NCBI GenBank assembly: GCA_001782825.1
Contig: MFPS01000008.1
Coordinates: 9,012-73,011, forward strand
Direction of reading: 5' to 3'
Origin: Candidatus Magasanikbacteria bacterium RIFCSPHIGHO2_01_FULL_33_34
Lineage (GTDB): Bacteria > Patescibacteriota > Patescibacteriia > Magasanikbacterales > UBA922
Length of the DNA stretch: 64,000 nucleotides
Shown: in pieces, positions 1-64,000 of the stretch
Layout: the number at the start of each line of letters is the position of its first letter
How positions within the stretch are numbered: position 1 is the first letter of the stretch
Notes under the pieces: model-generated
Database searches by the model: none
What the model was told of the DNA's origin: nothing
Seen by the model: the letters and a program-made list of their open reading frames with translations, nothing else
Program-made: the position numbers and the translations under genes

Positions 1-2
1 TG

Positions 3-1019
3 GTGACTGGGGCTATGATCTTGATCACAGAATATTATACATCTACTAAATATCATCCAGTAAAAAGCATAGCAGCTGCTTCAAAAACTGGTCATGGTAC
101 TAATGTGATTGCAGGTTTGGCAGTGGCAATGGAGTCAACTGCTTTGCCAATATTTGTGGTAGTGGCAGCAATGTTAGGTGCGCATACATTGGCTGGTATT
201 TATGGTATAGCAATCGCTGCGATGAGTATGCTTTCAATGGCTGGTATTATTGTGACTATTGATGCTTATGGTCCGATTACAGATAATGCTGGCGGAATTG
301 CCGAGATGGCTGGAATGGATGAAAGTGTTCGTGCTGTGACTGATCCATTGGATGCAGTAGGGAATACTACCAAAGCAGTTACCAAAGGTTATGCTATCGC
401 CTCAGCTGCTTTAGCAGCATTGGTATTGTTTGCTGATTTTACTTATAGTATTCCGGGTAGTTTTGAATTTTTGATAAACGATCCTAGAGTATTGGCAGGA
501 TTATTTATTGGTGGTTTGTTACCATATTATTTTGCAGCTTTGGCTATGCAAGCAGTCGGTAAAGCGGCTGGCTCTGTAGTAGAAGAAGTTAGAACTCAGT
601 TCAAGGAAAAACCAGGAATTATGCAGGGGACTGAAAAACCAGATTATGGTAGAACAGTAGATATAGTGACAAAAGCCGCTATCAAAGAAATGAGTCTGCC
701 AGCAGCAATCCCTGTAGTCGCTCCGATAGTGGTTGGTGTTTTACTTGGGGTACAAGCTTTGGGTGGTTTGCTTGTTGGTTCAATTATTACTGGTATTTTT
801 GTAGCAATTTCTATGACATCAGGTGGTGGAGCATGGGATAATGCCAAGAAATATATTGAAGAGGGTCATCATGGTGGCAAAGGTAGTTTTGCGCATCAAT
901 CAGCTGTGACTGGGGACACTGTCGGTGATCCATACAAAGATACAGCGGGTCCAGCCATTAATCCGATGATCAAGATTGTGAATATTGTGGCATTGCTGAT
1001 AGTGGCGTTGTTGGTATAA
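3..1019 (+). CDS. hppA: membrane-bound H+/Na+-translocating pyrophosphatase, C-terminal ~340 aa (5' end cut by window edge)
   Basis: ORF open to window start; polytopic Gly/Ala-rich membrane protein with V-PPase-type conserved segments ([35 protein letters not shown]); followed by hairpin+T-run. Confidence 0.85.
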
Positions 1020-1035
1020 AAAATAAAATTAAAGA

Positions 1036-1068
1036 AGTCCTGATGTTATTTTATCAGGACTTTTTTTA
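1036..1068 (+). terminator. rho-independent terminator after hppA
   Basis: AGTCCTGAT-8nt loop-ATCAGGACT followed by TTTTTTT. Confidence 0.7.
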
Positions 1069-1097
1069 TTGACAAAATATAAAAAAAATGATATTAA
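1069..1097 (+). promoter_or_regulatory. sigma70-like promoter (TTGACA-17nt-TATTAA) upstream of Nudix-like gene
   Basis: Consensus -35 hexamer and near-consensus -10 with 17-nt spacer read directly from sequence. Confidence 0.4.
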
Positions 1098-1171
1098 AAA
1101 AATGTACGTTTTAGACAGAGGTCTAAAGTAAGCGTACAAACCTAACCGCAGAGGCGGAAAGGAAAAGTAAA

Positions 1172-1897
1172 ATGAGAGACCAGAGGGAAGTACAGAGGAA
1201 AGAGTTCCTCGATCAAGTCAACAACATGTTGACTGAAAGAAACTTGAAGGCATTGCCGAAGCTTGGTGATGTTGACAAGGGTGAGATTGAACTCACGGCT
1301 GTCGAGGAAGTTCTCGATGGTATGAGTCGGTTTCACACGGACGTGCGTTTTAAGTGTATCTTTCCGGGCGGGGGCACCGGAAGTTTCCAGATACGTTGGA
1401 ACGCCAATAGTGCCGTGTCAGATGGTGCGGTTTTTTTGCCAATTATCAATGGGAAAGTCGCTGTGGTAAAGCAGTGGCGTCCGACCATGGGTAGGTGGAC
1501 ATATGAGGTACCTCGGGGGTTTGGTGAAGCGTTGGATAAAGCAAAGGTCAATGGCCAGTACGGTCAGATCAAAATTGCGGATCTTCCGCTTAACAACCTC
1601 TTTCGGGAGCTTGGAGAGGAAGTCAAGAAGGGTGCAGAGGTATCCTCGATTGTTTTCCTTGGCAATGTCGCCGAAAACACTGGTACACATACTGCTATGC
1701 CATCCTTCTACATTGTCAACTTCAAGGTTGACGAAGACGTTCTAGAGCAGAGACTCAAGGGTGCTGAAGAAGGCATCAAGGTTCAGTTGTGGACCATCGA
1801 CAAAGTTAAGAGTGAACTTGGTGGCAAGTTGAATGACTTGCATACCATCGGGGCAGTAGCCCTGGCGCTCAAGCATATGTCCGAGCTTCCGCGCTAG
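1172..1897 (+). CDS. Nudix-family hydrolase-like protein (divergent; Nudix helix RELGEEV preceded by GRWTYEVPRGFGE)
   Basis: 241-aa ORF with strong G-rich SD (GGAAAGGAAAAG); Nudix-box-like motif with an unusual insertion between the G-x-E loop and the REx2EE helix; markedly higher GC and GC-ending codons than surrounding genes. Confidence 0.5.
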   Translation: MRDQREVQRKEFLDQVNNMLTERNLKALPKLGDVDKGEIELTAVEEVLDGMSRFHTDVRFKCIFPGGGTGSFQIRWNANSAVSDGAVFLPIINGKVAVVKQWRPTMGRWTYEVPRGFGEALDKAKVNGQYGQIKIADLPLNNLFRELGEEVKKGAEVSSIVFLGNVAENTGTHTAMPSFYIVNFKVDEDVLEQRLKGAEEGIKVQLWTIDKVKSELGGKLNDLHTIGAVALALKHMSELPR

Positions 1898-1925
1898 TCG
1901 CGAGCAGGATAATGCCAGTTGTATC

Positions 1926-1951
1926 GGGCACCGTTTCGGCGGTGCTTTTTT
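1926..1951 (+). terminator. rho-independent terminator after Nudix-like gene
   Basis: GGGCACCG-loop-CGGTGC followed by TTTTTT. Confidence 0.65.
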
Positions 1952-1964
1952 AATTAAATTAAAG

Positions 1965-2004
1965 AAGGCCTCTATGCGAGTAGCACGAGGCCTTTGTGTT
2001 TTTT
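1965..2004. terminator. second hairpin (GGCCTC...GAGGCC), probable bidirectional terminator between Nudix-like and nhaA
   Basis: 6-bp GC stem with 14-nt loop, T-rich tract on + side (TTTGTGTTTTTT); lies just 3' of the convergent nhaA stop. Confidence 0.5.
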
Positions 2005-2031
2005 CCTCCTTGTCGAACTTTGTTTGTCCGA

Positions 2032-3213
2032 CTAGTTGTTTTTTTTGATCCGCAGAACTTTGCCTGCGATAATGGATACGATTGCCATGCCGGCAGAGAA
2101 CAGCGCGCCCATTTTGGCAGAGCCAGTAATGGTGGCGTCTGTAAAAGCTACTCCAGCCACAAACAAGGCTACTGTTAGTCCAATGGATGCAATCATGCCT
2201 GCAACTACCAAGTCAATCTTGCTCATACCTGTTGGCAATGGTGAACCTAGGAGTTTATCTGCAATCAATGATAACAGAGTGACTCCAAAGGTCTTGCCAA
2301 TTACCAGAGAGATCAGGACTGCCCAAGTAGCACTCCCAACATTTGAGAAGACAACCCCAGCATTCGCCAGCCCAAATGCGAATAGGCCGATGTCAACTGG
2401 AAGTTTGAACACCTCCTCAAATCTGTTTAGAGTATCTTTGTGGCCTTTGCCATGTTCAGCGAATAGTCCTTCATCTCGCTTGGGCCCCGGCATGCAGGGC
2501 ACAATCGGTACAAGGGCTAAGGCTGGATGAAGTCCAGCGAAGTACAGACCTATCCAACTGATAACTCCCGCTACTAGGTGGGGTTTGAAGCTGTTGTTAT
2601 TGTTTTTGATTGCGATGTGTTTGAACATCACAACAGAGAATAAAGCTACAGCTACTAGTATTAGGTAGTTTACTTGCACAGGGTGCTTGGGGTCTGGATA
2701 GAAAATAGCAATAATACCCAGTCCAATGGCATCGTCAGCGATTGCCAAAAGCAGTAGGAAACTCACTGCTGGGTGTTTGGAGCCAAATACTACTTTAGCG
2801 ACCAACCATGCGATTGCTATGTCTGTAGCAGTCGGGATACCCCAACCATTTTTTATGCTTATGTCGCCATTGAAGTGAACATAAGTAAAGTACACACAAA
2901 TTGGGCCAACAACTCCACCAAGGGTAGCAAGAAGCGGGTTCACCGCTTTCTTTATCGGATTTAGATTGCCTCCAGGCAGAAATGACTCAGTAATTTCTTT
3001 GGTAGCAATGCCAAAGAAAAATACCATAAAGATGTCATTTACTAGAAAGTGAAAATTGAATTCACCGCCAAATGGTGACCAGTGTATAAAGTTATAATAA
3101 CTATTGTGACCAAGATTGGCCCACAACAATGCTGTTACTACACCAGTAATCAATGGAATGGCAAACTGTTGAAGGGTTGCTATTGGATTTCTTTTGGACA
3201 TCTTCTCCCCCAA
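2032..3213 (-). CDS. nhaA: Na+/H+ antiporter NhaA
   Basis: 393-aa polytopic membrane protein with NhaA-type conserved blocks (e.g. GGNLNPIKKAVNPLLATLGGVVGPI, ALFSVVMFK); GC-rich relative to neighbours; strong SD (GGGGGAGAAG) unlike native genes. Confidence 0.85.
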   Translation of the reverse strand: MGEKMSKRNPIATLQQFAIPLITGVVTALLWANLGHNSYYNFIHWSPFGGEFNFHFLVNDIFMVFFFGIATKEITESFLPGGNLNPIKKAVNPLLATLGGVVGPICVYFTYVHFNGDISIKNGWGIPTATDIAIAWLVAKVVFGSKHPAVSFLLLLAIADDAIGLGIIAIFYPDPKHPVQVNYLILVAVALFSVVMFKHIAIKNNNNSFKPHLVAGVISWIGLYFAGLHPALALVPIVPCMPGPKRDEGLFAEHGKGHKDTLNRFEEVFKLPVDIGLFAFGLANAGVVFSNVGSATWAVLISLVIGKTFGVTLLSLIADKLLGSPLPTGMSKIDLVVAGMIASIGLTVALFVAGVAFTDATITGSAKMGALFSAGMAIVSIIAGKVLRIKKNN

Positions 3214-3315
3214 TGGTTGTTTGTTTTTCTATGCGCAAAATGTGCATAGTCGCATATTCTAACAATAAATTATTAAGTTTGTCAAGATATAAAAAGATTT
3301 TTATTATTGATTTAG

Positions 3316-3344
3316 TTGACTTTTTGGCTTAATTAATATATAAT
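3316..3344 (+). promoter_or_regulatory. sigma70-like promoter (TTGACT-17nt-TATAAT) for infB
   Basis: Near-perfect -35/-10 hexamers with 17-nt spacer ~30 nt upstream of infB ATG. Confidence 0.5.
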
Positions 3345-3373
3345 CTACTCATTAAATTATTATTCATATATTC

Positions 3374-5395
3374 ATGAATGTAACTGAATTGGCTAGACAG
3401 CTTAGAATAAATACAAAACAAATGTTGGAAATATTACCTGCACATGGTTTTGATATTGGTGCAAAAGCGGTAAAAATTGATGATAGGGTTGCCAATCAGA
3501 TAATGCGTCAATGGAAATACATTAAAAAAGCTATTGAGGATAAAGAAAAAAAAGCCAAGGCAGAACAATTGTTGAAAGAAAAGGAAATGCGTAAACAAGT
3601 TGGCGAGTCTGTTGCTTTGCCTAGTTTGATTACTGTTCGTGATTTTGCCAGTAGATTAAATTTACCAGTAACACAATTGATTACTGAACTTATGAAAAAT
3701 GGCATTTTAGCCAATCAAAATCAAAATATTGATTATGATACCGCGGCTATTATGGCAGAGGAACTTGGTTTTACAGTTTTGAAAGAAACTGGGGATAGAA
3801 TGGTAGAAGACGACAATAGTCATGTATTGGAAAATGCATTACAAAAAGGTGAAAATAAAACTAGAAGAGCTCCGGTAGTTGTAGTTATGGGACACGTCGA
3901 TCATGGTAAAACTAAGTTATTGGATAGTATAAGACAAACAAATATAGTTGATACTGAATCAGGTGGAATTACTCAACATATAGGCGCATATCAAACTATT
4001 TGGAAAGATCCAAAAACAAAAGAAGAAAGACCAATGACTTTTATTGATACTCCTGGTCATGAAGCTTTTACAGTGATGAGATCTCGTGGGGCTAAAATTG
4101 CTGATTTGGCTATTTTGGTAGTGGCAGCCGATGATAGTGTAAAACCACAAACAGAAGAAGTTATTCAGATTATAAAAGCGGCTAAGCTTCCGTTTGTAGT
4201 GGCTATAAACAAAATTGACAAAGAAACAGCCGATATCCAACGAGTAAAAACAGAGCTTTCACAACGTGATGTCTTGGCAGAAGAATGGGGTGGATCAGTC
4301 CCAATGGTAGAGATTTCTGCCAAAGAAAAATTAAATATTGATAAATTACTTGATGTATTACTTTTGGTTTCTGATATGAATGCCGATAGTATGCAAGCAG
4401 ATACGAGTATTCCAGCTGTTGGTACTGTGATTGAGTCGCATGTTGACAAAGGTACTGGGCCGGTAACCACTATATTGGTTCAAGCAGGTACCCTTAAAAA
4501 AGGTGATCCACTGGTATTGAATGGTGAAATATATGGCAAAGTTAGAGCCATGCATGATTATAAAGGTGAAGAAATTTTAGAAGCAGGACCAAGTGTGCCA
4601 GTGCAAATCATTGGATTTAAAGTGGCCCCTGAAGTTGGTGATATAATGGATGTTGGTCTTGCAAAAGGTGCTCAAAAAATTGATGCAAAACAAAAATATT
4701 CACAACAAACCGGTGCAGAAAATAGGTCTGCCTTTCAATCAAATGAAAGTGAAGAAGATGGAAAAAATAAAAAATATTTAAATATTGTTATAAAAGCCGA
4801 TGTATTGGGTTCACTTGAAGCTATTATTGGTGCTCTTGAGAATATTCAGCATGAAGAAGTGCGGGTAAAGATTATTGGTAAAGGCCTTGGAAATATAAAT
4901 GAAAATGATATTGCCAAAGTTGAAAGTTCTGGTGGCGCGATTCTGGCTTTTAAGGTTGGGGCAACACCAATGGCAGGGGAGAGTATTCGTGACAAGAAAA
5001 TACAATTTTTAAAGTTTGACATAATTTATGATTTGATTGATTGGGCAAAAGACGAGTTAGAAAAAATGTTGGAAAAAGAATTGGTGACAACAGAAATTGG
5101 CAATTTAAAAGTATTAGCAATTTTTAGAACTGATAAAGGCGCTATGACATTGGGTGGTAGAGTGGAGATAGGTAAAGTTATAAAAGATGCTTTGGTCAGA
5201 ATAAAAAGAGAAAAAGAAATTGTTGGTATAGGCAAGGTATCAAAATTACAAACTGGACAATCAGAAACAAAACAAGTGCCACAGGGATCAGAATGTGGTC
5301 TGCGTATTGAAAGTAAAACAAAAATAGAAGCGGGTGATATTTTAGAATTTTATACAGAAGAACTTGTGGTTAGAAAAATGAATTTAAAAAAATAA
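3374..5395 (+). CDS. infB: translation initiation factor IF-2
   Basis: G-domain motifs GHVDHGKT, DTPGHEAF, NKID; IF-2 N-terminal segment and C-terminal beta-barrel domains; 673 aa. Confidence 0.95.
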   Translation: MNVTELARQLRINTKQMLEILPAHGFDIGAKAVKIDDRVANQIMRQWKYIKKAIEDKEKKAKAEQLLKEKEMRKQVGESVALPSLITVRDFASRLNLPVTQLITELMKNGILANQNQNIDYDTAAIMAEELGFTVLKETGDRMVEDDNSHVLENALQKGENKTRRAPVVVVMGHVDHGKTKLLDSIRQTNIVDTESGGITQHIGAYQTIWKDPKTKEERPMTFIDTPGHEAFTVMRSRGAKIADLAILVVAADDSVKPQTEEVIQIIKAAKLPFVVAINKIDKETADIQRVKTELSQRDVLAEEWGGSVPMVEISAKEKLNIDKLLDVLLLVSDMNADSMQADTSIPAVGTVIESHVDKGTGPVTTILVQAGTLKKGDPLVLNGEIYGKVRAMHDYKGEEILEAGPSVPVQIIGFKVAPEVGDIMDVGLAKGAQKIDAKQKYSQQTGAENRSAFQSNESEEDGKNKKYLNIVIKADVLGSLEAIIGALENIQHEEVRVKIIGKGLGNINENDIAKVESSGGAILAFKVGATPMAGESIRDKKIQFLKFDIIYDLIDWAKDELEKMLEKELVTTEIGNLKVLAIFRTDKGAMTLGGRVEIGKVIKDALVRIKREKEIVGIGKVSKLQTGQSETKQVPQGSECGLRIESKTKIEAGDILEFYTEELVVRKMNLKK

Positions 5396-5490
5396 TGTGT
5401 ATTATATTGGCTTGGCATAAGGGCTTGCTAAAATAATTCAGAAATAATATAATAATGAATGCTAAATCATTATTTTTTTAATTAAATAGT

Positions 5491-5814
5491 ATGAATGAAT
5501 TAAAGCTTACAGATGGAAATTTTGAGGGAGAGGTATTAAAGTCAGCAGTACCAGTATTGGTTGATTTTTGGGCACCATGGTGTGGTCCTTGTCAAATGAT
5601 GGGTCCTATTGTGGAAGAATTATCAAGTGAATATGACCAAAGTAAAATTAAAGTTGGTAAACTTGATGTTGATCAAAATCAAGCAGTAGCAGGAAAATAC
5701 CAAGTAATGAGTATTCCTACTTTTTTGATATTTAAAGGTGGAGAAGTGGTTGATAAAATGGTTGGTGGAGTACAGAAAGAAAAATTAAAGGAAATGATGA
5801 ATAAATACGTTTAA
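5491..5814 (+). CDS. trxA: thioredoxin
   Basis: 107 aa with WAPWCGPC active site. Confidence 0.9.
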   Translation: MNELKLTDGNFEGEVLKSAVPVLVDFWAPWCGPCQMMGPIVEELSSEYDQSKIKVGKLDVDQNQAVAGKYQVMSIPTFLIFKGGEVVDKMVGGVQKEKLKEMMNKYV

Positions 5815-5823
5815 TGTAAATTT

Positions 5824-7092
5824 ATGTCAAATCCTTTTAGTAATGCAATGAGACAGTTGGATAAGGCTGCTGATATCATCAATTTGGATAAAAATATTCA
5901 TGAAATATTGAAGTCACCTGATAGGGTAGTTTCTATTTCTATACCTGTAAAAATGGATAATGGGGATATAAAAGTATTTGCAGGGTTTCGTAGTCAATAC
6001 AATAATACATTAGGTGTGTATAAAGGTGGTATTAGATATCATCATGGAGTAACTATTGATGAAGTAAAAGCTTTATCATTTTGGATGGCAATCAAATGTG
6101 CGGTTGTAAATATTCCAATGGGCGGTGCTAAAGGCGGGGTTATAGTTTCTCCAAAAGAATTATCTGAAGGTGAGATTGAAAGATTGTCTCGTGGTTATAT
6201 ACAAAAAATATGGCGATTAATTGGATCAGATAAAGATGTGCCAGCGCCGGATGTATATACAACTCCACAGATTATGGCTTTGATGCGCGATGAATATGAA
6301 AAATTAGTCGGACATACAGATCCAGGTGTTATTACTGGTAAACCGATTGAAAATGGTGGTTCTGAGGGTAGGTCTTTTTCAACTGCGCAAGGTGGGGTAT
6401 ATTGTGTAGATGAATTAGCCAAGAAAATGAATTGGGTTTCAGAGAATACAACGATTGCAATTCAAGGGTATGGTAATGCCGGGTCTCATATGGCTCGTAT
6501 TTTACATGGATTAGGTTATAAAATTGTGGCGATTAGTGATTCAAAAGGTGGTGTCTATAATGAAGATGGGATTGATCCAGCCAAAGCTGAACAAATAAAA
6601 AAATCTGGTGGACGACTTGGTTGTTATTGCGTGGGTACGGTTTGTGATATTGTTGATATCAGTACCGATGGCCCATGTAGAGCCATTAGTAATGATGAGA
6701 TTCTTGAATTGGATGTTGATATTTTAATTCCAGCTGCGCTTGAGAATGTTATTACTATTGAAAATGCTGACAAAATAAAAGCAAAGACAATCGTAGAGCT
6801 TGCAAATGGACCAACTACGCCAGAAGCCGATGAAATTTTGAATAAAAATGGTGTGGTAATTGTTCCAGATGTATTGGCAAATGCTGGTGGTGTAACAGTA
6901 AGTTATTTTGAATGGGATCAAAATGTAAAAGGTGAACATTGGACTGAAATGGAAGTTTTGAATAAGTTGGAAAAAATAATGAAAAATGCTTTTGATGATG
7001 TGTGGAGTATAAAAGAAAAATATAATATTGATATGAGAACATCTGCGTTTGTTTCGGCAGTTGAAAGAATTGCTAAAAAGATAAAAATTTAA
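5824..7092 (+). CDS. gdhA: NAD(P)-dependent glutamate dehydrogenase (Glu/Leu/Phe/Val dehydrogenase family)
   Basis: Catalytic lysine motif PMGGAKGG, Rossmann GYGNAGSH; 422 aa. Confidence 0.9.
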   Translation: MSNPFSNAMRQLDKAADIINLDKNIHEILKSPDRVVSISIPVKMDNGDIKVFAGFRSQYNNTLGVYKGGIRYHHGVTIDEVKALSFWMAIKCAVVNIPMGGAKGGVIVSPKELSEGEIERLSRGYIQKIWRLIGSDKDVPAPDVYTTPQIMALMRDEYEKLVGHTDPGVITGKPIENGGSEGRSFSTAQGGVYCVDELAKKMNWVSENTTIAIQGYGNAGSHMARILHGLGYKIVAISDSKGGVYNEDGIDPAKAEQIKKSGGRLGCYCVGTVCDIVDISTDGPCRAISNDEILELDVDILIPAALENVITIENADKIKAKTIVELANGPTTPEADEILNKNGVVIVPDVLANAGGVTVSYFEWDQNVKGEHWTEMEVLNKLEKIMKNAFDDVWSIKEKYNIDMRTSAFVSAVERIAKKIKI

Positions 7093-7099
7093 ATTTTAT

Positions 7100-7130
7100 T
7101 TAAAAAATAGTTTATTTAAACTATTTTTTA
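7100..7130. terminator. AT-rich perfect palindrome between convergent gdhA and sigma-factor gene (weak bidirectional terminator)
   Basis: AAAAAATAGTTTA-tt-TAAACTATTTTTT; overlaps stop codon of the minus-strand gene. Confidence 0.3.
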
Positions 7131-7739
7131 TTCCTCAAATATATTACGTAGTTTTTGTTTTATTCTAAAAATAATACTAGCTACTGTATTGCTTTTTATA
7201 CCTTCTTCTTGTGCTAGTTTAGCGACACTTTTCCCAGCCACTCTTCCTTTTATTATAGCCTGTTCTCTCTCGGTAAGAGTTTCTATTGCTTGATTTATTT
7301 TATCTCGTATTCTAGCTTCATCAATAGCATTATCAAATAGTTGATCATTATTTGGAATTGTGCTTGTATCTGGATAAATATTTTCCTTAAATTCTTCATA
7401 TTCTTTTTCTTTTGTTCTTTTTTCTTTTCTAAAAGTATCCATAATAGTATTATATGTAATTGAAAAAAGCCAAGATTTAAAGTTGACTTCATCTTTAAAT
7501 GTATCAAGTTTATTCCATACTTTTAGCCATGTACTTTGTAATATATCTTCAGTTTTTGATGGAGAATGTGTTTTTGATATTATAAAAGCATAAAGATCAC
7601 GATTGTATATATTGTATAGTTTTGTGAATGCTTTTTTATCTCCATTTTTTGCTTGTCCTATTAATTCCGTTATGTTCTCTTCTGATTCGCTTGGGTTTAT
7701 TTGTTTTTCTGGATTATATGTGATTTTTTCATTAGACAT
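7128..7739 (-). CDS. ECF-type RNA polymerase sigma-70 family factor
   Basis: Region 2 (YNRDLYAFIISKTHSPSKTEDILQSTWLKVW) and region 4 HTH (EREQAIIKGRVAGKSVAKLAQEEGIKSNTVASIIFRIKQKLR). Confidence 0.8.
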   Translation of the reverse strand: MSNEKITYNPEKQINPSESEENITELIGQAKNGDKKAFTKLYNIYNRDLYAFIISKTHSPSKTEDILQSTWLKVWNKLDTFKDEVNFKSWLFSITYNTIMDTFRKEKRTKEKEYEEFKENIYPDTSTIPNNDQLFDNAIDEARIRDKINQAIETLTEREQAIIKGRVAGKSVAKLAQEEGIKSNTVASIIFRIKQKLRNIFEE

Positions 7740-7840
7740 AAAAATAAATAATGATTTATATAATTAAATCATTATAAGGATATATTGTCAAAAAATTTAA
7801 CTTGATTCTTTCTAGCTATTTTGTTAATATAGGGTTTATT

Positions 7841-8602
7841 ATGCAAGATTTTTTGAAAGAGACAATCAGAGAAGCCGGGGGTATTGCCAAGGAATATTTT
7901 TATCAAGGAGTTGTTCATAGGATGAAAACTTCTTTGGGTGATTTGGTTACAGACGCTGATATTGCAGTCAGTAATTTTTTGATAGAAAAAATACATGAAA
8001 AGTATCCAGATCATCAAATTCATACAGAAGAAGAGGGCGATGATATAAATCCTGGAGCTCAATATGAGTGGGTACTTGATCCGATTGATGGTACGCGTAA
8101 TTTTGCCATGGGAATATCTTTTTGGTGTATTATGGTAGCCGTACTCAAAGATGGCGAATTGTATATGTCAGCTATATATAACCCTTTGGCAGATGAATTG
8201 TTTTTTGCTGAAGCAAATAAAGGGGCATTTATGAATGATAAAAAAATAAAAGTAAATGATGTTGATGTTTTGGATCATGGTAATGGTGTATTGATGCGTG
8301 GTATCAATACTGATCGTGAAGAAGAATATAAAAATATGTTAGCAAAAGTGTCGGTTGGTAGTAATATGTGGATGCTTAATTTTGGCACGATGTTGAGTTT
8401 GTGTCATTTGGCAATGGGTGGTATGGAATATTTTGCAGTTAATGTTGGTTTTGATCATGATTATTTGCCGGGAGTGTTAATTGCCAAAGAGGCTGGAGCA
8501 GTCGTGACTGATAGTCAGGGTGAACCATGGACTCGATATAAGCGTGATATAGTAGTATCAAATTCAAATTTACATTCAAAACTTTTAGAACTATTCAAAT
8601 AA
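7841..8602 (+). CDS. suhB: inositol monophosphatase family protein (SuhB-like)
   Basis: Motifs WVLDPIDGTRNF and metal-binding EEEGD; ATG at 7841 preferred over upstream in-frame ATG at 7802 (AGGG 9 nt upstream). Confidence 0.8.
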   Translation: MQDFLKETIREAGGIAKEYFYQGVVHRMKTSLGDLVTDADIAVSNFLIEKIHEKYPDHQIHTEEEGDDINPGAQYEWVLDPIDGTRNFAMGISFWCIMVAVLKDGELYMSAIYNPLADELFFAEANKGAFMNDKKIKVNDVDVLDHGNGVLMRGINTDREEEYKNMLAKVSVGSNMWMLNFGTMLSLCHLAMGGMEYFAVNVGFDHDYLPGVLIAKEAGAVVTDSQGEPWTRYKRDIVVSNSNLHSKLLELFK

Positions 8603-8603
8603 T

Positions 8604-11600
8604 ATGCAGGAATATAATCCAAATAAAATAGAATCAAAATGGCAAAAAGAATGGGAAAAAAACGGCCTTTATAAAACGCCAGAAGATGTTATTATAGAAA
8701 ATAAAATGTATATATTGCCACAATTGCCATATCCATCAGGATCTGGTTTGCATGTGGGTCATGCAGAAGTATATTCGGCATGTGATATATATGCGCGATA
8801 TCAGAGAATGCAAAAAAAGAAAGTTTTGCAAGTAATAGGCTGGGATAGTTTTGGATTGCCAGCAGAAAATTATGCAATAAAAAATAATGTGCACCCAAAA
8901 ATAAGTACAGACAAAGCCATTGATAATTTTAGGAGTCAAATTAAGTCATTGGGTATTTCTGTAGATTGGGATCGTGAAGTTGGGGCGCATAATCCTGATT
9001 ATTACAAATGGACACAGTGGTTTTTTTTGCTTATGTATAGACGTGGTCTTGCTTATCGTAAAAAACAAAGTGTCAATTGGTGCGATAGTTGTAAGACTGT
9101 GTTAGCAAATGAACAAGTGGTTGAAGGTCATTGTGAGCGTTGTGATACAGAAGTAGTCCAAAGAAAAATGGATCAATGGTTTTTGAAAATTACTGATTAT
9201 GCAGATCGGTTAGCAAAAGATTTGGATAAAGTAGATTGGCCAGCAGAAACAAAACGAAGACAAAGGCAATGGATAGGTCGGAGTGATGGGGCTGAGGTTG
9301 ATTTTAAAATCAAAGATTTTGATTATAAGATTTCAGTATTTACTACTCGTCCAGATACGCTTTTTGGGGCGACATATTTGGTATTGGCTCCAGAAGGTTT
9401 GATCGTGCAAGAATTAAGAGGGCAAGTAGAAAATTGGTTAGAGGTTGAAAAATATATTGATGAAACAAAAAAGAAAACAGAACTTAATCGTCAAACACAA
9501 AAAGAAAAAACTGGGGTAGAATTGAAGGGTATTAAAGCGATTAATCCGGTTAATGGAAAAGAGATGCCTATTTGGATTGCTGATTATGTTTTATCAACTT
9601 ATGGTACAGGGTCTATTATGGCAGTGCCGGCGCATGATGAGAGAGATTGGGAGTTTGCTAAGAAGTTTGGTTTGGAAATAAAAGTTGTCGTAATTCCGGT
9701 GATAGATAGTAGACCAGATGAATTGTTGAATGAAAAAATAAATTTTTATACAAATGAAACGTTACAACACGGCAGTTATTCTAAAGAAGGCTTATCAGTA
9801 AATTCCAATTTTTTAGATGGTTTAAAAAGTGAAGAAGCCAAAGAAAAAATGATAGCTTGGCTTGAAGAATATAATGTTGGCAAAAGAAAAGTCCAATTTA
9901 AACTTCGGGATTGGTCAGTGTCTCGCCAAAGGTTTTGGGGAGCTCCAATTCCAATGGTATTTAATGAAACAAGAAAAAACAAAAAATATGAATATATTTT
10001 TATTCATGGGTATGGTGGGGACAGTGAGTCAAATTATTTTCCAAAATTAAAAAAAGATTTAGAAGCAATTGGCCATACAGTGATTGCTTTTGATTTGCCA
10101 AATACGGAAAAGCCAAATATTTGTGAACAAATGCAGTTTTTGCTTGAAAATATTAGTATAAGTGAAAATACTGTTATTTTGGCACATAGTCTTGGTGGGG
10201 CTGTAGCCATGAAGATGTTAGAACATGAAAACAAAAAAGTTGCTAAAGTGATTTTTTCTGATTGTTTTTTTGAGCCAAAGTTTGCCGATGTTGCACGACC
10301 AGTTGTTGAGAGTAGCTGTGATTGGAATTTTGATTTTGAAAAATTAAAGACATTGTCAGAGGAGTTTGTAGTTGTTTTTGATTCTAATTGTCCGGTAATT
10401 CCTCGTGAACATAGTGAAAAGTTTGCCAAAAATTTGGATGCAAGAATAGTATTTGCGCGGGCTAATGGACCTCATTTTATGAGTATTCACGAACCAATAA
10501 TTTTAGAAGAGTCATTGGTCAATGGTTTAAAACCAGTTAAATTTGATGATTTGCCGGTGAAATTGCCTGATGATGTAGATTTCAAACCTACTGGACAATC
10601 TCCTTTGACATATTCAAAAGATTTTCAAAAAGGTATTGAAGATAAATATGGTTTGGGTTGGGAGAGAGAAGTGGATACACTGGATACGTTTATGTGTTCT
10701 AGTTGGTTTTATTATCGTTATCTTGATCCAAAAAATGATGATGAGTTCGCCTCAAGTATTGCCTTAAAAAAATGGATGCCAGTAGATTTTTATCTGGGTG
10801 GTGAGGAACATGTTAATGGACACTTATTGTATTCAAGGTTTTTCACCAAAGTTTTATTTGATGCTGGATATATTGATTTTGATGAACCATTTATGATGCA
10901 TAGGCATCAAGGTATGATTTTAGGTGAAGATAGCAAAAAAATGAGCAAACGTTGGTCAAATGTTATAAATCCATCTGATGTTGTAGATGAATTTGGAGCA
11001 GATACTTTTAGAGTATATGAGATGTTTATGGGTCCACTCGAACAAACTAAACCATGGAATACTGATGGTGTTCGTGGGGCGCGTAGATTTCTAGATAGAG
11101 TGTGGAATTTATACAAAAAAGTAAATTCTACAGAAAATTTAGAAGTTGAATACGATTCAATTCTTCACAAGACTATAAAAAAAGTTGGTGATGATTTGGC
11201 TACTTTTAGATTCAATACGGCCATTGCAAAGATGATGGAATTGACAAATGAATTTGTAAAAAGTGATAAAATTAGGCATACAGATTTTGAATTATTTTTA
11301 AAGATATTATCTCCATTTGCTCCACATATGACAGAAGAATTGTGGTCTGATATGGGTAATAAAAAATCAATATCATTAGAAGTTTGGCCTCAATATGATG
11401 AGAATAAAGTTATGGATAGCAAAATTATAGTGGTGGCGCAAGTAAATGGTAAAGTACGGGCAAGTTTTGAAGTGGATGTTGATATTTCAGAGAGTGATAT
11501 TAAAAAGATAGTGTTAGAAGATGCTGTTGTCAAAAAATGGTTAGCTGGCAAAGAGCCAAAGAAAGTAATTTATGTTAAGGGAAAGTTAGTATCAGTTGTA

Positions 11601-11606
11601 GTTTAG
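8604..11606 (+). CDS. leuS: leucyl-tRNA synthetase with inserted alpha/beta serine-hydrolase domain
   Basis: HIGH (HVGH), KMSKR, CP1 editing domain (TTRPDT, AVPAHDERDWEFA), WGAPIPMV and LPVKLPDDV motifs; ~190-codon in-frame insertion (9964-10545) with FIHGYGG / AHSLGG / FDSNCPVIP / NGPHF hydrolase motifs; 1000 aa versus ~800-860 typical. Confidence 0.95.
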   Translation: MQEYNPNKIESKWQKEWEKNGLYKTPEDVIIENKMYILPQLPYPSGSGLHVGHAEVYSACDIYARYQRMQKKKVLQVIGWDSFGLPAENYAIKNNVHPKISTDKAIDNFRSQIKSLGISVDWDREVGAHNPDYYKWTQWFFLLMYRRGLAYRKKQSVNWCDSCKTVLANEQVVEGHCERCDTEVVQRKMDQWFLKITDYADRLAKDLDKVDWPAETKRRQRQWIGRSDGAEVDFKIKDFDYKISVFTTRPDTLFGATYLVLAPEGLIVQELRGQVENWLEVEKYIDETKKKTELNRQTQKEKTGVELKGIKAINPVNGKEMPIWIADYVLSTYGTGSIMAVPAHDERDWEFAKKFGLEIKVVVIPVIDSRPDELLNEKINFYTNETLQHGSYSKEGLSVNSNFLDGLKSEEAKEKMIAWLEEYNVGKRKVQFKLRDWSVSRQRFWGAPIPMVFNETRKNKKYEYIFIHGYGGDSESNYFPKLKKDLEAIGHTVIAFDLPNTEKPNICEQMQFLLENISISENTVILAHSLGGAVAMKMLEHENKKVAKVIFSDCFFEPKFADVARPVVESSCDWNFDFEKLKTLSEEFVVVFDSNCPVIPREHSEKFAKNLDARIVFARANGPHFMSIHEPIILEESLVNGLKPVKFDDLPVKLPDDVDFKPTGQSPLTYSKDFQKGIEDKYGLGWEREVDTLDTFMCSSWFYYRYLDPKNDDEFASSIALKKWMPVDFYLGGEEHVNGHLLYSRFFTKVLFDAGYIDFDEPFMMHRHQGMILGEDSKKMSKRWSNVINPSDVVDEFGADTFRVYEMFMGPLEQTKPWNTDGVRGARRFLDRVWNLYKKVNSTENLEVEYDSILHKTIKKVGDDLATFRFNTAIAKMMELTNEFVKSDKIRHTDFELFLKILSPFAPHMTEELWSDMGNKKSISLEVWPQYDENKVMDSKIIVVAQVNGKVRASFEVDVDISESDIKKIVLEDAVVKKWLAGKEPKKVIYVKGKLVSVVV

Positions 11607-11608
11607 TT

Positions 11609-13060
11609 ATGAATTACAATATAATAAATTCCAAAAGCAAAACGTTTATAGCGTTTTGTTTTTCTTTTCTTATTGGTGTTGTAATAGCCTCAATATTTAA
11701 ATTTAATTTTGATTATGTAGTCTGGGGTTTTGTGTTTGTAATTTTGATTGGATTATTAGTTGCATTTAGAAAAAGTAAAAGTAAAGTATTTATTTTTGTA
11801 AATGTACTATTGATTATACTAGGAATTTGTAGATATAATTTTGCCTTGCCAAATGATAATGAAAAATATATTAGCCATTATAATGGCAATAAGTTTAAAT
11901 TTGTTGGTTATATTAGCACTGAGCCAGATGTACGAATTGTTGATATTCGTTATGTAGTTCAAAGTGATGATTTAAAAGGCAAAGTCTATTTTAAAAGTAC
12001 TTTATATCCAAGATATGATTATGGAGATAGAGTTGAGATTGAATGTGATTTGGTAACACCAGAGGCATTTGATGATTTTAGGTATGATATGTATTTGGCA
12101 AATATGGGTGTATTTTCATTGTGTGTGAATCCTTATGTATCCAGGTTAGATGGATATGGTGGTAGTATATTTTTTCGTGAAATAATGAAGTATAAAAATA
12201 TTTTTGCTGGGCAAATAAATAAGTTATGGCATGAGCCATATGCTAGTTTTATGGCTGGACTTTTGTATGGTTATCGTGGTGGTTTGGGAGATTTGCAGGA
12301 ACATTTTAATAGGACTGGTATTACTCATATCGTGGCAATTTCTGGATATAATATTTCAATTATTTCAATAATGTTGATTACAATATTTGTTCGATTATGG
12401 ATTCCAAGAAAAAAAGCATTTTGGATTATTATTTTTTGTATTTTTTTGTTTGTAATATTTGCTGGGGCAAGCGGGTCTGTTGTCCGAGCTGGGATTATGG
12501 GGTCAATAGTTCTTTTGTCCAAGTATTTGGGTAGGAAAAATAGAATGGCGAATACTATTATTTTTACAGCCGTATTGATGACAATTTATAATCCATTTGT
12601 ATTGGTATGGGATATTGGATTTCAATTGTCATTTTTGGCTACAATTGGGTTGGTTTATTTGTTGCCAATTTTAGAAGATAAATTTAAAAAATTTCCTAAT
12701 TTGTTTTCAATAAAGACATTATTTTTATCTACTATTTCGGCTATTATACTGACATTTCCATTGACATTGTATCAGTTTGGTAGATTTTCAATCGTAGCTC
12801 CAGTCGTTAATATATTGGTTTTGTGGTTGATTCCATTTATAATGTTATTTGGTTTTATTAGTGTTTTATTGAGTTTTCTTTTTTATCCAATTGGGCAAAT
12901 GTTCGCTTGGCTTACTTTTTTAGGTTTGAAATATATAACATTTATTACAGTTTGGTTTTCTACTTTTGAATATTCTTCTGTTGAATTTCAAGTACCATTA
13001 TTTTTTATCTTTGTTATTTATTTTGTAATCTTTTTTATTATTTATAAATTAAAAAAATGA
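11609..13060 (+). CDS. comEC: ComEC/Rec2 DNA-internalisation protein, N-terminal membrane (competence) domain only
   Basis: 483-aa polytopic protein with ComEC competence-domain architecture (N-terminal DUF4131-like region, TGITHIVAISGYNISII block); the MBL domain is encoded separately downstream. Confidence 0.75.
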   Translation: MNYNIINSKSKTFIAFCFSFLIGVVIASIFKFNFDYVVWGFVFVILIGLLVAFRKSKSKVFIFVNVLLIILGICRYNFALPNDNEKYISHYNGNKFKFVGYISTEPDVRIVDIRYVVQSDDLKGKVYFKSTLYPRYDYGDRVEIECDLVTPEAFDDFRYDMYLANMGVFSLCVNPYVSRLDGYGGSIFFREIMKYKNIFAGQINKLWHEPYASFMAGLLYGYRGGLGDLQEHFNRTGITHIVAISGYNISIISIMLITIFVRLWIPRKKAFWIIIFCIFLFVIFAGASGSVVRAGIMGSIVLLSKYLGRKNRMANTIIFTAVLMTIYNPFVLVWDIGFQLSFLATIGLVYLLPILEDKFKKFPNLFSIKTLFLSTISAIILTFPLTLYQFGRFSIVAPVVNILVLWLIPFIMLFGFISVLLSFLFYPIGQMFAWLTFLGLKYITFITVWFSTFEYSSVEFQVPLFFIFVIYFVIFFIIYKLKK

Positions 13061-13088
13061 TGATTGACTAATCATTATTTTTTTGATA
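13058..13088 (+). terminator. terminator after comEC N-terminal gene
   Basis: ATGATTgactAATCAT hairpin followed by T-rich tract. Confidence 0.45.
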
Positions 13089-13120
13089 TTTTAATATGAA
13101 CTATTTATTAGGAGGTTATT

Positions 13121-13654
13121 TTGTCCAGACAACGCATATTTAGGCATAATCAATTGTCTTTGGGGTTAACAGATCATAATGTTAAGGTAGGTGTACGAGA
13201 TAATTCAGGAGAAACTATTGTTATAAGTAATCCAACATTACTTTCAGAAGTTTGTCAAAATTATACTCAAATGCCATTTAGGCTTGGTTATAAATATCCC
13301 ATAGATGAGATACTAGATTGTTGGCTAGAAATTTTTGATGCTAGTAGTAATAGCATTGGTCGGATTTATAGGAATGGTATCTTCTATTTTATGGAGATAG
13401 ATACACTCAAAGAAGCTTTGGGGTGGCTTATTTTGACTAGTCTTGGTAGAGAAGTAGAGGTGGATACACTATATAATTTAAACAATGTGATTAGAGTACT
13501 TCGATCTAAAATCAATAATGGTAATTATTTAACAGATGAATACTTACTCAGTATATTAAATTATAGTTGTAGATATAAAGTTGATCTATCTGTTGCTCGT
13601 GATCTGTTTATTATGGTTAATAATAAAGAGAATGATAAAATTTGTGATAAGTAG
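13121..13654 (+). CDS. hypothetical protein (TTG start) inserted between the two ComEC gene halves
   Basis: 177-aa ORF; strong SD AGGAGG 5 nt upstream of TTG; own downstream terminator; no recognisable motif. Confidence 0.55.
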   Translation: MSRQRIFRHNQLSLGLTDHNVKVGVRDNSGETIVISNPTLLSEVCQNYTQMPFRLGYKYPIDEILDCWLEIFDASSNSIGRIYRNGIFYFMEIDTLKEALGWLILTSLGREVEVDTLYNLNNVIRVLRSKINNGNYLTDEYLLSILNYSCRYKVDLSVARDLFIMVNNKENDKICDK

Positions 13655-13658
13655 TTTT

Positions 13659-13700
13659 GGTCGCCATATGTTAAATATTCATATGGTCGACCTTTTTAAT
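13659..13700 (+). terminator. rho-independent terminator
   Basis: GGTCGCCATATG-9nt-CATATGGTCGACC (12-bp stem, one bulge) followed by TTTTTAATTTT. Confidence 0.6.
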
Positions 13701-13769
13701 TTTGACAACTATGGTTTATTGTACAAGTATTTTGGAGTATAATGTGTATAATATCTTTAATAAATATTC

Positions 13770-14678
13770 ATGAAAAAAACATTTTTTATAGTTTTGGCAT
13801 TTTTAGTAGTAGTTATTGTAATGTTGATTTATATAAAAATTGATAAAAAAACTATTATTAAGAGTGTGGAAAATACTAGTATTTCTCCACAGGATAAAAA
13901 TGAATTTAAAAGTTATTTGAAAGTAAGCTTTTTGGATGTTGGGCAGGGTGATGCGAGTATGATTGAGTGGCCTAGTGGCAAGCAAATGCTGGTGGATTGT
14001 GGCAGGGATGCGAGTGTTTTGTCTGGTCTGGGAGATTTTATGCCTTTTTATGATAAATATATAGATTATTTATTGATCACTCATCCAGATTATGATCATT
14101 TTGGTGGATGTATTGATGTTTTGAAGAGATTTGATATCGGAGAGATTGTATATAATGGTTTAGTTGCGGATAATAAGGCTTGGGATTATTTTTGGGATTT
14201 GGCGATTTCTGAAGGTGCAACTATAACTCGCATTAGTAAATTGGATACATGGAAGATTGAAAATTCAGAGTTGAAATTTTTGTACCCAGATTCAGATATT
14301 TCTATTAAGGGTATAAATAATAATGATAGTTCAATTGTGTTTCTTTTATCATTTGGAGAAATGGATATTTTGTTTACAGGGGATGCAGAAGAAGGGTTGG
14401 AAGAATATTTGGTAACTACATATGATAATATTCTTGATTCAGAAATATTAAAAGTTGGACATCATGGTAGCGGGACATCATCAATTACAAAGTTTATTGA
14501 TGCTGTTAAACCAAAATATTCTGTGATTTCTGTTGGTGAAGATAATAATTATGGACATCCTTCATTGAGAGTATTAAAACGATTAGAAAGGGTTCAAAGT
14601 GAAGTTTTTAGGACTGATTTATTGGGTAATATTAGCTTTAATATTTATGAAAATCGTATTGAAAGAGTGTTTGAATGA
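13770..14678 (+). CDS. ComEC-type metallo-beta-lactamase domain protein (C-terminal half of ComEC)
   Basis: N-terminal TM anchor; SFLDVGQGDASMIEWPSGKQMLVDCG, HPDYDHFGG, TGDAE, KVGHHGS motifs typical of the ComEC MBL nuclease domain. Confidence 0.8.
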   Translation: MKKTFFIVLAFLVVVIVMLIYIKIDKKTIIKSVENTSISPQDKNEFKSYLKVSFLDVGQGDASMIEWPSGKQMLVDCGRDASVLSGLGDFMPFYDKYIDYLLITHPDYDHFGGCIDVLKRFDIGEIVYNGLVADNKAWDYFWDLAISEGATITRISKLDTWKIENSELKFLYPDSDISIKGINNNDSSIVFLLSFGEMDILFTGDAEEGLEEYLVTTYDNILDSEILKVGHHGSGTSSITKFIDAVKPKYSVISVGEDNNYGHPSLRVLKRLERVQSEVFRTDLLGNISFNIYENRIERVFE

Positions 14679-14689
14679 AATAATATATA

Positions 14690-15043
14690 GTGTATAATAT
14701 ATTTATGAAAGACCCTTTTATAAAGTTTATTGTTCTGGCAATTGTGCTTATAATAGTATTATTGTCTTTTGTAGTTTTTGGTTCAAGAGTAGACTATATT
14801 ACTAATACGCCAACATCATTATATAAGAAAGTTTCTGGTAATTATGACAAAAATGAACAGAAGAAAATTATTAATAGTATAGTAGGAGATAGTGAAATTA
14901 ACGATTTGACTGAAATGCAAAAGTGTTTAATTTCGCTTTTAGGCTCAGAAACAATTTTAAAAATTCAAAATGATATTATGGAGATTACACCAGATGTTAA
15001 TGCTGTTATAGAAGAATGTAATGAGCGTATAGCCAATTTATAA
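14690..15043 (+). CDS. hypothetical small membrane-anchored protein
   Basis: 117-aa ORF, single N-terminal TM helix (alternative ATG at 14705); no known motif. Confidence 0.45.
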   Translation: MYNIFMKDPFIKFIVLAIVLIIVLLSFVVFGSRVDYITNTPTSLYKKVSGNYDKNEQKKIINSIVGDSEINDLTEMQKCLISLLGSETILKIQNDIMEITPDVNAVIEECNERIANL

Positions 15044-15064
15044 TTAAGTTTAATTAAATAAAAT

Positions 15065-15403
15065 ATGACATTAATAATTAGGTGGTTAGTTAATGCGATT
15101 GCTTTATTAGGTATTTCTTATTATCTACCAGGAGTTTTGGTAGAGAGTTATTATACGGCTTTGGTTACAGCATTAATTTTAGGATTGGTAAATGTTGTAA
15201 TTCGTCCAATTATATTATTTTTTACATTACCATTGAATTTTATTACTTTAGGATTGTTTACATTGGTAATAAATGGTTTTCTTTTTTGGTTTGTAAGCAC
15301 TATTGTTGATGGTTTTACAGTGGTTGGTTTTATGACGGCTTTTTGGGGCGCATTGATTATGACAGTGGTTGGTTGGGTTTTGAGTGTATTACTTAAGAAA
15401 TAA
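15065..15403 (+). CDS. phage-holin family IV-like / DUF360 membrane protein (YvlD-like)
   Basis: 112 aa, 4 TM; RWLVNAIALLGISYYLPGV...ALILGLVNVVIRPIILFFTLPLNFITLGLFTLVINGFLFW pattern of DUF360. Confidence 0.6.
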   Translation: MTLIIRWLVNAIALLGISYYLPGVLVESYYTALVTALILGLVNVVIRPIILFFTLPLNFITLGLFTLVINGFLFWFVSTIVDGFTVVGFMTAFWGALIMTVVGWVLSVLLKK

Positions 15404-15417
15404 TTATCTAATAAATT

Positions 15418-16107
15418 ATGTATAAAATACTTTCAGTTGGTGGATCAATTGTTATTCCAAAAACAGGTTTCAATGTTCCTTTTTTGAAAAAGTTTAAAGC
15501 CATGATCTTACGACGGGTTTCCCAAGGAGAAAAATTTATTTTGGTTATTGGTGGTGGTGCGACTGCTAGATTATATCAAGCTGGAGCCCAAAAAACATCA
15601 AAATTATCCAATGATGAATTGGATGAATTGGGGATTTATACTACAGTTTTGAATGCGCAGTTTGTGCGGTATATGTTTAAAGACTTTGCTTATAATGAAG
15701 TTGTAAGTAATCCGACCAAAAAAATTAAGACAGACAAAGCCATAATAATTGCTTCTGGTTGGAAACCGGGTTGTTCTACTGATTATGATGCAGTTTTGTT
15801 AGCCAAAACTTATGGCGCAAAGGAAGTTTTAAATTTATCAAATATTGAGTATGTGTATGATAAAGATCCAGCAAAGTTCAAGAATGCCAAAAAGATTGAG
15901 GAGATTGGCTGGGAGGCATTTAGGCGGGATATAGTAGGGGATAAATGGGTAGCAGGCAATAATGCTCCATTTGATCCAATTGCTAGTCGCGAGGCGCAAA
16001 AGTTGGGTTTGGTGGTATCAATATTGAAAGGCAGTGATTTGGCAGAAGTACAAAAAGCTTTGAGTGGAAAAAAATTCAGAGGTACTGTGGTTGGTAAAAC
16101 TTTGTAA
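15418..16107 (+). CDS. pyrH: amino-acid-kinase family protein, archaeal-type UMP kinase-like
   Basis: 229 aa; SVGGS..., VIGGGATAR glycine-rich kinase motifs; length and architecture match short archaeal-type UMP kinases. Confidence 0.55.
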   Translation: MYKILSVGGSIVIPKTGFNVPFLKKFKAMILRRVSQGEKFILVIGGGATARLYQAGAQKTSKLSNDELDELGIYTTVLNAQFVRYMFKDFAYNEVVSNPTKKIKTDKAIIIASGWKPGCSTDYDAVLLAKTYGAKEVLNLSNIEYVYDKDPAKFKNAKKIEEIGWEAFRRDIVGDKWVAGNNAPFDPIASREAQKLGLVVSILKGSDLAEVQKALSGKKFRGTVVGKTL

Positions 16108-16118
16108 AATATATATTA

Positions 16119-16150
16119 AAAAATATCCAGATTAATCTGGATATTTTTTT
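16119..16150. terminator. bidirectional rho-independent terminator between pyrH-like and tsaE
   Basis: AAAATATCCAGAT-ta-ATCTGGATATTTTTTT perfect hairpin with T/A tracts on both sides. Confidence 0.6.
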
Positions 16151-16574
16151 ATTCTGTAATTATTTTTCTGCGTTCTGAATCTATATATTCAATTGATATT
16201 TTTTTATTATTTTTGCCTGTAAATAGATGACTGACTTTGTCTGGCCATTCAATTATGCACAAAGTATCTGGTTTGTATAAATAATCTGTAATGCCCACAT
16301 CTTCTAAATCATTTTTGTCACGAAGTCTGTATGTATCACAATGAACCACTTTTTTTATTTTTGGGTGGATTGCTTTGTAAACATTCATCAGGGCAAAAGT
16401 TGGACTAGTAGCAATTTCTTTGACGCCTAATTCTTTGACTAATCCTTTCGTTAGGGTAGATTTACCAGAACCGAGTTCACCATATAATAAAATAACATCA
16501 CCACCATTGATACTTTTGGCAATTTGTTTACCAACTTGTTCCATGTCTTCTGATGTGACAGTTTTGTATTCCAT
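16149..16574 (-). CDS. tsaE: tRNA threonylcarbamoyladenosine biosynthesis ATPase TsaE
   Basis: 141 aa; Walker A GELGSGKSTLTKG, TsaE-type SPTFAL motif. Confidence 0.85.
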   Translation of the reverse strand: MEYKTVTSEDMEQVGKQIAKSINGGDVILLYGELGSGKSTLTKGLVKELGVKEIATSPTFALMNVYKAIHPKIKKVVHCDTYRLRDKNDLEDVGITDYLYKPDTLCIIEWPDKVSHLFTGKNNKKISIEYIDSERRKIITE

Positions 16575-16582
16575 ACTATATA

Positions 16583-17851
16583 TTAATTTGGAAGTGGAAA
16601 AGATTTACACATTTCTTTTACGCTTTCTTTGATTTTTGCTAATTCATCGTCATTATCAATATTAATTATAGCAGAATTTATAAAATTAGCAACGGTTTTC
16701 ATTTCTTGTTCTTTCATTCCTCGGGTGGTTAATGCTGGAGTACCGAGCCTAATTCCTGATGGATCAAAAGCTTTGCGTGGATCATGAGGGATGGTATTTT
16801 TGTTTACTGTTATCCCAGCTTTACCGAGGGCTTTTTCAGCTTGGGTTCCGGTGACATTTTTATTAATTAGATTGATTAATAATAGGTGAGTTTTTGTTCC
16901 ACCTGTAACTAGGTTGAATCCTTTTGACAATAATTCTTCTGCCAATGTTTTGGCATTTTTGACAACTTGTTCGGCATATACTTTGAATTCTGGTTGCATT
17001 GCTTCTTTGAGAGCAACTGCAATGGCAGCAGTTTGGTGATTGTGTGGACCGCCTTGAAGTCCAGGTATAATAGCTCTGTCAATTAAAGTTGGTATATCTT
17101 TTTTAGTTCTTTCAACTTTTTTAAGTGGCGTAGAAGGGTTACCATTGGCCATTATTATTGCGCCACGAGGACCGCGTAAAGTTTTGTGAGTGGTCGTAGT
17201 AACAACATCAGCAATACCGACTGGATTTTGATATACTCCACCAGCAACAAGTCCGGCAACATGAGACATGTCAGCTAATATAAAGGCGCCAACTTCATCA
17301 GCAATTTCTTTGTATTTTGCCCATTCATAAATTTGCGGATAAGCAGTTCCTCCAGTAACAATAAGTTTTGGTTTGTGTTCATGAGCTAAGGCGCGCATTT
17401 CATCAATATCTATAAATCCATCTTCACGACAACCATATTGAATACTATTATAAAAAACTCCTGAAAAATTTACTTTGAGACCATGAGTCATATGGCCACC
17501 ATGGAATAAATTCAAACCCATTACTGTATCGCCAGGGTCTACAAGGGCAAAATATACTGCAAAATTGGCTGGACAGCCAGAGTGGGCTTGAACATTGGCC
17601 CAGTCAGCTCCAAAAAGTGCTTTAGCACGGTCACGGGCAAGATTTTCAACTATATCTACATTTTCACAACCGCCATAATATCTCATGCCAGGGTAACCTT
17701 CTGAATATTTGTCAGTCAAACGTGAGCCAAGGGCTTCCAAAACTGCCCCAGAGGTATGATTTTCTGATGGTATCATTTCTAATCCTTCAGATTGGCGTCC
17801 TATTTCTTTTTTGATTAATTCAAATATTTGTGGGTCTTGGTTTTGAAGCAT
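16583..17851 (-). CDS. glyA: serine hydroxymethyltransferase
   Basis: 422 aa; PLP-lysine motif TTTTHKTLRGPRGA and SHMT-wide conservation. Confidence 0.95.
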   Translation of the reverse strand: MLQNQDPQIFELIKKEIGRQSEGLEMIPSENHTSGAVLEALGSRLTDKYSEGYPGMRYYGGCENVDIVENLARDRAKALFGADWANVQAHSGCPANFAVYFALVDPGDTVMGLNLFHGGHMTHGLKVNFSGVFYNSIQYGCREDGFIDIDEMRALAHEHKPKLIVTGGTAYPQIYEWAKYKEIADEVGAFILADMSHVAGLVAGGVYQNPVGIADVVTTTTHKTLRGPRGAIIMANGNPSTPLKKVERTKKDIPTLIDRAIIPGLQGGPHNHQTAAIAVALKEAMQPEFKVYAEQVVKNAKTLAEELLSKGFNLVTGGTKTHLLLINLINKNVTGTQAEKALGKAGITVNKNTIPHDPRKAFDPSGIRLGTPALTTRGMKEQEMKTVANFINSAIINIDNDDELAKIKESVKEMCKSFPLPN

Positions 17852-17870
17852 ATTATTTTATTTGTATAAT

Positions 17871-18716
17871 TTATTCAGGTTTTGTATATTTTTTAAGAAT
17901 ACCATCTTTATCATAATACCAAACTTGGTTTCTAGATGGTTCTTTTTCATGACCCGGTTCAATATTTTCTCCCTCTAGTACAGATGCTCCAAATTCACCT
18001 TTAGCTGCATAAAGTGCTTTATCTGATTTTATTTTTAGTGCCTCTAAATCAGCCACTTCATTTTGTGGTGCGTTTACTCCAGCGCTGATAGTGACATCAA
18101 TTTTTTTTCCTTCGTATTTAAATTCGTATTTTGCAACTGCTCTTCTTAATTTTTCTGCTACCTCCGGTCCACTACCATTTGCATTAGCTGCTAATACTAC
18201 TAGTTCTTCTCCGCCGTAGCGAGTAACAATGTCTCCTTCACGTAATGTATTTTTTAGAACTTCTGCCAAGGTCTTGAGCACATAGTCACCACCGGCGTGT
18301 CCATAATTGTCATTAATACTCTTAAATTTGTCCACATCAATCATAATAAAAGAAAATTCTTTATTTTCTCTTTTTCTTCTCTCTAGGTCTTTCTCTAGAG
18401 CTACACGATTTGGTAGTTTGGTAAGTGAATCAGTTTGACCTTTTATTCTTTCAAGTATGGTTTCTTTTATGGATCTTTCTATAACTTTGCTACCAGGACC
18501 ACTTTCGTATATAGAAGTTGGTTCATCTGGTTCTTCAGAACGCAAATTATCTTCCTCAACTGCATAGGATTGAATAATTGTTTCTTTTGACACACCTAAT
18601 TCTTCGGCAAATTTTTCCATTCTTTTATCAAAAGCTTCACGTTCAGCTTGCATTTTTTCTTCGTATGATAATTCTGGCATATTATTTGGATTATATCCAC
18701 CACTTTCTATACTCAT
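17871..18716 (-). CDS. GGDEF-domain diguanylate cyclase (GGEEL variant) with coiled-coil N-terminus
   Basis: LTKLPNRVALE..., FIMIDVDKFKSINDNYGHAGGD, I-site REGD, active site RYGGEEL. Confidence 0.85.
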   Translation of the reverse strand: MSIESGGYNPNNMPELSYEEKMQAEREAFDKRMEKFAEELGVSKETIIQSYAVEEDNLRSEEPDEPTSIYESGPGSKVIERSIKETILERIKGQTDSLTKLPNRVALEKDLERRKRENKEFSFIMIDVDKFKSINDNYGHAGGDYVLKTLAEVLKNTLREGDIVTRYGGEELVVLAANANGSGPEVAEKLRRAVAKYEFKYEGKKIDVTISAGVNAPQNEVADLEALKIKSDKALYAAKGEFGASVLEGENIEPGHEKEPSRNQVWYYDKDGILKKYTKPE

Positions 18717-18762
18717 ATATTATTTATTTAGTATATGTTTTTAAATTATTATGGTCAAGTAA

Positions 18763-20439
18763 TTATATTGATTTTACCATATAGCTTCCTTTTTTTGAAT
18801 AACCCACTTTTTTGTAATAACCTTTGACGCCAACTCCTGAAATAACGCTAATTTTTTTGAATTTATTTTTTTTAGCAATTTTTTCCGCTTCAAGTAATAG
18901 TTTTTTACCCATACCTTTGTGTTGACTGGCTTTTTTATCACTTTTGCCAATTTCTAGGAGTTGTCCATAGGTGTGAAGTTCGCGGACAAAAGCAGTATTT
19001 TTTATCTCGGGTATCAATTCGTATAATTCTTTTGGCGCTTTTATTGTTGGGATTCGGAGACGCAAAAAAGCATAAACTGCAATTCTGTCTTTGTCTTCAA
19101 AGGTTATAAAATATTCTGTACCACCAATTGTTTCATAAGTATCTATAAATAATTGTGGTTTGGCATCGGCTGGTAGGTTTTTGAATTGACGAGATATTTC
19201 ACGACAGCGCAGACAAACACAATCTTTGCCTTTTTTGAGTATTTCTTTTTTTAATGATTCGCGTAGGTTTGTAATTGAGTTGCCGGCAGTTATTTCTTCT
19301 GATGGAATATCACGGATAAGGCGAGAGATTCTACAATAACGTGGAGTAGTTAATTTCATTTGTATAAGAGCTTCAAATAATTCATTTTCACCATATGGAG
19401 TATATCTACCATCTTTGAACCATTCATAAAGTTCAGCCGAAGCAATGACTGTATTTGGATAAATTTTTACCATATCTGGACACAAGCCAATGTCTGTGAA
19501 TAAACTAGCATACATTTCTACATCATGTTTTGGGGTTGTACCAGGCAAGTCTGGCATAAAATGGAGGTCAACCTTAAAACCAGCTTGACGCAGGAGTAAC
19601 ATAGCATCGCGAAATTGCTGTACAGTGTGTCCGCGTTTTACTAATTCTAATATTTCATCATCAGGTGCTTGGAGGCCAAGTTCAATGCGAGTACAACCTT
19701 GTTGACGCATATGGAAAATAGTTTTTGGGGTGATTGCGTCTGGTCTGGTTTCTAGAGTTAAACCAATAATACGATATTTTGCTTTTTCGTTTTTTTTCTG
19801 TTCTTTTGCCACAGCCTTTTGTAATTCTTCTAGTGGTGAATTTTGATTAATTGTATGTTTAAATGTTTGTATGTTTAAATGTTTAGATGCTAGTTCATTG
19901 CAGGCGCGAAAAGATTCCAAAATAAACCAATATTGGTATTTGAGTGGATAAGAATTCCAGGTTCCACCTTTTATTATGTATTCGATTTTTTCAGTTGGGT
20001 GGCCGTTGGCTTCGAGCATTTGGATTCTTTTTTGCATTTGTACATATGGATCAAATTTGAGCCCAAGGGCGCGGGCGGCCGCTGGTTCAGAAGCAATATA
20101 GCTTTTTGGCATTCTAGTTTCTGTTGGACAGTAGACACATTTTCCTGGACAAGCGTATGGTTTTACTAGAGATGTGACTATAGCAATACCGGAAAGGGTG
20201 CGAATATCGGCTTTTCTTAAAAATAATTCTATTCTTTTATCTTTTTTGACTCTTTTATTTTTTAGCATTTTCTGATAGGCTTTTAGTAGGTCAGGATTTG
20301 ATGGTTGTTTCATTTTGAGTTTACCAGCCACTTGTCTGCGAGCACTATCAAATTGCGCCTTGGTTTGAGGCGATTTTGCAATAATTTCAATTATAATATT
20401 TTCAAGTAAGTTTTCTTTCATATATGGATAATAATTCAA
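18763..20439 (-). CDS. Elp3-like radical-SAM/GNAT tRNA wobble-uridine modification enzyme
   Basis: Radical SAM cluster motif CPGKCVYCP, C-terminal GNAT acetyl-CoA site (KGMGKKLLLEAE); ORF track uses a TTG at 20439, first ATG is at 20421. Confidence 0.8.
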   Translation of the reverse strand: MNYYPYMKENLLENIIIEIIAKSPQTKAQFDSARRQVAGKLKMKQPSNPDLLKAYQKMLKNKRVKKDKRIELFLRKADIRTLSGIAIVTSLVKPYACPGKCVYCPTETRMPKSYIASEPAAARALGLKFDPYVQMQKRIQMLEANGHPTEKIEYIIKGGTWNSYPLKYQYWFILESFRACNELASKHLNIQTFKHTINQNSPLEELQKAVAKEQKKNEKAKYRIIGLTLETRPDAITPKTIFHMRQQGCTRIELGLQAPDDEILELVKRGHTVQQFRDAMLLLRQAGFKVDLHFMPDLPGTTPKHDVEMYASLFTDIGLCPDMVKIYPNTVIASAELYEWFKDGRYTPYGENELFEALIQMKLTTPRYCRISRLIRDIPSEEITAGNSITNLRESLKKEILKKGKDCVCLRCREISRQFKNLPADAKPQLFIDTYETIGGTEYFITFEDKDRIAVYAFLRLRIPTIKAPKELYELIPEIKNTAFVRELHTYGQLLEIGKSDKKASQHKGMGKKLLLEAEKIAKKNKFKKISVISGVGVKGYYKKVGYSKKGSYMVKSI

Positions 20440-21119
20440 AGCTAATTATACGTCAGAACAGGGAAGTCTACAATAAAATTGCCGACCATTTTTCTGATAC
20501 CCGATCATTTTTATGGCGTGATTTAGAACCATTATCAACCTTTGTCCATGATAGAGATAGTATATTAGATATTGGTTGTGGTAATGGCAGATTATATCAG
20601 CTTTTTACAGATTTGTCCATAGCTTTTACTGGCATTGATATTGCAGAGGGTCTTATTGAAATTGCCAAGGAAAAGTATCCAAAAGCTAGGTTTGTGGTGG
20701 GTGATATGGTTAGTCTTCCTTTTGAAGATCAAGAATTTGATGTAGTTTTTAGTTTGGTGGCATTTCATCACTTACCAGACGAGGAATCTCAATTAAAATC
20801 ATTGGCAGAGATGGGCAGAGTATTAAAAAAAGGTGGAAAAATAATATTATTGAATTGGAATGCTTATAGTGATTGGGTTAGCGAAAAATTAAAAAAAGGG
20901 GATTATAAGGAGTTGGGGGATCATTTGTTTGAAGTTCCTTGGAAAACACAAAAGAAAGAAAATTTGGGAAATAGAATATATTATGGTTTTACTTTGGAAG
21001 AATTAGAAAAATTATTTGAAAAAACTGGCCTTAATTTAGAAGATCAATATTATTTGCGTCATGGTGAAAAAGTTGGGGTTGATAAGGGGATGAATATTGT
21101 GAGTATTTTGAGTAAATAA
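20424..21119 (+). CDS. Trm9-like class I SAM-dependent methyltransferase
   Basis: VYNKIADHFSDTRSFLW...LDIGCGNGR closely parallels the yeast Trm9 N-terminal/motif I pattern (VYNEIAPHFSQTRYKPW...LDIGCGNGKY); acidic motif II VVGDM, HHL. Confidence 0.7.
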   Translation: MDNNSKLIIRQNREVYNKIADHFSDTRSFLWRDLEPLSTFVHDRDSILDIGCGNGRLYQLFTDLSIAFTGIDIAEGLIEIAKEKYPKARFVVGDMVSLPFEDQEFDVVFSLVAFHHLPDEESQLKSLAEMGRVLKKGGKIILLNWNAYSDWVSEKLKKGDYKELGDHLFEVPWKTQKKENLGNRIYYGFTLEELEKLFEKTGLNLEDQYYLRHGEKVGVDKGMNIVSILSK

Positions 21120-21124
21120 ATTGA

Positions 21125-21988
21125 TTATTTCCCAGTAATCAAACAGACAATTGTTCCATTCCATTTCCAATTATTTTTAATAGCTTTTTGGAGTCCAGCG
21201 ATTGAGAGGGCGCTGTTTGGGGATATGTCTATATCAGTCTTTTCTTTTACTAGTTTGATTGCTTTTCTAATTTCTTTGTCAGTTGCAATCCAACCAAAAC
21301 CTTGGCTTTTTTTTATTAATTCAATAATTTTTTCCTTTCTGTGGGCGACTTTGTCCACGATTGCGCCAGCGATTGATCGGTCAGTATTTTCAAAATTTTT
21401 GTCAAAGTTTTCTGCAATTGGGTGGCAGTTAGTTGTTTGAATTATATGAATTTGTGTATTTATAACTGCTAATGCTTGTGCGGTTGTTCCAGATGAAGTT
21501 GGAATAAAGATTGCTTGTAAATTTTTAATTTCTTTTAATTCTTTGGTGAGAGATTTGTATCCGGTAAGTGCAAGGTCATCGGTTGATTGGCGTAAGTTTA
21601 CGGCTATTTTTTCTTTGTCCATTTTGAAGGCTGTTTGTTTAGGGTTATGAACTTGTTCAATAATTATATTTTCATCTGTAATTTCATTTTGCAGGAGCCT
21701 GTATTTTATTTGTTCAATATTTTTTCCTATTAAAATTTTAAGAGTAACTTTTGTGTTCACTTTATTATTTTCTTGAATATATCTAATGGATGCTAGAGCG
21801 GCATTACCAGAGGATGAAATGACAAAATTGGTTGTACCTTTTTTAATATAAGTTTCAATCATCAATGGAATTGAACGGCCTTTGTGGGATCCATATGGGT
21901 TCAAGTCTTCTCTTTTGAGGATTATATTGGATACTCCAAGTGCTTTGGCTAATTTTGGGTATGAATTTTGGGGTGTTTTTGTTTCCAT
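21125..21988 (-). CDS. PLP-dependent fold-type II (TrpB/threonine-synthase-like) enzyme, short form
   Basis: ILKREDLNPYGSHKGR (PLP-lysine region), SSSGNAALA glycine loop; only 287 aa. Confidence 0.5.
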   Translation of the reverse strand: METKTPQNSYPKLAKALGVSNIILKREDLNPYGSHKGRSIPLMIETYIKKGTTNFVISSSGNAALASIRYIQENNKVNTKVTLKILIGKNIEQIKYRLLQNEITDENIIIEQVHNPKQTAFKMDKEKIAVNLRQSTDDLALTGYKSLTKELKEIKNLQAIFIPTSSGTTAQALAVINTQIHIIQTTNCHPIAENFDKNFENTDRSIAGAIVDKVAHRKEKIIELIKKSQGFGWIATDKEIRKAIKLVKEKTDIDISPNSALSIAGLQKAIKNNWKWNGTIVCLITGK

Positions 21989-22127
21989 ATTTACAATGTT
22001 TTATTTTTTTGTTATACTAATAAATATCTGTTATTTATATGTAAGATATAATAGTATTGTTTATACTTTAAACTAATACTTAATTATAAATAATGCTTTT
22101 AATTCTTACAACTTATATAATATACAT

Positions 22128-22292
22128 ATGAATTTAAACTGTCCAGAATGTAAAAATGATGTAGATTTGTCCGTGTTTCCAAATTTAGAAAAGGATCAGG
22201 TTATTGAGTGTAATACTTGTGGTATTTCTTTGCTTGTGACAGAAATTAATGGTGATGCTGTGACTGCAGAAGTTACTGACGAAGGCAAGTAA
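22128..22292 (+). CDS. small zinc-ribbon protein, LysW-like architecture (not in ORF track because <60 aa)
   Basis: 54 aa MNLNCPECKNDVDLSVFPNLEKDQVIECNTCGISLLVTEINGDAVTAEVTDEGK: two CxxC pairs spaced as in amino-group carrier LysW; 3' end overlaps convergent mpl stop by ~20 nt. Confidence 0.3.
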   Translation: MNLNCPECKNDVDLSVFPNLEKDQVIECNTCGISLLVTEINGDAVTAEVTDEGK

Positions 22293-23661
22293 TCAATTGT
22301 TCAATCATACCTCGGAAGCCACGCGAACCCAGAAAGACGACACAATCGTCTTTTTTTGTATTATTAATTAAGTATTGAATTAATTCTTTATCATTTTCAA
22401 TGTATTTTACATTGTGATGTGTTTGTCCTATTATTTCAGCAAGTTTTTTACCGTTAGCTGGAGTTTCAGTATCATTTTGGTCTATTTTAATTTTGGATAA
22501 ACGTGGAATTATAATTTGATCAGCATTTTCAAAAGCATCAGCATATCCAGAGAAAGAAGCGGGTTTTCTATTGCCGGTATTGGGTTCAAAAATTGCAATT
22601 ATTTGTCCGTGGTAAATTGATTTGAGAGTTTTTAAAACGGACATAGCTTTTTGGGGTGAGTGAGCAATGTCGTCAATTATGGCAATATCATTTTCATATC
22701 TTTTTTCTAAGCGTCTTTTTATACCTTTGAAAGATTTAATTGATTTTATAATTGTATCGGTTTTTATGCCAGCAATTTGGGCCATTGCAAAGCAAGCTGT
22801 TATATTAGCTACTTGGTAATCGCCCAAAATATTAGTTTCAATCTTATACTTATTATCTTTATTTGAAATAGTAAAAGATAGTCCATTTTTGTTTAATTGA
22901 ATATCAGAATAATAATAATCATTTTTGGTATCTTTTCCGTATTTGATAATATTACAAGTTGATGAGGCAATAATTTCATTGACTTTTTTGTCGTCAGCAC
23001 AAGCAACAATTGTGCCATTGTTTGGGATTGATTTTGCAAGTTTTTCAAATGCTTCAAAATATGATTTTTCAGTCGGGTATACATCTGCATGGTCCCAAAT
23101 CACTGATGTAAGTAATAGGTGGGTTGGTTGATAATGTGTGAATTTGGCAGAATTATCCCAACGACTGCTTTTATATTCATCACCCTCAAGGATTGACCAA
23201 TGGGAATTACCTATATATGCGGCATCAATATTATTCTGGGAAAGTCCACCAAACATATAGCTAGGGTCTAGTCCAGACTCTAAAAAAATAAATGATAGTA
23301 GTGAGCTGGTGGATGTTTTGCCATAAGTACCAGCACAGACAATAGAATTTTCTTTGACAAAATATTTGGCGATTGCTTCAGGATATGATTTGTAGGGGAT
23401 ATTATTTTTTTGAACATATAGCCATTCTGGGTTGGTGGAACTAGCAACATTTCCAACCACCACCAAATCTGGTTTTCCTATTTTTTCTGGATGCCAGCCA
23501 GGATAAAAATCAATTTTATTTTTTTCTAAATGAGTTGAAATTGGCGGAAAAAAACCAGCGTCAGATCCGGTGACGCGCCAACCTTTTTTTTGGAAGGCAA
23601 TGGCAAGTGCGCTCATAGCTACACCGCATATACCTATAAAATGTATGTGTTTATTTTCCAT
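22273..23661 (-). CDS. mpl: Mur ligase family protein, Mpl/MurC-type (UDP-MurNAc peptide ligase)
   Basis: N-terminal HFIGICGVAMSALA...GWRVTGSD (Mpl/MurC signature), central ATP-binding GTYGKTSTSS; 462 aa. Confidence 0.75.
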   Translation of the reverse strand: MENKHIHFIGICGVAMSALAIAFQKKGWRVTGSDAGFFPPISTHLEKNKIDFYPGWHPEKIGKPDLVVVGNVASSTNPEWLYVQKNNIPYKSYPEAIAKYFVKENSIVCAGTYGKTSTSSLLSFIFLESGLDPSYMFGGLSQNNIDAAYIGNSHWSILEGDEYKSSRWDNSAKFTHYQPTHLLLTSVIWDHADVYPTEKSYFEAFEKLAKSIPNNGTIVACADDKKVNEIIASSTCNIIKYGKDTKNDYYYSDIQLNKNGLSFTISNKDNKYKIETNILGDYQVANITACFAMAQIAGIKTDTIIKSIKSFKGIKRRLEKRYENDIAIIDDIAHSPQKAMSVLKTLKSIYHGQIIAIFEPNTGNRKPASFSGYADAFENADQIIIPRLSKIKIDQNDTETPANGKKLAEIIGQTHHNVKYIENDKELIQYLINNTKKDDCVVFLGSRGFRGMIEQLITCLRQ

Positions 23662-24331
23662 TTTGTTTTAAAATATTTTTTAATTCATCTAAATCAGTTC
23701 TCCATTTTGTACCATCAAACCATTCAAGTCCTGTGAATTGTAATTTGTATACATCTTTTGGTCTCTGAGCTGAACCCAAATAAATATATTGCATATCGTT
23801 TTGTTTGGCAGCAGTAATTGCCATAATCATCATACCCATACCAATATTGTTTATTTTTTCAGTAGATAAACCTAGTTTATAAAACGGGTATGAGTAGTGA
23901 GTAATAGTTGGATTTGCGTAACTTATAGTATAGCCAATGATATCTTTTTCGTTATGTTCATTGGATAAATTATATATAAACAATGTATTAAAATTATTTT
24001 TTTTATTTGTCAGTAGCTCTTTTATTTTATTTGCCGAAAAAGTTCCTTTTTTGAATTTTGTGTCATAAAAATCTTTGGCCATTTTGCCTATAGACCAGTT
24101 GTATTTTTCATAAGGGATAGATTCTATATTCAAATTTAGACCTTCAATTTTTTTTAATATTCTTCTATTTTCACTAGATAATTTAAATTTTGACAAATTA
24201 ATTCGGAGGCTTCTGGTTTGGTGCATAATTCCATACCCAAGTCGAGTAAAAACATAGCCCTCAGAGTAGAGGGAATTTATATTATTGTCAGCAAAATCTG
24301 TAATTGTTTTTTCATTCCATTTTAAGTACAT
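23651..24331 (-). CDS. ATE/Bpt-like aminoacyl-tRNA-protein transferase family protein (GNAT/Fem-like fold)
   Basis: C-terminal block YIYLGSAQRPKDVYKLQFTGLEW matches ATE_C pattern Y-x-G-x4-P-K-x2-YK-x2-F-x3-E; 226 aa; overlaps mpl start by 11 nt. Confidence 0.45.
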   Translation of the reverse strand: MYLKWNEKTITDFADNNINSLYSEGYVFTRLGYGIMHQTRSLRINLSKFKLSSENRRILKKIEGLNLNIESIPYEKYNWSIGKMAKDFYDTKFKKGTFSANKIKELLTNKKNNFNTLFIYNLSNEHNEKDIIGYTISYANPTITHYSYPFYKLGLSTEKINNIGMGMMIMAITAAKQNDMQYIYLGSAQRPKDVYKLQFTGLEWFDGTKWRTDLDELKNILKQNGK

Positions 24332-24332
24332 A

Positions 24333-25502
24333 TTAGTATAATGCTACCCAAAGACCCAATAAAACAACGGCTGCATGGATTATCCAGAAGCGCATGACGG
24401 TTTTCTCTTCGCTCCAGCCACGTAATTCAAAGTGATGATGAATTGGCGCCATTTTGAAAATACGTTTTCCAAGTATATGTCTGCCAAAAACTTGTATAAT
24501 GACTGTTCCCAATTCTACATAAAATATAAAGGCAATAAATGGTAACAATAGCATTCTATTGATTACAATTGCATTGATGGCTAGAAGCGCGCCCAAGCCA
24601 AGCGAACCAACATCTCCCATTTGAAAACGCGCTGGTTTTATATTGAAATAAGTATAGGTGATAAGAGCGCCAACTACAGTTGCATTCAAAAAAGTGATTT
24701 CAGAATATCCTTGAATCCAACTGAGTAATGTAAGGGCAGAGAAGGTGATAATGAGTGATCCGCCAGCGAGCCCATCCATTCCATCAGCAATATTGACTGC
24801 ATTAGCTGTTAACATTATGAAAAAAATAATCATTGGGATAATCCAAATACCAAAATTTACAAAACCATCAAATGGAATAAATATTTCTTGCCATGATTCA
24901 CCAAGTTTAAAATATATCCAATAAGCGGCAGCAAATCCAGCTAAAAATTGTAAGAGTAATTTTTCATGTACATGTATTCCTTTGCCTGGATCGCGAGAAA
25001 GCCATGTAGACATTCGTTTGAAAATCCACCATGGTAGAGTAATCAGGTAAAATAATCGCATATGCCAATTTTTGTGTACTCTTATTAATGTAAAAACTTG
25101 TTTCAATTTTCGGCTTCTGCGTCTTTTGCCATATATGTTGAGCAGATCATCAACTCCGCCGAGTAGTGCAGCCATCAGCATAACGCCAATTGGTACCCAG
25201 GTGAAGCTTCTTTCCCAATTAAAAAAATAAGTAATTAAGGCCACTGTTATTATTACGAGTAGTCCACCCATAACTGGTACTCCGCGTTTGCTACGTCTGG
25301 CTCCCATCGCTAGAGTGGCATCATATTCGGCATGTCTGGTGATATTGTATTTGTATAAAAATTTGGTGAGAGCTGGCGCCCAAAGGAAAGCAATAATACA
25401 AGAAATAAGACCAAATTGAATAGCGGTCTTAAGTAGGTCTAGTTGGGCTGTACCTATATACATAGTGATAGTTATAATAACAAAGAAGAGCCTGAATTTC
25501 AA
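24333..25502 (-). CDS. mraY: phospho-N-acetylmuramoyl-pentapeptide transferase
   Basis: NAVNIADGMDGLAGG and C-terminal KMAPIHHHFELRGWSEEKTVMRFWII, essentially identical in pattern to E. coli MraY C-terminus. Confidence 0.9.
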   Translation of the reverse strand: MKFRLFFVIITITMYIGTAQLDLLKTAIQFGLISCIIAFLWAPALTKFLYKYNITRHAEYDATLAMGARRSKRGVPVMGGLLVIITVALITYFFNWERSFTWVPIGVMLMAALLGGVDDLLNIYGKRRRSRKLKQVFTLIRVHKNWHMRLFYLITLPWWIFKRMSTWLSRDPGKGIHVHEKLLLQFLAGFAAAYWIYFKLGESWQEIFIPFDGFVNFGIWIIPMIIFFIMLTANAVNIADGMDGLAGGSLIITFSALTLLSWIQGYSEITFLNATVVGALITYTYFNIKPARFQMGDVGSLGLGALLAINAIVINRMLLLPFIAFIFYVELGTVIIQVFGRHILGKRIFKMAPIHHHFELRGWSEEKTVMRFWIIHAAVVLLGLWVALY

Positions 25503-25530
25503 GCTTTTGTATTTTTTATTTTGTATTAGC

Positions 25531-25712
25531 TATAATAGCTAGGGTTACATCTTAAACTATCATTGCACAGGTTTCAATTATTTATTTTTACTCCCTGCCT
25601 GCCGGCAGGCAGGATTCTCGCTTTGGCTCCGAGGGTGATGCCTGTTGTGGCATCAAATCCGTAAAAACAAATAATTGAAACCAATGTTTAATTATAAATA
25701 TCGCTTTTAATT
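25531..25712. repeat. structured palindromic intergenic repeat, copy a
   Basis: 17-nt inverted repeat CAATTATTTATTTTTAC...GTAAAAACAAATAATTG enclosing perfect 20-bp palindrome CCTGCCTGCCGGCAGGCAGG and hairpin GATGCCtgttgtGGCATC; near-identical copies at ~38395-38575 and ~49075-49262. Confidence 0.8.
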
Positions 25713-27779
25713 TTTTTCATCTAATGCATTTAATCTGCGTATTTCAAGTGTTTTTGCTTGTGTTGCGCGTATATAAGTTTCGTTTTCTTGATTTGTTTTG
25801 CATTGTTCTGTCCAGAGTTGGTCTAATAATCCCGCATTTTCATTGATTATTTCAATTTCTCCTTCACGAACACCATGATTGTATTTGCCATCTTTATTCC
25901 AGGCAAATGAGTGGACATATGAGATTTTTTTGATAGATAAGTTGTTGGTTGAATCAGGTGTATTGTATTCACAATTGGTTTTGGTGATTACAATGATATG
26001 ATCACGGTCTTGTTTTATGCCAGCATTTATCATTACTATAAAATCACCAGGTTTAATATTTTTTTTGAGTATAGAGTGACTATTTTCATCTTGTGCAAAA
26101 GTTAAAACATTTACATTTTGTACAATTCTTAATTTGGCTATTAATTTTCTAAAAATATTTTTTATTGTAGGGAATTTGATTACAGATTGTAAGGATTTAT
26201 TAGTCTTTGCTTTTAATTCCGCATTCAATATATAGTAGGCAAGACCAGAGCAATCAATACCTATATTATTGTCTACTAACAATTGTTTGGTTTGTTCCTG
26301 ATTGAATTTGTCTAAGTTTATTTTATTTTTTTGGGCGATGATAGAGATTTCTTCTATAATTTCTTTTGGATTACCTTTGCCAGTAAAAACTTTCAAGCCA
26401 CCGCGTATTTTTTGACGCGCATTATTAAAATAAGGTACAGAAATAAAATTATTTTTGATTGGTAAGTTCAAATAAGCATCAATTACTTTTTGGGCTTCAT
26501 TACTTAAAAAAGCAATATTTGGACAAATTATGTGTAGAATTTTTTTGCCAATATCACTTAGTCTATTGTGATCTGTCATGACTGATTGGTTGCTTTGTAT
26601 TCTCAATAGTTCTGTACCAATATTTTTATTATTGTAACCAATAACATCTAGATTATTTTTCTTTAAATCATTTATTATTTTTGTAATCTGTGGTGACCAA
26701 TCATTGTTGTGAATAATTCGTTTTATAATTTGTGAACCATTGGATATTGGTATTAATTTTTCTGTTGATGTATCTATATTGAGTAATCCTGCTAGATGAG
26801 CTTCAAAAATATTTATGCCATCATACTTAACTTTATTTTGTAGGATTGATTCAAAAGTAGTTGAAGCTGGCTGGCGAGCATTGACTTCTATCAAATACAT
26901 TTTTTTGGTTTTTTGGTCCATTATAATATCTACCCCAAATAGTCCTTTCCAGCCAAGCTCTTTTAATTTTTCAGATACTGATCTGACTATATTTTTAAAA
27001 TTTTCAATATCTACTTGAGTAAGTAATTTGTTTACTAATCCCCAGTCATTACCAATAGTTGAAAATGGCTTGTCAGTAAAATATTTAATACCAGTTATTT
27101 GATAACTAATGTTCCCGATTATTAAATCATTACCACTTAATGCATTATTATTTGTAAATATTGGACCTTCTACAAAATCTGAAATTCTAGCTTCTCTTTC
27201 TGGAAATTGTTTTTTAATTGTATCTAATTTTTCTTGACTATCAATCAAAACAGTGCCACTGCCAGTATGTGAATAATTGAATTGTAAGATAAATTTTTCT
27301 TTATTCCATTTTATATCTTTGCATTTTTCTATTTTGTAATTTAAAAAAAATTCGTTCAATGATTTGAAAATTTCAACTTGTGAAATTTTTTCTTCAATTT
27401 TATTTGATATTTTAGATGGTGGATTTAGTAGATTCCATTTATTTTCTTCACATATTTTTTCAATTTGTGCTGTATTTTTAAAAACCAAGATTGATGGATT
27501 TGTAAATTTTTTAATAAATTCTTTTGTGTCAGTATGCTTTAAAAGTTCTGCGGTACTTAATATTTCTTTTTCTTTTATTAAAAGAATATTTTTTTTGTTG
27601 ACGCTTGATTGTTTGGCAAAATCATTATTGTTTGAGATAATAAAATAACCCTCTGTGTCAGGATCAATGCTCATAGCCCTTTCAATATCACGAGTTACAT
27701 AAATTATCGGGTTTGATTTGAGTTTGTCAGTTAGGCTTTTCATAAATGTGATTATACTGTAAAATGTATGTGATTGCAA
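25707..27779 (-). CDS. ATP-grasp ligase fused to C-terminal NlpC/P60 (CHAP-like) cysteine peptidase domain
   Basis: ATP-grasp core (SHTGSGTV..., GLFGVDIIMDQKTKKMYLIEVNARQ); C-terminal GIDCSGLAYYIL ... KPGDFIVM ... DHIIVI ... YVHSF matching NlpC/P60 Cys-His-His arrangement; 690 aa. Confidence 0.65.
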   Translation of the reverse strand: MQSHTFYSIITFMKSLTDKLKSNPIIYVTRDIERAMSIDPDTEGYFIISNNNDFAKQSSVNKKNILLIKEKEILSTAELLKHTDTKEFIKKFTNPSILVFKNTAQIEKICEENKWNLLNPPSKISNKIEEKISQVEIFKSLNEFFLNYKIEKCKDIKWNKEKFILQFNYSHTGSGTVLIDSQEKLDTIKKQFPEREARISDFVEGPIFTNNNALSGNDLIIGNISYQITGIKYFTDKPFSTIGNDWGLVNKLLTQVDIENFKNIVRSVSEKLKELGWKGLFGVDIIMDQKTKKMYLIEVNARQPASTTFESILQNKVKYDGINIFEAHLAGLLNIDTSTEKLIPISNGSQIIKRIIHNNDWSPQITKIINDLKKNNLDVIGYNNKNIGTELLRIQSNQSVMTDHNRLSDIGKKILHIICPNIAFLSNEAQKVIDAYLNLPIKNNFISVPYFNNARQKIRGGLKVFTGKGNPKEIIEEISIIAQKNKINLDKFNQEQTKQLLVDNNIGIDCSGLAYYILNAELKAKTNKSLQSVIKFPTIKNIFRKLIAKLRIVQNVNVLTFAQDENSHSILKKNIKPGDFIVMINAGIKQDRDHIIVITKTNCEYNTPDSTNNLSIKKISYVHSFAWNKDGKYNHGVREGEIEIINENAGLLDQLWTEQCKTNQENETYIRATQAKTLEIRRLNALDEKN

Positions 27780-27856
27780 TATGTTAATTTGGGGTTATAT
27801 TGGTAAAAATTTGCTTATCTTAGGTTAATTTTATAATCAATTGTGTTGATTAATTT

Positions 27857-28798
27857 ATGGAAATATATAAAAAATTGAAGGAATTTGGCAAAGTTAAATT
27901 AAATGAGCCATTATTTAAGCACACTTCTATTAAAATTGGTGGTGTGGCTGATTTTTTTATTTTTGTGGATTCTGTTAGTCATTTGGTGGATTTGTTGAAT
28001 TTTCTGCGTAAAGAGGATATCAATTATATTGTTTTAGGTGGTGGAACCAATACCTTGCTTGTTGGTGAAAGATTTGAGGGCGTAGTTATTTCTACTGTAA
28101 ATGTTAGACAAATTAAATTTGATGAAAATAAAGTTACGGCTGATGCGGGTAGTTCAACGGCTGAGATTGCCAGAATGTCTATTAAAAATAATCTGACTGG
28201 TTTTGAATGGGGAATTTGTGTACCCGGAACAATTGGTGGAGCGACTTGTGGCAATGCTGGGGCTATGGGATATGATATGCGAGATTCTGTGGAAAAAGTG
28301 GAAGTATATAGAGATGGTGAAATTTTGGAGTTGTCGTATGATGAATGTGAGTTTGGGTATAGGGATAGTATTTTTAAGCATAATACAGATATAATTTTGC
28401 GTGTTTTTTTGAAGTTGGAAGTCAACAAAAATAAAGATTTGGCCAAAGAAGCGATGAATAATATAACTCACAGAAATAAAACTCAACCGCAAGGCTTTCC
28501 ATCAAGTGGTTGTGTTTTGAAAAATGTAGCAATTGATAAAAACATAAAGATTAAAGATTTGCCTGAACAGTTTTTGCAAAGAGGTATAATCTCTACTGGT
28601 TGGTTGATAGATCAAGCTGGCATGAAAGGTGAGAGTTTGGGTGGGGCAAAAGTGAGTGAAACGCATTGTAATTTTGTGATAAATGCTGGTGGGGCAACAA
28701 CTGATGATATCGTTGATTTGATTGAAAAAATTAAGGATAAAGTGTATGATAAATTTGGGATTAAATTAGAGGAGGAAGTGAGAATTATTCATTTATAA
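27857..28798 (+). CDS. murB: UDP-N-acetylenolpyruvoylglucosamine reductase
   Basis: FAD-binding domain (IGGVADFF..., LGGGTNTL) and MurB C-terminal domain; 313 aa. Confidence 0.9.
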   Translation: MEIYKKLKEFGKVKLNEPLFKHTSIKIGGVADFFIFVDSVSHLVDLLNFLRKEDINYIVLGGGTNTLLVGERFEGVVISTVNVRQIKFDENKVTADAGSSTAEIARMSIKNNLTGFEWGICVPGTIGGATCGNAGAMGYDMRDSVEKVEVYRDGEILELSYDECEFGYRDSIFKHNTDIILRVFLKLEVNKNKDLAKEAMNNITHRNKTQPQGFPSSGCVLKNVAIDKNIKIKDLPEQFLQRGIISTGWLIDQAGMKGESLGGAKVSETHCNFVINAGGATTDDIVDLIEKIKDKVYDKFGIKLEEEVRIIHL

Positions 28799-28810
28799 TA
28801 ATTTAAATAT

Positions 28811-29161
28811 ATGTCAATGAGTATAAAAGGGACAGGGATTGAGCTTACAGAAGCTATAAAACAATATGTGGAGGAAAAGTTTGGTGATTTGGATAAATTT
28901 TTTGATAATATCCAAAAAATTGAAGTTGATGTTGGTTTGCGTAGCCAACATCATAATAAGGGAAATATTTTTTATGCAGAAGTGAATGTGCATGTACCTG
29001 GACGATCTATCAGGGTTGTGAAAGAGACTGAAGATTTGTACAAAGCAATTGATAAAGTACGTGATCATTTGAAGAGTGAATTAAAAGAATTTAAGGATAA
29101 ATTGAATAGAGTGGACAAACAAGAACTACGCGATACAAAAGAATATGATATTGAAAATTAG
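28811..29161 (+). CDS. hpf: ribosome hibernation promoting factor / RaiA family
   Basis: 116 aa; MSIKGTGIELTEAIKQYVEEKF...AEVNVHVPGRSIRV...DLYKAIDKVRDHL pattern of sigma-54 modulation protein family. Confidence 0.85.
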   Translation: MSMSIKGTGIELTEAIKQYVEEKFGDLDKFFDNIQKIEVDVGLRSQHHNKGNIFYAEVNVHVPGRSIRVVKETEDLYKAIDKVRDHLKSELKEFKDKLNRVDKQELRDTKEYDIEN

Positions 29162-29180
29162 CCTTGTGGCTAATTTTTAA

Positions 29181-29210
29181 ACCTCGCCTAATTGTGTATT
29201 TGGGCGAGGT
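29181..29210. terminator. GC hairpin between hpf and convergent small ORF
   Basis: ACCTCGCC-14nt-GGCGAGGT; no immediately adjacent T-run, so weak. Confidence 0.35.
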
Positions 29211-29220
29211 CTGTTGCTAA

Positions 29221-29427
29221 TCATTTTTTGTTTTTAGGAGGTATTTTATTTTTTAAGTAATCTATTAAATTAATTATATTGCTTTTTTTAGCTTCTTCTT
29301 TTGGTTTATTTTTGAAAATATTTGAGAACCATGAGGTGTATTTTTTGAGAGTTTTTTTGAGTTTTTTGTAGTATATATAAATTACACCGAGAAGAAATAG
29401 TATAATTATTAATTGGAAATAAAACAT
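29221..29427 (-). CDS. hypothetical small membrane protein (single TM, Lys-rich tail)
   Basis: 68-aa ORF in otherwise empty gap; hydrophobic N-terminus; no homology recognised. Confidence 0.3.
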   Translation of the reverse strand: MFYFQLIIILFLLGVIYIYYKKLKKTLKKYTSWFSNIFKNKPKEEAKKSNIINLIDYLKNKIPPKNKK

Positions 29428-29586
29428 GATTTTACTCCTTTTTGAAAAAAAAGATTGATTAGTATTATGTAGATTAGCAGATATAATGAGTTATGTAAAA
29501 AAAGAAGTCCGCTTTTGTCAAGCTATAGACAAAGAGCTGTAAATAAGCTAAAATACGGGTCAGTTATAAAGTAAATTAATAGACTT

Positions 29587-32340
29587 ATGTCATTTTTAAC
29601 TAAATTGCTAATAGGAGATCCGAATGCTAAAGTATTGAAATCATTACAAACCAATGTAGACAAAATTAATAGTTTGGAGTCAGAATATGAGAAGTTATCT
29701 GATGATAAATTAAAATCCAAAACATTGGAGTTTAAAAAACGTCTTGAGGCGGGTGAGACATTGGATGATATTCTGGTGGAGGCATTTGCAACTGTTCGTG
29801 AAGTTTCCAAGCGGACCACAGGTATGCGTCATTATGATGTACAGCTGGTGGGTGGAATGGTGCTTCATTCTGGAAAAATTGCTGAAATGAGAACTGGTGA
29901 AGGTAAAACTTTGGTGGCAACTTTGCCAATATATTTGAATGCACTAGCAGGGAAAGGTGTTCATTTGATTACAGTCAATGATTATTTGGCCAAACGTGAT
30001 GCTGTTTGGATGAGTCAAATTTATGATTTTTTGGGTTTGTCTGTGGGGATTATTCAAAATCAAAGAGTGAGCTATATTTATGATAGTTCAATTTTGGGTA
30101 ATAATATTGAGGGAAGTGATATTGATCAAGAAAGAGATGAAAGTGGAAGTTACAAAGTTGAGGAAGTATTTTTGCGTCCATCAAGTCGGCAAGAAGCGTA
30201 TAGGTGTGATATCACTTATGGTACCAATAATGAGTTTGGTTTTGATTATCTTCGTGACAATATGGTACAAAAACTTGATGAAATGGTAATGCGACCTGGT
30301 AGTGAGATGACTTATGCAATCATTGATGAAGTTGATTCTATTTTGATTGATGAGGCGCGTACGCCATTGATTATTTCAGCGCCAGCAGAAAAAGCAGCTG
30401 ATCAATATTATCAATTTGCCAAGCTAGTTCGTAATTTGAAAGAAAACGAAGACTATAATATTGATGAAAAATTGCGGGCAGCGACCTTGACCGAAGAAGG
30501 TGTAAATAAATTTGAGAGTTGGCTTGGAGTAGAAAATATTTATGTTGAAAGTGGAATGCGCACAATTCATCATATTGAGCAGTCTCTCAAAGCAGAAGTT
30601 TTGTTTAAACGAGATAAGGAGTATGTGGTTGAAGGAAATAATATAGTGATTATTGATGAATTTACTGGACGCAAGATGCCTGGTCGTCGTTATTCTGAAG
30701 GATTGCATCAAGCAATTGAAGCCAAAGAAGGAGTTGAAATTCAAAGAGAAAGTCAGACTTTGGCGACTGTAACTTTTCAGAATTTATTCCGTATGTATGG
30801 CAAATTGTCTGGAATGACTGGTACAGCTATTACTGAGGCTGAGGAATTTGGTAGTATATACAATCTAGAAGTAGTCACGATCCCAACCAATAGGACAGAT
30901 GTTAGAATTGATAGACCAGATAGAATATACAAGAATGAAAAAGGCAAAAATAAGGCTGTTCTTGAAAAAATAAAAGAATGTCAAGCTAAAAATCAGCCAA
31001 TTTTGGTTGGTACGATTTCGGTGGAAAAAAATGAAGAGTTGTCAGCTTATTTGGATTTGCAGGGTATTAAATATGAAGCTTTGAATGCCAAAAATCATGA
31101 ACGCGAAGGTGAAATAGTTGCTCAAGCCGGTCGTCCTGGGGCTGTGACATTGGCTACCAATATGGCTGGTCGTGGAGTAGATATTAAACTTGGTGGTGCA
31201 GAAATGGATGAAACGATGGCAAAACAGGTGAGAGAGGCGGGTGGTTTATTTGTATTGGGTACTGAGCGTCATGAGTCTCGTCGGATTGATAATCAGCTCC
31301 GTGGTCGATCAGCTCGTCAGGGAGATCCAGGAGAGACTCAATTTTTTGTGTCCACCGATGATGATTTGATGCGAATTTTTGCCGGTGATAGGCTTAAAGC
31401 TGTTATGACCAAGCTCAATGTGCCGGATGATATGCCAATTGAGCAAAAGATGATTACCAAAATGATAGAGACTGCTCAAAAGAAAGTGGAAGGTCATAAT
31501 TTTGATATTCGTAAACATCTTTTGGAATATGATGATGTATTAAACAAGCAGAGAACTATAATTTATAAAAAAAGAAAAGAAATATTAGAATCGGCTAATG
31601 AAAAAGATAGAAAAAAAATAAAAGAATTGGTATTAACTTTGATTGAACAAGAGATTGAGTTTATTGTTTCATATCACACAAATTTTGATGATAAAAAAGA
31701 ATGGAATGTTCAAGAAATTTATGAGACAGCCAAAACTATTTTTAATTTTACAGACAAGGAAAAAGAAGAATTGTTGAGAATGAATAAATTTAATGATAAT
31801 AAATTGGATGAAATCAAAACCCGAGAGATGATGGTAAAATTTTTGTTGGATAAATCAAATATTGAATATGAAAATTTGGAGAATAGCATCATGCAATCAG
31901 TTGGAGATGAAAATAATAATAAAGATGAAGTGATGAAGGATATTGAAAAAAGTATATTGCTTCGGGCAATTGATACACTTTGGGTGGAGCATCTTGTGTC
32001 TATTGATCATTTGCGTACAGGTATTGGTTTGCGTGGTTATGGTCAACGTGATCCATTGATTGAGTACAAAAAAGAAACTTATGATATGTTCAATGAGTTG
32101 CAGTCTGCAATTCAAAAAGAAGTAGTATATTCATTTTTCAAAATTGGCGCTGGTCTCCAATTAGCGCCGACTATTATGGCATCAGACAAAATGACTTTGC
32201 AAGGTGCCAAGAAAAGTTCAACAGTAAATTTAAATTCTGGTTCTAGTAAGCCACGAGATGGTGAAGGAAAAAAAGTTGGTAGAAATGATATGTGTCCTTG
32301 TGGTAGTGGAAAGAAGTATAAGAAGTGTCATGGAGTGTAA
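29587..32340 (+). CDS. secA: preprotein translocase ATPase SecA
   Basis: DEAD-like motor motifs (MRTGEGKTLVAT, DEVDSILIDEARTPLIIS), C-terminal zinc finger CPCGSGKKYKKCHG; 917 aa. Confidence 0.95.
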   Translation: MSFLTKLLIGDPNAKVLKSLQTNVDKINSLESEYEKLSDDKLKSKTLEFKKRLEAGETLDDILVEAFATVREVSKRTTGMRHYDVQLVGGMVLHSGKIAEMRTGEGKTLVATLPIYLNALAGKGVHLITVNDYLAKRDAVWMSQIYDFLGLSVGIIQNQRVSYIYDSSILGNNIEGSDIDQERDESGSYKVEEVFLRPSSRQEAYRCDITYGTNNEFGFDYLRDNMVQKLDEMVMRPGSEMTYAIIDEVDSILIDEARTPLIISAPAEKAADQYYQFAKLVRNLKENEDYNIDEKLRAATLTEEGVNKFESWLGVENIYVESGMRTIHHIEQSLKAEVLFKRDKEYVVEGNNIVIIDEFTGRKMPGRRYSEGLHQAIEAKEGVEIQRESQTLATVTFQNLFRMYGKLSGMTGTAITEAEEFGSIYNLEVVTIPTNRTDVRIDRPDRIYKNEKGKNKAVLEKIKECQAKNQPILVGTISVEKNEELSAYLDLQGIKYEALNAKNHEREGEIVAQAGRPGAVTLATNMAGRGVDIKLGGAEMDETMAKQVREAGGLFVLGTERHESRRIDNQLRGRSARQGDPGETQFFVSTDDDLMRIFAGDRLKAVMTKLNVPDDMPIEQKMITKMIETAQKKVEGHNFDIRKHLLEYDDVLNKQRTIIYKKRKEILESANEKDRKKIKELVLTLIEQEIEFIVSYHTNFDDKKEWNVQEIYETAKTIFNFTDKEKEELLRMNKFNDNKLDEIKTREMMVKFLLDKSNIEYENLENSIMQSVGDENNNKDEVMKDIEKSILLRAIDTLWVEHLVSIDHLRTGIGLRGYGQRDPLIEYKKETYDMFNELQSAIQKEVVYSFFKIGAGLQLAPTIMASDKMTLQGAKKSSTVNLNSGSSKPRDGEGKKVGRNDMCPCGSGKKYKKCHGV

Positions 32341-32341
32341 T

Positions 32342-32866
32342 ATGCAAATAATAGTTGGTTCTCAAAACAAAGCTAAGTTAGATGCGGTTTCAGAAATAAT
32401 CAAGGATTATCCGAATTTAAAAGATTTTTCAGTTTTTGGTGTGGAAGTTGAATCTGGTGTATCTGATCAACCAAAAAGTTTAGAAGAAACTGTGCAGGGT
32501 GCAATGAATCGCGCTAAAGATTCGTTTAAGGATTGTGATTATAGTTTTGGTTTGGAGTCTGGTTTGATGTCAGTCCCAAATACAAAAACTGGTTTTATGG
32601 ATGTATGTGTCTGTGCAATTTTTGATGGGAGTGATTATCATCTCGGTCTTTCGTCAGCTTGGGAGGCGCCTAAGAAAGTTATAGATTATATGCTTGAAGA
32701 AGGTTTGAATATGACTGAAGCAAGTGTAAAAGCTGGTTTAACAGGTAACTCAAATATTGGTTCTGCAGAAGGTTTGGTTGGAATTATGACAAAAGGCAGA
32801 TTAAATAGAAAAGAATATACAAAAGAAGCTATAAGAACAGCTCTTATACATTTAGAAAATATTTAA
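32342..32866 (+). CDS. non-canonical purine NTP phosphatase, YjjX-like (inosine/xanthosine triphosphatase family)
   Basis: VESGVSDQPKSLEETVQGAMNRAKDS parallels YjjX [23 protein letters not shown]; start ATG immediately after secA stop (alternative ATG at 32330 overlapping). Confidence 0.65.
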   Translation: MQIIVGSQNKAKLDAVSEIIKDYPNLKDFSVFGVEVESGVSDQPKSLEETVQGAMNRAKDSFKDCDYSFGLESGLMSVPNTKTGFMDVCVCAIFDGSDYHLGLSSAWEAPKKVIDYMLEEGLNMTEASVKAGLTGNSNIGSAEGLVGIMTKGRLNRKEYTKEAIRTALIHLENI

Positions 32867-32896
32867 AATATTGTAAATATAGTAAAATTTGCTTAC

Positions 32897-32925
32897 TTGA
32901 CGATTTTATCTATATATTGTAAAAT
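32897..32925 (+). promoter_or_regulatory. sigma70-like promoter (TTGACG-17nt-TAAAAT) upstream of secD
   Basis: Read directly from sequence ~80 nt upstream of secD ATG. Confidence 0.4.
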
Positions 32926-33004
32926 GTGTCCACTGTCTATTTTCGCAATAATATTGTGAAAGTATTAAATTATCTAGATTAGAATGTAGAGAAAATAATA
33001 AAAT

Positions 33005-35050
33005 ATGGCATTAAAAACAAATGTTAAACAAAATATTCGTAATAAAATTAGATGGGGTGTAGTTGGGATTTTTGCATTAATTGTGGTAGCAGTGTCTTAT
33101 GATGCGCCAACTTTTTTTAATAATAAAATCAATTGGATAAATAGCGTTACATCAATCGGTATACCAAATATTCCTGAAAGTTCTTTTGCGCTTGGTCTAG
33201 ATTTGCAAGGTGGTGCCCATCTGATATATCAGGCTGATGTAGCTGGTATTTCAGAAGATGGAAAAGGGGATGCAGTTGAAGGTGTACGTGACGTAATTGA
33301 GCGTCGTGTAAATGGTTTGGGTGTTGGTGAACCAAATATTCAAACTACCAAAGTTGGAGAAGATTATAGAATTATAGTTGAGTTACCGGGTGTGACTGAT
33401 GTAAATGAAGCTATTAGTATGATTGGTGAAACTCCGATATTAGAATTCAAAGAATTGAATCAGGAACCAGAACGTGGATTGACCGAAGAAGAACAAAAAG
33501 AAATTGATGATTATAATGCTGATGCAGAATCCAGAGCATTGTCTGTGGTTGAAAAGTTAAATAATGGTCTTGATTTTTCAGATGCAGCCAAAGAATTTTC
33601 AGAACATGAAGTTAGTAAGAATAATGGTGGATATATTGGGTTTGTGAATGAATATGGTTATTATGCGCCAATCTATAATTGGTTATCTGGCGCTGGTGAA
33701 GGGGAGATATCAAAAGGTTTAATAGAGTCATTGGATAGTTTTAATATCTTGAAAAGAGGCTCTAGTAGGGATGGTGAAGTGAGGGCTAAGGCGAGTCATA
33801 TTTTGATTTGTTATCTTGGTTCATCACAATGTAATGAACCAATTTATACAAAAGAAGAAGCCAAAGCTAAGGCTCAAGAATTGTTTGATCAGGCCAATGC
33901 AGAAAATTTTGGTATTTTGGCTAAAGAAAATTCAGCAGACCCTGGTTCTCGTGAAAATAATGGTGATTTAGGATTTTTTGCAAAATCTGATATGGTAAAA
34001 GAATTTGCTGATGCTGTATTTAGTGCAGAGGTGGGTCAAATTATAGGACCAGTTGAGACAGAATTTGGTTATCATGTTATATACAAAACAGATGAAACAA
34101 TTCCTGTAGAATATGAATTTTCTGCAATCGTTATAAACAAAAAAACTGCTCAGGATGTTTTGCCTGTGCAAGATCAGTTTGTGTATACTGGTTTGACTGG
34201 TGCACAATTGGAAAGGACAGAAGTGGTAAGTGATTCACAGACAAGTGAAATGCAGGTATCTTTGCAGTTTGATTCTGATGGAAAAAATTTGTTTAAAGAA
34301 ATTACTACTAGAAATGTTGGTCAACCTGTAGCAATATTCCTTGATGGCGAAATTATCAGTGCGCCAACTGTACAACAACCAATAGTTGATGGTCAGGCAG
34401 TAATAACTGGTAATTTTGATTTGGCAGAAGCAAGATTATTAAGCCAAAGATTGAATGCGGGTGCATTACCAGTACCAATTGATCTTATTTCACAACAAAG
34501 TGTTGGTGCAAGTCTTGGGGCTGAATCATTGATGAAGAGCTTGAAAGCCGGAGTTATTGCGCTTGTATTGGTGATGATATTTATGATTTTGTATTATAGA
34601 TTACCAGGATTATTGTCAGTGATCGCTTTAGTATTATATTTAGCAGTCACATTAGCAGTATTTAAATTGATTGGTGTTACGCTTACTTTGGCGGGTATTG
34701 CTGGTTTGGTATTATCAATTGGTATGGCAGTTGATGCCAATGTGCTAATTTTTGAACGCTTAAAAGAAGAATTGAAAGATGGTAAAAGTTTGAAGGCATC
34801 TGTAGAAGAAGGATTTCTTCGTGCTTGGCCATCAATTCGTGATGGAAATGTTTCAACTTTGATCACTTGTGCATTATTGATTTGGTTTGGATCTAGCTTT
34901 GTTCAAGGATTTGCGATTACACTTGCACTTGGTATATTGATGAGTATGTTTTCTGCGATTACTGTTACTCGCATATTACTTAGATTTGTAATACCTTGGT
35001 TTGAAAATAAAGGAAAGTGGTTATTTACAGGAGCAAATAATGATAATTAA
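33005..35050 (+). CDS. secD: protein-export membrane protein SecD with two parvulin (PpiC-type PPIase) domains inserted in the periplasmic head
   Basis: SecD P1 motifs (LGLDLQGGAHLIY...) and C-terminal TM bundle; inserted ~235 aa contain ASHILI...NGDLGFF...FGYHVIYK (parvulin signature) and a second parvulin-like repeat (LDFSDAAKEFSE...NGGYIGFV); 681 aa. Confidence 0.9.
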   Translation: MALKTNVKQNIRNKIRWGVVGIFALIVVAVSYDAPTFFNNKINWINSVTSIGIPNIPESSFALGLDLQGGAHLIYQADVAGISEDGKGDAVEGVRDVIERRVNGLGVGEPNIQTTKVGEDYRIIVELPGVTDVNEAISMIGETPILEFKELNQEPERGLTEEEQKEIDDYNADAESRALSVVEKLNNGLDFSDAAKEFSEHEVSKNNGGYIGFVNEYGYYAPIYNWLSGAGEGEISKGLIESLDSFNILKRGSSRDGEVRAKASHILICYLGSSQCNEPIYTKEEAKAKAQELFDQANAENFGILAKENSADPGSRENNGDLGFFAKSDMVKEFADAVFSAEVGQIIGPVETEFGYHVIYKTDETIPVEYEFSAIVINKKTAQDVLPVQDQFVYTGLTGAQLERTEVVSDSQTSEMQVSLQFDSDGKNLFKEITTRNVGQPVAIFLDGEIISAPTVQQPIVDGQAVITGNFDLAEARLLSQRLNAGALPVPIDLISQQSVGASLGAESLMKSLKAGVIALVLVMIFMILYYRLPGLLSVIALVLYLAVTLAVFKLIGVTLTLAGIAGLVLSIGMAVDANVLIFERLKEELKDGKSLKASVEEGFLRAWPSIRDGNVSTLITCALLIWFGSSFVQGFAITLALGILMSMFSAITVTRILLRFVIPWFENKGKWLFTGANNDN

Positions 35051-35053
35051 TAT

Positions 35054-36094
35054 ATGGAAATTATAAAAAATAGAAAAATTCCGTTTACTATTTCTGGTAT
35101 TTTGTTTGTTGTCAGTGTTATAGCTTTATTTTTATTTGGATTAAAGCCCGGCATAGATTTTACTGGTGGTGCTTTGATGGAAGTCAGGTTTGGAAATGAA
35201 CGACCAGAAATATCAGAAGTGCAATTAGCCTTGTCTGAAATGAATCTGGGCGAAGTTTTGATACAACCAACTGGTGAAGATAATATGATATTGAAAATGA
35301 GATTTGTGTCAGAAGAAGAGCATCAAGCAATTTTGGGTGTATTGAGAGAAAAATTTCAAAATAGTACAGAAGAAATAATTGATGAAGATATTATTTCAGA
35401 AGACACAGTTGAGGATGTTGTTGGGGGTGATACAAATAAAGAGGAAATTAATTTTGAATTACCAACGATAGAGACAGAAGAAGTTATTGACAAACCTATT
35501 ATTCAAGTGCCAGATGTATTGGAAGAAAGATTTGAAACTATAGGTGCGGCAATCAGTTCTCATTTAAGAGAAAGATCTATGTATGCTGCTGTGGCTGTTG
35601 TGTTAGCAATAATTTTGTATATTGGTTATACTTTTAGAAAGGTTTCTAAACCAGTACAATCATGGAAATATGGTGTTACAGCTATTATTGCTCTTTTTCA
35701 TGATGTAATTATTACAATGGCAGTATTTGCAGTATTAGGACATTATGCTGGAGTAGAAGTTGGGATATCATTTGTGGTAGCATTATTAACTATTATGGGT
35801 TATTCGGTCAATGATACTATTGTGGTATTTGATCGTATTCGTGAAAATTTGATAAAACGTGGAAGTGATCAATTTGATGAAACAGTCAATATGGGTGTTA
35901 AACAATCAATTACTCGTTCACTTAATACTTCCTTGACTACTTTACTTGTATTGGTTGCTTTATTTGTATTTGGTGGTGAATCTATACATTATTTTTCGTT
36001 AACATTAATTGTAGGAATAGTCGTTGGAACTTATTCATCAATATTTTTGGCTAGTCCGTTATTAGTTGAATGGGCAAATTATAAGAAAAGATAA
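35054..36094 (+). CDS. secF: protein-export membrane protein SecF
   Basis: 346 aa; SecF TM-bundle motifs (HDVIITMAVFA, FDRIRENL). Confidence 0.9.
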   Translation: MEIIKNRKIPFTISGILFVVSVIALFLFGLKPGIDFTGGALMEVRFGNERPEISEVQLALSEMNLGEVLIQPTGEDNMILKMRFVSEEEHQAILGVLREKFQNSTEEIIDEDIISEDTVEDVVGGDTNKEEINFELPTIETEEVIDKPIIQVPDVLEERFETIGAAISSHLRERSMYAAVAVVLAIILYIGYTFRKVSKPVQSWKYGVTAIIALFHDVIITMAVFAVLGHYAGVEVGISFVVALLTIMGYSVNDTIVVFDRIRENLIKRGSDQFDETVNMGVKQSITRSLNTSLTTLLVLVALFVFGGESIHYFSLTLIVGIVVGTYSSIFLASPLLVEWANYKKR

Positions 36095-36103
36095 TAAAAA
36101 ATA

Positions 36104-36136
36104 AAAGAACTCTGCTATTCAGCAGAGTTCTTTTGT
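36104..36136 (+). terminator. rho-independent terminator after secF
   Basis: AGAACTCTGCT-attc-AGCAGAGTTCT followed by TTTTG. Confidence 0.7.
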
Positions 36137-36192
36137 GATATAATAAATTTGTCTAATTTATATTATTTAATCAAAGAATATAAAATTTTTGT

Positions 36193-36354
36193 ATGTCTGA
36201 AAGTTTAATGAAACATTTTGTAGCTTTGTCTGGTACACTAGTATGTTTGCTTGTGTATTGGGTAGGCTATGTTGGTGGTAAATCAGGTATTTGGTTGCCG
36301 GTCTTGGGTCTTATTGCGATTTATGTAATAATTTACAAACTGCTTGATATGTAG
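36193..36354 (+). CDS. hypothetical 53-aa two-TM peptide (not in ORF track)
   Basis: MSESLMKHFVALSGTLVCLLVYWVGYVGGKSGIWLPVLGLIAIYVIIYKLLDM; 14 nt upstream of next gene. Confidence 0.35.
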   Translation: MSESLMKHFVALSGTLVCLLVYWVGYVGGKSGIWLPVLGLIAIYVIIYKLLDM

Positions 36355-36368
36355 TAGTTTTTTAAGAT

Positions 36369-37829
36369 ATGGAAATTGGTCCTATAAATATTGATTTGTC
36401 ATACGCACAGACTTTTTTTCAAGGAAAAGGGACTTTTGAGGTTGTAATGTTGGTAATTGCATGGTTTGGTTGGATAGTTATTGTATATTTTTTACTTTTT
36501 ATTATGTTATTCCTATGGAAGGAATACAAAGAAGAACAGTACAAGAAGGATTGGAAATGGGTACTTTTGGCGATAGATATTCCACCAGAAAATATGCAAA
36601 CCCCAAAAGCTGTTGAACAAATGTTTTCTCATTTGGCTGGGGCACATGATAGTCCGAATATTGCTGATAAATTTAGAACTGGTTATAAACAGCGTTGGTT
36701 TAGCTTTGAAATTATTAGTATGGAGGGGTATATTCAGTTTTTGGTGCGAACTGAGGAAATGTTTAGAGATTTGGTAGAAGCAGCAGTTTATGCGCAATAC
36801 CCAGGAGCTGAAATTTTTGAGGTTGAAGATTATGTTGATCAAGTACCAGACAAATTTCCTTCAGATGAATATGATATGTGGTCAGCAGATTTTGGTTTAG
36901 CAGAAAATTTTGCTTTTCCGATTAGAACATATGAAGAATTTGAACATAAGCTTTTTAAAGATGAGATGTTGAAGGATCCAATGGGAACATTTTTGGAAAG
37001 TTTTAGTCGGATCGGAGCTGGAGAACAGGTTTGGTTTCAGATTTTATTGGAACCAATAGATAATAGTTGGAAAGAAAAAGTAATAAAAAAGATTAAAGAA
37101 TTGGTAGGTGATATGGCAAGTATGACTAGTAGTAATAGTAAAAAAGGCGGAGGCTTTACTAGTCTTATCACAGATGAACCCAAAAAAGCTATGGCAGAAC
37201 TTAGTGCTCAATTATTTGGTTCTGGTACTTCTGATGCGGATGGTAAGGTTGTAAAAGATACTAACAAAACTCCAAAATTGACTCCGGGACAATCAAAAAT
37301 ATTAGAAGCAATGGAGAAAAAAATAACTAAAATTGGATTTAAAACTAAAATGAGATTAGTATATGTTGCGCGAAAGGAAGTATTTAAACCAGAAAGAGCT
37401 GTTAATGCAATTATTGGGGCTATTGGTCTATATAATGTTCCGAGTTCTAATTCGATTGTGGCGACTTCATCTATTAGTACCAATTATTTTCTCAAAGAAT
37501 CAAGGAACCAAACTAAAAAAATTAAAGCAATGAGTGCATATAAGAAAAGAAAAATGAAAGTTGGTGGCAATTCTTTTGTGTTTAATATAGAGGAGTTGGC
37601 TACTATTTGGCATTTTCCATTATCTTATGTAAAGACTCCAAATGTGCAAAAGACACAAGGTAAAAGAGCTGAACCACCATCTGGCCTTCCGGTTGAAAAT
37701 ATTCCAATTGTTGCCAAGATTCCAGTAGATGAGAGTGATAATAAGACAGTCAAAAAAGGGCAAAATAAAACTATTATTACTGATGCAGGGGATGTGGCTT
37801 ATTTTAGTTCTGATGAAGAGTATGGTTAA
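36369..37829 (+). CDS. hypothetical membrane-anchored protein (N-terminal TM, large soluble domain)
   Basis: 486-aa ORF with AT-rich native codon usage; no recognised motif. Confidence 0.6.
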   Translation: MEIGPINIDLSYAQTFFQGKGTFEVVMLVIAWFGWIVIVYFLLFIMLFLWKEYKEEQYKKDWKWVLLAIDIPPENMQTPKAVEQMFSHLAGAHDSPNIADKFRTGYKQRWFSFEIISMEGYIQFLVRTEEMFRDLVEAAVYAQYPGAEIFEVEDYVDQVPDKFPSDEYDMWSADFGLAENFAFPIRTYEEFEHKLFKDEMLKDPMGTFLESFSRIGAGEQVWFQILLEPIDNSWKEKVIKKIKELVGDMASMTSSNSKKGGGFTSLITDEPKKAMAELSAQLFGSGTSDADGKVVKDTNKTPKLTPGQSKILEAMEKKITKIGFKTKMRLVYVARKEVFKPERAVNAIIGAIGLYNVPSSNSIVATSSISTNYFLKESRNQTKKIKAMSAYKKRKMKVGGNSFVFNIEELATIWHFPLSYVKTPNVQKTQGKRAEPPSGLPVENIPIVAKIPVDESDNKTVKKGQNKTIITDAGDVAYFSSDEEYG

Positions 37830-37835
37830 TTATTT

Positions 37836-38366
37836 TTAGATATTTATACTTTGTTTTGTACTTTTTTTGTTTTGATAGTATAGGACAGATTCTGTGGTTC
37901 CTACTAATATGAATGTATAGAAAATATCACCCATTAGACTATTTTTGAAGAAGGGAAGGGCCATATAGTAGGATTCAATTAATCCTGAAATTGAATGACT
38001 GTACATTGTACCAAAGATCCATACTGAGGCATTGGTTATAAGGAAGAATATTAGTGATCCCAATATTGTTGCTCCAGCAATTTTACCAAAGCTTTTGTTT
38101 TTTCTTGCAAGCAATCCTAGTAAGCCCATAATTACAAAACTGCCATAAACTGACAACATTATTTGCCAAGAGTAAAAGCCAATAAAAAAGTCGCTTATAA
38201 TAAGGGCGATCACTGGAATTATAATTGCATATTTTTTTGGGAAGTATAGTCCGCTAAAAATTGCAATAGCTCCAATTGGTACAAAATTGGCTGTATGTGG
38301 TAAGAATCTAAAGGTGATTCCAATAGCTAAAAGAAAGTATAAGATTATGTAGTTATTTTTGTTCAT
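37836..38366 (-). CDS. small polytopic membrane protein, ECF-transporter S-component-like (candidate vitamin/cobalamin permease)
   Basis: 176 aa, ~5-6 TM helices; size and topology typical of ECF S components; last gene of the riboswitch-fronted operon. Confidence 0.35.
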   Translation of the reverse strand: MNKNNYIILYFLLAIGITFRFLPHTANFVPIGAIAIFSGLYFPKKYAIIIPVIALIISDFFIGFYSWQIMLSVYGSFVIMGLLGLLARKNKSFGKIAGATILGSLIFFLITNASVWIFGTMYSHSISGLIESYYMALPFFKNSLMGDIFYTFILVGTTESVLYYQNKKSTKQSINI

Positions 38367-38394
38367 ATGTATTTTGTTGGAAATTATATGTAAG

Positions 38395-38575
38395 CTATAA
38401 TAGCATTATTTATATTTTTATCTATGACCGCATTATTTTCAATTATTTGTTTTTACTCCCTGCCTGCCGGCAGGCAGGATTCTCGCTTTGGCTCTGAGGG
38501 TGATGCATGTTGGGGCATCAAATCCGTAAAAACAAATAATTGAAAAAATGCTTAATTATAGATAATGCTCTTAAT
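38395..38575. repeat. structured palindromic intergenic repeat, copy b
   Basis: Outer TIR AGCATTATTTATA / TATAGATAATGCT, inner 17-nt IR CAATTATTTGTTTTTAC / GTAAAAACAAATAATTG (perfect), 20-bp perfect palindrome, GATGCAtgttggGGCATC hairpin. Confidence 0.8.
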
Positions 38576-38584
38576 TTTTACAAA

Positions 38585-40951
38585 TTATATTATATTTTTA
38601 AGGAATTTTAAACCCATATATAGACCAAGTCCAATGGCTCCAGAACCGGTAACTGCTATGACTTTTTCTATTATATTACGAGAGATTGGATTGGCTTGAT
38701 TTATTATATCATCCTCCAAATATTTTAATTCAGATATTTCAGTGGTTTCTCCTATTGGTTCTATGGTTTCATTTGGTTTATTATTAACCAAGTTTAACAT
38801 AGTATTGGTATCAGTAACAAGTGTAATATTATTTTCTTTTGTTATTTCTTGTGTTGTCGAAGTTATTATCGTTTCTTTGGTTGTATTTTGAACAGTATCA
38901 ATTTTGGTTATTGGTAAATTTTTTTCAATATTTTCTTCAATTAATTCTACAAAAATAGTTGATGTGACAAGCACTTCGGTTGATGTAACAAAAAGAGATT
39001 CAGTTGTGGTGTTAAAGTCTGTACCAATTATATTGCTGTATGAGTTTGAACTACTACTATTGGTTATAGTTGTAGGTATCTGTTCATTTGCTGTAGCAGG
39101 CGTAAATAATGGCTGTATAGGCCAGCTATAACCTAGTAGGGCTGGAATTGCATGTTTTGTATTGAACCAATCAACACCATCTACCCAGTCAGATGTATAA
39201 TAGCCATTTTCTTGTAAATTATCAATATATACAGACCATGGATTTTTGTCACCGATTGTCCATTCTTCTTGACCTTCACCTAGAGAATTTAAGCCCATCA
39301 AAACCCAGCTAGTGGTCAAGGTATCAGAAGTCAGATAACCCCAGCCACCATCATTATTTTGTTCATTTTTTAAATATTGCTTGGCTTTTGTAAATACACT
39401 ATTATCAATTTGAATTCCTTTTTCTTTTGCATAGTTTAATATATTTATAACTGCGCCAGTTATGTCTGCTCCGGCATAACCATCCCATGTGAATGCTCCG
39501 TCTGTATTTTGATCTGCTAAAATATCATTTAGTATATCAGTAATAATGTTTTCATTGATATTATTTTCAGATGTAAGCAATGCAAACAAAGCAAATACAT
39601 CATCATTAATTCCAGGTAATCCAAAGTCAGTTTCAGAATAACATTCGGTTTTTAGCGTATTAATTAGATTTATCATTGATTGATTATTGGTAGAAATTCC
39701 AGACGTATATAATGACAAATAGTGTCTTGGGTATGAAGCACAAACATTTAAATCAGTGGCATCAGTATAATTATAGTTTTTAATGTAGTCAGACAAGGAA
39801 GTAGAACTGGCAATAATATTAGCTGGATTTTTTCCATTGGCTACTAATGCCATTACAGACCAATCAGAAATCCCAGCATCTATGATTTTTCCAGTTTTGT
39901 CTTGGTTTTTTATTAAGAATTCGGTTAATTTATTGGCTGTGTTTGTAATTTGATTAGGTGAAATTAAATTTGTATAAGGTGTATTATTATCTGAAGATCC
40001 ACTACTTGAAGATCCGTTTGATGAATTATTTTCAGTAGTAGTAGAAATGATCGGTAGATCAAGTACATTTATGGTTATAGCGTTACTCCATTTTGAAAAG
40101 TCTGCCGGGGATATTTTTGCATAGTATGTCCCAGTCGCCGAGAACATAAAATCAACTATGCCATTTGTATCAGATACAAGCGTTGTAGTAGTTAAGGTTG
40201 TATCCCACCATCCAGTTGGGTTGGGATTGGTAATTGATATATCTATTGTATCATTGGCATCAGTTGACCATTCACTACTAGTAGTAGAAAAGTTATATTT
40301 GAAAGTTTGGAAGGTTGTAGTGGTACCAATTGGAAAGGTAGAAGTGCTAGCGGTAATTGACCATGGGTTTCCAAAGTATACATAAACATTTTCACCTCCA
40401 AATAATTCATATTTGTCCATACCGATATTTGGATATTCACCGTCTACAGCATATTGCCAATTGTAACAAGCTTCAGTGCTTGAATTAACTTCAATACAAT
40501 TTATCAAAAAACTATTAAAAGATTCATAATATACTAAATTTGAAATATTGAATGAAGCATTGTTTTGATTTTCTGTAAGGAGTGTAGTCAAAACATTATG
40601 GTTTTGTGATGAAGTTGTAAATATTTCATTGGTATTTGAATCTGTATAATCAAATGTTGTACTTGATGATAATTCAACTTCGCCTTGAAATATAAAATTA
40701 TCTTGATATCGCAAATTAAAGTTAATTGAAATTGGTTCATAAATTTCTTCTGTGGTGGTTGGTGTTTCAATAATATCATCTGTAGAGGTTGAAACTTCTT
40801 GTTCGGTTGAGCTAGTAGTTTGTGGGGTACTTGTAGAAGTGTCGCTATCATCAATAGCCCCAAAAGCAGAATTAACTGGTATGGTTATTAGTATTGAGAT
40901 AAACAGTATATTTATAAACAGTATAGGTGTATTAAAGATTTGATTTTTCAT
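38585..40951 (-). CDS. large cell-surface protein with prenyltransferase/terpenoid-cyclase-like alpha/alpha-toroid repeats; signal peptide, Ser/Thr-rich linker, C-terminal TM anchor
   Basis: Repeats such as QNTDGAFTWDGYAGADITGAVINIL, NEQNNDGGWGYLTSDTLTTSWVLMGL, GKIIDAGISDWSVMALVANG resemble squalene-cyclase/prenyltransferase-type repeats; 788 aa. Confidence 0.6.
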   Translation of the reverse strand: MKNQIFNTPILFINILFISILITIPVNSAFGAIDDSDTSTSTPQTTSSTEQEVSTSTDDIIETPTTTEEIYEPISINFNLRYQDNFIFQGEVELSSSTTFDYTDSNTNEIFTTSSQNHNVLTTLLTENQNNASFNISNLVYYESFNSFLINCIEVNSSTEACYNWQYAVDGEYPNIGMDKYELFGGENVYVYFGNPWSITASTSTFPIGTTTTFQTFKYNFSTTSSEWSTDANDTIDISITNPNPTGWWDTTLTTTTLVSDTNGIVDFMFSATGTYYAKISPADFSKWSNAITINVLDLPIISTTTENNSSNGSSSSGSSDNNTPYTNLISPNQITNTANKLTEFLIKNQDKTGKIIDAGISDWSVMALVANGKNPANIIASSTSLSDYIKNYNYTDATDLNVCASYPRHYLSLYTSGISTNNQSMINLINTLKTECYSETDFGLPGINDDVFALFALLTSENNINENIITDILNDILADQNTDGAFTWDGYAGADITGAVINILNYAKEKGIQIDNSVFTKAKQYLKNEQNNDGGWGYLTSDTLTTSWVLMGLNSLGEGQEEWTIGDKNPWSVYIDNLQENGYYTSDWVDGVDWFNTKHAIPALLGYSWPIQPLFTPATANEQIPTTITNSSSSNSYSNIIGTDFNTTTESLFVTSTEVLVTSTIFVELIEENIEKNLPITKIDTVQNTTKETIITSTTQEITKENNITLVTDTNTMLNLVNNKPNETIEPIGETTEISELKYLEDDIINQANPISRNIIEKVIAVTGSGAIGLGLYMGLKFLKNII

Positions 40952-41525
40952 ATTTCCATTCTATTAAATCGTTATTATTAATTATGTAATTAGATATGCC
41001 TATTTTTGCTGATTCTCCATTTATGTAGTATACCCAGTATTTACCAGCTCGATTATCATTTTCAATACCATTTAATTTTGTAATGAAATATCCGATATTA
41101 CTATAGTCTATTGCCTCAAATGTAATTAAGTTATTTTTAGAAAGTTTTTCCATTGCGTGGTATAAGCTAGTATTTTCTTGTGCTGATGATACATAAGTAT
41201 TGTTATCTATATTTAGAGTAAACTTAATTGGATATTCAATGGTTATTTTATCAGTTGTAGTTTCATTGAATGTGGTTTTATCAGTAGTAGTTACTATATT
41301 ATTTATATCTTCTATTATTTCAGAATTTTCAAATTTAATTTTTTCAACTTCATCTTCAATTTTTTCATTATTAATTATGGGGTTATTAGTAGTCGGTTTT
41401 TTATTCTCTATAAATATTTCTTTGTTTGAAGTTAACTGTAAATAGGTAATTCCAAAAATAGTTATGAATATTAAAATTATCATCAGAAATATTAAAGGTT
41501 TGTTTTTTTTGTAAAAATTATTCAT
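40932..41525 (-). CDS. DUF4430-domain protein (transcobalamin/BtuG-like B12-binding beta-domain), membrane-anchored
   Basis: C-terminal NGIENDNRAGKYWVYYINGESAKIGISNYIINNNDLIEWKYE matches DUF4430 signature; ATG at 41525 preferred, because the in-frame TTG at 41573 would place the riboswitch terminator hairpin inside the CDS. Confidence 0.65.
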   Translation of the reverse strand: MNNFYKKNKPLIFLMIILIFITIFGITYLQLTSNKEIFIENKKPTTNNPIINNEKIEDEVEKIKFENSEIIEDINNIVTTTDKTTFNETTTDKITIEYPIKFTLNIDNNTYVSSAQENTSLYHAMEKLSKNNLITFEAIDYSNIGYFITKLNGIENDNRAGKYWVYYINGESAKIGISNYIINNNDLIEWKYEKSNL

Positions 41526-41536
41526 AAAATTAAAAA

Positions 41537-41685
41537 ACTTTCCGGCAGGAAAGATAAGTTGATCAAAAATCAAAGGTCCTGCTCGGGTTACGCATTTATT
41601 TGAAGATCGGACTCGTTCCCTAAAGGGACATTACCGTTGCGGCACAGTGAGGGGATTTACCCTACTTCCACAAATAAATGGTTTA
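41537..41685 (-). promoter_or_regulatory. candidate cobalamin (B12) riboswitch with terminator-type expression platform
   Basis: Minus-strand RNA: P1 CAUUUAUUUG...CAAAUAAAUG enclosing GGGUAAAUCCCCUCACUGUGCCGCAACGGUAA (cf. consensus GGUGAAAAUCC...CCGCCACUGUAA) and GAGUCCG (start of B12 box rAGYCMG); followed by CUUUCCUGCCGGAAAG hairpin + UUUUUUAAUUUU directly before the DUF4430 ATG. Confidence 0.5.
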
Positions 41686-41784
41686 GTTGTATTGTCAGAT
41701 TATCATTGAATAGTAGTAGTGTCAAGTATTGATTTTAAGCTAAAATTAGTGTATAGTTTTGCCATATGTGGATAACTGAGTGAG

Positions 41785-41878
41785 ATTAATAGAAATTATT
41801 ATTCGCTCATTCTCGCTTTGGCTCCGAGGTGGTTGCCTGTTGTGGCAACCAAATCCGCTCGTAATAATTTCTATTAAT
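41785..41878. repeat. variant copy (d) of the structured repeat core, with different 19-nt terminal inverted repeats
   Basis: ATTAATAGAAATTATTATTCG...CGTAATAATTTCTATTAAT flank core TTCTCGCTTTGGCTCCGAGGTGGTTGCCtgttgtGGCAACCAAATCCG; hairpin shows compensatory change (GTTGCC/GGCAAC versus GATGCC/GGCATC in copies a-c). Confidence 0.7.
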
Positions 41879-41895
41879 GGTATTTTTGAAAAAGT

Positions 41896-42858
41896 ATGTG
41901 GATTGATAAAATTTTAAATAAAAACAAAAAAATAATGGCTTTGTCGCCAATGGCGGATATGACTGATTCGCCATTTTGTCGTATAGTGCGTCAAATTGGC
42001 GGAGTGGATATTGTGTTTCGAGAAATGGTGAGTAGTGAGGCTTTGGTTAGAGGAAGTGAAAAGACATTGAAAATGGCTGAATTTCACAAAACAGAAAGAC
42101 CAATTGTTCAGCAGATTTTTGGGGCAGACCCATTGATAATGGCTAGATCTGCAGATATCGTAATGCAACATTCTAATCCCGAAGGGATTGATATAAATAT
42201 GGGTTGTCCAGTTTATAAAATAACTAGTAATTTTAATGGTTGTGCTTTGATGAAGGACCCGGAGTTGGCTAGTAAGATTATAAAAGAAATGAAATCTGCA
42301 ATTGGTGATACGCCTTTGTCAGTTAAGATAAGGTTAGGTTGGAGTAATCCGGATGATTTTAAGATATTTATTCCGGCTATTGAGCGAGCTGGAGTTGATT
42401 TGATTACTGTTCATGGTAGAACAAAAGAACAAGGATATTCTGGAGTAAGTGATTGGCAGAGGATTGCAGAGGCCAAAAAAATTGCGACTGTGCCATTATT
42501 AGCCAATGGAGATATTCATGAACCTAGTCAGGTAAGTGAGGCGCTTGAAATTACTGGAGCTGATGGAGTTTTGATAGCTCGGGGCGCGCTTGGGAATCCT
42601 TGGTTTTTTGATATGATAGGAAAAAATGGTGAGATGGTCTCTTTAGATGAAAGAAAACGAGTAGTGCTAGAACATCTAAAATTGCATATTGAACATTATG
42701 GAGAACGGGGGATTGTAACTTTTAGAAAACATTTGTCTTGGTATTTCAAAACCAATAAAATAGGCCAGAATTTACCAAATATAAAAGAATGGAGATCAAA
42801 AATAGTACAAGTTAAAACTTTGGAAGAGGTGGAATCTCTGTTGGGTGAATTAAATTAA
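41896..42858 (+). CDS. tRNA-dihydrouridine synthase
   Basis: LSPMADMTDSPFCRIV, catalytic NMGCP, TIM-barrel Dus pattern; 320 aa (alternative ATG at 41935). Confidence 0.9.
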   Translation: MWIDKILNKNKKIMALSPMADMTDSPFCRIVRQIGGVDIVFREMVSSEALVRGSEKTLKMAEFHKTERPIVQQIFGADPLIMARSADIVMQHSNPEGIDINMGCPVYKITSNFNGCALMKDPELASKIIKEMKSAIGDTPLSVKIRLGWSNPDDFKIFIPAIERAGVDLITVHGRTKEQGYSGVSDWQRIAEAKKIATVPLLANGDIHEPSQVSEALEITGADGVLIARGALGNPWFFDMIGKNGEMVSLDERKRVVLEHLKLHIEHYGERGIVTFRKHLSWYFKTNKIGQNLPNIKEWRSKIVQVKTLEEVESLLGELN

Positions 42859-43058
42859 AATGGAATAGTATAGTAGACTCATTTTAGATCTTTTTAATAT
42901 TTTTGTTTATATGAAGTGATATAAATATAAAATTATATATGAGACTGAAGCTTGACAAAATAGCTATTTTAAAATATATTAAAATAAGGTCAAATATGGC
43001 ATTTTGCTATATTGTAGATTTGTGAGCAAATTATAAAAAAAGAAAGAGAGAATTTATA

Positions 43059-43421
43059 ATGAGAAGAATGAGTGATGATAGTAGTCTACCTATGGAAATG
43101 GTTGTTGGTGGTCGTAAATACAAGATTTTAGGATTCTTATTTGAAGATGAAGAGTCTGTGCTCGGTAGAACAATGATTGAACGTGCTGTTAGTATGGATG
43201 CTAATCCTGGAGAAGAAGATGGACAACACATATTGGATAATTATAAGGATATTCCTTCTGTTTTACATAATACAATGTTTGTTATAACAGGTTGGCGTAA
43301 GCCTGGATCTGCCGATGATGTTGCTTGTCTTTGCTGGAAAGATAACATTCTGGTTCTTGCATGGCTTTGGATTGGTGGTGCGCATTGGTCCAGAGGCGAT
43401 CGTGTTTTGCGTCGTGAGTAG
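43059..43421 (+). CDS. hypothetical protein (Trp/Cys-containing, locally GC-richer)
   Basis: 120-aa ORF with AG-rich RBS and putative TTGACA-17-TATATT promoter upstream; no known motif. Confidence 0.45.
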   Translation: MRRMSDDSSLPMEMVVGGRKYKILGFLFEDEESVLGRTMIERAVSMDANPGEEDGQHILDNYKDIPSVLHNTMFVITGWRKPGSADDVACLCWKDNILVLAWLWIGGAHWSRGDRVLRRE

Positions 43422-43561
43422 GTAATTATATTATCTTTGGTACATCTATTTTATTTTTTTAATCTTTTTTATTCTTGGTATTTGTTTGCCAAATTTGCTT
43501 ACTAACTCTTGTGTGTAAAATGCTTTTGAGCTTTTGACATATGAGGGTTTTTTTAATTATT

Positions 43562-45328
43562 TTACTCCCATTCAATAGTCCCTGGAGGTTTATTGGTTAT
43601 ATCAAAAAATACAAAATCAACTTTATCTATTATTTCAATTTCAGCTTGTATTTGTTTTATTACATTTTTTGGCAGTTTTGCAAAGTTTACTGTCATAGCT
43701 TCTTCTGATTCAACTGGTCGTATAACTATACTTTCTTTGTGATTGTATCCAAAAGGGATTAAAACTATTGGCATTTGCCAGATATGTGAACAATTTTTAT
43801 TGTTGTTAACAATTTTATTGATTTTATTATCAAGTTGACGTAACAGGCTGATTCTTTCTTTTGTTAGGTATGACTTTTTAAGTGTAGAATTTTTTATTTG
43901 CTCTTCATTTCCATAAATGGTTATTAAAACTCTATTTATATTTTTATATTTATTAGTTATTTTAGGAGATATTTTATGTAGTTTTTGCCAATTTATTTTT
44001 GTATTAGTTAAAACTAGAGGATGCTTGTAACTTCTTTCATCACCTTGTACGCCAACTGATTTTATAGGTAATTTTGTACCTTCAGATATAGTTATTGGTT
44101 TTTTATTGTTTCCTTCTGAACATAGACAACGAATTGCCAGACCAGGTCCAGGGAAAGGTTGTCTATTTATTAAATTTTTTGGAAGATTTAATTTTAATCC
44201 TATTTTTCTCACTTCGTCTTTGTATAATTCTTTGATTGGTTCAATAATCAAACCCTTTTGAATCATTTTTTGTATTCTATCAACTCGATTATGATGAGTT
44301 TTGATTTTATCAGAATTTTTTGTTCCACCGGATTCAATGGTATCTGGATAAATAGTACCTTGACCTAGTAACCAGTCTTTTTCATTAAAATTTAGTTTTT
44401 TCATTATTTTGTCAGTAATATCCAGAAAAAGATTTCCAATAATTTTTCTTTTTTCTTCTGGTTCATAAACTTTTTTTAAAGATTCAAAATATTCTTTTGA
44501 TGCGTTATATATATGCAAATCATCAAGACCAATATTTGTAAGAGCTTCTTTTACTTGTTCTGATTCGTTCAAGCGCATAAAACCATGATCAATATGAAAA
44601 CCATAAACTTTGTCTTTTCCTAAAGTTTTTTCAAGCAAAGTAAAACATATTGTTGAATCAACGCCACCACTAATTAAAAGAAAAATTTTTTTATTTTTTG
44701 CTTCTTTACGTATATTTTCTTGTATTTGTAGAAGCATATCATTTGTATTCCAGTTTTTTTCTGCATTACAAATATTCAAAACAAAATTTTCTAACATTGT
44801 TTTACCATCTATGCTGTGATTGACTTCTGGATGGAATTGAAAGCTATAGATATTTTTTTCTGATAAAGACATAGCTGTAATTGAATTATTTCCAGTTGTT
44901 CCAATTTGTTTGAAGTTTTTTGGTAATTTTTCAACATTGTCACCGTGGCTCATCCAAACCGTTGTTTGTTTTTTTATATTGTTAAATATTGGTGAGTCTG
45001 ATATTTTTAAAGATGCAATTCCGTATTCTCTTATTTTTCCAGATGAAATTTCACTTCCAAAATGTTGAGCAATTAATTGGTGGCCATAACATAATCCGAG
45101 AATTGGTTTATTTTGTTTAAAAATATTTGTATCGTATTCTAATTTTTCAGAAGAAGTAACACTTTTTGGTCCTCCTGATAAAATAATACCAACTGCATTG
45201 GTGAGTTTCTCAGCTTTTGTATCATTTGGGTATATGTGTGATATAACACCAATTTCTCGGATACGCCTAGCAATCAAATGGGTGTATTGTGATCCAAAAT
45301 CAAGTATAGCTATTTCATTATTTGACAT
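43562..45328 (-). CDS. guaA: GMP synthase (glutamine-hydrolysing), long form
   Basis: GATase CYGHQ/H-P-E triad, ATP-PPase P-loop SGGVDST; 588 aa. Confidence 0.95.
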   Translation of the reverse strand: MSNNEIAILDFGSQYTHLIARRIREIGVISHIYPNDTKAEKLTNAVGIILSGGPKSVTSSEKLEYDTNIFKQNKPILGLCYGHQLIAQHFGSEISSGKIREYGIASLKISDSPIFNNIKKQTTVWMSHGDNVEKLPKNFKQIGTTGNNSITAMSLSEKNIYSFQFHPEVNHSIDGKTMLENFVLNICNAEKNWNTNDMLLQIQENIRKEAKNKKIFLLISGGVDSTICFTLLEKTLGKDKVYGFHIDHGFMRLNESEQVKEALTNIGLDDLHIYNASKEYFESLKKVYEPEEKRKIIGNLFLDITDKIMKKLNFNEKDWLLGQGTIYPDTIESGGTKNSDKIKTHHNRVDRIQKMIQKGLIIEPIKELYKDEVRKIGLKLNLPKNLINRQPFPGPGLAIRCLCSEGNNKKPITISEGTKLPIKSVGVQGDERSYKHPLVLTNTKINWQKLHKISPKITNKYKNINRVLITIYGNEEQIKNSTLKKSYLTKERISLLRQLDNKINKIVNNNKNCSHIWQMPIVLIPFGYNHKESIVIRPVESEEAMTVNFAKLPKNVIKQIQAEIEIIDKVDFVFFDITNKPPGTIEWE

Positions 45329-45369
45329 ATTGTGTAGTTAATAATCGTTCTTGAATATTATCAGAAAGT

Positions 45370-46881
45370 ATGTTAAAGTTCAATTTATTTAGTATATTTA
45401 TTGGTATGTTTAAACAATTTCAAGACACTTTTACATTTGATGATGTGTTGCTGGTACCACAAAAATCAGAGATTTTACCGAAGGATGTAAAAATTCATAC
45501 ATATTTGACTAGAGAGATAAAGCTCAATGCACCATTTTTGAGTGCGCCCATGGATACTGTGACAGAACATGAAATGGCAATTAAAATGGCTTTGGCAGGT
45601 GGTATAGGTATAATTCATAAGAATTTATCAATTGATGATCAGGTAGCAGAAATTAGGAAAGTAAAACGTTTTGAAAATGGATTTGTCAAAAATCCAATGA
45701 CTGCACACCCGAGTGATCCGATGAGTAAAATAATTCAAATAAGAAATAAATTTGGTTATAAAAAAGTACCAATTGTCGACAATGATGGTGTGTTGGTAGG
45801 ATTTATTTCTGATATTGATTATTTGATGTTGCCTGATAATGATGAACATAAAGTATTGGATTTTATGTTTCCAGTCCAAAAAATGAATGTTGGATATGAA
45901 GGAATGAGCTTGAAAGAGGCTTATCAGATGATTCAAAAATTTCGTTTACGTACTTTATGTATTGTTGATAAGAATAATAAATTGGTAAGTATAGTAACTC
46001 GTCGTGATTTGGAAAAAAGTTTATTATATCCAAATTCTTCAAAAGATAGTACTAAACAATTGCTTGTTGGTGGAGCAATAGGCGTGGGTATAAATGGTAT
46101 TGAACGGGCAGAAAATTTACTGAAAGCCGGAACTGATGTTTTAATTGTAGATACTGCGCATGGTCATTCTAGAGGTGTTATAGATACAGTGAAAGAAATT
46201 AAGAGAAAATGGTCAGGTGTACAAGTTATTGCTGGGAATATTGCATCTTCTGATGCTGCAAAAGATTTGATTGATGCTGGTGTAGATGCCTTGAAAGTTG
46301 GTATTGGGCCTGGTTCAATTTGCACAACTCGTATAGTTGCAGGCATAGGTGTACCACAATTATCTGCTATTATGGAGGTGGTCAAGGGTGTATATAATTC
46401 ACAAAGAAAAGTTCCAGTCATTGCTGATGGTGGAATCAAGTCATCTGGTGATGTTGTAAAAGCTCTGGCAGTTGGTGCTATGTCTGTGATGATGGGTAAT
46501 ATGTTTGCTGGCACAGATGAATCTCCTGGAAGAATAGAATATACCAATGGTAGAATGTATAAAGTTTATCGTGGAATGGGTAGTATTGATGCAATGGAAT
46601 TTGGTAGTAAAGATAGATATGGGCAGGCAGAAATTAAAGAAAAACAAAAATTTGTTCCAGAGGGTGTGAGTGGACGGGTGGCATACAAAGGATCAGTTTC
46701 TACTATTTTATATCAATTGGAAGGTGGTTTACGAAGTGGTTTTGGTTATAATGGAGCTCGTAATATTTCAGAATTACAAAAACGAGCTCATTTTGTAAAG
46801 ATAACGGGGTCAAGTTTGAAAGAAAGTCACCCTCATGATTTAAAAGAAGTTAGTAGTGCTCCAAATTATAGTATTGATTAA
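45370..46881 (+). CDS. guaB: IMP dehydrogenase with CBS pair
   Basis: FTFDDVLLVP, catalytic loop GIGPGSICTTR, CBS domains; 503 aa. Confidence 0.95.
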   Translation: MLKFNLFSIFIGMFKQFQDTFTFDDVLLVPQKSEILPKDVKIHTYLTREIKLNAPFLSAPMDTVTEHEMAIKMALAGGIGIIHKNLSIDDQVAEIRKVKRFENGFVKNPMTAHPSDPMSKIIQIRNKFGYKKVPIVDNDGVLVGFISDIDYLMLPDNDEHKVLDFMFPVQKMNVGYEGMSLKEAYQMIQKFRLRTLCIVDKNNKLVSIVTRRDLEKSLLYPNSSKDSTKQLLVGGAIGVGINGIERAENLLKAGTDVLIVDTAHGHSRGVIDTVKEIKRKWSGVQVIAGNIASSDAAKDLIDAGVDALKVGIGPGSICTTRIVAGIGVPQLSAIMEVVKGVYNSQRKVPVIADGGIKSSGDVVKALAVGAMSVMMGNMFAGTDESPGRIEYTNGRMYKVYRGMGSIDAMEFGSKDRYGQAEIKEKQKFVPEGVSGRVAYKGSVSTILYQLEGGLRSGFGYNGARNISELQKRAHFVKITGSSLKESHPHDLKEVSSAPNYSID

Positions 46882-46910
46882 TAAAATTATATTTTAAGTA
46901 TAAGGTAATT

Positions 46911-48446
46911 TTAATGTTTGAAACATCTATTTCCAGTAAATACCATACTTATTTTGTATTCGTTACAAGCTTTGATTACTTCTTCATCTTTTATTGAGCC
47001 ACCAGGTTGGATTATGGCTTTGATTCCTGTTTGAGCAATTTTATCTATACTATCTCTAAAAGGAAAAAACGCATCAGAACATAATACAGAATCTTTTATT
47101 TTTTCACCACTTTTTTTAATAGCCAAATCAACTGCATCAATCCTTGAGACTTGTCCTGGACCAATACCAATGGTGGTATTATTTTTTGCTATTAAGATTG
47201 CATTTGATTTCACATGTTTGAGTACTTTCCAACCAAATAACATATCAATTAGTTCTTGTTCTGTTGGTTGTTTGTCAGTCACAAATTGCAGATCTTCTTT
47301 TTTGATTATTTTTGTATCAATATCTTGTACAAGTAGTCCACCTTCAATATAACGAAATTCTAATTTATCTTGATTTGGTAATATATTGCCTAATTCAAGA
47401 ACACGCATATTTTGTTTTTTGTCTAACACCCCTAAAGCTTCTTTGTCATAATTTGGCGCCAAAACTATTTCTACAAATACTTTTGTTATTTCTTCAGCAA
47501 TAGCTTTGGTGCAGGTTCTGTTAAGTGCAATAATTCCACCAAATGCAGACATTGGATCAGTATTGTAGGCCTGTTTGAATACTGTAGCTATGTTATCTCC
47601 AATAGCGACTCCACATGGGTTAGCATGTTTTACTATTACACAGGCTGGTTCTGTAAATTCTTTTAGGGTTGATAATGCTCCATCAGCATCATTTATATTA
47701 TTGTAGGATAATTTTTTACCTTGTAAAATTTTTGCATTCAATATATTACAACCTTTGTTATTTGGTTTTTTATAAACTGATGCCATTTGATGTGGATTTT
47801 CTCCGTAACGTAATTCATAATCTTTTTTGAAAGTTAAAGAAAAATTATAAGAAAATTTTTCTTCTTTTAGATGATTGTGGATTATGGTGTCATATTGTGC
47901 TGTATGACCAAAAGATTTTATAGCCATTTTTTTTCTGGTTTCAAAATTTATTCCGCCAGATTTTAATTCTTCGAGTAGGGGATTGTAGTCTTGTGGATCT
48001 ACAATTACTGTAACCCAACCCATATTTTTGGCAGCACTACGTATCATGGTTGGACCACCAATATCAATATTTTCAATTATTTCATCATAGTTTACGTTTT
48101 CTTTTAGAATAGTTTCAGAAAATGGATAAAGATTGCATACGACCAAATCTATCCATTTTATTTCATTTTGTTCAGCAATTACTTTGTGGGAGTCTCTAAG
48201 CCCTAAAATACCACCATGAACTTTTGGGTGTAGAGTTTTAACACGACCTTCCATCATTTCTGGAAATCCAGTAAATTCAGAAATATCTTTTACATTTATA
48301 TTTGCTTCAGTTAGTTTTTTGGCTGTTCCGCCAGTAGAAATTATTTCTATCCCTAATCTTTGTAATTCTTTAGCAAATTCTAAAATTCCATCTTTGTTAG
48401 AGACTGAGATCAAAGCTCTGTGGATTTGAGTACTATTTTTGTTCAT
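46911..48446 (-). CDS. purH: bifunctional AICAR transformylase / IMP cyclohydrolase
   Basis: MGS-like N-terminus RALISVSNKDGILEFAKELQRLGIEIISTGGTAK and AICARFT domain; 511 aa. Confidence 0.95.
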   Translation of the reverse strand: MNKNSTQIHRALISVSNKDGILEFAKELQRLGIEIISTGGTAKKLTEANINVKDISEFTGFPEMMEGRVKTLHPKVHGGILGLRDSHKVIAEQNEIKWIDLVVCNLYPFSETILKENVNYDEIIENIDIGGPTMIRSAAKNMGWVTVIVDPQDYNPLLEELKSGGINFETRKKMAIKSFGHTAQYDTIIHNHLKEEKFSYNFSLTFKKDYELRYGENPHQMASVYKKPNNKGCNILNAKILQGKKLSYNNINDADGALSTLKEFTEPACVIVKHANPCGVAIGDNIATVFKQAYNTDPMSAFGGIIALNRTCTKAIAEEITKVFVEIVLAPNYDKEALGVLDKKQNMRVLELGNILPNQDKLEFRYIEGGLLVQDIDTKIIKKEDLQFVTDKQPTEQELIDMLFGWKVLKHVKSNAILIAKNNTTIGIGPGQVSRIDAVDLAIKKSGEKIKDSVLCSDAFFPFRDSIDKIAQTGIKAIIQPGGSIKDEEVIKACNEYKISMVFTGNRCFKH

Positions 48447-49017
48447 AAGATTTTTTTTTAATTACTTCAATGAAGGCTTCACCTTCAAGTTTTTGGACTT
48501 TTGATTTTAAGGTTTCTGGCGTATCTTTTGAAGTTACAGGACAACTTTTTTGGATTATAATAGGTCCAGTATCTATTCCTTCATCTATAATATGGATTGT
48601 ACAACCAGTTTCTTTGACGCCAGCTTTTAGTACTTCTTCATGTACATTTAAATCCATCTTACCAGCAAATGCTGGTAAAAGAGATGGGTGTACATTTAAA
48701 ATTTTATTTCTCCATTTATTGATAAAGTTTATAGAAATGATACGCATATATCCTATCAGTAGTACTAAATCAATATTTTTTTTATCTAATATTTTCATTA
48801 TTTCTGCATCAAACTCTTTTTTGGTTTTATTTTTTGGGTTTATATATATGTTTTCTATATTAGCATTTTTTGCTCTTTCTAATATATATGCATCAGATTT
48901 ATCACTAATAACAATATCAAGTGAAGCATTTAAATCATCATTTTTTATAGCTTCTATAATTGGTTGCATACTAGTGCCTCGTGTTGATCCTAAAATTGCT
49001 ATTTTTAACTTATGCAT
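48433..49017 (-). CDS. purN: phosphoribosylglycinamide formyltransferase
   Basis: 194 aa; formyl-transferase core (NVHPSLLPAFAG), overlaps purH start. Confidence 0.9.
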   Translation of the reverse strand: MHKLKIAILGSTRGTSMQPIIEAIKNDDLNASLDIVISDKSDAYILERAKNANIENIYINPKNKTKKEFDAEIMKILDKKNIDLVLLIGYMRIISINFINKWRNKILNVHPSLLPAFAGKMDLNVHEEVLKAGVKETGCTIHIIDEGIDTGPIIIQKSCPVTSKDTPETLKSKVQKLEGEAFIEVIKKKSYEQK

Positions 49018-49074
49018 AAATGAATGATTTTATATTTATATAAGTATATAAGTAATGTGAATTAATTTGTAAGT

Positions 49075-49262
49075 TATAATAGCATTATTTATACTTTCAA
49101 TCACGACCATATTATTTTCAATTATTTATTTTTACTCCCTGCCTGCCGGCAGGCAGGATTCTCGCTATGGCTCCGAGGGTGATGCATGTTGGGGCATCAA
49201 ATCCGTAAAAATAAATAATTGAAAATAATGCTTAATTATAAATAACGCTTTCAATTTTTACA
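49075..49262. repeat. structured palindromic intergenic repeat, copy c
   Basis: Outer TIR AGCATTATTTATA / TATAAATAACGCT, inner IR CAATTATTTATTTTTAC / GTAAAAATAAATAATTG (perfect, compensatory A/T versus G/C in copy b), 20-bp perfect palindrome; left flank on minus strand reads TTGAAA-16nt-TATAAC toward purN. Confidence 0.8.
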
Positions 49263-49287
49263 ATTAATTTATAGTATTCACATATGC

Positions 49288-50598
49288 TTATTTTCGTAAG
49301 TCAGCCATCATTTTAATTCTTTTTTCTATTAATTCTTCTGTACCTATATCTTCTCTATGAAATAGTGGACCTTTTATTTTTTTTATTTCTGATTCTGCAA
49401 TTAATTCGGCATCAGAAATTGAATCAGACACACTTACAATGGCAATAGTACGAGAACCAGTTTCATACAATTCATTTTCTTTCATATCAACAGATGCATA
49501 GTGAATTAATTCTTTATTTTCTACAGCAGATACATCAATTATTTTATTTTTTATAGGATTATCTGGGTATCCAATTGGCACAGCATATTTACAGACACTG
49601 GCTTTTTTTGCAAATCTAGCATGATCTTGAGTCAGATTACCTTTAATTATTGCTAAACATAGTTCAACAAAGTCTGATTCTAAAAGAGATAAGATATTCA
49701 TACATTCTGGGTCGCCAAAGCGTGCATTGTATTCTATTAGGTTTACCCCGTTTTTTGTGGCCATAAAACCACCATAGATTATTCCTTTATATTCTTCATT
49801 AAATTCATCTTTTATTGCCTTTATAGTTGCTTGATTAATTTTATGCGCTTGCTCAATATCTGTATTTGTTAAAAAAGGAAGTTTGTGGTCAGAGTCAGAA
49901 TAACTGCCCATACCACCGGTGTTTGGTCCTGTATCGTTTACAAAGGCTCGTTTGTGATCTTGTATGGCTATCATGTGAGCAAGATTATTTCCATCAGAAA
50001 AACTAAGGAGAGAAAATTCTTGACCAATCAACTTTTCTTCTATCAAAAAAGTTCCGTCTTGTGCAATTAACTCTTCACAAAAAGCAATTCCGTCTGCAAT
50101 AGATTGAAGATGGTCTCCAGAAACTTTAACACCTTTTCCTCCCATTAATCCGTCTGCTTTTACTACATAATTACCGCCAAGGGAATCAATAAATTCCTTC
50201 ACTCCATTTATATCAGAAAAATATTTATATTTAGGTCCACCTGGTATATTGTATTTTCTTAAAAGATTGCGGGTGAAGGATTTGCTAGTTTCGAGTTGGG
50301 CAAGTTTTTTGGTTGGTCCAATGCTTGGAATATTTTGTTCTTTTAGTTTGTCTACTACACCTGCTTCCAAAGGTGCTTCAGGACCAATAATAGCAAAGTC
50401 AATATTATTATCTTTGGCAAAATCTGCAATCGTTTTAGTATCAGTAATTTTACCAATCTTATAATTAGAGGATAATTCCTTTATTCCAGGATTATTATTT
50501 GAGGCAAAACAAAAAATATTTGTAGGTTTTTTTGATCGTTTTATGGCTTTGGCAATTGCATGTTCTCTGGCTCCTGAACCGACTAATAATATGTTCAT
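49288..50598 (-). CDS. purD: phosphoribosylamine--glycine ligase
   Basis: ATP-grasp GAR synthetase; MNILLVGSGAREHA N-terminus; 436 aa. Confidence 0.95.
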   Translation of the reverse strand: MNILLVGSGAREHAIAKAIKRSKKPTNIFCFASNNNPGIKELSSNYKIGKITDTKTIADFAKDNNIDFAIIGPEAPLEAGVVDKLKEQNIPSIGPTKKLAQLETSKSFTRNLLRKYNIPGGPKYKYFSDINGVKEFIDSLGGNYVVKADGLMGGKGVKVSGDHLQSIADGIAFCEELIAQDGTFLIEEKLIGQEFSLLSFSDGNNLAHMIAIQDHKRAFVNDTGPNTGGMGSYSDSDHKLPFLTNTDIEQAHKINQATIKAIKDEFNEEYKGIIYGGFMATKNGVNLIEYNARFGDPECMNILSLLESDFVELCLAIIKGNLTQDHARFAKKASVCKYAVPIGYPDNPIKNKIIDVSAVENKELIHYASVDMKENELYETGSRTIAIVSVSDSISDAELIAESEIKKIKGPLFHREDIGTEELIEKRIKMMADLRK

Positions 50599-50708
50599 AT
50601 TTTTTAAAGTTAGGTGTATGGTATAACTTTGTTTATACGTTTAACTATGATTATATTAGTTTTAATTATAAGTAACCTTTTCTTTTTATAAGTTAGGTTT
50701 TAAATTAT

Positions 50709-52172
50709 CTATACTCTGTTAGCTCCGCGCATATCTTCTAATTCTTGTAACTTTTTTTCGTCTATATCATTAGTGATATAGATGCCATCAAGACAAGGCA
50801 TAGAAGGTCTATCAATATTGTGTTCACCGTATCGTGTAATTGCTTCAACTAAATCTTCAATGTCTTGGTATAATAAAATATCACAACCTATATATTCACG
50901 GATTTCTTCTATGCTTTTATTATGTGCGATTAATTCGGATCTAGTTGGTATATCTATTCCATAAAAATCTGGATATTTTACAGGAGGGCAGGCAGAAATA
51001 AGATATACTTCTTTTGCACCAGCATCTTTTACTAGTTTTACCACTTCTCTACTGGTTGTACCTCTCACGATTGAGTCATCTAGTAGCATTACTTTTTTAT
51101 CTTTTATTTCAGTTTCTTGTGGAGATAATTTTTGTAATACTGATTGTCGTCTTTTTTCTTGGCCGGGCATTATAAAAGTTCTACCTACAAATTGATTTTT
51201 GTATATACCCTCAGTATACCTAACCCCTAGTACACTGGCAGCGGATAATGCGGCTGTATTTGAGGTAAATGGTACAGGGATGAGTACATCTGGTTTTATA
51301 TTTGGATATTCTCTTAGCCATTTTTTGGCCAGATTTTGTCCCATGCGTAGTCTGGCTCTATATACACTGACATTGTTTATAATAGAGTCAGGTCTAGATA
51401 AATAAACGTATTCAAAAACGCAAGGAGTGAATTTTTCTCTTCGGAGTATTCGGCTACGCATTTCACCGTCATTATTAATAAAAATCACTTCGCCTGGCTG
51501 AACATTACCCATGTATTTAAAACCAAGAGGATAATACATTGTATTTTCTGAAGAAAAAATATAATCTTTTGTTTCGTCTGGGTTTATTCTCATTCCACAA
51601 ACAAATGGGCGAATTCCGTGTGGATCGCGAAAAGCAATCATACCTTTACCAGCAATTATACCAATTACTGAATATCCACCTTTTGCTCTATCAAATACTG
51701 ATTCAACTGCTTGGCAAATATTTTCAAATATATCATTAGTTGGATCTAATTTGTCTAATTTTGAAGCAAAAACATTCATTATTGTTTCTAGATCAGATTC
51801 TGAATTACAGTGGTATCTATCCTCTTTTTCTAATTCATCTTTTAATTCAGTATAGTTAGTTAGATTTCCATTATGAACCATAGCTATTCCATACGGTGAA
51901 TTTGTCATAAATGGTTGAGCATTTTCTACACTATGACTTGATCCATTGGTAGGGTAGCGTGTATGTCCAATACCCCAATTACCAGTTAGTCTGCTTATAT
52001 TTTGTTGGTCAAATATATCACGAACAAAACCAGATCCTTTTTTCAAATGAAATCTTTTGTTGTATGTTAAAATACCAGCCGCATCTTGTCCACGGTGTTG
52101 TAGATGTATTAAGCCATCATAAATTTCAGTTGCAACTGGTTTGTGAGAGAAAATGCCGATTATTCCACACAT
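50709..52172 (-). CDS. purF: amidophosphoribosyltransferase
   Basis: N-terminal nucleophile MCGIIGI, PRTase domain; 487 aa. Confidence 0.95.
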   Translation of the reverse strand: MCGIIGIFSHKPVATEIYDGLIHLQHRGQDAAGILTYNKRFHLKKGSGFVRDIFDQQNISRLTGNWGIGHTRYPTNGSSHSVENAQPFMTNSPYGIAMVHNGNLTNYTELKDELEKEDRYHCNSESDLETIMNVFASKLDKLDPTNDIFENICQAVESVFDRAKGGYSVIGIIAGKGMIAFRDPHGIRPFVCGMRINPDETKDYIFSSENTMYYPLGFKYMGNVQPGEVIFINNDGEMRSRILRREKFTPCVFEYVYLSRPDSIINNVSVYRARLRMGQNLAKKWLREYPNIKPDVLIPVPFTSNTAALSAASVLGVRYTEGIYKNQFVGRTFIMPGQEKRRQSVLQKLSPQETEIKDKKVMLLDDSIVRGTTSREVVKLVKDAGAKEVYLISACPPVKYPDFYGIDIPTRSELIAHNKSIEEIREYIGCDILLYQDIEDLVEAITRYGEHNIDRPSMPCLDGIYITNDIDEKKLQELEDMRGANRV

Positions 52173-52200
52173 AAATAAAAATAATTAGGATAAAAATTTA

Positions 52201-53559
52201 TTATATCAAATCTACTACATCAGTGGAAAGACCAATATAGGTATGAGGTGTTAGTTTAAGTAATTTATTTTTTTCTTCTTCTGGTATTTCCAGTGAATTT
52301 ATAAAATTATAAATTGTTTGTTTGTTGACTTTTTCTCCGCGAGTTAGCTCTTTTAATTTTTCGTATGGTTTTTCATACCCGACTTTACGCATAACTGTTT
52401 GGATTGCTTCTGCTAATACTTCCCAATGATTGTTTAGTTCTTCATCTAATTTTTCTTTATTTATAGTTAAACGTGACATACCTTTTAAAATATTTTTACA
52501 AGCAAGCAGTGAGTGGGCGAGTGGTATGCCTTGATTTCTAAGTACGGTGCTGTCAGTTAAATCGCGTTGCATACGAGAAATTGGAAGTTTTTGGGATAGG
52601 TGTACAAAGTAAGCATTTGCTATGCCTAGATTTCCTTCTGCATTTTCAAATTGTATAGGATTAATTTTGTGAGGCATAGCGCTTGATCCTATTTCATTGT
52701 CCTTCTTCTTTTGTCCAAAAATTCCACGAGATATATACATCCATATATCTCGTGTAAAATCTATTAATATTGTGTTTATCCTTTCAATTATTTGATAACT
52801 TTCTGTGATTGAATCATGTGATTCAATTTGAATTGTTATTATGTTTGGTTCAAGATTAAGAGAGGAAATAAAATTTTTACTAAAATTTATCCAATCTATA
52901 TTTGGATAAGCAATATTGTGCGCGCCCCATGTGCCAGTTGCGCCACCAAATTTTCCTTGTAATTTATGATTAGATAATTGTAGTATCTGTCTTTGGAGTC
53001 TATGGGCAAAAACTGCAAATTCTTTACCTACTGTAGTAGGGGTTGCGCTTTGTCCATGGGTTAAAGAAAGCATTGGTTGGTGTTTGTTTTTTTTGGCAAA
53101 AATTATAAATTTTTCTTGAACTTCTGATATTTTTGGTAAGTAAATATTTTTTATAGCAGAATTCCACATCAATGTGTATGCTAAATTGTTTATATCTTCA
53201 GAAGTTAAAGCAAAATGAATAAATTCTATGTATTTGTTGAATTTAGTATTTTGTAATTTTTCTTTCAAAAAATATTCAATGGCTTTTACATCATGATTAG
53301 TTGTTTCTTCAATTTTTTTTATTGATTGTGCATCTTCGTTTGAAAAGTTTTTATAATATGATTTGAGTTTATTTTGTTGCTCCAAAGTCAAAGGTTCAAT
53401 TTCATTAATATTTTTTTCTATAGAGAGAGCAATTAAATATTCTATTTCTACCATTAAACGATAGCGCATTAGCGCCATTTCTGAAAAATATTCTGATAGT
53501 TCTTCAACAGATGTTTTGTATCGACCATCAATTGGAGAAATGTTTGTGAGTAGATTCAT
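52201..53559 (-). CDS. purB: adenylosuccinate lyase
   Basis: Fumarase/lyase family signature (GSSAMPHKINP); 452 aa. Confidence 0.9.
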   Translation of the reverse strand: MNLLTNISPIDGRYKTSVEELSEYFSEMALMRYRLMVEIEYLIALSIEKNINEIEPLTLEQQNKLKSYYKNFSNEDAQSIKKIEETTNHDVKAIEYFLKEKLQNTKFNKYIEFIHFALTSEDINNLAYTLMWNSAIKNIYLPKISEVQEKFIIFAKKNKHQPMLSLTHGQSATPTTVGKEFAVFAHRLQRQILQLSNHKLQGKFGGATGTWGAHNIAYPNIDWINFSKNFISSLNLEPNIITIQIESHDSITESYQIIERINTILIDFTRDIWMYISRGIFGQKKKDNEIGSSAMPHKINPIQFENAEGNLGIANAYFVHLSQKLPISRMQRDLTDSTVLRNQGIPLAHSLLACKNILKGMSRLTINKEKLDEELNNHWEVLAEAIQTVMRKVGYEKPYEKLKELTRGEKVNKQTIYNFINSLEIPEEEKNKLLKLTPHTYIGLSTDVVDLI

Positions 53560-53566
53560 AGATAAT

Positions 53567-56233
53567 TTATGCTAAATCTATTATTCTTTTTATAGCCAAA
53601 GCAACATTGCCTGGTTCTAGAATTGTCATAACTGGCACATGGCTTGGCATTTGTAAAGTTGAGTGTATATTTACTAGCATATCCATTTTGTCTTTAAAGG
53701 GTGGGCAAGCAATTACAGGTTTGTTACTATTGCCAGCCATAAATCCTGATAAAGCATTTGATCGTCCAGCAATTGTAATGTATACAACTTTTTCATCTTG
53801 GTATTTCTCCAATAATTCTAATAGTTTTGTAGCTTCTTTGTGAGCTGATGCTACATGTTGAACGTATGTAATAGATTGTTCTGAAAGCGCTTGAGTTATC
53901 TTTTGAGCATGATCTTCATCTTTGGTTGAACCAAGTATGAGTACGGCTTTTATTTTTGTTGTGCCTGTTGGTTGGAGGTATTGTAATTTTTCTATTGGTT
54001 TTTCTTCATTTTTTACTTCTGTTTTTATTGCTGTATTTTCTACTAGTTTATCTTCAGGAAATTGAAATTTTTCTCCAGTAATCATTTCATACAATTTAAT
54101 ATACCGTTTTGATAGCTCAATGACAAGTTCTTCTGGTGCTTTTGGTAGTTCAGCATCATTGTATGGGTCACAATTATTTTTAAACCAGATCCTCAAAAAT
54201 TCTTTGTCTATATTTTCTGGTTCTTGTCCTTTTGCAAAACGTTCTGCATAACTTTCAGCAATCCAGTAACGACTAGAGTCTGGTGTATGTATTTCATCAA
54301 TCAATAATATATTTCCATCTTTGTCTTTGCCAAATTCGTATTTTGTATCAACTAATATAAGACCATGTTCAGCCGATATTTTTTGTCCAAAAGCAAAAAG
54401 TTCCAATGATTTTTTGGATACATAATCCCATTCTGCTTGTGTCATTAGTCCTTTTTCTACTATTTCTTTTGGTGTTATTGAACTGTCATGGTTATCGTCT
54501 TTGGTAGTGGGTGTAACTATTGGGGTAAAAAATTTTTGATTTTTTACTAATCCATCTGGTAATAAATTACCGCAAAAATTACGAACACCTTTTTCATAAT
54601 TAATCCAAGCAGAAGTGTCTGTGGTACCAGTAATATATCCACGTACAACAAATTCTACAGGGAAAACTGTACATTTTTTGGCGATAGTTACATTTGGTTT
54701 TGGAATCTGTAAAACATGATTTGGAATAATATGTGCGGTTTTTTTAAACCACCATGCACTTGTTTGGTTTAAAACTTGTCCTTTAAATGGAATGGCTGCT
54801 AATACTTTATCAAATGCACTCTGGCGGTCTGTGGTAATCAAAATCATTTTATCATCAAATTCATAACTATCTCTTACTTTTCCTATTCTTTTTTTACCAG
54901 CATTAAATGTGGTTTGTGTGATACATTTGTTTAATTGGTTTTTTATTTTGTCTGTATAATCCATATGTTTATTATAAATATAGCAATTTTGTGAGTATTG
55001 ATTGAATAGTATGTGAGTTTTTAAGATTTGTTGTAGTTGAGTATCAATACTATCATTTTCCACAGAGATTTTCCACAAAGTACCTTTATTTATATTTTTT
55101 ATACCTTTAATATTTAGTCTATGGTCTAGTGTTTCTTTCTTATATTCACCAATTATGTCGTCATTGTTATTAACCAATAAACAGATTTGTTTTGTACCAA
55201 TTGCATTAAAATTTTCAATTACATATTCTTTATTAGAATTATATAATTCTCCAGTTTCGGTAATTTGTTTATATATTTCATCTTTATTTATATTGTCATC
55301 AAAATTTATTTCCCAATGAGTATATCTTTCTATATTTGCGTTTATACCGGTTTGTCTAAGGGTATTTTGTACGGTGGATACAACATTATCAGTAATAATT
55401 AATTTTGTAATGATTTCTTTGCTGTTTTCTTTTGGTTTGTATTTATTTAATTTATATTGATTTGGGGTGTAGGTGAGTGGAGTAAGATTGATACTTTTTT
55501 CTTTTTCAATGTATTCTCTCATTGATGTAAAGATTGGTTGTCCCATAGGTGTTCTTTCAGGATGAGGCATCATTGCCATAATATTGCCATTTTTATTAAT
55601 GACTGCTGCTAGATTGTACACTGTACCGTTTGGGTTGGTGGGGAATTGAGATTCAGTTTTGCCTTCATTGTCGCAATATCTGAATATTGTCATATGATTA
55701 AGTTTCATTTCTTCTAACAGTCTTTCTGGTATTACAAATCTACCTTCCCCGTGAGCAATGGGTAGTCTTATAAAATCACCTTGTGCCATGTGTCTACTAA
55801 ATGCTGATCTTTTACTAGGTATATCTAGCTTAATATTCACCCAATTGTTATAGAAGCCCACTCCTACTATTCTTTCATTTTGTATTTGTTTGTTAGAATC
55901 AAGCGCCATACCAACCTCATTGTTTTTAAGTCCAGGTACTAATCCTGATTCTACTAAAATCTGAGCGCCATTACATACACCGAGCACTGGTTTGCCTTTT
56001 TTTGATTCGTCAGTAATAATTTTCATTATAGGATCAAGTGAGGCGATTATTCCTGCGCGTGATCTATCTTCGTATGAAAATCCGCCCACTATAAAATAGC
56101 CGTCATAATTTTTTAATTTTTGATAATCTTGATTCCACAAAAATTCTTCTGCATTCATTTGAGCATTGCGTACAGCGCGAATAGATTCAGATTCACAATT
56201 ATTTCCAGGGAATTGTATTATGGCTATTTTCAT
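53567..56233 (-). CDS. multifunctional purine enzyme: PurQ (FGAM synthase GATase) - PurS-like - PurC (SAICAR synthetase) - PurE (AIR carboxylase/mutase) fusion
   Basis: N-terminus MKIAIIQFPGNNCE...GVCNGAQIL (PurQ); middle PurS-like segment; GKVRDSY...LITTDRQSAFD and VRGYITG (PurC); C-terminus LILGSTKDEDHAQ...VASAHKEA...AGRSNALSGFMAGNSNKPVIACPP (PurE); 888 aa. Confidence 0.8.
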   Translation of the reverse strand: MKIAIIQFPGNNCESESIRAVRNAQMNAEEFLWNQDYQKLKNYDGYFIVGGFSYEDRSRAGIIASLDPIMKIITDESKKGKPVLGVCNGAQILVESGLVPGLKNNEVGMALDSNKQIQNERIVGVGFYNNWVNIKLDIPSKRSAFSRHMAQGDFIRLPIAHGEGRFVIPERLLEEMKLNHMTIFRYCDNEGKTESQFPTNPNGTVYNLAAVINKNGNIMAMMPHPERTPMGQPIFTSMREYIEKEKSINLTPLTYTPNQYKLNKYKPKENSKEIITKLIITDNVVSTVQNTLRQTGINANIERYTHWEINFDDNINKDEIYKQITETGELYNSNKEYVIENFNAIGTKQICLLVNNNDDIIGEYKKETLDHRLNIKGIKNINKGTLWKISVENDSIDTQLQQILKTHILFNQYSQNCYIYNKHMDYTDKIKNQLNKCITQTTFNAGKKRIGKVRDSYEFDDKMILITTDRQSAFDKVLAAIPFKGQVLNQTSAWWFKKTAHIIPNHVLQIPKPNVTIAKKCTVFPVEFVVRGYITGTTDTSAWINYEKGVRNFCGNLLPDGLVKNQKFFTPIVTPTTKDDNHDSSITPKEIVEKGLMTQAEWDYVSKKSLELFAFGQKISAEHGLILVDTKYEFGKDKDGNILLIDEIHTPDSSRYWIAESYAERFAKGQEPENIDKEFLRIWFKNNCDPYNDAELPKAPEELVIELSKRYIKLYEMITGEKFQFPEDKLVENTAIKTEVKNEEKPIEKLQYLQPTGTTKIKAVLILGSTKDEDHAQKITQALSEQSITYVQHVASAHKEATKLLELLEKYQDEKVVYITIAGRSNALSGFMAGNSNKPVIACPPFKDKMDMLVNIHSTLQMPSHVPVMTILEPGNVALAIKRIIDLA

Positions 56234-56246
56234 AAGCTAATTGCAT

Positions 56247-57287
56247 TTATATTAATTTTACATTTTTATTTCCTTCTACAACTTTGCCAATTTCATAAAG
56301 TTTGAATTTTGGGTATTTAGTAATTTGTTCAAAAGTTTTTACAATATTTTCTGGAGAAATAACTAAAATCATTCCGATTCCCATATTAAATGTACGGTAC
56401 ATTTCTTTTTCTTCAATATTGCCGATTTGTTGCATAACTTCAAATACAGGTAAATGTGGCCAGCTTTTTTTGTTTATTTCTACAGCACAGTTATTTGGGA
56501 GTATGCGTGGAATATTTTCTATAAATCCACCACCTGTTATATGAGCTATACCTTTTATTTCAATTTCATTATCTAATATTCTTAAAATAGGATTTGTATA
56601 GTTTGTGTGTGGTTCTAGTAAAGTCTCACCAACAGATTTTTCAAATTCTGCAATTTTAGTTTCTACTCCATATTTTTCAATTTCGAAAAATAATTTTCTA
56701 GCCAAAGAATATCCATTTGTGTGTAATCCATTTGAAGCAAAACCTAATATAATATCACCTGATTTTATATTTTTTCCGGTAATTACTTTGTCTTTTTCAA
56801 CTACACCAGTTATGCATCCAACAATATCGTGTTCACCAGTTTTGTATACTCCGGGCATTTCTGCAGTTTCACCACCAACCAAGGAAATATTGTTTTCTAT
56901 GCATTCATGAACCATACTTTTGACAATTGTTTCAACTTGGTTTGGATCCAGTCTTTCACTGGCAATATAATCAAGAAAAGTTAAAGGTTTTGCACCCATA
57001 GCGACTATATCTCCAGCACAGTTACTAACAATATCAATACCAACTGTATCATATTTGTCCATCATTCTAGCTATAATCAGTTTTGTGCCAACGCCATCAA
57101 CGCTTTGGACCATTAGTGGATGTTTATACTCAGCAAAAGCTTCTTTTATATCGTATACAGCCCCAAAACTACCTAATCCTGTAAGGACATGTTTTGAAAA
57201 AGTTGTTTTTACTTTTTCTTTTATTCGTCTAACTGTTTCTTCGCCAGCATCTATATTAACGCCAGCTTGTTTGTAGGTAATTGTCAT
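56247..57287 (-). CDS. purM: phosphoribosylformylglycinamidine cyclo-ligase (AIR synthetase)
   Basis: ITYKQAGVNIDAGEE start typical of PurM; ORF track extends to upstream ATG at 57353, giving a 22-aa leader not seen in PurM. Confidence 0.9.
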   Translation of the reverse strand: MTITYKQAGVNIDAGEETVRRIKEKVKTTFSKHVLTGLGSFGAVYDIKEAFAEYKHPLMVQSVDGVGTKLIIARMMDKYDTVGIDIVSNCAGDIVAMGAKPLTFLDYIASERLDPNQVETIVKSMVHECIENNISLVGGETAEMPGVYKTGEHDIVGCITGVVEKDKVITGKNIKSGDIILGFASNGLHTNGYSLARKLFFEIEKYGVETKIAEFEKSVGETLLEPHTNYTNPILRILDNEIEIKGIAHITGGGFIENIPRILPNNCAVEINKKSWPHLPVFEVMQQIGNIEEKEMYRTFNMGIGMILVISPENIVKTFEQITKYPKFKLYEIGKVVEGNKNVKLI

Positions 57288-57337
57288 ATTATTTGACTTT
57301 TGTATTTTACTATGTTTAAATTTGATGAGAAAGGGGA

Positions 57338-57805
57338 ATGATAATGTTAACATTTTTGGGATTGAAAGTAGGTTTTATTGCAAGAGATTCAGATATTATT
57401 TCATTGTTGTCATTGGAATACAATGTCGGAAAAGATTGTATAAGAAAGCTCACAGCAAACGAAGTCAGTGGAGTAATATCTACAATACATATATTGATAG
57501 ATTATGTCAACGATACAAGGAGTGATAGGAATATTACATTAATATCTAATAATTATTCAAGTATTTGTAGAGACATAACGTTTCTAAAGTTGTCTATAAA
57601 TACAGGATATTTAGGGATTACTTTAGAGTTTTCTAAAGAAAGAGAAAATCTCATAGCAGAATCTACAATATATGAGATAGATGCATTAGTTGATGCAATT
57701 AGGTTATTGGCAGATTATGTGAATATAGTGAATACTGAAAATGGTAAACGTATACATGTGTCTTGCGCAATTGACCCTGAGGCATCCTACAGAAATGAAA
57801 AATAA
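57338..57805 (+). CDS. hypothetical protein encoded on opposite strand inside the pur gene string
   Basis: 155-aa ORF filling a ~0.7-kb gap between purM and purL; followed by palindrome and hairpin/T-run terminator on its own strand; no recognised motif. Confidence 0.4.
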   Translation: MIMLTFLGLKVGFIARDSDIISLLSLEYNVGKDCIRKLTANEVSGVISTIHILIDYVNDTRSDRNITLISNNYSSICRDITFLKLSINTGYLGITLEFSKERENLIAESTIYEIDALVDAIRLLADYVNIVNTENGKRIHVSCAIDPEASYRNEK

Positions 57806-57832
57806 TTATCTTCTCGTCCGGTTATAGGAGGT

Positions 57833-57888
57833 GTCCACGGCGAGAATTATATATATAATTAATTTATATATATAATTCTGTCGTGGAC
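57833..57888. repeat. ~56-bp AT-rich imperfect palindrome
   Basis: GTCCACGGCGAGAATTATATATATAATT / AATTTATATATATAATTCTGTCGTGGAC. Confidence 0.6.
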
Positions 57889-57905
57889 TATTTTAAGGAG
57901 CGCTT

Positions 57906-57940
57906 AATCCAATCTTTGTTAAGGTTGGATTTTGCTTTTG
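57906..57940 (+). terminator. rho-independent terminator downstream of ORF 57338-57805
   Basis: AATCCAATC-8nt-GGTTGGATT followed by TTGCTTTTG. Confidence 0.5.
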
Positions 57941-58030
57941 TATGTGGTTTTATTTTTTGTTATAAATAAATTTGATAATTATCATATTTTTATTATTTTA
58001 TAAACAGTGCTTTATTTTTTTATAAATAAA

Positions 58031-60361
58031 TTATAATTTATTTCGTAGGCCATTTTTCCAAGCTCTTTTTGCTTTTTTTAAATCAATATTTATAAGGTTA
58101 TTTATTTTTAGTTGTTTATTTTCTGTCGTTTTACCAATTTTAAATATTTGAGTTACTCTACTTTTAAATATTTTTTCTACAGTTTCAAAATTTGAAATTT
58201 CAACTTCAAATACAAAGCCACCTGTTTCTGAAAACATTTTTTTATCATTATTTATTTCGCCTGGAATATTTACATCAAATCCAATTTCATTTTTGAAACT
58301 CATTTCTGCTAGTGTTGTTACTATCCCTCCATCTGAAATATCGTGAGCGCCGAGGATTAGTTTTCTATTTATACAATCTGTCAGAGCATAAACTTGATTT
58401 CTAACTTCATTTAGTTTTGGTTTGGGTATGTTTGCGCCAAGTTCATTGTGTAAATCATAATATACACTTCCGCCACATTCATCTTTTCTTTTTCCTACCA
58501 TAACAATTATAGAATCTATATTTTTGAAATGCATGGTAATTGCTTTATTAGTATCTTCTAGTTTTCCTAAACAGGCAATTATTGGGCTTGGAGCTATGGC
58601 TTTACCTTCAGATTCATTATAAAGAGATACATTTCCAGATATTATTGGTATAGGACTGCCATTTTCTTTGAGAAGTATATTTTTGCAGGCATCAGCTACG
58701 CCTTTTACACCTTCTGTAAATTCCCACATTTGTTCTGGTTTTTCAGGGTTTCCAAAATTGAGACAATCAGTAATTGCTTGGGGGGTGGCGCCAACACAAG
58801 CAATATTTCTTACAGCTTCTGCAACTGCATTTATTCCTCCCCAGTATGGATCTATTATGCTATAACGAGGATTATGATCAACAGATAATGCAACGCCTGT
58901 AGATTTTATTTCTTCTGGATATGTATCATCTTTAAAAGGCTGTATGACTCCAGCATCAGCTTCACCTGGTTCAATTACTGAAATGCCTTGAACATTTTTA
59001 TCGTATTTTTCATAAATAGGTGAACGAGATGCAACGTTTTCGTGAGATAATATTTTTAAAAGTATTGTATTATAATCCATTTCTGGAATATTTGGTTCAG
59101 AAAAATTTCTATTAGGTTTTTCGTAATTGCGATTATAGAGTAAGCCTTTGGTTATATCGCTTGCTCTGGCATGGACTATTTCTTGGTTTTTGTATTTTAC
59201 AATAAATTGGTCATCATCTTTTATTTTACCAATTACTGTTGCTTTTGCACCTTCCGAAACTTTTGGCAAGTCAAAAGTTTTATTATAATGATCAAGTACT
59301 AAATCAGTAATTTCTGGGGACACAACCCACATAAATCTTTCTTGTGTTTCAGAACACAACAATACAGAAGGGTGCAAATTTTCCATAGAGCGATGTGCTA
59401 AATCCAGATTAATTTCAGCACCTAGACCAGCTGAATCAGCTAGTTCAACTGCTGCACAAGCAATACCACCAGCTCCCAAATCTTTGAAGCCTACTTTATT
59501 TATTAAATTTTTTTCTTTTAAAATTTTAAAAAGTTCATTATTTGCTTTGAGTAGGTGTCTTTTTAGAAATGCATTTGGTTCTTGGACTGCTCCTTTATTT
59601 TTTTCTTTTTCTTTTTCATTTAATTCAAGAGATGCAAAACTGGCTCCTCCAAATCCACTATTGTCTGTTGGCTTGCCAATTAATATTAAATTATAGCCGG
59701 TTGAGTTTTTTGGGGCTTTGGAATGGATTATCTCATCTTCTCGCAATACGCCTAGGGTTACAACATTAACCAAACAATTGTCATTATATTTTTTATTATA
59801 ATATACATCTCCGCCTATATTTGGTACACCAATCGGATTCCCATATCCAGCAATTCCAGAAACTACGCCTTCATGTATCCATTTGGTTTTGTTATTTTTG
59901 ATTTCTCCAAAACGAAGAGGGTCGGCAATTGCTATTACTTTTGCTCCCATACAACTAACATCTCTCACATTACCACCGATGCCAGTAGCTGCGCCTTCGT
60001 AAGGTACAATTTGTGATGGATGATTGTGAGATTCATGGCTTATTACAATTCCGTATTTGTTGCCTTCATGGTCTTTGGCTATTTCTACGATTCCAGCATC
60101 TTCTGATGGTCCTAAAATTACATTGGGACCTTTGGTTATAAATTGTTCTAAAAAAGGCCGACTGCTTTTATATGAACAATGTTCTGATCCTTGGATTGAC
60201 CATAATATACATTCTGTAATAGAAGGTGGACGTTTTAAAATTTCATTCTGGATTTTTAGAATTTCATCTACTGTGAGGGCAATACGATATTCATTCAATT
60301 TATTTTTGATTTCTTGTTGATTCATTTTTGCAAAGTCAATTGTTTCAGTAGTAAAATTCAT
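58031..60361 (-). CDS. purL: phosphoribosylformylglycinamidine synthase II (large subunit PurL)
   Basis: PurM-like tandem domains of PurL; start at ATG 60361 (MNFTTETIDF) preferred because the track start 60448 would overlap purA by ~58 nt. Confidence 0.93.
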   Translation of the reverse strand: MNFTTETIDFAKMNQQEIKNKLNEYRIALTVDEILKIQNEILKRPPSITECILWSIQGSEHCSYKSSRPFLEQFITKGPNVILGPSEDAGIVEIAKDHEGNKYGIVISHESHNHPSQIVPYEGAATGIGGNVRDVSCMGAKVIAIADPLRFGEIKNNKTKWIHEGVVSGIAGYGNPIGVPNIGGDVYYNKKYNDNCLVNVVTLGVLREDEIIHSKAPKNSTGYNLILIGKPTDNSGFGGASFASLELNEKEKEKNKGAVQEPNAFLKRHLLKANNELFKILKEKNLINKVGFKDLGAGGIACAAVELADSAGLGAEINLDLAHRSMENLHPSVLLCSETQERFMWVVSPEITDLVLDHYNKTFDLPKVSEGAKATVIGKIKDDDQFIVKYKNQEIVHARASDITKGLLYNRNYEKPNRNFSEPNIPEMDYNTILLKILSHENVASRSPIYEKYDKNVQGISVIEPGEADAGVIQPFKDDTYPEEIKSTGVALSVDHNPRYSIIDPYWGGINAVAEAVRNIACVGATPQAITDCLNFGNPEKPEQMWEFTEGVKGVADACKNILLKENGSPIPIISGNVSLYNESEGKAIAPSPIIACLGKLEDTNKAITMHFKNIDSIIVMVGKRKDECGGSVYYDLHNELGANIPKPKLNEVRNQVYALTDCINRKLILGAHDISDGGIVTTLAEMSFKNEIGFDVNIPGEINNDKKMFSETGGFVFEVEISNFETVEKIFKSRVTQIFKIGKTTENKQLKINNLINIDLKKAKRAWKNGLRNKL

Positions 60362-60390
60362 ATGTGGTGTTCTATCTTTATAGAGAAAAT

Positions 60391-61695
<1,305 letters not shown>

Positions 61696-61698
61696 TTA

Positions 61699-62550
61699 TT
61701 ATTTAATATTATTGTTGTGTTCACAGCAGATTATTGTATTTAACAATAATCTAGCTACAGTAATTGGTCCGACACCGCCTGGTGTAGGAGTAACATAGGC
61801 AACTTTATCTAATATTTCTTTTACATTTACATCTCCAGACATTTTTTTTTGCTCAAAAGAAACACCAGTATCAATGACAATAACACCTGGTGAAACCATA
61901 TCTTTTCTTAAAATATTTTTTTTGCCAACGCCAGTTATTATGATATCAGATGCTAAACATTTTTCTTTTGTATCTTTTGTTTTGCTATTACATACCGTGA
62001 CGCTGGCATATTCATTCATCATCATAATAGCAAGTGGTTTACCAACCAATGGTCCGGCACCAATAATAGTGACATTTTTACCAATCAAATCAATATTTAA
62101 TTTGTGGATGATACTCATCACTGCTCCTGGGGTAGGTGGGACAAGAAAGTTTGTTTTCATTACTAGTTTTCCTAGGTTTACATTTGTTAGGCAATCAACA
62201 TCAATTTCTGGTTTTATGGTATTCAAGACAGAGTTAGTATTAATATGTTTTGGTAATGGTAGTTGTACAATTATTCCAGACAAGTCTTTATCATTTTGAA
62301 TTTCTTCAATTTTTTTTATTAATTGTTTGGTGGTAATAGTAGAATTGATTTTGTGCAATTTGAAGGCCATACCAGCTTTTTGTGCAGCTTGTCCTTTTTT
62401 TTTGACGTAAGTTTGGGATGGTTTATCTTTTCCAACTAAAATAACCGCCAGTTTTGGGGTAATTTTTTGTTTTTTTAGTAGAGAAACTTTTTCAGCAACT
62501 TTTTCATTTATTTTGTCCGCAATAGCCTTTCCATCAATTAATGCGCCCAT
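61699..62550 (-). CDS. folD: bifunctional methylenetetrahydrofolate dehydrogenase/cyclohydrolase
   Basis: IDGKAIA N-terminus, PGGVGP motif; 283 aa. Confidence 0.9.
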   Translation of the reverse strand: MGALIDGKAIADKINEKVAEKVSLLKKQKITPKLAVILVGKDKPSQTYVKKKGQAAQKAGMAFKLHKINSTITTKQLIKKIEEIQNDKDLSGIIVQLPLPKHINTNSVLNTIKPEIDVDCLTNVNLGKLVMKTNFLVPPTPGAVMSIIHKLNIDLIGKNVTIIGAGPLVGKPLAIMMMNEYASVTVCNSKTKDTKEKCLASDIIITGVGKKNILRKDMVSPGVIVIDTGVSFEQKKMSGDVNVKEILDKVAYVTPTPGGVGPITVARLLLNTIICCEHNNNIK

Positions 62551-62646
62551 AAGCCTATAATTTTATATTTAATTTTTTATTATAAACCAAAAATATTATA
62601 TCACACCGATAATATATAGCAAGTGAAATATTTGATTAATTTTTAA

Positions 62647-62673
62647 AGCTGCCTTGTTTGTGGCAAGGCAGCT
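62647..62673 (-). terminator. stem-loop immediately 3' of minus-strand gene 62691-63065 (putative terminator)
   Basis: AGCTGCCTTG-7nt-CAAGGCAGCT perfect 10-bp stem; flanking tract A/T-rich but not a clean U-run. Confidence 0.4.
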
Positions 62674-62690
62674 TGTGTCAAGGAGCTGTG

Positions 62691-63065
62691 TCAGAATCCT
62701 TGGTAACTAAGACCATAAAGCTTTTTATAGTCGATTGGTTCATTAAGGTTGTTTATGGTATCTAATACCATTTTATGTTCTGATAAAAGATCATTTAGCT
62801 CTTTTCTGGTTTTTTCGCCATGTTCATGGCGTTCTTTTTCAGTAGATTGGTCTTTTCCAAGTGTAATAGTGTCTTGAAACACCATATACACTATAATTTT
62901 ATTGGATTTTTTATTGAAAAAAACAATCAGATGAACTAGTTTTGTAGTGGTTTGTTTGGGTATTGCAACCACTCTTCCTACTTGGAAAGAGTCAAATCCT
63001 TGTCGGATTAGATCCTTTGTGCAGGTGTGAATTCTCTCAAAACATAAGTATTTTGGTTTTTCCAC
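62691..63065 (-). CDS. hypothetical protein
   Basis: 124-aa ORF; no motif recognised. Confidence 0.5.
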   Translation of the reverse strand: MEKPKYLCFERIHTCTKDLIRQGFDSFQVGRVVAIPKQTTTKLVHLIVFFNKKSNKIIVYMVFQDTITLGKDQSTEKERHEHGEKTRKELNDLLSEHKMVLDTINNLNEPIDYKKLYGLSYQGF

Positions 63066-63131
63066 AGTGCCCCCTTGGTTAAATTTACTCTAGCATAGAT
63101 TATTGTGTTTGTCAATACTATGTATAGAGCT

Positions 63132-64000
63132 TTAAATTTGATTGTTGTATATAGTATTGAGGATATTATGACCAACATTATTTTTAAAATGGGAGTCTTC
63201 ATAATAATTAGTCATATCTTTGGTATATTCATTTATACCAGAAAAATCATATATATTACTTTCACCAAAAATATTATTCAATTTTTTTATGTCTTTGTCG
63301 TTGAGTTTAATTTGATCATAAAGAGGCATAATGATAATCTTGTAATTTGTTTTTTGACTATTAAATATTGCTTTGATTTCTTTGAGTAATAATAATTGTT
63401 TTTGCTCAATGACGGGCGGATGAAAACTTTGTAAATTATTGCGCTCATAAAATATATTAGAGCGATTTTTGTAGTATAGTTGTCCTTCGGATTCAATTTG
63501 TTTGTTGAACCCGCTTGGTGTCCATTCATTGGTTTGAGGATCAAAAGAGACATCAGTTTTATTATCTATATTTTTCATATAAGGACGATAAGTATTGAAT
63601 AACTTGAAATCAATATATTCAATTGTGAATCGTCCTAGATAATCGTCTAAGGCTGAAAAATAGAATGGTAACCATTTTTTTGTAATAGCGGGATGTTTTT
63701 TGTTATGAAACTTGTTACTTTCTTTGGTTTGGTATAGGGTATTATAATCTAGTAAAACTAAGGCATTTTTGATTACACCGTTAGTATTATTAATAAAATT
63801 TATTTTTTTTGAAATTCCAAAAAGATTTTCACTAGAAGCTACAAAGTAATAAATCGAAGCGGTTGATTTAAGGTATTTTTGCCAGTCTTTAGATCTAAAT
63901 CCCATGGAACGGGAATTACCAAATACAAAAGAATCATATTGGTATTGTTTAACTTGATTTATATAAACTTCAGTTCCAAGGAAGTCATTATTTAATGGAA
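63132..64000 (-). CDS. hypothetical protein, 5' end beyond window (reading frame stays open from 63905 to window edge)
   Basis: Track ORF 63132-63905; checked codon by codon that no stop occurs upstream to position 64000; no motif recognised. Confidence 0.5.
   Translation of the reverse strand, partial: PLNNDFLGTEVYINQVKQYQYDSFVFGNSRSMGFRSKDWQKYLKSTASIYYFVASSENLFGISKKINFINNTNGVIKNALVLLDYNTLYQTKESNKFHNKKHPAITKKWLPFYFSALDDYLGRFTIEYIDFKLFNTYRPYMKNIDNKTDVSFDPQTNEWTPSGFNKQIESEGQLYYKNRSNIFYERNNLQSFHPPVIEQKQLLLLKEIKAIFNSQKTNYKIIIMPLYDQIKLNDKDIKKLNNIFGESNIYDFSGINEYTKDMTNYYEDSHFKNNVGHNILNTIYNNQI

Follow-up and report, generated by a model that had tools for sequence, protein, structure and literature searches.

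SecD architecture and position of the insertion

The SecD protein encoded at 33005..35050 in the 64-kb window (the whole stretch of DNA that was analysed; all features below are on the plus strand) contains two parvulin folds in its outward-facing P1 domain, and this arrangement has been conserved in many lineages of CPR bacteria. As the SecD subunit, the protein forms part of the proton-driven translocation motor SecDF in a CPR bacterium that is Magasanikbacteria-like.

The 681-residue reading frame encodes a full, bona fide SecD with an adjacent secF. It scores 393.7 bits with the SecD equivalog model TIGR01129 (cut-off 244.4), the insertion dividing the match into two stretches, and its best PDB match in a phmmer search is the SecDF of Thermus thermophilus, 3aqp (E=1e-75). 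The partner gene secF (35054..36094, 346 aa) starts 4 nt past the secD stop codon and is recognised by TIGR00966 (272.8 bits, cut-off 160) and PF02355 (E=5e-56). The upstream Sec-pathway neighbour is secA (29587..32340, 917 aa), assigned from its open reading frame and translation read by eye, without an HMM scan, and carrying the motif CPCGSGKKYKKCHG at the C-terminus. No Rfam matches were observed anywhere in the 64-kb window.

According to Pfam and AF2, SecD has the expected topology of one transmembrane helix, a large extracytoplasmic P1 domain consisting of a base and a head, and five C-terminal RND-type transmembrane helices. TM1 (aa ~17-33, 33053..33103) is the hydrophobic run WGVVGIFALIVVAVSY within the long helix that AF2 models at the N-terminus, its topology being assigned by homology to SecDF structures. 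The N-terminal part of the P1 base (aa 58-154, 33176..33466) contains the SecD_1st domain (PF21760, aa 92-152), aligns with residues 30-120 of 3aqp, and has the hinge strand PILEFKE (aa 144-150) at its end. The head subdomain (aa 396-492, 34190..34480) matches SecDF_P1_head (PF22599, aa 396-490, E=6e-29, profile positions 20-114 of 114), and phmmer aligns it with 3aqp from residue 158 on. It is followed by TM2-TM6 of the RND-type membrane domain (aa 493-665, 34481..34999), with SecD_SecF_C (PF02355) at aa 493-660 and AF2 helices across aa 503-666. SecDF structures are the top Foldseek matches of the SecD model, the isolated P1 domain 3aqo giving a target-normalised TM-score of 0.73 and matching the head. 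The pTM of the full-length model is 0.39, with pLDDT about 90 over the insertion.

The insertion of about 240 residues (aa 155-395) lies between the base strand PILEFKE and the head. In T. thermophilus SecDF this place, between residues ~120 and ~158 in the phmmer alignment with the PDB sequence, is occupied by a link of only about 37 residues (121-157) that leads from the strand LEFR to the head. The P1 base is tied to the first head strand by the covarying pairs 144-402, 142-402 and 154-393; from the first and the last of these it follows that the insertion emerges exactly at the hinge strands. The membrane domain, the P1 base and head, and the adjacent secF are shared with the canonical SecDF proteins of T. 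thermophilus (3AQP, 5YHF) and Deinococcus radiodurans (5XAN), and the same proton-powered swing of the head is presumed for the parvulin-bearing SecD. However, a PDB search gave no match for the parvulin part in any solved SecD or SecDF structure. We also considered that the site might be a general hot spot of SecD, shared with the long P1 domain of E. coli SecD. This was rejected, as the extra residues of the E. coli protein occur earlier, and its distance from LEFR to the head is about 35 residues, as in Thermus.

Two parvulin units

When the whole protein is scanned with Pfam, Rotamase_3 matches in two stretches (E=6.2e-39, the best at aa 249-364), and so does Rotamase (E=1.4e-33); these matches are far beyond chance. 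The AF2 model of the insertion alone has pLDDT 93.1 and pTM 0.74, and its best structural match is SurA (Foldseek E=1.5e-11 over 230-256 columns). A reading made earlier from the sequence only had described this region, 33455-34160 or aa 151-385, as a tandem PpiC insertion in the P1 head. Two parvulin units are indeed there in P1, and the rotamase scan of residues ~150-385, on which that reading had beforehand staked its refutation, gave clear matches to both (43 and 100.8 bits); structure prediction, which it had also proposed, supports parvulin folds by AF2 (pLDDT about 90 or more) and Foldseek, and hundreds of homologs agree with this. On the other hand, the site is the junction of base and head rather than the head itself, and the arrangement is probably nested and not tandem, as discussed below.

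Unit 2 (aa 259-366, 33779..34102) is a complete canonical PpiC-type parvulin domain, with the beta-alpha3-beta-alpha-beta2 fold and a His/Asp/His set under strong conservation. Scanned alone, the region aa 258-384 matches Rotamase_3 (PF13616) with 100.8 bits (E=9e-29, cut-off 22.5) over profile positions 16-115 of 116, and PF00639 with 81.9 bits. Foldseek superimposes it on the PPIase domains of Staphylococcus aureus and Bacillus anthracis PrsA, on the second parvulin domain of SurA and on Pin1, with target-normalised TM-scores of 0.81-0.86 and rmsd of 2.1-3.0 A. The contacts of strand beta1 with beta2 and beta4 are recovered by covariation. The full parvulin signature attributed to this repeat was found in place: ASHILI at aa 263-268, NGDLGFF at 319-325 and FGYHVIYK at 354-361. 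The residues of the catalytic type are His265 (33797-33799), Asp312 (33938-33940) and His357 (34073-34075), which we take from the alignments to be the equivalents of the Pin1 and PrsA residues, with Asp at the position of Pin1 C113. Both histidines are invariant in 44/44 close homologs, and in a broader set of 306 homologs 299 have the pair (98%); position 312 is Asp or Glu in 269 of the 306 (88%). Pairwise identities average 0.62 within unit 2, 0.47 within unit 1, and about 0.74 within the SecD core.

Unit 1 (aa 155-256, 33467..33772, with a proposed further strand at aa 368-380) is more diverged. The region aa 153-257 scanned alone matches Rotamase (PF00639) with 43 bits (E=9e-11, cut-off 21.7) over profile positions 10-95 of 97. 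Profile-profile comparison with hhalign relates unit 1 to unit 2 with a probability of 97.8% (E=4e-12); it replaced a local sequence alignment, which was mis-registered and uninformative. In the AF2 model (pLDDT about 90 or higher) unit 1 consists of helices alpha1-alpha4 and strands beta2-beta4 only. No beta1 strand was observed upstream of alpha1, and the strand order is not canonical.

The dual-histidine motif is absent from unit 1. Position 247, that of the beta4 histidine, is Asn here and in 138 of the 306 homologs and His in 10. At position 374 this protein has Ala, while 151 homologs have Arg and 9 have His; only 4 of the 306 sequences have His at both. At position 201 there is a His, where most relatives have Asp. 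As both histidines are gone, unit 1 is a degenerate parvulin that keeps the fold, and an enzymatic function is unlikely.

Probable nested arrangement of the units

The strand that follows unit 2 (aa 368-380, 34106..34144, VEYEFSAIVINKK), called here the return strand, has the family consensus xSRILxxTK. Its positional homolog in relatives with a single-parvulin insertion is the strand ASHILFKT that comes after the parvulin, ASHIL lying past beta4. The return strand covaries with beta2 of unit 1 (pair 210-371, rank 10 among all pairs) and with beta4 of unit 1 (244-376 and 247-374), and alternative pairings are negative. Covariation thus places the return strand between beta2 and beta4, with block means of 0.135 and 0.101, the 99th percentile of the background being 0.105; these values come from mean-field DCA with only about 255 effective sequences.

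From the single-parvulin relatives and the covariation we suggest, with moderate confidence, that unit 1 is circularly permuted and is completed by the strand after unit 2, so that the pair is nested and not a plain tandem. The chain would enter unit 1 at alpha1 and leave it past the return strand as beta1', with unit 2 placed between beta4 and beta1' of unit 1, and the two units would be joined by a continuous two-stranded ribbon. If this topology is true, it is an unusual case in the evolution of the parvulin fold.

Two other assignments were considered and rejected. The hinge strand PILEFKE might have served as beta1 of unit 1, where hhalign in the global mode aligns it with zero confidence. 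However, its block means are -0.096 with beta2 and -0.039 with beta4, and it is the first head strand that LEFKE pairs with. Hairpin turns could also be seen in the DSSP breaks at aa 257-259 and 366-367, which would assign ASHILICY to unit 1 and aa 368-378 to unit 2. Against this, the alignment of Pin1 with unit 2 covers 113 of 114 columns at rmsd 2.1 A, and the covariation registers (620-621 and 624-625) agree with a single kinked ribbon of two strands.

Distribution in CPR bacteria

The architecture was observed in all 120 best homolog matches and in 119 of 120 matches in the Peregrinibacteria/Gracilibacteria group. When clusters of 50% identity are considered, about 90 of the 150 best-matching representatives have one or more parvulins between the P1 base and head. 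All of the 80 best GTDB species loci cover the full insertion. The lineages are Magasanikbacteria, Falkowbacteria, Uhrbacteria, Buchananbacteria, Peregrinibacteria and Gracilibacteria, and the fusion is a lineage-specific feature of CPR/Patescibacteria cell biology. The insertion may be single, double or larger, and a parvulin is retained in all variants. In related loci, the reading frame with the parvulin also bears the SecD head in 82 cases out of 82, and no additional parvulin genes were found in the 3-kb flanks on either side of these 82 loci. An SLH-domain protein is encoded next to one homolog.

The source genome is of the metagenome type, and some NCBI fragments are named 'peptidylprolyl isomerase, partial', as might be expected of a chimeric assembly or of a mis-called fusion of neighbouring secD and prsA-like genes. 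However, the reading frame is single and uninterrupted, and the parvulins are not terminal but lie between two halves of one P1 domain. Hundreds of assemblies made independently show the same layout, among them contigs of 0.6-1.5 Mb, and the SecD head accompanies the parvulin at every related locus considered. The artefact explanation is thereby effectively refuted.

Parvulin-bearing SecD proteins are usually annotated simply as 'SecD'. Labels of this kind, and the label 'peptidylprolyl isomerase', could skew surveys of PrsA presence and absence in CPR genomes. A survey by Chiriac et al. (PMC9166423) lists PrsA annotations in all CPR classes, and these could be the parvulin-bearing SecD gene itself. 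Stand-alone triple-parvulin proteins (P0226, P0239, P0244) were considered as CPR equivalents of PrsA and rejected: they are Ala/Pro-rich, have a signal peptide, are unlike low-GC CPR proteins, and have no bearing on the present genome. Neither a fusion of SecD with parvulin nor a permuted parvulin was found in a full-text literature search, and the covalent fusion is apparently undescribed.

Possible function and comparison with known systems

We consider it rather likely, by analogy, that the two-parvulin module acts as a foldase or holdase of the PrsA/SurA/PpiD kind fixed at the Sec exit. The secretory chain would leave SecYEG and be captured by the swinging P1 head, and the adjacent parvulin module would bind it. 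Unit 2 would then serve as a prolyl isomerase or holdase on the emerging chain, and unit 1 as a scaffold or an additional binding surface. The outcome would be a permanent folding station at the translocon exit, one copy per SecD, in monoderm bacteria with small genomes. The sequence-only reading had likewise proposed a foldase physically coupled to the exit, which we too infer from the architecture, and a possible lack of separate PrsA; no parvulin reading frames other than secD were found within the 64-kb window. A more elaborate scheme seems doubtful to us: the module may be mechanically coupled to the head swing and work as a PMF-cycled foldase replacing stand-alone PrsA, with possibly the first circularly permuted parvulin and a second one nested in it.

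An alternative, to which we give perhaps one chance in a few, is that the module is non-catalytic and provides an enlarged substrate-binding or holdase surface which helps SecDF to grip and pull the chain, like the inactive parvulins of PpiD and the first one of SurA. Unit 1 has lost both histidines, and the insertion adjoins the polypeptide-binding P1 head. Moreover, retention of the motif does not prove catalysis. Only one of the two SurA parvulin domains is catalytically active, the first being inactive; yet in the alignment with the insertion this first domain keeps both histidines, and therefore the two histidines of unit 2 are no proof of PPIase activity either. On the other hand, the histidine pair and the acidic residue at position 312 are conserved more tightly (98% and 88%) than the 62% identity of unit 2 overall, which is consistent with selection acting on the active site; the dual-histidine motif may, however, also be structural.

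It is much less probable that the module has a role unrelated to the folding of clients, such as anchoring or spacing of SecDF to the cell wall or S-layer, regulation of the head swing, or assembly of CPR surface structures (pili, host-attachment proteins). CPR bacteria have unusual envelopes, an insertion at the hinge strands could alter the mechanics of the hinge, and the SLH-domain neighbour of one homolog is a weak hint in the same direction. However, nothing specific supports such a role, and many lineages conserve the architecture, the parvulin being kept in single, double and larger insertions. The known roles of extracytoplasmic parvulin-domain proteins are in protein folding or chaperoning.

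The handover of proteins emerging from SecYEG to extracytoplasmic chaperones is an open question in the field. The evidence for coupling of SecDF to chaperones has so far been indirect, namely low-resolution EM and AlphaFold models with SurA on the P1 head, crosslinks of PpiD/YfgM, and the Mycoplasma dome. The natural joining of parvulin to P1 in one covalent chain, which is widely conserved, is 'Rosetta-stone' evidence that the partnership is real and ancient enough to have been hard-wired. It also provides a model system made of one polypeptide for work on structure and biochemistry.

The closest known system by structure is SurA of E. coli (PDB 1M5Y), which also has two consecutive parvulin domains and is 27-31% identical to the insertion over both. 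However, the SurA parvulins are sequential and canonical, whereas unit 1 of the insertion appears permuted with unit 2 nested inside, and the relative orientation of the two domains differs (rmsd ~17 A). SurA is soluble, and the present module is covalently part of SecD. The N-terminal/C-terminal chaperone module of SurA is absent from the insertion, as only the parvulin pair aligns and the SurA model NF008038 gives 57.7 bits (cut-off 394); no chaperone domain of the PrsA or SurA kind was observed in the insertion, and Pfam gave no SurA_N-like domain. AlphaFold models have placed the SurA parvulin domains on the P1 head of SecDF, and the head has been described as substrate-binding (PMC9987972).

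PrsA (PDB 4WO7, 6VJ4, 2JZV), the membrane-tethered extracytoplasmic parvulin that serves Sec substrates in monoderm bacteria, may be likened to the SecD module. Unit 2 superimposes on the PrsA PPIase domains with target-normalised TM-scores of 0.85-0.86 at 35-38% identity. Unlike PrsA, the module has neither a lipobox nor the NC dimerisation/chaperone domain, and has two parvulins where PrsA has one. Equivalog models of PrsA match the parvulin part alone and stay far below their cut-offs (NF002846, 73.9 vs 361; NF002827, 68.2 vs 343).

Parvulin-containing proteins are also known to be stationed at the translocon. The membrane-anchored chaperone PpiD, together with YfgM, resides on SecYEG and promotes translocation (PMC9643414). 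However, PpiD is a separate protein that has its own transmembrane anchor and binds SecYEG non-covalently, whereas the parvulins considered here are fused to SecD, and the PpiD models PRK10788 and NF008054 give about 58 bits (58.2) against a cut-off of 493. In Mycoplasma pneumoniae, PrsA-like lipoproteins (Mdp436/444/489) form a dome on SecYEG-SecDF, in which only one PPIC domain has the catalytic residues (bioRxiv 10.1101/2025.04.25.650208). The similarity lies in a genome-reduced, wall-less or monoderm host whose Sec machinery has PrsA-like PPIC-domain proteins as an obligate component. The dome, however, consists of three separate large lipoproteins forming a non-covalent chamber, whereas here the PPIC domains are within the SecD polypeptide.

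SecD gene and domain order

Positions 33455-34160 lie within a single ORF, secD, which encodes 681 amino acids (33005..35050, + strand). The secA gene is upstream (29587..32340, +), and secF (35054..36094, +) starts 4 nt past the secD stop codon. A DUF84/NTPase_I-T gene lies between secA and secD (32258-32866, +; E=3e-39). Its longest ORF overlaps the 3' end of secA by 83 nt, and translation therefore probably begins from the ATG at 32339. Directly 3' of secF there is an ORF of 486 amino acids with a hydrophobic N-terminal segment and without any Pfam match (36369-37829, +).

The secD product scores 393.7 bits with the NCBIfam SecD model TIGR01129 (cut-off 244.4), and the downstream gene product 272.8 bits with the SecF model TIGR00966 (cut-off 160). 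Along the protein, Pfam places SecD_1st at aa 92-152, followed by two rotamase stretches of the PpiC type (Rotamase_3, E=6.2e-39; Rotamase, E=1.4e-33), then SecDF_P1_head at aa 396-490 and SecD_SecF_C at aa 493-660. The parvulin insertion in P1 proposed by the sequence-only reading is therefore confirmed. Its placement in the head has to be amended, as the insert lies within P1 between the base and the head, at the paired hinge strands. Both pieces of residues ~150-385 are above cut-off when scanned alone. Residues 153-257 give 43 bits with Rotamase (cut-off 21.7), covering only profile positions 10-95 of 97, and residues 258-384 give 100.8 bits with Rotamase_3, covering nearly the full profile. 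The second repeat indeed carries the full signature, ASHILI (aa 263-268), NGDLGFF (aa 319-325) and FGYHVIYK (aa 354-361). In phmmer searches against PDB, aa 58-154 and 395-661 align with residues 30-120 and 158-424 of Thermus thermophilus SecDF, and thus ~240 residues stand in place of a ~37-residue connection.

Predicted structure

The AlphaFold2 model of full-length SecD, built on a 44-sequence alignment, has a mean pLDDT of 77.8, and the insert is its best-predicted part (~90). The pTM is only 0.39, and thus the inter-domain arrangement in this model is unreliable. SecDF structures rank first in a Foldseek search of PDB; the isolated Thermus P1 domain is matched with a target-normalised TM-score of 0.73, the alignment being interrupted by the insert, and the PPIase domains of SurA and PrsA are matched as well. 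The model of the insert only (aa 140-400) has pLDDT 93.1 and pTM 0.74. Its best Foldseek match is SurA with both parvulin domains aligned (E=1.5e-11, 27-31% identity). With single PPIase domains the superposition gives target-normalised TM-scores of 0.81-0.86 and rmsd of 2.1-3.0 A; these are the domains of Staphylococcus aureus PrsA, Bacillus anthracis PrsA and Pin1, and SurA's second parvulin domain.

Distribution

The best 120 database matches (61-100% identity) all have the identical Pfam architecture, those with a name being listed as 'SecD' from Candidatus Magasanikbacteria or Patescibacteria (CPR). Roughly 90 of the 150 best representatives of 50%-identity clusters contain one or more parvulins between the P1 base and head. 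Several forms of the insert, confirmed by Pfam on examples, were observed among these representatives: nested pairs as in the SecD considered here (~230-270 aa), single parvulins (~130-190 aa), larger inserts (~350-400 aa), and SecD-SecF fusions (proteins of 1015-1119 aa). In the related proteins P0166, P0178 and P0207, with inserts of 350-400 aa, an additional segment of ~170-200 aa precedes the parvulin.

A scan of GTDB species genomes yielded 450 relatives. The best 80 of these span the whole insert at 41-71% identity; they belong to Magasanikbacteria, Falkowbacteria, Buchananbacteria, Uhrbacteria, Nomurabacteria, Paceibacter and unclassified Parcubacteria/Patescibacteria. With a distant, SecDF-fused member as the query, a second protein search extended this architecture to Candidatus Peregrinibacteria and Gracilibacteria (119 of the 120 matches listed). 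The ORF encoding the parvulin also encodes the SecD head in all 82 fetched loci. Given this recurrence, the parvulin-bearing SecD is real, old and widespread within CPR, and an artefactual architecture is effectively excluded. No named example from outside CPR was seen among the matches of these searches, which were not designed to exclude one.

Proposed nested topology

The sequence-only reading described the insert as a tandem. Two parvulin units are indeed present (unit 1, aa 155-256; unit 2, aa 259-366), but three lines of evidence suggest that they are nested rather than arranged in simple tandem. Firstly, unit 1 has no beta1 strand of its own, its profile match beginning at position 10.

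Secondly, relatives with a single parvulin at the same site (P0132, P0141, P0143, P0155, P0136, P0137) have, judging by their sequences, a circularly permuted order: the hinge strand LEFKE of the P1 base, alpha1 to beta4 ('FGYHII'), a short turn, a His-bearing strand of the 'ASHILFKT' type, and the head. The two histidines of canonical parvulins are cross-strand neighbours. In the permuted proteins they are 20-21 residues apart with a turn 'NN', 'GEG' or 'GAG' midway, and so would also be cross-strand neighbours. Since these six proteins retain both histidines and the Asp, they may contain an active permuted parvulin.

Thirdly, covariation was analysed by mean-field DCA of aa 120-420 in 306 tandem-type sequences, a small depth (effective number ~255). 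As positive controls, it recovers canonical contacts of unit 2 (266-306, 266-358, 260-365, 262-362, 262-321, 263-325) and shows the hinge strands of SecD paired with each other (144-402, 142-402, 154-393). The return strand, aa 368-380, covaries with beta2 of unit 1 (210-371, which ranks 10th in strength among all pairs) as well as with its beta4 (244-376, 247-374). The block means are 0.135 and 0.101, respectively, the 99th percentile of the background being 0.105. Block means were negative for three other pairings considered: LEFKE with unit 1 strands, unit 1 beta4 with ASHILICY at the start of unit 2, and unit 2 beta4 with the return strand. The pair 374-247 comprises exactly the two 'histidine' positions of unit 1; they covary as Asn/Arg or Leu/Glu, and four of the 306 sequences keep Asp-His-His.

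In the simplest reading, the chain would leave the SecD hinge, enter unit 1 at alpha1, and continue to its beta4, then pass through a kinked strand into beta1 of the complete unit 2, and from beta4 of the latter return to unit 1, forming its beta1' strand, before reaching the P1 head. This nested order is moderately supported. The breaks that DSSP assigns at 257-259 and 366-367 would then be kinks of a single long ribbon of two strands (registers 620-621 and 624-625).

Putative catalytic residues

His265 and His357 of unit 2 do not vary among 44 close homologs, in which residue 312 is Asp (36) or Glu (8). Of the 306 distinct tandem-type sequences, 299 have both histidines and 269 have Asp/Glu312. 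The unit 1 counterpart of His357 is Asn247, in a column with Asn in 138/306 and His in only 10/306 sequences. The two units align significantly in a profile-profile comparison (97.8%, E=4e-12). Close homologs have a mean pairwise identity of 0.47 in unit 1, 0.62 in unit 2, and ~0.74 in the base, head and TM parts of SecD. Unit 2 thus resembles a PPIase that is maintained and may be active, and unit 1 a parvulin fold that has degenerated.

Retention of the His/His pair is no proof of PPIase activity: the first parvulin domain of SurA has kept both histidines in the alignment, and it is not known to have such activity. Alternatively, the insert may be a non-catalytic surface that serves purely as a holdase or for pulling. 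With the pair retained almost throughout, we consider this rather improbable.

The beta1-alpha1 loop of unit 2 contains Cys269 and Cys276 (33809-33832, HILICYLGSSQC). Both are invariant in 44/44 close homologs and occur together in 200/306 sequences of the broader set, being otherwise replaced by Ala or Ser. The positions covary (score 1.38), and may form an extracytoplasmic disulfide stapling this loop.

Possible function

SecDF is thought to swing the P1 head using the proton-motive force; the head binds the emerging polypeptide and helps its extraction from SecYEG, a model established from Thermus and Deinococcus structures (summarised in PMC9987972). The insert exits SecD at the paired hinge strands, beside this head. 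It is probably a resident station similar to PrsA, SurA or PpiD. Binding of the nascent chain, and perhaps isomerisation of its prolyl bonds, would fall to unit 2, and unit 1 would be a scaffold or an extra binding surface. This putative function is the expected one; a role unrelated to client folding seems very unlikely.

There are precedents for such a PrsA/SurA/PpiD-like station. AlphaFold models place the two parvulin domains of SurA on the P1 head of SecDF, and EM locates SurA on the holotranslocon (PMC9987972). PpiD-YfgM associates with SecYEG (PMC9643414). In Mycoplasma pneumoniae, SecYEG-SecDF is covered by a dome of PrsA-like lipoproteins that contain PPIC domains, and only one of these domains has kept catalytic residues (bioRxiv 10.1101/2025.04.25.650208). 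All these associations are non-covalent, whereas the CPR fusion carries this idea out covalently. The fusion gives 'Rosetta-stone' support for a SecDF-parvulin partnership, and should be noteworthy to specialists in Sec and chaperones as a useful model.

Only the parvulin parts match PrsA, SurA and PpiD, and thus the protein belongs to none of these families; it is best recorded as a SecD in which parvulin domains are embedded. Precomputed Pfam annotation already lists both domain types on these proteins. We found no description of a SecD-parvulin fusion, of a parvulin in Patescibacteria, or of a circularly permuted parvulin in the full-text literature, many subscription papers being outside its coverage. 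No second parvulin ORF occurs within the 64-kb window. Every CPR class has PrsA-encoding members according to Chiriac et al. (PMC9166423); PrsA annotation in CPR could itself be triggered by the parvulin-bearing SecD. Fragments of P0279, P0187, P0280, P0282 and other related proteins are labelled 'peptidylprolyl isomerase (partial)' at NCBI, and full-length copies only 'SecD'. Either label could skew surveys of PrsA/PPIase presence in CPR genomes.

Other features of the window

The leucyl-tRNA synthetase (1000 aa; 8604-11606, +) has an alpha/beta-hydrolase or serine-hydrolase domain at aa 465-622 (Abhydrolase_1, E=8e-11; Ser_hydrolase, E=2e-8), an unusual insertion between the editing and anticodon-binding domains. 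An ORF of 888 amino acids (53567-56233, -) fuses PurQ-like GATase_5, SAICAR synthetase (PurC) and AIR carboxylase (PurE), and a PurL-like gene is close to it (58031-60448). Two ORFs, of 788 (38585-40951, -) and 690 amino acids (25707-27779, -), are without any Pfam match. No Rfam family, including tRNA, reaches the gathering score in positions 1-64000. The GC content is ~27-44%. Across most of the first 48 kb the GC skew is positive; thereafter it is near zero.

Follow-up and report, generated by a model that had tools for sequence, protein, structure and literature searches.

Gene content of the cluster

The window, which is the whole 64-kb stretch of DNA analysed here from a Candidatus Magasanikbacteria (CPR) genome, contains a minus-strand gene cluster that extends, with its upstream region, over positions 37836-41725. 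Three open reading frames (gene 1, 40932-41573; gene 2, 38585-40951; gene 3, 37836-38366; all on the minus strand) follow a cobalamin riboswitch. An earlier sequence-only reading had described the locus as a riboswitch-fronted operon for extracellular B12 capture and uptake, and each structural element that it listed is present. The 20-nt overlap of the first two genes (40932-40951) is among these; in at least 26 related loci the two genes likewise overlap, by 11-32 nt, and in 14 of these the overlap has the same length of 20 nt.

Gene 1 most likely starts at the ATG at 41525, as judged from where the terminator lies and from aligned homologues, because the reading frame that begins with the TTG at 41573 crosses the riboswitch terminator. 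The resulting 197-aa product (40932-41525, minus strand; characterised with Pfam, phmmer and a family profile) has an N-terminal membrane anchor and an extracytoplasmic DUF4430/SLBB domain, as had been proposed (Pfam E=7e-17; score 62 bits, cut-off 23.8); the accession of this family is PF14478, not PF15461 as first given. A phmmer search matched gene 1 to haptocorrin (4kki, E=0.0017), and its family profile matched haptocorrin (4.9e-9), intrinsic factor (4.8e-7) and the beta-domain of TC2 (6.7e-6), the beta-domains of haptocorrin, intrinsic factor and transcobalamin being the only PDB matches at E<=1e-4. By sequence, the DUF4430 domain of gene 1 is thus a homologue of these beta-domains. BtuG, which had been cited as sharing the fold, is not a DUF4430 protein; it is a beta-propeller and a different kind of surface lipoprotein. 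The literature found on B12 binders of Bacteroides concerns BtuG, BtuH and DUF4465.

Gene 2 (38585-40951, minus strand; analysed with Pfam and family HMMs, AlphaFold2 and Foldseek) encodes a 788-aa cell-surface protein consisting of a signal peptide, an S/T-rich linker, a DUF4430 domain (aa ~75-195; Pfam match at aa 107-195, 24.5 bits with a cut-off of 23.8; family HMM E=8e-17), an Ig-like domain (~197-297), an alpha/alpha toroid (332-610), a T/S-rich stalk and a C-terminal TM anchor (758-787). Its secretion and C-terminal anchoring had been recognised from sequence and agree with a signal-like segment at the N terminus and a TM helix at the C terminus. The toroid had also been recognised and is confidently modelled (pLDDT >90 across aa 70-300 and 330-610), but the DUF4430 and Ig-like beta domains had been overlooked. 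Since gene 2 carries its own DUF4430 and Ig-like domains together with the toroid, that is, both beta-like and alpha-like domains in the reverse of the transcobalamin order, the system is not simply a "split" transcobalamin.

In neither sequence nor fold is the toroid of gene 2 nearer to transcobalamin than it is to the squalene-hopene cyclases or to TED domains. Foldseek matched it to transcobalamin (2bb5) and haptocorrin (4kki) as well as to the A2M TED and squalene-hopene cyclase, and when the PDB was searched by sequence the family profile gave its best matches to squalene-hopene cyclases (E=6e-17). The cyclase-type HMM match anticipated by the sequence-only reading was obtained in so far as SQHop_cyclase_C is the best Pfam match of the toroid, but the score of the cyclase families lies under their cut-off (23.5 against 26.1 bits), and the position of the cyclase DxDD acid motif reads xxDxT in the gene 2 family alignment (domain 4). 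Cobalamin_bind (PF01122) is matched at the Pfam cut-off by 5 of 34 gene 2 homologues, and is not matched by gene 2 of the window.

Gene 3 (37836-38366, minus strand) encodes a 176-aa membrane protein of family DUF6580 (Pfam E=2.8e-46), a predicted corrinoid transporter. Its predicted structure is a six-helix S-component fold (pLDDT 96.5), for which the nearest solved structure is B12-bound BtuM; the sole PDB structure matched by the DUF6580 profile is an ECF-CbrT entry (E=6.8e-6, helices 1-3). Both BtuM and CbrT are B12-specific S-component proteins (PMC5997447, PMC6072759). None of the Pfam ECF S-component families is matched by gene 3, which has no cysteine and hence lacks the invariant cobalt-ligating Cys of BtuM. 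The earlier suggestion of a CbrT-like ECF S component therefore holds for size and fold and fails for membership of the CbrT (or BtuM) family, the sequence being that of DUF6580.

Cobalamin riboswitch and expression platform

An AdoCbl-type cobalamin riboswitch aptamer that contains the conserved 3' element CCCGAGCAGGA was identified at 41574-41682 (minus strand) with Rfam and a custom covariance model. The Rfam scan reported no riboswitch at the gathering threshold, the match to RF01482 at 41593-41680 (minus strand; 43.6 bits, E=7.6e-6) being below the cut-off of 50, whereas covariance model R1, built from relatives, scores 41574-41682 at 108 bits (E=4e-22). Compensatory changes affect 17 of 21 base pairs, with 95% of cells paired versus 35-51% in slid controls. 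The riboswitch precedes the homologous cluster in 50 of 80 species-level relatives and is undetected in about 30; a high-GC MAG (L042) has a classical RF00174 element upstream of its cluster. Only 3 of 9 copies scanned pass the Rfam threshold, the window copy being among those that fail, and the P6 hairpin is wholly missing from some copies (L049, L058, L060, L064). The riboswitch that had been proposed in front of the operon is thus validated by its 50 homologues, by strong covariation and by an expression platform of the terminator type.

The platform is an intrinsic terminator, CTTTCC-TGCC-GGAAAG followed by a T6 run (41532-41553, minus strand; terminator scan and MFE fold), the sole terminator-like site within 37600-42000. 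A hairpin with a T-run lies 3' of the aptamer in 46 of 49 relatives, versus 48 of 500 random windows (9.6%), and terminator 5' arms are complementary to the conserved GAGCAGGA element. In the MFE fold, the terminator 5' arm UCCUGC pairs alternatively with GCAGGA of the conserved 3' element, and in this model the pairing can form an anti-terminator. A probable promoter region at 41691-41725 (minus strand) is suggested by the leader sequence and an alignment of 44 leaders with the consensus ..TTACAAT..; GACAAT at 41696-41691 aligns with the conserved TACAAT box of relatives, ~13 nt upstream of helix P1. TTGACA is found at 41725-41720 with non-canonical hexamer spacing, and a consensus scan called no promoter at 41691-41725. 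Transcription would start just upstream of 41682, with the riboswitch as its first product. In the absence of ligand, the GAGCAGGA element would pair with UCCUGC and block the terminator, so that genes 1 and 2 would be read; with ligand bound, the terminator (41553-41538 and its T-run) would form.

A genome-specific repeat upstream of gene 3

Genes 2 and 3 are separated by a genuine inserted repeat, also noticed in the sequence-only reading (38354-38591, minus strand; repeat search, fold energy and promoter scan). It comprises a promoter-like TTGTAA-17-TATAAT (38583-38555), a hairpin (38430-38551, core GAGCCAAAGCGAGAAT; -50.3 kcal/mol, z=-8.4) and a shared leader into the start of gene 3. The window holds three near-identical copies and one diverged copy versus 0.02 expected (families D1-D3); all 83 related loci searched lack the repeat, and relatives have only ~20-90 nt at this position. 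Other copies precede two unrelated genes, one encoding a family-4 glycosyltransferase (24333-25502) and the other a PurN-like Formyl_trans_N protein (48433-49017), the latter gene lying between the GARS and AICARFT/IMPCHase genes.

As the repeat places a promoter-like site of its own after gene 2, gene 3 may in part be independent of the riboswitch in this genome. Complete uncoupling, in which the gene 1-2 mRNA is ended or processed at the repeat and gene 3 is transcribed from a constitutive promoter within it, is a possibility that we take seriously but do not favour. The promoter-like site (10/12 matches) directly 3' of the gene 2 stop codon, the stable hairpin downstream of it, the copies before two unrelated genes and the absence of the insertion from relatives are all consistent with it; however, the hairpin has no T-run and is therefore not a canonical terminator, and promoter-like matches in this AT-rich region barely exceed the shuffled expectation (35 vs 26.7±5.5).

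Conservation and predicted function

Among 80 species-level related loci, 69 have DUF4430 immediately before DUF6580, 52 encode a toroid protein, and 42 have a gene 2-type protein downstream of a B12 riboswitch. In several riboswitch-less loci the DUF4430-DUF6580 pair follows genes for NrdJ (B12-dependent ribonucleotide reductase) and the adenosyltransferase BtuR/CobA, which also adjoin more distant family members.

The locus probably serves corrinoid (vitamin B12) scavenging and import, switched off by B12, in an ultrasmall bacterium of the CPR; the same function had been proposed from sequence, and riboswitch conservation and covariation, the PDB matches of gene 1 and the BtuR/CobA and class II ribonucleotide reductase neighbours support it. 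Gene 1 would expose a single SLBB/DUF4430 domain of the transcobalamin beta type on the outer membrane surface of the cell, and gene 2, apparently translationally coupled to it through the 20-nt overlap, would display beta and Ig-like domains and the toroid on a long Ser/Thr-rich stalk. By homology, a single corrinoid is predicted to lie between the toroid and a beta domain, in the manner of transcobalamin. The captured corrinoid would be passed to gene 3, whose S-component fold most resembles BtuM and CbrT, and carried across the membrane, either by gene 3 alone, as in BtuM, or together with an ECF module whose genes lie elsewhere. The likely use of the corrinoid is indicated by relatives that encode BtuR/CobA and the AdoCbl-dependent class II ribonucleotide reductase beside homologous genes. 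Points against this interpretation are the sub-threshold riboswitch of the window, the lack of a detectable riboswitch in ~30 of 80 relatives, a toroid no nearer to transcobalamin and unmatched by PF01122, a gene 3 that is Cys-less and outside the Pfam ECF S-component families, the heme claim for a homologous split system of Lactobacillus sakei, and the absence of any B12-dependent enzyme, BtuR or ECF module from the 64-kb window.

It is rather unlikely that gene 3 acts as a conventional S component of ECF group II, docking on an EcfAA'T module encoded elsewhere, which would make transport ATP-driven rather than solitary. CbrT, its sole sequence-level PDB match, works with an ECF module, and such shared modules are usually encoded apart from S-component genes, as Rodionov and colleagues reportedly described in 2009. 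Nevertheless, no protein with ABC ATPase motifs occurs in the cluster in the 80 loci or anywhere in the window, BtuM, the nearest fold, functions without a module, and DUF6580 matches no Pfam ECF S-component family.

Import of another tetrapyrrole (heme, or incomplete corrinoids such as cobinamide) instead of complete cobalamin is improbable. Binders of the haptocorrin type have a broad corrinoid range. Cobinamide is a ligand of BtuM as well (PMC6072759), and the L. sakei operon, which encodes transcobalamin alpha-like and beta-like proteins with an ECF transporter, has been linked to heme content (bioRxiv 10.1101/864751). However, the cluster follows a cobalamin-class riboswitch in 50 of 80 genomes, its neighbours include BtuR/CobA and AdoCbl-dependent NrdJ, and no heme-related genes were seen nearby; incomplete corrinoids as substrates fall within the scavenging interpretation. 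A role of gene 2 as an enzyme, or as a general protein of the cell envelope or of adhesion, with an incidental B12 link is very improbable, for gene 2, despite its cyclase matches and the name "terpene cyclase/mutase family protein" given by NCBI to some homologues, is exported and anchored outside the cell, scores below the cyclase cut-off, has xxDxT at the position of the DxDD motif and is fused to a B12-type SLBB domain behind a B12 riboswitch.

Comparison with known systems

As early as 2007, Burroughs, Balaji, Iyer and Aravind predicted that uptake operons of bacteria encode transcobalamin-like proteins of the cell surface; they described the toroid-SLBB architecture, a second SLBB gene paralogous to the first and a role in scavenging B12, transcobalamin itself holding B12 between its toroid and beta-grasp domains (PMC1796856). 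The toroid partner of DUF4430, called uncharacterised in the sequence-only reading, had thus been anticipated by prediction. The present cluster shares with those bacterial SLBB proteins (now DUF4430, PF14478) a secreted or anchored SLBB domain fused on either side to an alpha/alpha toroid, additional Ig-like domains, a second paralogous SLBB gene and predicted B12 scavenging in hosts without B12 synthesis (PMC1796856). Unlike them, it occurs in CPR hosts, has a riboswitch link outside the 2007 description, and has DUF6580 as sole membrane partner, with no ATPase in 80 loci, instead of CbiO/CbiQ-type (ECF/ABC) genes.

Animal transcobalamin, intrinsic factor and haptocorrin (PF01122+PF14478; 2bb5, 2pmv, 4kki) have a beta-domain homologous in sequence and a common toroid fold, and some gene 2 homologues pass the Cobalamin_bind cut-off. 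In contrast to these soluble alpha-beta proteins, gene 2 is membrane-anchored, is ordered beta-Ig-alpha (the alpha-beta order is retained in some relatives, among them L071, L082 and L089), has a toroid nearer to terpene cyclases by sequence, and is accompanied by a stand-alone beta-domain protein. L. sakei lsa1836-1840 similarly combines stand-alone beta-like and alpha-toroid-like proteins with an S-component transporter ("split transcobalamin"), but has a full ECF module, is read as heme uptake and has no reported riboswitch (bioRxiv 10.1101/864751).

The riboswitch resembles RF01482 and the cobalamin clan (CL00101) in its core helices, conserved junction (CUGUGCCGCAACGGUAA..AGUCCG), transcription-terminator platform and position before B12 transport genes, but most CPR copies fall below the Rfam gathering threshold and some lack P6; a CPR subclass under-detected by Rfam appears to be new. 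Gene 3 differs from BtuM of Thiobacillus denitrificans (6FFV/8OVV, PMC6072759) in having no detectable sequence homology to it and no cobalt-ligating Cys, and BtuM occurs in Gram-negative proteobacteria adjoining BtuB rather than DUF4430 proteins. ECF-CbrT of Lactobacillus delbrueckii (6FNP, PMC5997447), a B12-specific S component, is matched by the DUF6580 profile, but belongs to ECF_trnsprt (PF12822) and requires EcfAA'T, whereas DUF6580 is a separate family with no linked module. The predicted transporter role of DUF6580 looks new, and a likely job is thus identified for an uncharacterised family of small membrane proteins.

Organization of the operon and its neighborhood

Three minus-strand genes make up the operon: gene 1, which a mechanical ORF list begins at a TTG codon (40932-41573, 213 amino acids), gene 2 (38585-40951, 788 amino acids) and gene 3 (37836-38366, 176 amino acids). 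The ORFs of genes 1 and 2 overlap by 20 nt, as the sequence-only reading of this DNA had described, and a spacer of 218 nt separates gene 2 from gene 3. That reading had proposed a riboswitch-fronted, split transcobalamin-like system for B12 capture; as an observation it was confirmed, and its B12 interpretation was supported with the corrections given below. At 100% identity, the gene 3 product matches a protein from a MAG of the CPR/Patescibacteria, Candidatus Magasanikbacteria bacterium RIFCSPHIGHO2_01_F…, and the G+C content of the window is ~32%. A divergent dihydrouridine synthase gene (41896-42858, plus strand) lies upstream of the operon, for which a sigma-70 consensus scan yielded no convincing promoter. 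On the other side, a 486-aa ORF (36369-37829, plus strand) with N-terminal transmembrane segments and no Pfam match converges with gene 3, the two stop codons being only 6 nt apart and no terminator being predicted.

The other genes of the window function in translation, secretion, the cell wall and de novo purine synthesis. No cobalamin biosynthesis gene, B12-dependent enzyme or ECF module was found in these 64 kb; the earlier statement that cobalamin biosynthesis genes are missing holds for the window, a length that says little about the genome. The purine pathway, near-complete in this CPR genome, occupies 43562-62550 and includes an 888-aa fusion (53567-56233) of GATase_5 (PurQ-like), SAICAR synthetase and AIR carboxylase domains, along with Pfam domains of adenylosuccinate synthetase, adenylosuccinate lyase, AIR-synthase-related (PurL/PurM-like) proteins, amidophosphoribosyltransferase, GARS, formyltransferase, AICARFT/IMPCHase, IMP dehydrogenase, GMP synthase and THF dehydrogenase/cyclohydrolase. 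Additional domains were identified in the leucyl-tRNA synthetase (8604-11606, plus strand, 1000 amino acids), which has an alpha/beta-hydrolase/serine-hydrolase domain (residues 465-622) between its editing and anticodon-binding domains, and in a SecD-like protein (33005-35050, plus strand, followed by SecF at 35054-36094), which has PPIC-type peptidyl-prolyl isomerase (rotamase) domains (residues 249-364) between the P1 N-terminal subdomain and the head subdomain of SecD. Two separate plus-strand genes (11609-13060 and 13770-14678), on either side of a 177-aa ORF that Pfam does not match, encode the ComEC-like competence channel domain and the metallo-beta-lactamase domain. A GGDEF diguanylate cyclase (17871-18716, minus strand) is the neighbor of an Elp3-like protein (18763-20439, minus strand) that combines radical SAM, Radical_SAM_C and GNAT acetyltransferase domains.

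A cobalamin riboswitch upstream of gene 1

At curated gathering thresholds, an Rfam scan of the whole window returned no match. In permissive mode, RF01482 (AdoCbl, clan CL00101) matched at 41593-41680 of the minus strand (model positions 17-104 of 149; E = 7.6e-6), its 43.6 bits falling short of the gathering cut-off of 50; the remaining permissive matches (snoRNA families, BtsR1) had E-values of about 7-9 and were dismissed as chance. Since a single sub-threshold match is only suggestive, the leaders of related loci were compared. Relatives of DUF6580, the Pfam family of gene 3, are carried by at least 560 species-level genomes; a search seeded by the closer DUF6580 alignment (A3) in place of the diverse one (A2), with one genome per species, gave 80 loci. 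RF01482 passes the Rfam gathering threshold directly upstream of the orthologous cluster in three of these (L021, L025 and L046, 52-59 bits), the classical RF00174 precedes the cluster of a high-GC MAG (L042), and a 17-nt core motif, CTGTGCCGCAACGGTAA, is found just upstream of the cluster, on the operon strand, in about 50 loci.

When 21 leaders were aligned with MAFFT and given Rfam-guided helices, 86.6% of cells were paired, versus 37-53% with slid partners, and double (compensatory) changes occurred at 13 pairs. The structure that RNAalifold derived from the MAFFT alignment was partly spurious (a GGAA/UCC helix and no P1) and was replaced by the Rfam-guided structure, on which pairs were then counted. 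A covariance model built from the 21-leader alignment, searched in 922 kb at E<=0.01, found 51 matches: the window copy on the minus strand (41574-41682, 108 bits) and 50 others on the operon (plus) strand, one in each of 48 loci and two in tandem in L005. Compensatory changes affect 17 of the 21 pairs in the 51-copy alignment, in which 95.3% of cells are paired, the alignment being model-fitted and so favoring the structure. On this comparative evidence (the relatives' copies, the covariance model and the covariation), the cobalamin riboswitch reported in front of the operon from the sequence is real, sub-threshold in Rfam as it is. When nine of these copies were scanned with Rfam, only three attained the cut-off; thus, the copies represent an under-detected CPR subclass of cobalamin riboswitch, most copies of which the Rfam thresholds miss.

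Variants of the leader were also identified. In L005, which at 74% identity is the closest relative sequenced, the tandem aptamers (4879-4976 and 5048-5157) stand in front of an operon of two genes, DUF4430 and DUF6580, and the terminator is identical to that of the window. The leaders of L049, L058, L060 and L064 (at ~3052, 2523, 2477 and 3223, respectively) contain a minimal riboswitch that lacks the inner P5/P6 hairpin (…CAACGGTAA-AAGTCCGATC…) entirely but retains the remainder of the core, as well as the terminator.

Expression platform and start of gene 1

Within 37600-42000 a single terminator-like site was detected, CTTTCC-TGCC-GGAAAG followed by T6 (41553-41532, minus strand); it comes after the aptamer and before the first ATG (41525). 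Because of this position the TTG start at 41573 is considered an artefact, and gene 1 is predicted to encode 197 amino acids from ATG 41525 (MNNFYKKNK…), in agreement with the N-termini of its homologues. In the minimum-energy fold, GCAGGA, within the invariant 3' element CCCGAGCAGGA, pairs with UCCUGC of the terminator 5' arm, which gives a choice between anti-terminator and terminator. Behind the aptamer, 46 of 49 leaders have a hairpin and T-run, as against 48 of 500 random windows of the same loci, and the terminator 5' arms are repeatedly complementary to GAGCAGGA (e.g., CTGCTC…, TTCCTGC…). By analogy with known cobalamin riboswitches, ligand binding would sequester the conserved 3' element. 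AdoCbl binding and control of expression by the aptamer are predicted, the terminator/anti-terminator architecture being the part that is visible in the sequence.

A repeat inserted before gene 3

The repeat element that had been noticed before gene 3 occurs, in minus-strand sense, as three near-identical copies (25489-25681, 38354-38546 and 49033-49225, with fuller extents of 25489-25727, 38354-38591 and 49033-49271), a diverged core upstream of the operon (41809-41852) and a partial copy (22063-22119). The second of these copies lies in the 218-nt spacer. The unit comprises a promoter-like TTGTAA-17-TATAAT (38583-38555 in the spacer copy), a very stable hairpin (-50.3 kcal/mol, z = -8.4), whose core is GAGCCAAAGCGAGAAT with an internal GC palindrome, CCTGCCTGCCGGCAGGCAGG, and a shared leader that reaches into the downstream start codon. 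The genes fronted by its copies are unrelated: a family-4 glycosyltransferase, gene 3 and a PurN-like formyltransferase. The repeat core was not found in 83 related loci, where the spacer between genes 2 and 3 is about 20-90 nt; therefore, the repeat is not a conserved RNA of the operon. It may be a mobile promoter/MITE or a structured regulatory leader. Since relatives lack the repeat, gene 3 may have acquired its own promoter in this genome by this insertion.

Gene 3 and the S-component fold

Gene 3 belongs to DUF6580 (PF20221, 158.1 bits versus a cut-off of 27, profile positions 5-155 of 162), which is its sole Pfam match, with none to the S-component families (e.g., PF12822, PF07155). NCBIfam does not match gene 3 and was uninformative for all three genes; NCBI names the relatives of gene 3 "DUF6580 family putative transport protein". 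At E<=1e-3, an exhaustive HMMER pass recovered 4619 clusters (50% identity); DUF6580 is mentioned nowhere in the literature searched. AlphaFold2 modeled gene 3 as a six-helix S-component fold (pLDDT 96.5, pTM 0.89), for which the best PDB match by Foldseek was BtuM with hydroxycobalamin (8ovv, TM 0.66), followed by ThiT, PanT, FolT and RibU.

A search of the PDB with gene 3 by phmmer found no match, and the DUF6580 profile matched exactly one chain at E<=10: 6fnp_A, a 182-aa "Membrane protein" (E = 6.8e-6 over helices 1-3). This chain was taken to be CbrT because 6FNP is the ECF-CbrT vitamin B12 transporter (PMC5997447) and the matched fragment belongs to Pfam ECF_trnsprt; the match indicates a distant homology of CbrT to the gene 3 family. 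The defining feature of the BtuM family is a cysteine that ligates cobalt and never varies (Cys80 in BtuM_Td, PMC6072759), whereas gene 3 encodes no cysteine, and neither profile nor phmmer searches of the PDB detected sequence homology between them. Invariant residues in a 37-sequence DUF6580 alignment are R20, N27, D59, G63, F107, N112, Y122, G128 and P138; for H24, invariance is confined to the 14 closer relatives. With its modeled S-component fold, its CbrT match and its lack of cysteine, gene 3 is a candidate B12 S-component-like transporter outside the BtuM and CbrT families. The initial suggestion of an ECF S component, possibly CbrT-like, was right as to the fold and the remote relationship; by sequence, gene 3 falls outside the CbrT family.

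Gene 1 and gene 2: transcobalamin-related surface proteins

Gene 1 was correctly recognized at the outset as a membrane-anchored DUF4430 protein (PF14478, 62.1 bits versus a gathering cut-off of 23.8), and its lysine-rich N-terminus and single transmembrane helix would place the C-terminal domain outside the cell. As a single sequence it matches the beta-domain of haptocorrin (4kki, E = 0.0017). The profile of its 24-member family matches haptocorrin (4.9e-9), intrinsic factor (4.8e-7) and transcobalamin-2, including the isolated beta-domain (6.7e-6), with E-values of 5e-9 to 1e-4 for these three proteins overall; no other solved structure was matched better than E = 1e-4, and the next was 3u7z, a small SLBB protein. 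The proposed likeness to the transcobalamin/intrinsic factor beta-domain is borne out by these profile matches, but that to BtuG, a different protein, is not. Homology and gene context suggest that the DUF4430 domains bind corrinoids.

Gene 2 also contains a DUF4430 domain (residues 149-194, 24.5 bits versus 23.8 in Pfam; residues 107-195, E = 8e-17, confirmed by the family HMM). In an AlphaFold2 model made with 34 homologues, residues 70-300 form a beta-rich block consisting of the SLBB domain and an Ig-like sandwich, and residues 332-610 form a 12-helix alpha/alpha toroid, both with pLDDT >90; the remainder consists of Ser/Thr-rich disordered linkers and a C-terminal transmembrane helix. The toroid and C-terminal anchor expected of this 788-aa protein are thus both present in the model. 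Foldseek matched the toroid to alpha-2-macroglobulin/complement TED domains, single-domain squalene-hopene cyclases and drimenyl-diphosphate synthases as well as to transcobalamin (2bb5, 4zrp) and haptocorrin (4kki), all with E-values of 1e-5 to 1e-8, so that the fold alone does not discriminate among them.

Membership in the transcobalamin family proper was considered. Five of the 34 gene 2 family members match Cobalamin_bind (PF01122) with 27-31 bits versus a cut-off of 25, on one toroid hairpin, while 33 touch SQHop_cyclase_C and 25 touch DUF4430. Gene 2 of the window has no PF01122 match at E<=0.1, and its domains are ordered beta (107-195), Ig-like, toroid (332-610) rather than alpha-then-beta; it was not placed in this family, because Foldseek and profiles cannot separate transcobalamin from cyclases and TED domains. 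By sequence, the family profile favors the cyclases (E = 6e-17) by way of a QW-like repeat, but membership among squalene-hopene/terpene cyclases was rejected: the matches to SQHop_cyclase_C (PF13243, 23.5 versus 26.1 bits) and TIGR01787 (21.8 versus 322.7 bits) are below the cut-offs, the acid motif DxDD of the cyclases is not conserved (in the family profile, s-a-D-i-T stands opposite DVDDT), and the protein is extracytoplasmic. Gene 2 is a beta-Ig-alpha surface protein with the parts list of transcobalamin in a different domain order. Of the "split" transcobalamin first envisaged, the beta and toroid parts are indeed both encoded, but gene 2 by itself holds both.

Conservation of the cluster

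A search of every ORF in the 80 loci with HMMs of the three families located a DUF4430 gene directly upstream of DUF6580 in 69 and a toroid protein in the cluster in 52, several of the negatives being truncated at contig ends. Fifty loci have the riboswitch, 42 with all three proteins and eight with the DUF4430+DUF6580 pair only. Thus, DUF4430+DUF6580 is the minimal conserved unit. The toroid protein is an optional addition whose presence differs even among close relatives, and it is not found in L005. Its gene overlaps gene 1 in most loci, which suggests translational coupling of the two. In riboswitch-less loci, the DUF4430+DUF6580 pair comes after B12 genes. BtuR/CobA adenosyltransferase was detected by jackhmmer in seven loci and class II ribonucleotide reductase in nine. 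Pfam annotation of two contigs with distant DUF6580 proteins (35-37% identity) gave the orders NrdJ…toroid–x–CobA_CobO_BtuR–DUF4430–DUF6580 (L084) and BtuR–DUF4430–x–DUF6580 (L087). No ORF with a Walker A motif and ABC signature was found in any of the 80 clusters or in the 64-kb window.

Other arrangements were observed among the relatives. The toroid precedes the DUF4430 domain, an alpha-to-beta order as in animal transcobalamin, in L066, L070, L071, L082, L084 and L089, and in these relatives a conserved secreted protein of ~180 amino acids with no Pfam match comes after the toroid-DUF4430 gene; it is followed by BtuR-DUF4430-DUF6580 in L066, L082 and L084, and a class II ribonucleotide reductase gene is located upstream in L066, L070, L082 and L084. 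A third, small DUF4430 gene (120-132 amino acids) lies between the toroid gene and DUF6580, the position of the inserted repeat in the window, in L014, L020, L031, L032, L034, L047 and L055.

Significance and comparison with known systems

The CPR/Patescibacteria, whose genomes are minimal, depend on other cells for their living. Little is known of how they acquire cofactors, a question to which this locus speaks; no paper in the literature searched ties them to cobalamin riboswitches or B12 transporters. DUF6580, a Pfam DUF of about 4,600 clusters at 50% identity, gains a testable function as a candidate B12 transporter and bears on S-component transport without an ECF module, and the operon, with its two or three proteins, could serve as a simple model for the passage of B12 from a transcobalamin-type binder to a membrane transporter. 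In a possible but somewhat doubtful reading, DUF6580 would be, after CbrT and BtuM, a third, previously unrecognised lineage of corrinoid transporters with the S-component fold, transporting without an ECF energising module a substrate handed over directly by membrane-tethered transcobalamin homologues, with ligands other than cysteine, e.g., the conserved histidine of LPHxxNF. On the same reading, DUF6580, with relatives in at least 560 species-level genomes, would be the main B12 entry route of CPR/Patescibacteria, and the beta-Ig-alpha and alpha-beta surface proteins would be prokaryotic relatives of animal transcobalamin that still reside beside their transporter.

Elements of such a system were described when Burroughs et al. 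(2007) defined the SLBB superfamily, reporting that transcobalamin-like SLBB domains of bacteria are joined to a toroid on one side or the other and accompanied by Ig domains, and that the operons hold paralogous SLBB genes and CbiO/CbiQ neighbors, and predicting that such proteins scavenge B12 and that animal transcobalamin originated in bacteria (PMC1796856); the hand-off of B12 from binder to transporter in bacteria is so far a prediction only (PMC1796856). In L. sakei, a split beta/alpha pair adjoins a complete ECF transporter and was read as a heme uptake system (bioRxiv 10.1101/864751). The surface B12 binders of Bacteroides, BtuG and BtuH (DUF4465), are different proteins from those of this operon. 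Relative to the literature searched, the new features are DUF6580 as the membrane partner, the absence of a linked ECF module, how widespread the system is in CPR, and the CPR riboswitch subclass.

Follow-up and report, generated by a model that had tools for sequence, protein, structure and literature searches.

Cobalamin riboswitches are divided into classes. The class I aptamer is marked by an L2A-P2-L2B module and a large P6 extension (P7-P11); among the class II aptamers, the Cbl-IIb type was defined by Chan and Mondragon in 2020 (PMC7367189). The literature consensus of the loop L5 is UCCCG (PMC10327014). The kissing loops of cobalamin riboswitches always hold at least one unpaired nucleotide, and L13 needs to be placed on a stem-loop (PMC5028336). 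How such a kissing loop could govern transcription was seen in the Priestia megaterium metE corrinoid riboswitch (Kennedy et al. [quoted passage not shown] In our literature search, we came across no paper describing natural cobalamin riboswitches from Patescibacteria (CPR).

Here we consider the leader of a gene for a DUF4430 protein in a 64 kb stretch of a Candidatus Magasanikbacteria genome (the whole stretch is called the window, and positions are given in its coordinates; all features discussed below are on the minus strand). We think it very likely that this leader is a class-II-type B12 riboswitch heading a corrinoid-scavenging operon, most likely a transcriptional OFF switch operating through kissing loop, P13 and terminator. 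The computed support consists of the aptamer fold, its conservation, the covariation of P13, the conservation of the terminator and the energetic competition between alternative folds; the kissing-loop base pairs, ligand binding, the direction of regulation and the transport function are inferred.

The aptamer and its conservation

The aptamer occupies positions 41593-41680 (88 nt). It is predicted to fold into a four-way junction of P3-P6 on top of a closing P1/P3 helix of 10 bp, in which CAUUUAUUUG (41680-41671) pairs with CAAAUAAAUG (41602-41593). Between the two strands of this helix lie J3/4 (UGGAA), P4/L4 (41665-41649), P5/L5 (41646-41638, with L5 UGCCG at 41644-41640), the base of P6 (41636-41634 with 41610-41608), the P6 hairpin GUCCCUUUAGGGAAC (41629-41615), the start of the B12 box, GAGUCCG (41614-41608), and J6/3, AUCUU (41607-41603). 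The core runs through UGGAAGU, GGGUAAAUCCCC and CACUGUGCCGCAACGGUAA.

When the whole window was searched with Infernal (64 kb, both strands, 4227 families), the only Rfam match at E<=1 was to RF01482 (AdoCbl, cobalamin clan CL00101), at 41680-41593, with a score of 43.6 bits and an E-value of 1.1e-4 (7.7e-7 if only a 451-nt slice was searched). RF01482 was the best model of the clan for this RNA, rather than RF00174 or RF01689. The alignment spanned model positions 17-104 untruncated and without gaps in the core, and it took in the outer helix, J3/4, P4/L4, P5/L5, P6 and J6/3. As the gathering score of RF01482 is 50, the match falls below it; no Rfam match in the window passed gathering thresholds, and routine annotation misses the riboswitch because of this sub-threshold score. 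Thus, a functional-looking riboswitch is overlooked by threshold-based Rfam annotation.

With respect to class, the RNA has no P2 module, a continuous 10-bp outer helix and a P6 made of an internal loop and a hairpin of 4-7 bp, the features of class II; the L2A-P2-L2B module and the large P6 extension (P7-P11) of class I were absent. The P3-P6 four-way junction is conserved together with the core nucleotides of the clan (B12-box AGUCNG). Judged by sequence and predicted fold, the architecture is closest to the Cbl-IIb description (PMC7367189), and the same evidence supports the interpretation of 41593-41680 as a class-II-type cobalamin riboswitch aptamer.

An initial annotation, made from the sequence alone, had proposed a candidate cobalamin riboswitch that might be of a 'minimal or variant class', a guess that the class II architecture shows to be right. 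The parts it listed (a 10-bp P1, the core, the P6 hairpin, GAGUCCG, a terminator with a U-run and the ATG) were all found where it had placed them on the minus strand; the 10-bp P1 is better described, though, as a continuous P1/P3 stack. The Rfam match that it suggested looking for exists and is significant, but stays under the gathering score. It had also described the element as richer in GC than its surroundings, in agreement with the values of 0.44 over 41550-41699 versus 0.19-0.30 in the flanks.

Conservation was assessed in 80 genomic loci collected with a DUF4430 homolog profile, all of them from Patescibacteria MAGs. By nhmmer, a match to the window aptamer was situated just 5′ of the DUF4430 gene in most of these loci. 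A covariance model (R1), built on 20 sequences with the Rfam-derived structure, matched upstream of DUF4430 genes in 75 of the 80 loci, always on the coding strand, with scores from 28 to 120 bits; the window had a single R1 match (107.5 bits). This distribution bears out the proposal of a cobalamin riboswitch, as does the behavior of the helices described next.

In the alignment of 76 sequences, 94.3% of the cells formed standard pairs, versus 67.6% in shuffled alignments and 34-48% with slid partners. Compensatory (two-sided) changes were observed in 24 of 28 pairs, and all five helices covaried, including P5 (UA/AU in 63/13 sequences at one pair, GC/CG in 71/4 at another) and the base of P6 (GC/CG/UA, 73/2/1). 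The covariation score was 0.613 versus 0.158, a value reached by none of 500 shuffles. The junction core (GGAA, GGU..AA..CC, CACUG, AAGUCCG) was invariant or nearly so in the 76 sequences. The pairs used for P5 and P6 are the Rfam-derived ones, which show compensatory changes; the RNAalifold consensus pairs GGA/UCU and ACUGU/ACGGU were dropped, their columns being invariant and uninformative. A few relatives carry insertions of 30-90 nt.

Orthologous leaders fall on both sides of the RF01482 gathering score: L007 (64.7 bits) and L053 (52.1) pass it, L061 (49.0) and L013 (44.7) do not. A subgroup of five loci, mainly from Wildermuthbacteria, matches RF01689 instead (L054, 41.5 bits versus a threshold of 36.5).

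The P13/L13 hairpin and its complementarity to L5

In the alignment of relatives, a near-invariant motif, (C)CCGAGCAGG(A), was observed 3′ of P1; past this motif, a small hairpin that differs between loci precedes a hairpin with a U-run. In the window, this motif corresponds to a putative P13/L13 mini-hairpin at 41577-41588, assigned from the conservation of the hexaloop, the covariation of the stem and the complementarity to L5. It is preceded by a 5-nt J1/13 linker (41592-41588). Its stem has only two Watson-Crick pairs, C41587-G41578 and C41586-G41579 (A41588/A41577 are mismatched), and its loop is CGAGCA (41585-41580).

The length of P13 in relatives varies from 2 to 5 bp. The hexaloop was CGAGCA in 70 of 71 sequences and CGCGCA in the remaining one, and the flanks of the motif pair and covary (UCC/GGA, GUUC/GAAC, UCUU/AAGA, AACC/GGUU, GCC/GGC).

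The motif is not confined to this gene family. The exact L5/P6 core CTGTGCCGCAACGGTAA was found in at least 120 stretches of metagenomes with GC content from 0.31 to 0.67; among the matches listed, R1 matched in 73 of the 80 metagenome loci examined. Nearly all metagenome loci had the same hexaloop on differing stems (UUUGA/UCAAA, UUCGA/UCGAG, ACUCU/AGAGC, GCCCC/GGGGC). Among 85 distinct 16-mers, the inner pairs of P13 were CG 70/UA 8/AU 7 at one position and CG 73/GC 6/UA 4/GU 1/UG 1 at the other, with none unpaired; the covariation score was 0.456 versus 0.153, and slid partners gave at most 0.21.

The hexaloop 5′-CG(A)GCA-3′ is complementary to L5 5′-UGCCG-3′ once its A is bulged, and variation in the loop is confined to the bulge, where A, C or U occurs. 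A CG[A/C]GCA loop was present 5-45 nt past P1 in all 71 loci with L5 UGCCG and in none of the five loci with the canonical L5 CCC(C), which carry G-runs in place of the hexaloop. Fisher's exact test for this association gave 1 in 18,474,840, uncorrected for phylogeny. Within the main family, neither L5 nor the L13 loop varies, and so the kissing-loop pairs show no covariation there; their support is the complementarity plus one class-level switch, seen in five sequences that may stand for one or two evolutionary events. The L5-L13 base pairs are thus predicted ones. Since the hexaloop matches L5 UGCCG and the literature consensus is UCCCG, the family appears to carry a compensated exchange of C-G to G-C together with a one-nucleotide bulge. 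We found no paper on a UGCCG kissing-loop variant.

Other partners for the motif were considered and rejected. RNAduplex proposed pairing of CCCGAGCAGGA with the P6 hairpin, ruled out by the variable sequence of that hairpin, and with CUGU..CG of P5, ruled out because 13 sequences have A instead of U at alignment column 92 although their motif is unaltered (the change covaries within P5). Pairing of AGGA with UCUU of J6/3 was dropped as well: it would have 4 bp only and would lie inside the ligand pocket.

The leader, its terminator and the proposed direction of control

A promoter-like site may be placed at 41699-41725, with a -35 box TTGACA (41725-41720) and a -10 box GATAAT (41704-41699). 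Its spacer is 15 nt long, for which reason the promoter scan did not list it. The pattern TTGACA/~17 nt/TAnnnT appears at a like distance upstream in most related loci, most of which also have a conserved ACAAUUUAAC immediately 5′ of P1; the window counterpart is ACAACUAAAC (41681-41690), directly before P1 and likely the region of transcription start. Given this conserved arrangement ahead of P1, the transcript probably starts ~10-15 nt before P1. The site could also be read as an extended -10 promoter, TGaTAATCT.

At the other end of the leader, the terminator scan located an intrinsic terminator at 41532-41553, independently of the initial annotation, which had proposed one there. It is composed of CUUUCC-UGCC-GGAAAG (41553-41538) and U6 (41537-41532), ahead of the ATG start codon of the DUF4430 gene at 41525. 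With 6 bp and -5.4 kcal/mol it is short. Of 71 relatives, 68 had a hairpin followed by a U-run past the motif. Folding also predicted a spacer hairpin, UUGAU-UUUUG-AUCAA (41559-41573), that separates P13 from the terminator; in many relatives the same place holds a small hairpin whose sequence varies and whose loop is U-rich.

The minimum-free-energy structure of the leader contains an alternative pairing, the antiterminator (41542-41586): positions 41586-41577 (CCG-A-GCAGGA) pair with 41550-41542 (UCCUGCCGG) in 9 bp with one bulge. It overlaps the 5′ strand, the loop and the first 3′-strand bases of the terminator and excludes both P13 and the terminator. The folding energy of the platform was -14.9 kcal/mol, versus -8.2 kcal/mol with the motif blocked; the terminator forms once the L13 motif is blocked. 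In the predicted folds, a GC-containing hairpin with a U-run and an antiterminator that uses P13 nucleotides are thus mutually exclusive, a point that the initial annotation had listed for checking. Its list of parts covered the aptamer and the terminator, but lacked the P13/L13 hairpin and the antiterminator, the elements that would link ligand binding to the terminator.

The competition is predicted to be general in the family: in 58 of 68 relatives, the unconstrained minimum-free-energy fold pairs at least five motif nucleotides into the terminator. The parts of the fixed motif that are used differ from locus to locus (CCCGAG:CUCGGG, GAGCAG:CUGCUC, GCAGGA:UCCUGC); this would be expected if pairing with L5 keeps the motif constant and the terminator adapts to it.

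With B12 bound, L5 UGCCG would pair with CG-A-GCA of L13, the A being bulged, to form the kissing loop against the ligand. P13 would then be held, its nucleotides would be kept from the terminator region, the terminator with U6 would form and transcription would end 7 nt ahead of the ATG. Without B12, P13 would melt and CCGAGCAGGA would pair with UCCUGCCGG to give the more stable antiterminator, and the operon would be transcribed.

A cobalamin riboswitch that controls mainly translation, its hairpin and kissing loop masking access of the ribosome rather than stopping RNA polymerase, appears improbable to us, though it is the best of the alternatives. Many characterised class II switches, e.g. 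env8, are translational (PMC5028336), and in the window GGAAAG (41543-41538), the only purine-rich stretch near the ATG resembling a Shine-Dalgarno (SD) sequence, is sequestered in the hairpin; however, 13-18 nt separate it from the ATG, a long distance for an SD sequence. The L13 loop CGAGCA is not a ribosome binding site either, and it is situated ~55 nt from the ATG. Translational control would fit the subgroup with canonical L5 (L054, L042, L038), which has GGGGGAG-type sequences near the start codon and a short leader, whereas a U-run of at least five after the hairpin in 68 of 71 loci is a signature of intrinsic termination. Masking of translation might still act as a second effect beside termination.

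The operon, its meaning and relation to described systems

Returning to the transcriptional OFF switch, we consider the genes that it would control. Gene 1 (40932-41525) codes for a 197-aa DUF4430 protein with an N-terminal membrane or signal segment (Pfam PF14478, 62.3 bits); its sequence has 100% identity to one from a Candidatus Magasanikbacteria MAG (Patescibacteria/CPR). Transcobalamins (TCN proteins) carry DUF4430 in their C-terminal region (PMC4350170). The product of gene 2 (38585-40951) has 788 aa and is predicted to sit at the cell surface, as it starts with a signal and ends with an anchor; in Pfam it matched DUF4430 (24.5 bits) and, under the cut-off of 26.1, SQHop_cyclase_C (23.5 bits), which points to a region of squalene-cyclase-like alpha/alpha toroid repeats. 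Comparison of this protein with PDB chains gave squalene-cyclase noise only.

Gene 3 (37836-38366) codes for a 176-aa DUF6580 membrane protein (Pfam PF20221, 158 bits), a candidate cobalamin transporter. Its sequence had no match among PDB chains, and the literature search found no paper on DUF6580. An AlphaFold model made from 41 homologs had a pLDDT of 89.8; the best folds in PDB were those of BtuM with cyanocobalamin or hydroxycobalamin (8c7p, 8ovv; TM 0.69, probability 1.0, but a weak E of ~0.05), followed by ECF S components. BtuM is a solitary ECF-S-type cobalamin transporter, and the DUF6580 model shares its six-helix S-component fold; btuM genes, like DUF6580, sit under a B12 riboswitch. 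The identity between BtuM and DUF6580 is, on the other hand, only 13-14%. NCBIfam added nothing for the three operon proteins.

Gene order in the operon is conserved among riboswitch-bearing relatives: on the strand of the riboswitch and downstream of it, 68 loci had a homolog of the 788-aa protein and 42 had a DUF6580 homolog. The leader is thus located 5′ of B12-related genes (DUF4430, BtuM-like DUF6580), in keeping with the cobalamin clan, whose members precede genes of B12 transport, B12 biosynthesis or B12-alternative functions. Most likely, the three genes form an operon that scavenges and imports corrinoids, transport being suggested by the structural model. An OFF switch makes sense for uptake genes, and in this ultrasmall CPR bacterium the switch probably shuts off a three-gene B12-scavenging operon.

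One could also propose that the leader descends from a cobalamin riboswitch that lost B12 sensing and now responds to another ligand, binds a protein or works as a constitutive attenuator. The Rfam score under the gathering threshold, the departure of L5 and L13 from the canonical consensus UCCCG and the absence of B12-dependent enzymes among the 10 large window ORFs checked are in line with such a loss; yet all core junction nucleotides are invariant in the 76 sequences, the change in L5 comes with an L13 complementary to it, the genes under control have ties to B12 and close relatives pass RF01482, so that we regard the loss as very unlikely. Chance resemblance in AT-rich intergenic DNA, with no conserved function, has next to no probability in spite of the sub-threshold score and the ease with which an AU-rich P1 arises in DNA of 25-30% GC: the leader holds the only Rfam match in the window (E 1.1e-4), its fold z-score is -2.06, and the idea is refuted by the presence of the element at 75 of the 80 orthologous loci and by the compensatory changes that 24 of the 28 pairs show.

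For the B12 riboswitch reading, the main gain is the functional inference for DUF4430 and DUF6580, together with the wide occurrence of the UGCCG/CGNGCA module. The position of these genes under the switch argues that the DUF4430 proteins and the uncharacterised DUF6580 act in capture and import of corrinoids; if they do, these bacteria with reduced genomes would depend on B12 made by others. The compensated change of L5 from UCCCG to UGCCG with a matching L13 would represent a natural variant of the kissing-loop 'code', of potential use in riboswitch engineering; building expression tools for Patescibacteria from native riboswitch parts has been suggested (PMC11665869).

A further-reaching possibility is a distinct, undescribed subclass of class II with a re-coded kissing loop (L5 UGCCG and an invariant CGNGCA on a minimal 3-bp P13), widespread in uncultivated bacteria, marking unknown B12 biology and maybe having its own corrinoid selectivity; we hold this only tentatively and lean against it. 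If it were true, the subclass would mark in Patescibacteria a corrinoid-scavenging cassette (DUF4430, the surface DUF4430/toroid protein, BtuM-like DUF6580), and in other lineages a family of ~500-aa proteins without Pfam assignment followed by a NadD-like nucleotidyltransferase. Searches in Pfam, NCBIfam and PDB with the ~500-aa ORFs that lie under this type of riboswitch in metagenomes returned no family.

How far the window RNA agrees with described systems can be stated part by part. With RF01482 and Cbl-IIb it shares the four-way junction, J3/4 UGGAAGU, the L4 T-loop GGU..AAUCC, CAC, a 3-bp P5, a P6 with an internal loop and a short hairpin, the B12-box/J6/3 segment AAGUCNGGUCUU and a continuous outer helix without a P2 module or a large P6 extension. 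It differs in L5, which is CcC in the model and UGCCG in the window RNA, and in P13, ~12 bp in the model versus 2-5 bp with a fixed hexaloop here; Infernal aligns the P13 of RF01482 to the antiterminator or the terminator of these leaders. Although RF01482 is named AdoCbl, the assignment does not imply selectivity of the window RNA for AdoCbl.

The env8 hydroxocobalamin riboswitch (Cbl-IIa, RF01689; Johnson 2012/Polaski 2016, PMC5028336) is likewise a small class II aptamer. Its J1/13 linker of 7 nt is as short as those observed here (5-10 nt in most loci), and its kissing loop, like the one predicted here, is broken by purine(s) of L13 that stay unpaired, a stem-loop carrying L13 (PMC5028336). 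In contrast to the window RNA, with its terminator and a single predicted bulged A, env8 acts on translation; it has the ribosome binding site in L13 as well as an A-G pair and two purines that are bulged; an RF01689 match was confined to the five-locus Wildermuthbacteria-type subgroup.

[quoted passage not shown] 2023, PMC10327014). In the metE riboswitch, L5 is the canonical UCCCG, the kissing loop has five pairs in an unbroken row, and P13 is larger and contains an internal loop (PMC10327014), whereas the window RNA has L5 UGCCG, one L13 nucleotide predicted to be bulged and a minimal P13; moreover, the entire P13/L13 motif, and not its 3′ side alone, would enter the antiterminator. The window RNA is a member at the edge of RF01482, a kissing-loop variant typical of its lineage with an unusually small P13, and the finding extends existing understanding of a mechanism that is itself already known.

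Variation among DUF4430 leaders

A minority of the DUF4430 leaders, mainly those of Wildermuthbacteria (relative loci L038, L042, L047, L054 and L057), carried the canonical L5 loop of the CCC type together with G-rich downstream partners; two putative kissing-loop types would therefore control one gene family. One of these canonical-L5 leaders, L054, passed the threshold of RF01689 (AdoCbl-II). We also saw orthologous aptamers that exceeded the length of our covariance model by 30–90 nt and had insertions in L4 or in the P6 hairpin; such long aptamers, with matches of 145–200 nt, were present in L063, L071, L041, L030, L039, L016, L070 and L074.

Genes under the same riboswitch subclass in metagenomes

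On metagenome contigs, the riboswitch subclass with L5 UGCCG and the CGAGCA hairpin was situated upstream of ORFs of 400–670 aa that lack a family assignment. Examples are L081:2666-4177, L097:957-2402, L091:1880-3286 (-), L107:3915-5477 (-), L096:12082-13524, L098:1073-2635, L153:6058-7779 and L117:1501-2835; further ORFs of this kind were found in the metagenome loci. Nineteen of the 20 ORFs tested had no match in Pfam; among eight compared with NCBIfam, six had no match and two had only matches far below threshold. A PDB search made with a single ORF returned nothing significant. The ORFs formed a few clusters of distant kinship (25–39% identity) and, in four loci among the matches listed, the ORF was followed by a gene for a cytidylyltransferase-like (NadD-type) protein of ∼195 aa.

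Intergenic repeat and other genes of the window

A strongly structured intergenic repeat was present in four copies in the window (+ strand coordinates 25593-25684, 38458-38547, 41780-41885 and 49137-49226). All four shared the core ATTCTCGCTTTGGCTCCGAGGGTGATGCCTGTTGTGGCATCAAATCCG, and three contained the palindrome CCTGCCTGCCGGCAGGCAGG. One of them, at 41780-41885, has a 17-bp AU stem (z -4.4 / -6.3) and sits in the gap that separates the divergent dus gene from the putative promoter of the riboswitch; another, at 38458-38547, is inside the operon under riboswitch control, where it separates the DUF6580 gene from that for the 788-aa protein. The repeat had no match in Rfam, and no copies were found in the 160 retrieved relative loci.

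In a related Magasanikbacteria contig (L061:8592-8655, minus strand) we observed a type III hammerhead ribozyme match scoring below threshold (35.7 bits versus the gathering score of 48.5, E 5e-4).

Among other genes of the window, a 1000-aa leucyl-tRNA synthetase (8604-11606, +) carries an alpha/beta-hydrolase / serine-hydrolase domain (residues ∼465–622) inserted between the editing and anticodon-binding domains. A dense purine-biosynthesis cluster (43562-60448), unusual for a reduced CPR genome, encodes GuaA, IMPDH, PurH, PurF-like and PurL proteins as well as an 888-aa fusion of PurQ-like amidotransferase, SAICAR synthetase and AIR carboxylase. No Pfam family was found for the 690-aa ORF at 25707-27779 (-) or for the 486-aa ORF at 36369-37829 (+); the latter borders directly on the downstream end of the riboswitch operon and is encoded on the other strand.

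DUF6580 as a candidate importer

The DUF6580 gene (window 37836-38366, minus strand) was part of the riboswitch operon in 42 loci. Its protein matched no NCBIfam model, and a literature search found no paper on the family. DUF6580 is a candidate B12 importer family. The structures nearest to its confident predicted model were those of BtuM, which transports cobalamin, and of ECF S components.

Follow-up and report, generated by a model that had tools for sequence, protein, structure and literature searches.

The locus and its repeated elements

The window, by which I mean the whole stretch of 64,000 nucleotides analysed here, is a chromosome segment of 33% GC from a Candidatus Magasanikbacteria (CPR) of Rifle-type groundwater. 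Its genes serve ordinary cellular tasks (purine synthesis, the Sec system, cell-wall (murein) synthesis). The products of two of them, dus and guaA, are identical to OGH58837 and OGH58839, and the locus is present in several assemblies. Labels of the form L0xx denote the contigs and loci with which the window was compared. Set among the genes, in AT-rich intergenic DNA, are five members (a to e) of a family of non-coding elements 69 to 193 bp in length.

Four of the five carry the same 20-mer, TTCTCGCTTTGGCTCCGAGG, which occurs at 25615 (a), 38480 (b), 41810 (d) and 49159 (c), always on the + strand, and not at all in shuffled sequence. A sequence-only reading of this DNA was right, then, to say that d keeps the core of a to c. 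The length of about 100 nt that it implied for the repeats was too short, since alignment of the flanks shows a, b, and c to be about 192 bp long. Copy b is a full element of 192 bp (38390-38581, + strand), with terminal repeats, long arms, a GC palindrome (38459-38478), and a core (38479-38526). Its edges read GTAAGCTATAATAGCATTATTTATA... at one end and ...TATAGATAATGCTCTTAATTTTTAC at the other, and outside them on the + strand lie the two copies of a 9-bp duplication, AAATTATAT, identical at 9 of 9 positions (38381-38389 and 38582-38590). Copy c, also full, has 193 bp (49069-49261, + strand; GC palindrome 49138-49157, core 49158-49205) and is bordered by a different 9-bp duplication, AATTAATTT, again 9 of 9 on the + strand (49060-49068 and 49262-49270). 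Copy a (25523-25718, + strand; GC palindrome 25594-25613, core 25614-25661) is an older, partly decayed full element, in whose flanks no recognisable target duplication was found. The fifth, e (22041-22109, no strand assigned), is a palindromic relative of 69 bp, consisting only of the two terminal repeats known from b and c, without a core. It was detected through the terminal motif AGCRTTRTYTATA, its flanks agree at 7 of 9 positions (TATTTATAT / AACTTATAT), and it represents a collapsed derivative of the family or else its bare frame. It sits between divergent genes.

Elements b, c, and e share their ends, GTAAG..AGCRTTRTTTATA, with those of L012, L013, L018, L029, and L053c. In d and in the L045 element the ends are unlike these repeats of b and c, and the long arms, too, vary from one subfamily to another. 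Ends of the b/c type resemble inward-facing sigma-70 promoters (TTGTAA, 17 nt, TATAAT), found on the - strand at 38555-38583, 49233-49263, and 22083-22111; the last two bases of the flank (TT, from the target DNA) together with the terminal GTAA make up the TTGTAA. Of eight elements, six have the better promoter match at the end lying 3' of the core, and one is a tie.

Two neighbours of the elements deserve mention in their own right. Adjoining b is a gene for a protein of 788 amino acids (38585-40951; weak DUF4430 and squalene-cyclase-like matches) that is missing in a relative whose Dus protein is 81% identical (L042 8775-9755), where the DUF6580 and DUF4430 genes are adjacent. This appears to be a case of gene gain or loss next to a mobile element. 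On the - strand at 41593-41680, upstream of the DUF4430, 788-aa, and DUF6580 genes, is a sequence resembling the aptamer of an AdoCbl (B12) riboswitch (43.6 bits against a gathering threshold of 50, E 7e-7). Its sequence is conserved in L042 (~9790-9910), and it is probably a genuine sub-threshold CPR variant that controls a B12-related uptake operon.

A forked hairpin in front of dus

The hairpin module of copy d occupies 41785-41878 on the + strand and is made up of a 5' arm (41785-41806), UC (41807-41808), a core (41809-41856), and a 3' arm (41857-41878). Its letters run, in order, ATTAATAGAAATTATTA-TT-CGC, TC, ATTCTCGCTTTGGCTCCGAGG TGGTTGCC TGTTGT GGCAACCA AATCC, GCTCG-TAATAATTTCTATTAAT. 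The stretch 41785-41801, ATTAATAGAAATTATTA, has its exact reverse complement at 41862-41878, giving a perfect repeat of 17 bp, after which come a 2-nt TT bulge and a further CG/CG pair (17+2 bp). The terminal repeats of 19 nt earlier attributed to d are approximately right, provided that they are read as 17 perfect pairs plus the CG/CG pair past the bulge. It is also the case, as the same reading had it, that d is without the 20-bp GC palindrome: CCTGCCTGCCGGCAGGCAGG is confined in the window to a, b, and c.

Two smaller hairpins lie in the tip. P2 (41812-41828, + strand) consists of CUCG and CGAG on either side of a 9-nt loop, CUUUGGCUC. P3 (41830-41851, + strand), the one that covaries, is an 8-bp stem, TGGTTGCC/GGCAACCA, with loop UGUUGU. 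In copy a, P3 is TGATGCC/GGCATCA, from which d differs by the flip of one A-T pair to T-A and by one extra pair. The claim that the hairpin of d had changed in a way that preserves pairing stands as regards the flip, but not as regards the uniform hairpin supposed for a to c, because b and c read GATGCA...GGGCATC, in which the innermost pair is broken. Both strands of d give the same long hairpin with a forked tip, and each is far below its shuffled controls, with z values for the two strands of -6.6 and -7.4 as RNA and of -6.9 and -7.3 as DNA.

Insertion of copy d into dus

The module is only part of what was inserted. The whole unit of 121 bp (41774-41894, + strand) consists of AACTGAGTGAG, the module, and GGTATTTTTGAAAAAG, and is missing in relatives. 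It is flanked on the + strand by two copies of the 9-bp sequence TATGTGGAT, a direct repeat that the sequence-only reading overlooked: the left one (41765-41773) contains the original start codon of dus and the right one (41895-41903) contains the present start codon, at 41896. The dus site is uninterrupted in three related Magasanikbacteria (L042, L043, L045). Identity between the Dus protein of the window and those of the relatives used for this comparison is 77-83%, and dus starts in the relatives with ATGTGGATAA. In L042, dus lies directly 3' of a promoter look-alike (TTGATT, 17 nt, TATAAT), and the module is absent. In the window the native look-alike (41729-41757, + strand; TTGATT, 17 nt, TATAGT), conserved in L042, is followed by ATGTGGATAAC, then by the 121 bp, and then by a second ATGTGGAT that is the current start codon, so that element d now stands between the native promoter look-alike and dus.

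By this comparison copy d is a recent, lineage-specific insertion that struck dus within its first codons. On this reading the start codon was restored by the 9-bp duplication, leaving dus intact and the hairpin in its leader. This makes the insertion a clean natural example of a start codon that is hit by an insertion and repaired by target duplication. On this arrangement copy d would have to be transcribed within the dus leader. In relatives, dus is seemingly almost leaderless (in L042: TATAAT, 8 nt, ATG). The leader in the window is now about 130 nt long, with a hairpin of -34 kcal/mol, and a uORF of five codons (41766-41783, ATG TGG ATA ACT GAG TGA) has been built from the old dus start by the insertion.

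Two other readings of the surroundings of d were considered and rejected. The sequence TGTGGATAA flanking d can be taken for a DnaA box, but it is the dus start (ATGTGGATAA) duplicated by the insertion. To the left of d is a stretch that could pass for a decayed terminal repeat; it is the native promoter of dus and is conserved in L042.

The sequence-only reading had set selection on structure against simple recent transposition. That opposition does not survive. Copy d is a lineage-specific insertion in its own right, with a 9-bp duplication and with empty sites in three relatives, and the perfect 9-bp duplications around b and c count against the opposition as well. The duplications around b, c, and d, each of 9 bp, are unrelated in sequence. 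Because d, b, and c are insertions with duplications, the differences between d and copies a to c are differences between subfamilies and not compensatory evolution at one locus.

The family in other genomes

Altogether there are 13 independent insertions that bear the core, on seven contigs and in at least four Magasanikbacteria genomes, a small sample from one bacterial class, with several of its members from one aquifer. A scan of metagenomes gave one site in a contig of 33% GC (L025) and five insertion sites in an organism of 45% GC (L011/L029, L012, L013, L018/L034, and a second L024 site), which is Magasanikbacteria-like by the similarity of its DnaK. A search with a covariance model of the core and a descriptor gave a diverged copy in L045 and, in 22 kb of L053, three more, among them the L025 site. 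No copy was found in about 20 kb from each of the further relatives L042, L043, and L054-L059, so the distribution is patchy.

Signs of insertion are found outside the window as well. The insertion between hsp20 and dnaK in L024 is lineage-specific, L053 having a spacer of 38 bp at this place and L054 one of 11 bp. Target duplications match at 7 of 9 positions in L053c, at 7 of 7 within 9 in L012, and over 8 bp in L045; none was recognisable in the flanks of L013 and L018. Three independent insertions lie in spacers of heat-shock operons (L053 8856-8947, L012 5499-5593, and L024 2929-3023), in two genomes and all in the sense direction, the spacers being hrcA/grpE, grpE/hsp20, and hsp20/dnaK. 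They may reflect a target preference or chance.

A scan of genome contigs, from GTDB representatives that do not include the source genome, yielded eight single matches, all of them in unrelated phyla and outside the Magasanikbacteria, and I take these as chance. Viral contigs searched with a gapped pattern gave chance matches only, collections of plasmids and phages gave no match to the family, and a search of the literature, including by sequence string, turned up nothing on this hairpin family. By eye, short ORFs are not conserved in frame between subfamilies; one of 21 codons on the minus strand of a to c was rejected as coding, as it is out of frame in d and L012. Directly 3' of the module in L045, and 5' of an ORF of 89 amino acids, is a GC-rich, structured-looking region (L045 3640-3760), which gave no Rfam match at E up to 5.

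What is conserved and what is free

Every module follows the same plan: 5' arm, UC, AUU CUCG (loop) CGAG G, P3, AAUCC, 3' arm. The tip is asymmetric, about 50 nt, with a P3 of 7-8 bp and loop UGUUG, and the closing stem has 17-27 bp. In all 13 copies the arms begin exactly at both boundaries of the core, and their first pair is always C-G. Beyond this the arms fall into six types with no sequence similarity to each other. There are likewise six versions of P3 (TGATGCC, TGGTTGCC, CAGTTGTC, TGTTTGGC, CATTTGG, and CATTTGCC). The P2 loop varies at several positions and in L045 is 35 nt larger (41 vs 6 nt between conserved anchors), with small hairpins of its own. The 20-bp palindrome is an exact insert between UC and AUU and is found only inside modules: besides the three sites in the window given above, it occurs at L053 14311-14330. 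It is identical at 20 of 20 positions in two subfamilies with unrelated arms and different P3 (a to c, and L053b), and it is absent from L053c (L053 16778-16860), which has arms like those of b and the rest of a to c. The three-way fold is the minimum-energy DNA structure of either strand in nearly all of the ten copies folded; the DNA folds of b and L045 depart from it only inside P2.

In a model-based alignment of nine distinct sequences, five of the eight pairs of P3 have changed on both sides, and 96% of cells are paired. The inner 12 bp of the long stem behave similarly, with two-sided changes at 8 of 12 pairs and 92% of cells paired (13 copies). When the partners are slid by one to three columns as a control, the paired fraction is 29-58%, and no shuffle matches the observed covariation score. 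The unpaired bases of the junction are invariant, and so are the P2 stem and the AUU/AAU pairs, save one G-U (b) and one A.C (L053a). Copy d differs from L025 at seven positions, six of them among the 16 of P3 and one among the other 33. The constraint on the tip is thus one of sequence, and that on P3 and the arms one of pairing only. P3 and the arms keep nothing but their pairing, and the junction, the P2 stem, and the P3 loop keep their sequence.

A real constraint on pairing, which the sequence-only reading had proposed from the copies in the window, is thus supported by two-sided changes in 9 to 13 copies from several genomes.

Orientation with respect to replication

In 13 of 13 insertions, on 7 of 7 contigs, the core is written on the G-rich strand, the one with positive GC3 skew. 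With respect to flanking genes, eight are sense and five antisense. GC3 skew on the + strand of the window is +0.51 for + genes and +0.34 for - genes, the window being a single replichore. In L053 the values by gene direction are +0.40 and +0.31; in L013, L011, and L045 the skew is positive for both gene directions, and it is positive in L024 and L018. The G-rich strand has the sequence of the leading strand, and the parental strand of that sequence templates lagging-strand synthesis. As for the genes themselves, 27 of the 47 in the window are on the lagging strand despite the strong skew, the bias of genes between strands being weak.

In L029 the two types of terminal repeat have changed places relative to the core when compared with b, which means that the core, not the frame of the element, tracks replication. 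The orientation of the core follows replication whichever way the neighbouring genes run and whichever kind of terminal repeat stands at either end. So strict an orientation to replication, with none to transcription, leans towards DNA rather than RNA as the form in which the structure acts.

Which strand folds is a separate matter. Mismatches in the stems, counted by eye on the core strand, are A.C eight times and G.T once. When the copies are folded as DNA, the complementary strand comes out slightly ahead in 8 of 10. Wobble counts (8 to 1) and DNA energies thus both lean to the complement, while it is the written strand that the orientation to replication assigns to the lagging-strand template. 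The strand exposed on that template may not necessarily be the one that folds.

A mobile hairpin element with a conserved tip

Copy d is an insertion of one subfamily of MITE-like hairpin elements of Magasanikbacteria. I propose that the tip is their propagation signal, probably acting as a folded single strand at the replication fork. I would put the probability of this explanation as a whole at roughly 0.55. The family is MITE-like by its size, copy number, target duplications, and empty sites, and atypical in that its centre is conserved but not its arms nor, in some subfamilies, its ends. Subfamilies with unrelated ends share the tip, and only copies that propagate can found subfamilies, so the tip would be the cis-acting part that propagation needs. 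The strict orientation to the replication strand argues in turn that the tip works as folded single-stranded DNA at the fork.

According to this model, the hairpin would be extruded from one strand at the replication fork, the tip probably acting as a folded single strand, and the sole part of the arms would be to extrude and display it. The tip would be recognised by an enzyme acting in trans and encoded elsewhere, which would mobilise the element in a manner that is coupled to replication and specific to one strand. Neither the window nor the neighbourhood of any copy showed a transposase, an HUH (IS200/IS605-type single-strand DNA) nuclease, an integrase, or a reverse transcriptase. A Pfam scan of 40 proteins (33 from the window and 7 from beside copies on other contigs) matched 30 to ordinary cellular families and 10 to none, with nothing transposase-like among the 40; within the window, 29 of the 33 ORFs match ordinary cellular families, four match nothing, and none is transposase-like. 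No parent IS with the same ends was found in the window or at the loci examined. That one enzyme serves all subfamilies is an assumption, given how unlike the others the ends of d and L045 are.

It is instructive to set the family beside known ones. Correia/NEMIS (Neisseria), RUP and BOX (both of pneumococcus), and ERIC/IRU are bacterial MITEs that form long hairpins; a review, PMC3184786, was drawn on for the comparison. The Magasanikbacteria elements resemble these in being non-coding, intergenic, and multi-copy, within 70-200 bp, in their target duplications, and, where the ends are of the b/c type, in terminal inverted repeats and promoter-like ends. They differ in where conservation lies, for those MITEs have conserved ends and a free middle, whereas in the present family it is the middle that is kept and the arms that vary freely. 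The Correia duplication is TA, whereas here it is 9 bp, and strict orientation to the replication strand, a CPR lineage, and the want of a known parent IS also set the present elements apart. Correia/NEMIS, RUP, BOX, and ERIC/IRU are co-transcribed with their neighbours as long hairpins.

Hairpins folded in one strand of DNA are a likeness to the IS200/IS605 derivatives (PATEs) and to REP/REPIN-RAYT, whose mobility depends on them. IS200/IS605 elements are known to be biased in their orientation to replication, and here the orientation is fixed relative to the fork in 13 of 13 cases. Membership in the IS200/IS605 type or among REPINs was nevertheless rejected. Elements of those types leave no target duplication, insert 3' of a fixed tetranucleotide, and lack terminal inverted repeats; unrelated duplications of 9 bp flank b, c, and d. 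The conserved part of a REPIN is its arms, with a GTAG tag, whereas here it is the tip, and neither the window nor the genes beside the copies showed a Y1 (IS200/IS605-type tyrosine) transposase. The integron attC site is similar in that structure is conserved and the sequence and length of the stem vary, and it is used as a folded single strand, in a strand-specific way. The elements are unlike it in having no R''/R' boxes (RYYYAAC/GTTRRRY), no cassette array or integrase, and in having target duplications. As no GTTRRRY/RYYYAAC pair could be seen by eye at the base of any stem, attC was rejected too. The enzymes that recognise hairpins (IS200/IS605 TnpA, the REP-associated RAYT, and the integron integrase IntI) are not known to make a target duplication. 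The elements here have such duplications, so membership in those families fails.

Alternative views of the tip

It is possible, though I think doubtful, that the tip is cargo, in the form of a structured RNA: a small RNA, a site of processing or self-cleavage, or a protein-binding RNA. This is the main rival to the propagation signal. The RNA would be transcribed from the promoter-like terminal repeats and would most likely be the complement of the strand written here, the long stem and P3 being RNA helices. The architecture is typical of RNA, with a three-way junction of invariant bases, covarying helices, and peripheral stems of variable length. In its invariant junction, covarying stems, and optional extensions the module is like the small three-way-junction RNAs (hammerhead and other self-cleaving ribozymes, purine-type aptamers), which are often carried on repeats. 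Copy d is necessarily transcribed in the dus leader if the arrangement is read correctly, and the complement is favoured in three respects: the inward TTGTAA, 17 nt, TATAAT that would drive it scores equal or better in seven of eight elements, eight stem mismatches against one become G-U on it, and it folds slightly better in 8 of 10 copies. But orientation tracks replication in 13 of 13 cases and is split 8 to 5 with respect to neighbouring transcription, and transcription of the complement would run head-on into the replication fork in every copy. Five copies (d, L045, L053a, L053b, and L024b) are without promoter-like ends, no terminator is found around b and d, and in copy b one P2 variant is a G-U only on the other strand. 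Nor is the module a match to any Rfam family, ribozymes included, at E up to 10: the window gives no match to it in Rfam 15 at the gathering threshold, and four copies taken to E up to 10 match only generic long hairpins (miRNA precursors). No covariance model of the small three-way-junction RNAs matches it at any threshold, its orientation does not follow transcription, and the junction looks unlike the hammerhead CUGAUGA/GAAA by eye. Several more specific identities were also examined and dropped. Hammerhead, twister, pistol, T-loop, T-box, kink-turn, and an IHF (integration host factor) site do not fit either strand by eye, and a role as intrinsic terminator was rejected, there being no terminator-like site on either strand around b and d and no T runs.

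Two further views were weighed. It could be that there is no function at all: arms and P3 would covary because gene conversion or hairpin-templated repair makes the halves of a palindrome correct each other, and the core would owe its conservation solely to the youth of the family. Palindrome arms do evolve in concert, and all copies come from the one bacterial class already mentioned, several from the same aquifer. It is hard to see how youth alone would serve, since arms and P3 have diverged to saturation while the 33 core positions outside P3 differ at one site between d and L025, and since the same core is found in genomes of 33% and 45% GC. The strand bias of 13 in 13 is not expected of inert DNA either, and I hold this view to be improbable. 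The other is that mobility resides in the core alone (UCAUU...AAUCC, about 55 nt), which would insert at the centres of palindromes already present. That would explain why arms are unrelated and why pairing starts exactly where the core ends. Indeed, arms abut the core symmetrically in 13 of 13 copies, with an invariant C-G as first pair, and the 20-bp palindrome and arm type assort independently (a to c and L053b with it; L053c, with b-like arms, without). Yet no empty palindrome for any of the six arm types was found in about 700 kb searched, target duplications border the whole hairpin and not the core, and each arm type recurs in several copies with the same P3, which means that arms and core move as one unit. 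A core moving by itself is therefore very improbable.

Implications

Target duplications are the mark of insertion by a DDE-type (classical cut-and-paste) transposase. The elements combine this mark with those of single-strand hairpins, namely orientation to replication and stems conserved in structure only. A bolder idea, rather unlikely in my estimation, is that the tip is the recognition module of an undescribed form of DNA mobility in CPR, with a trans-acting enzyme that reads a folded three-way-junction hairpin on one strand at the fork, much like HUH transposases or integron integrases, and yet inserts the element by staggered cuts of 9 bp, or else a new catalytic or processing RNA that rides on a transposon.

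As a mobilisation signal, the tip would point to an undescribed enzyme; as an RNA, it would be a three-way-junction motif outside any present class. In either case the family reverses the usual logic of MITEs, with a conserved centre and free ends, and it does so in CPR/Patescibacteria, organisms of tiny genomes whose mobile DNA and non-coding RNA are almost uncharted.
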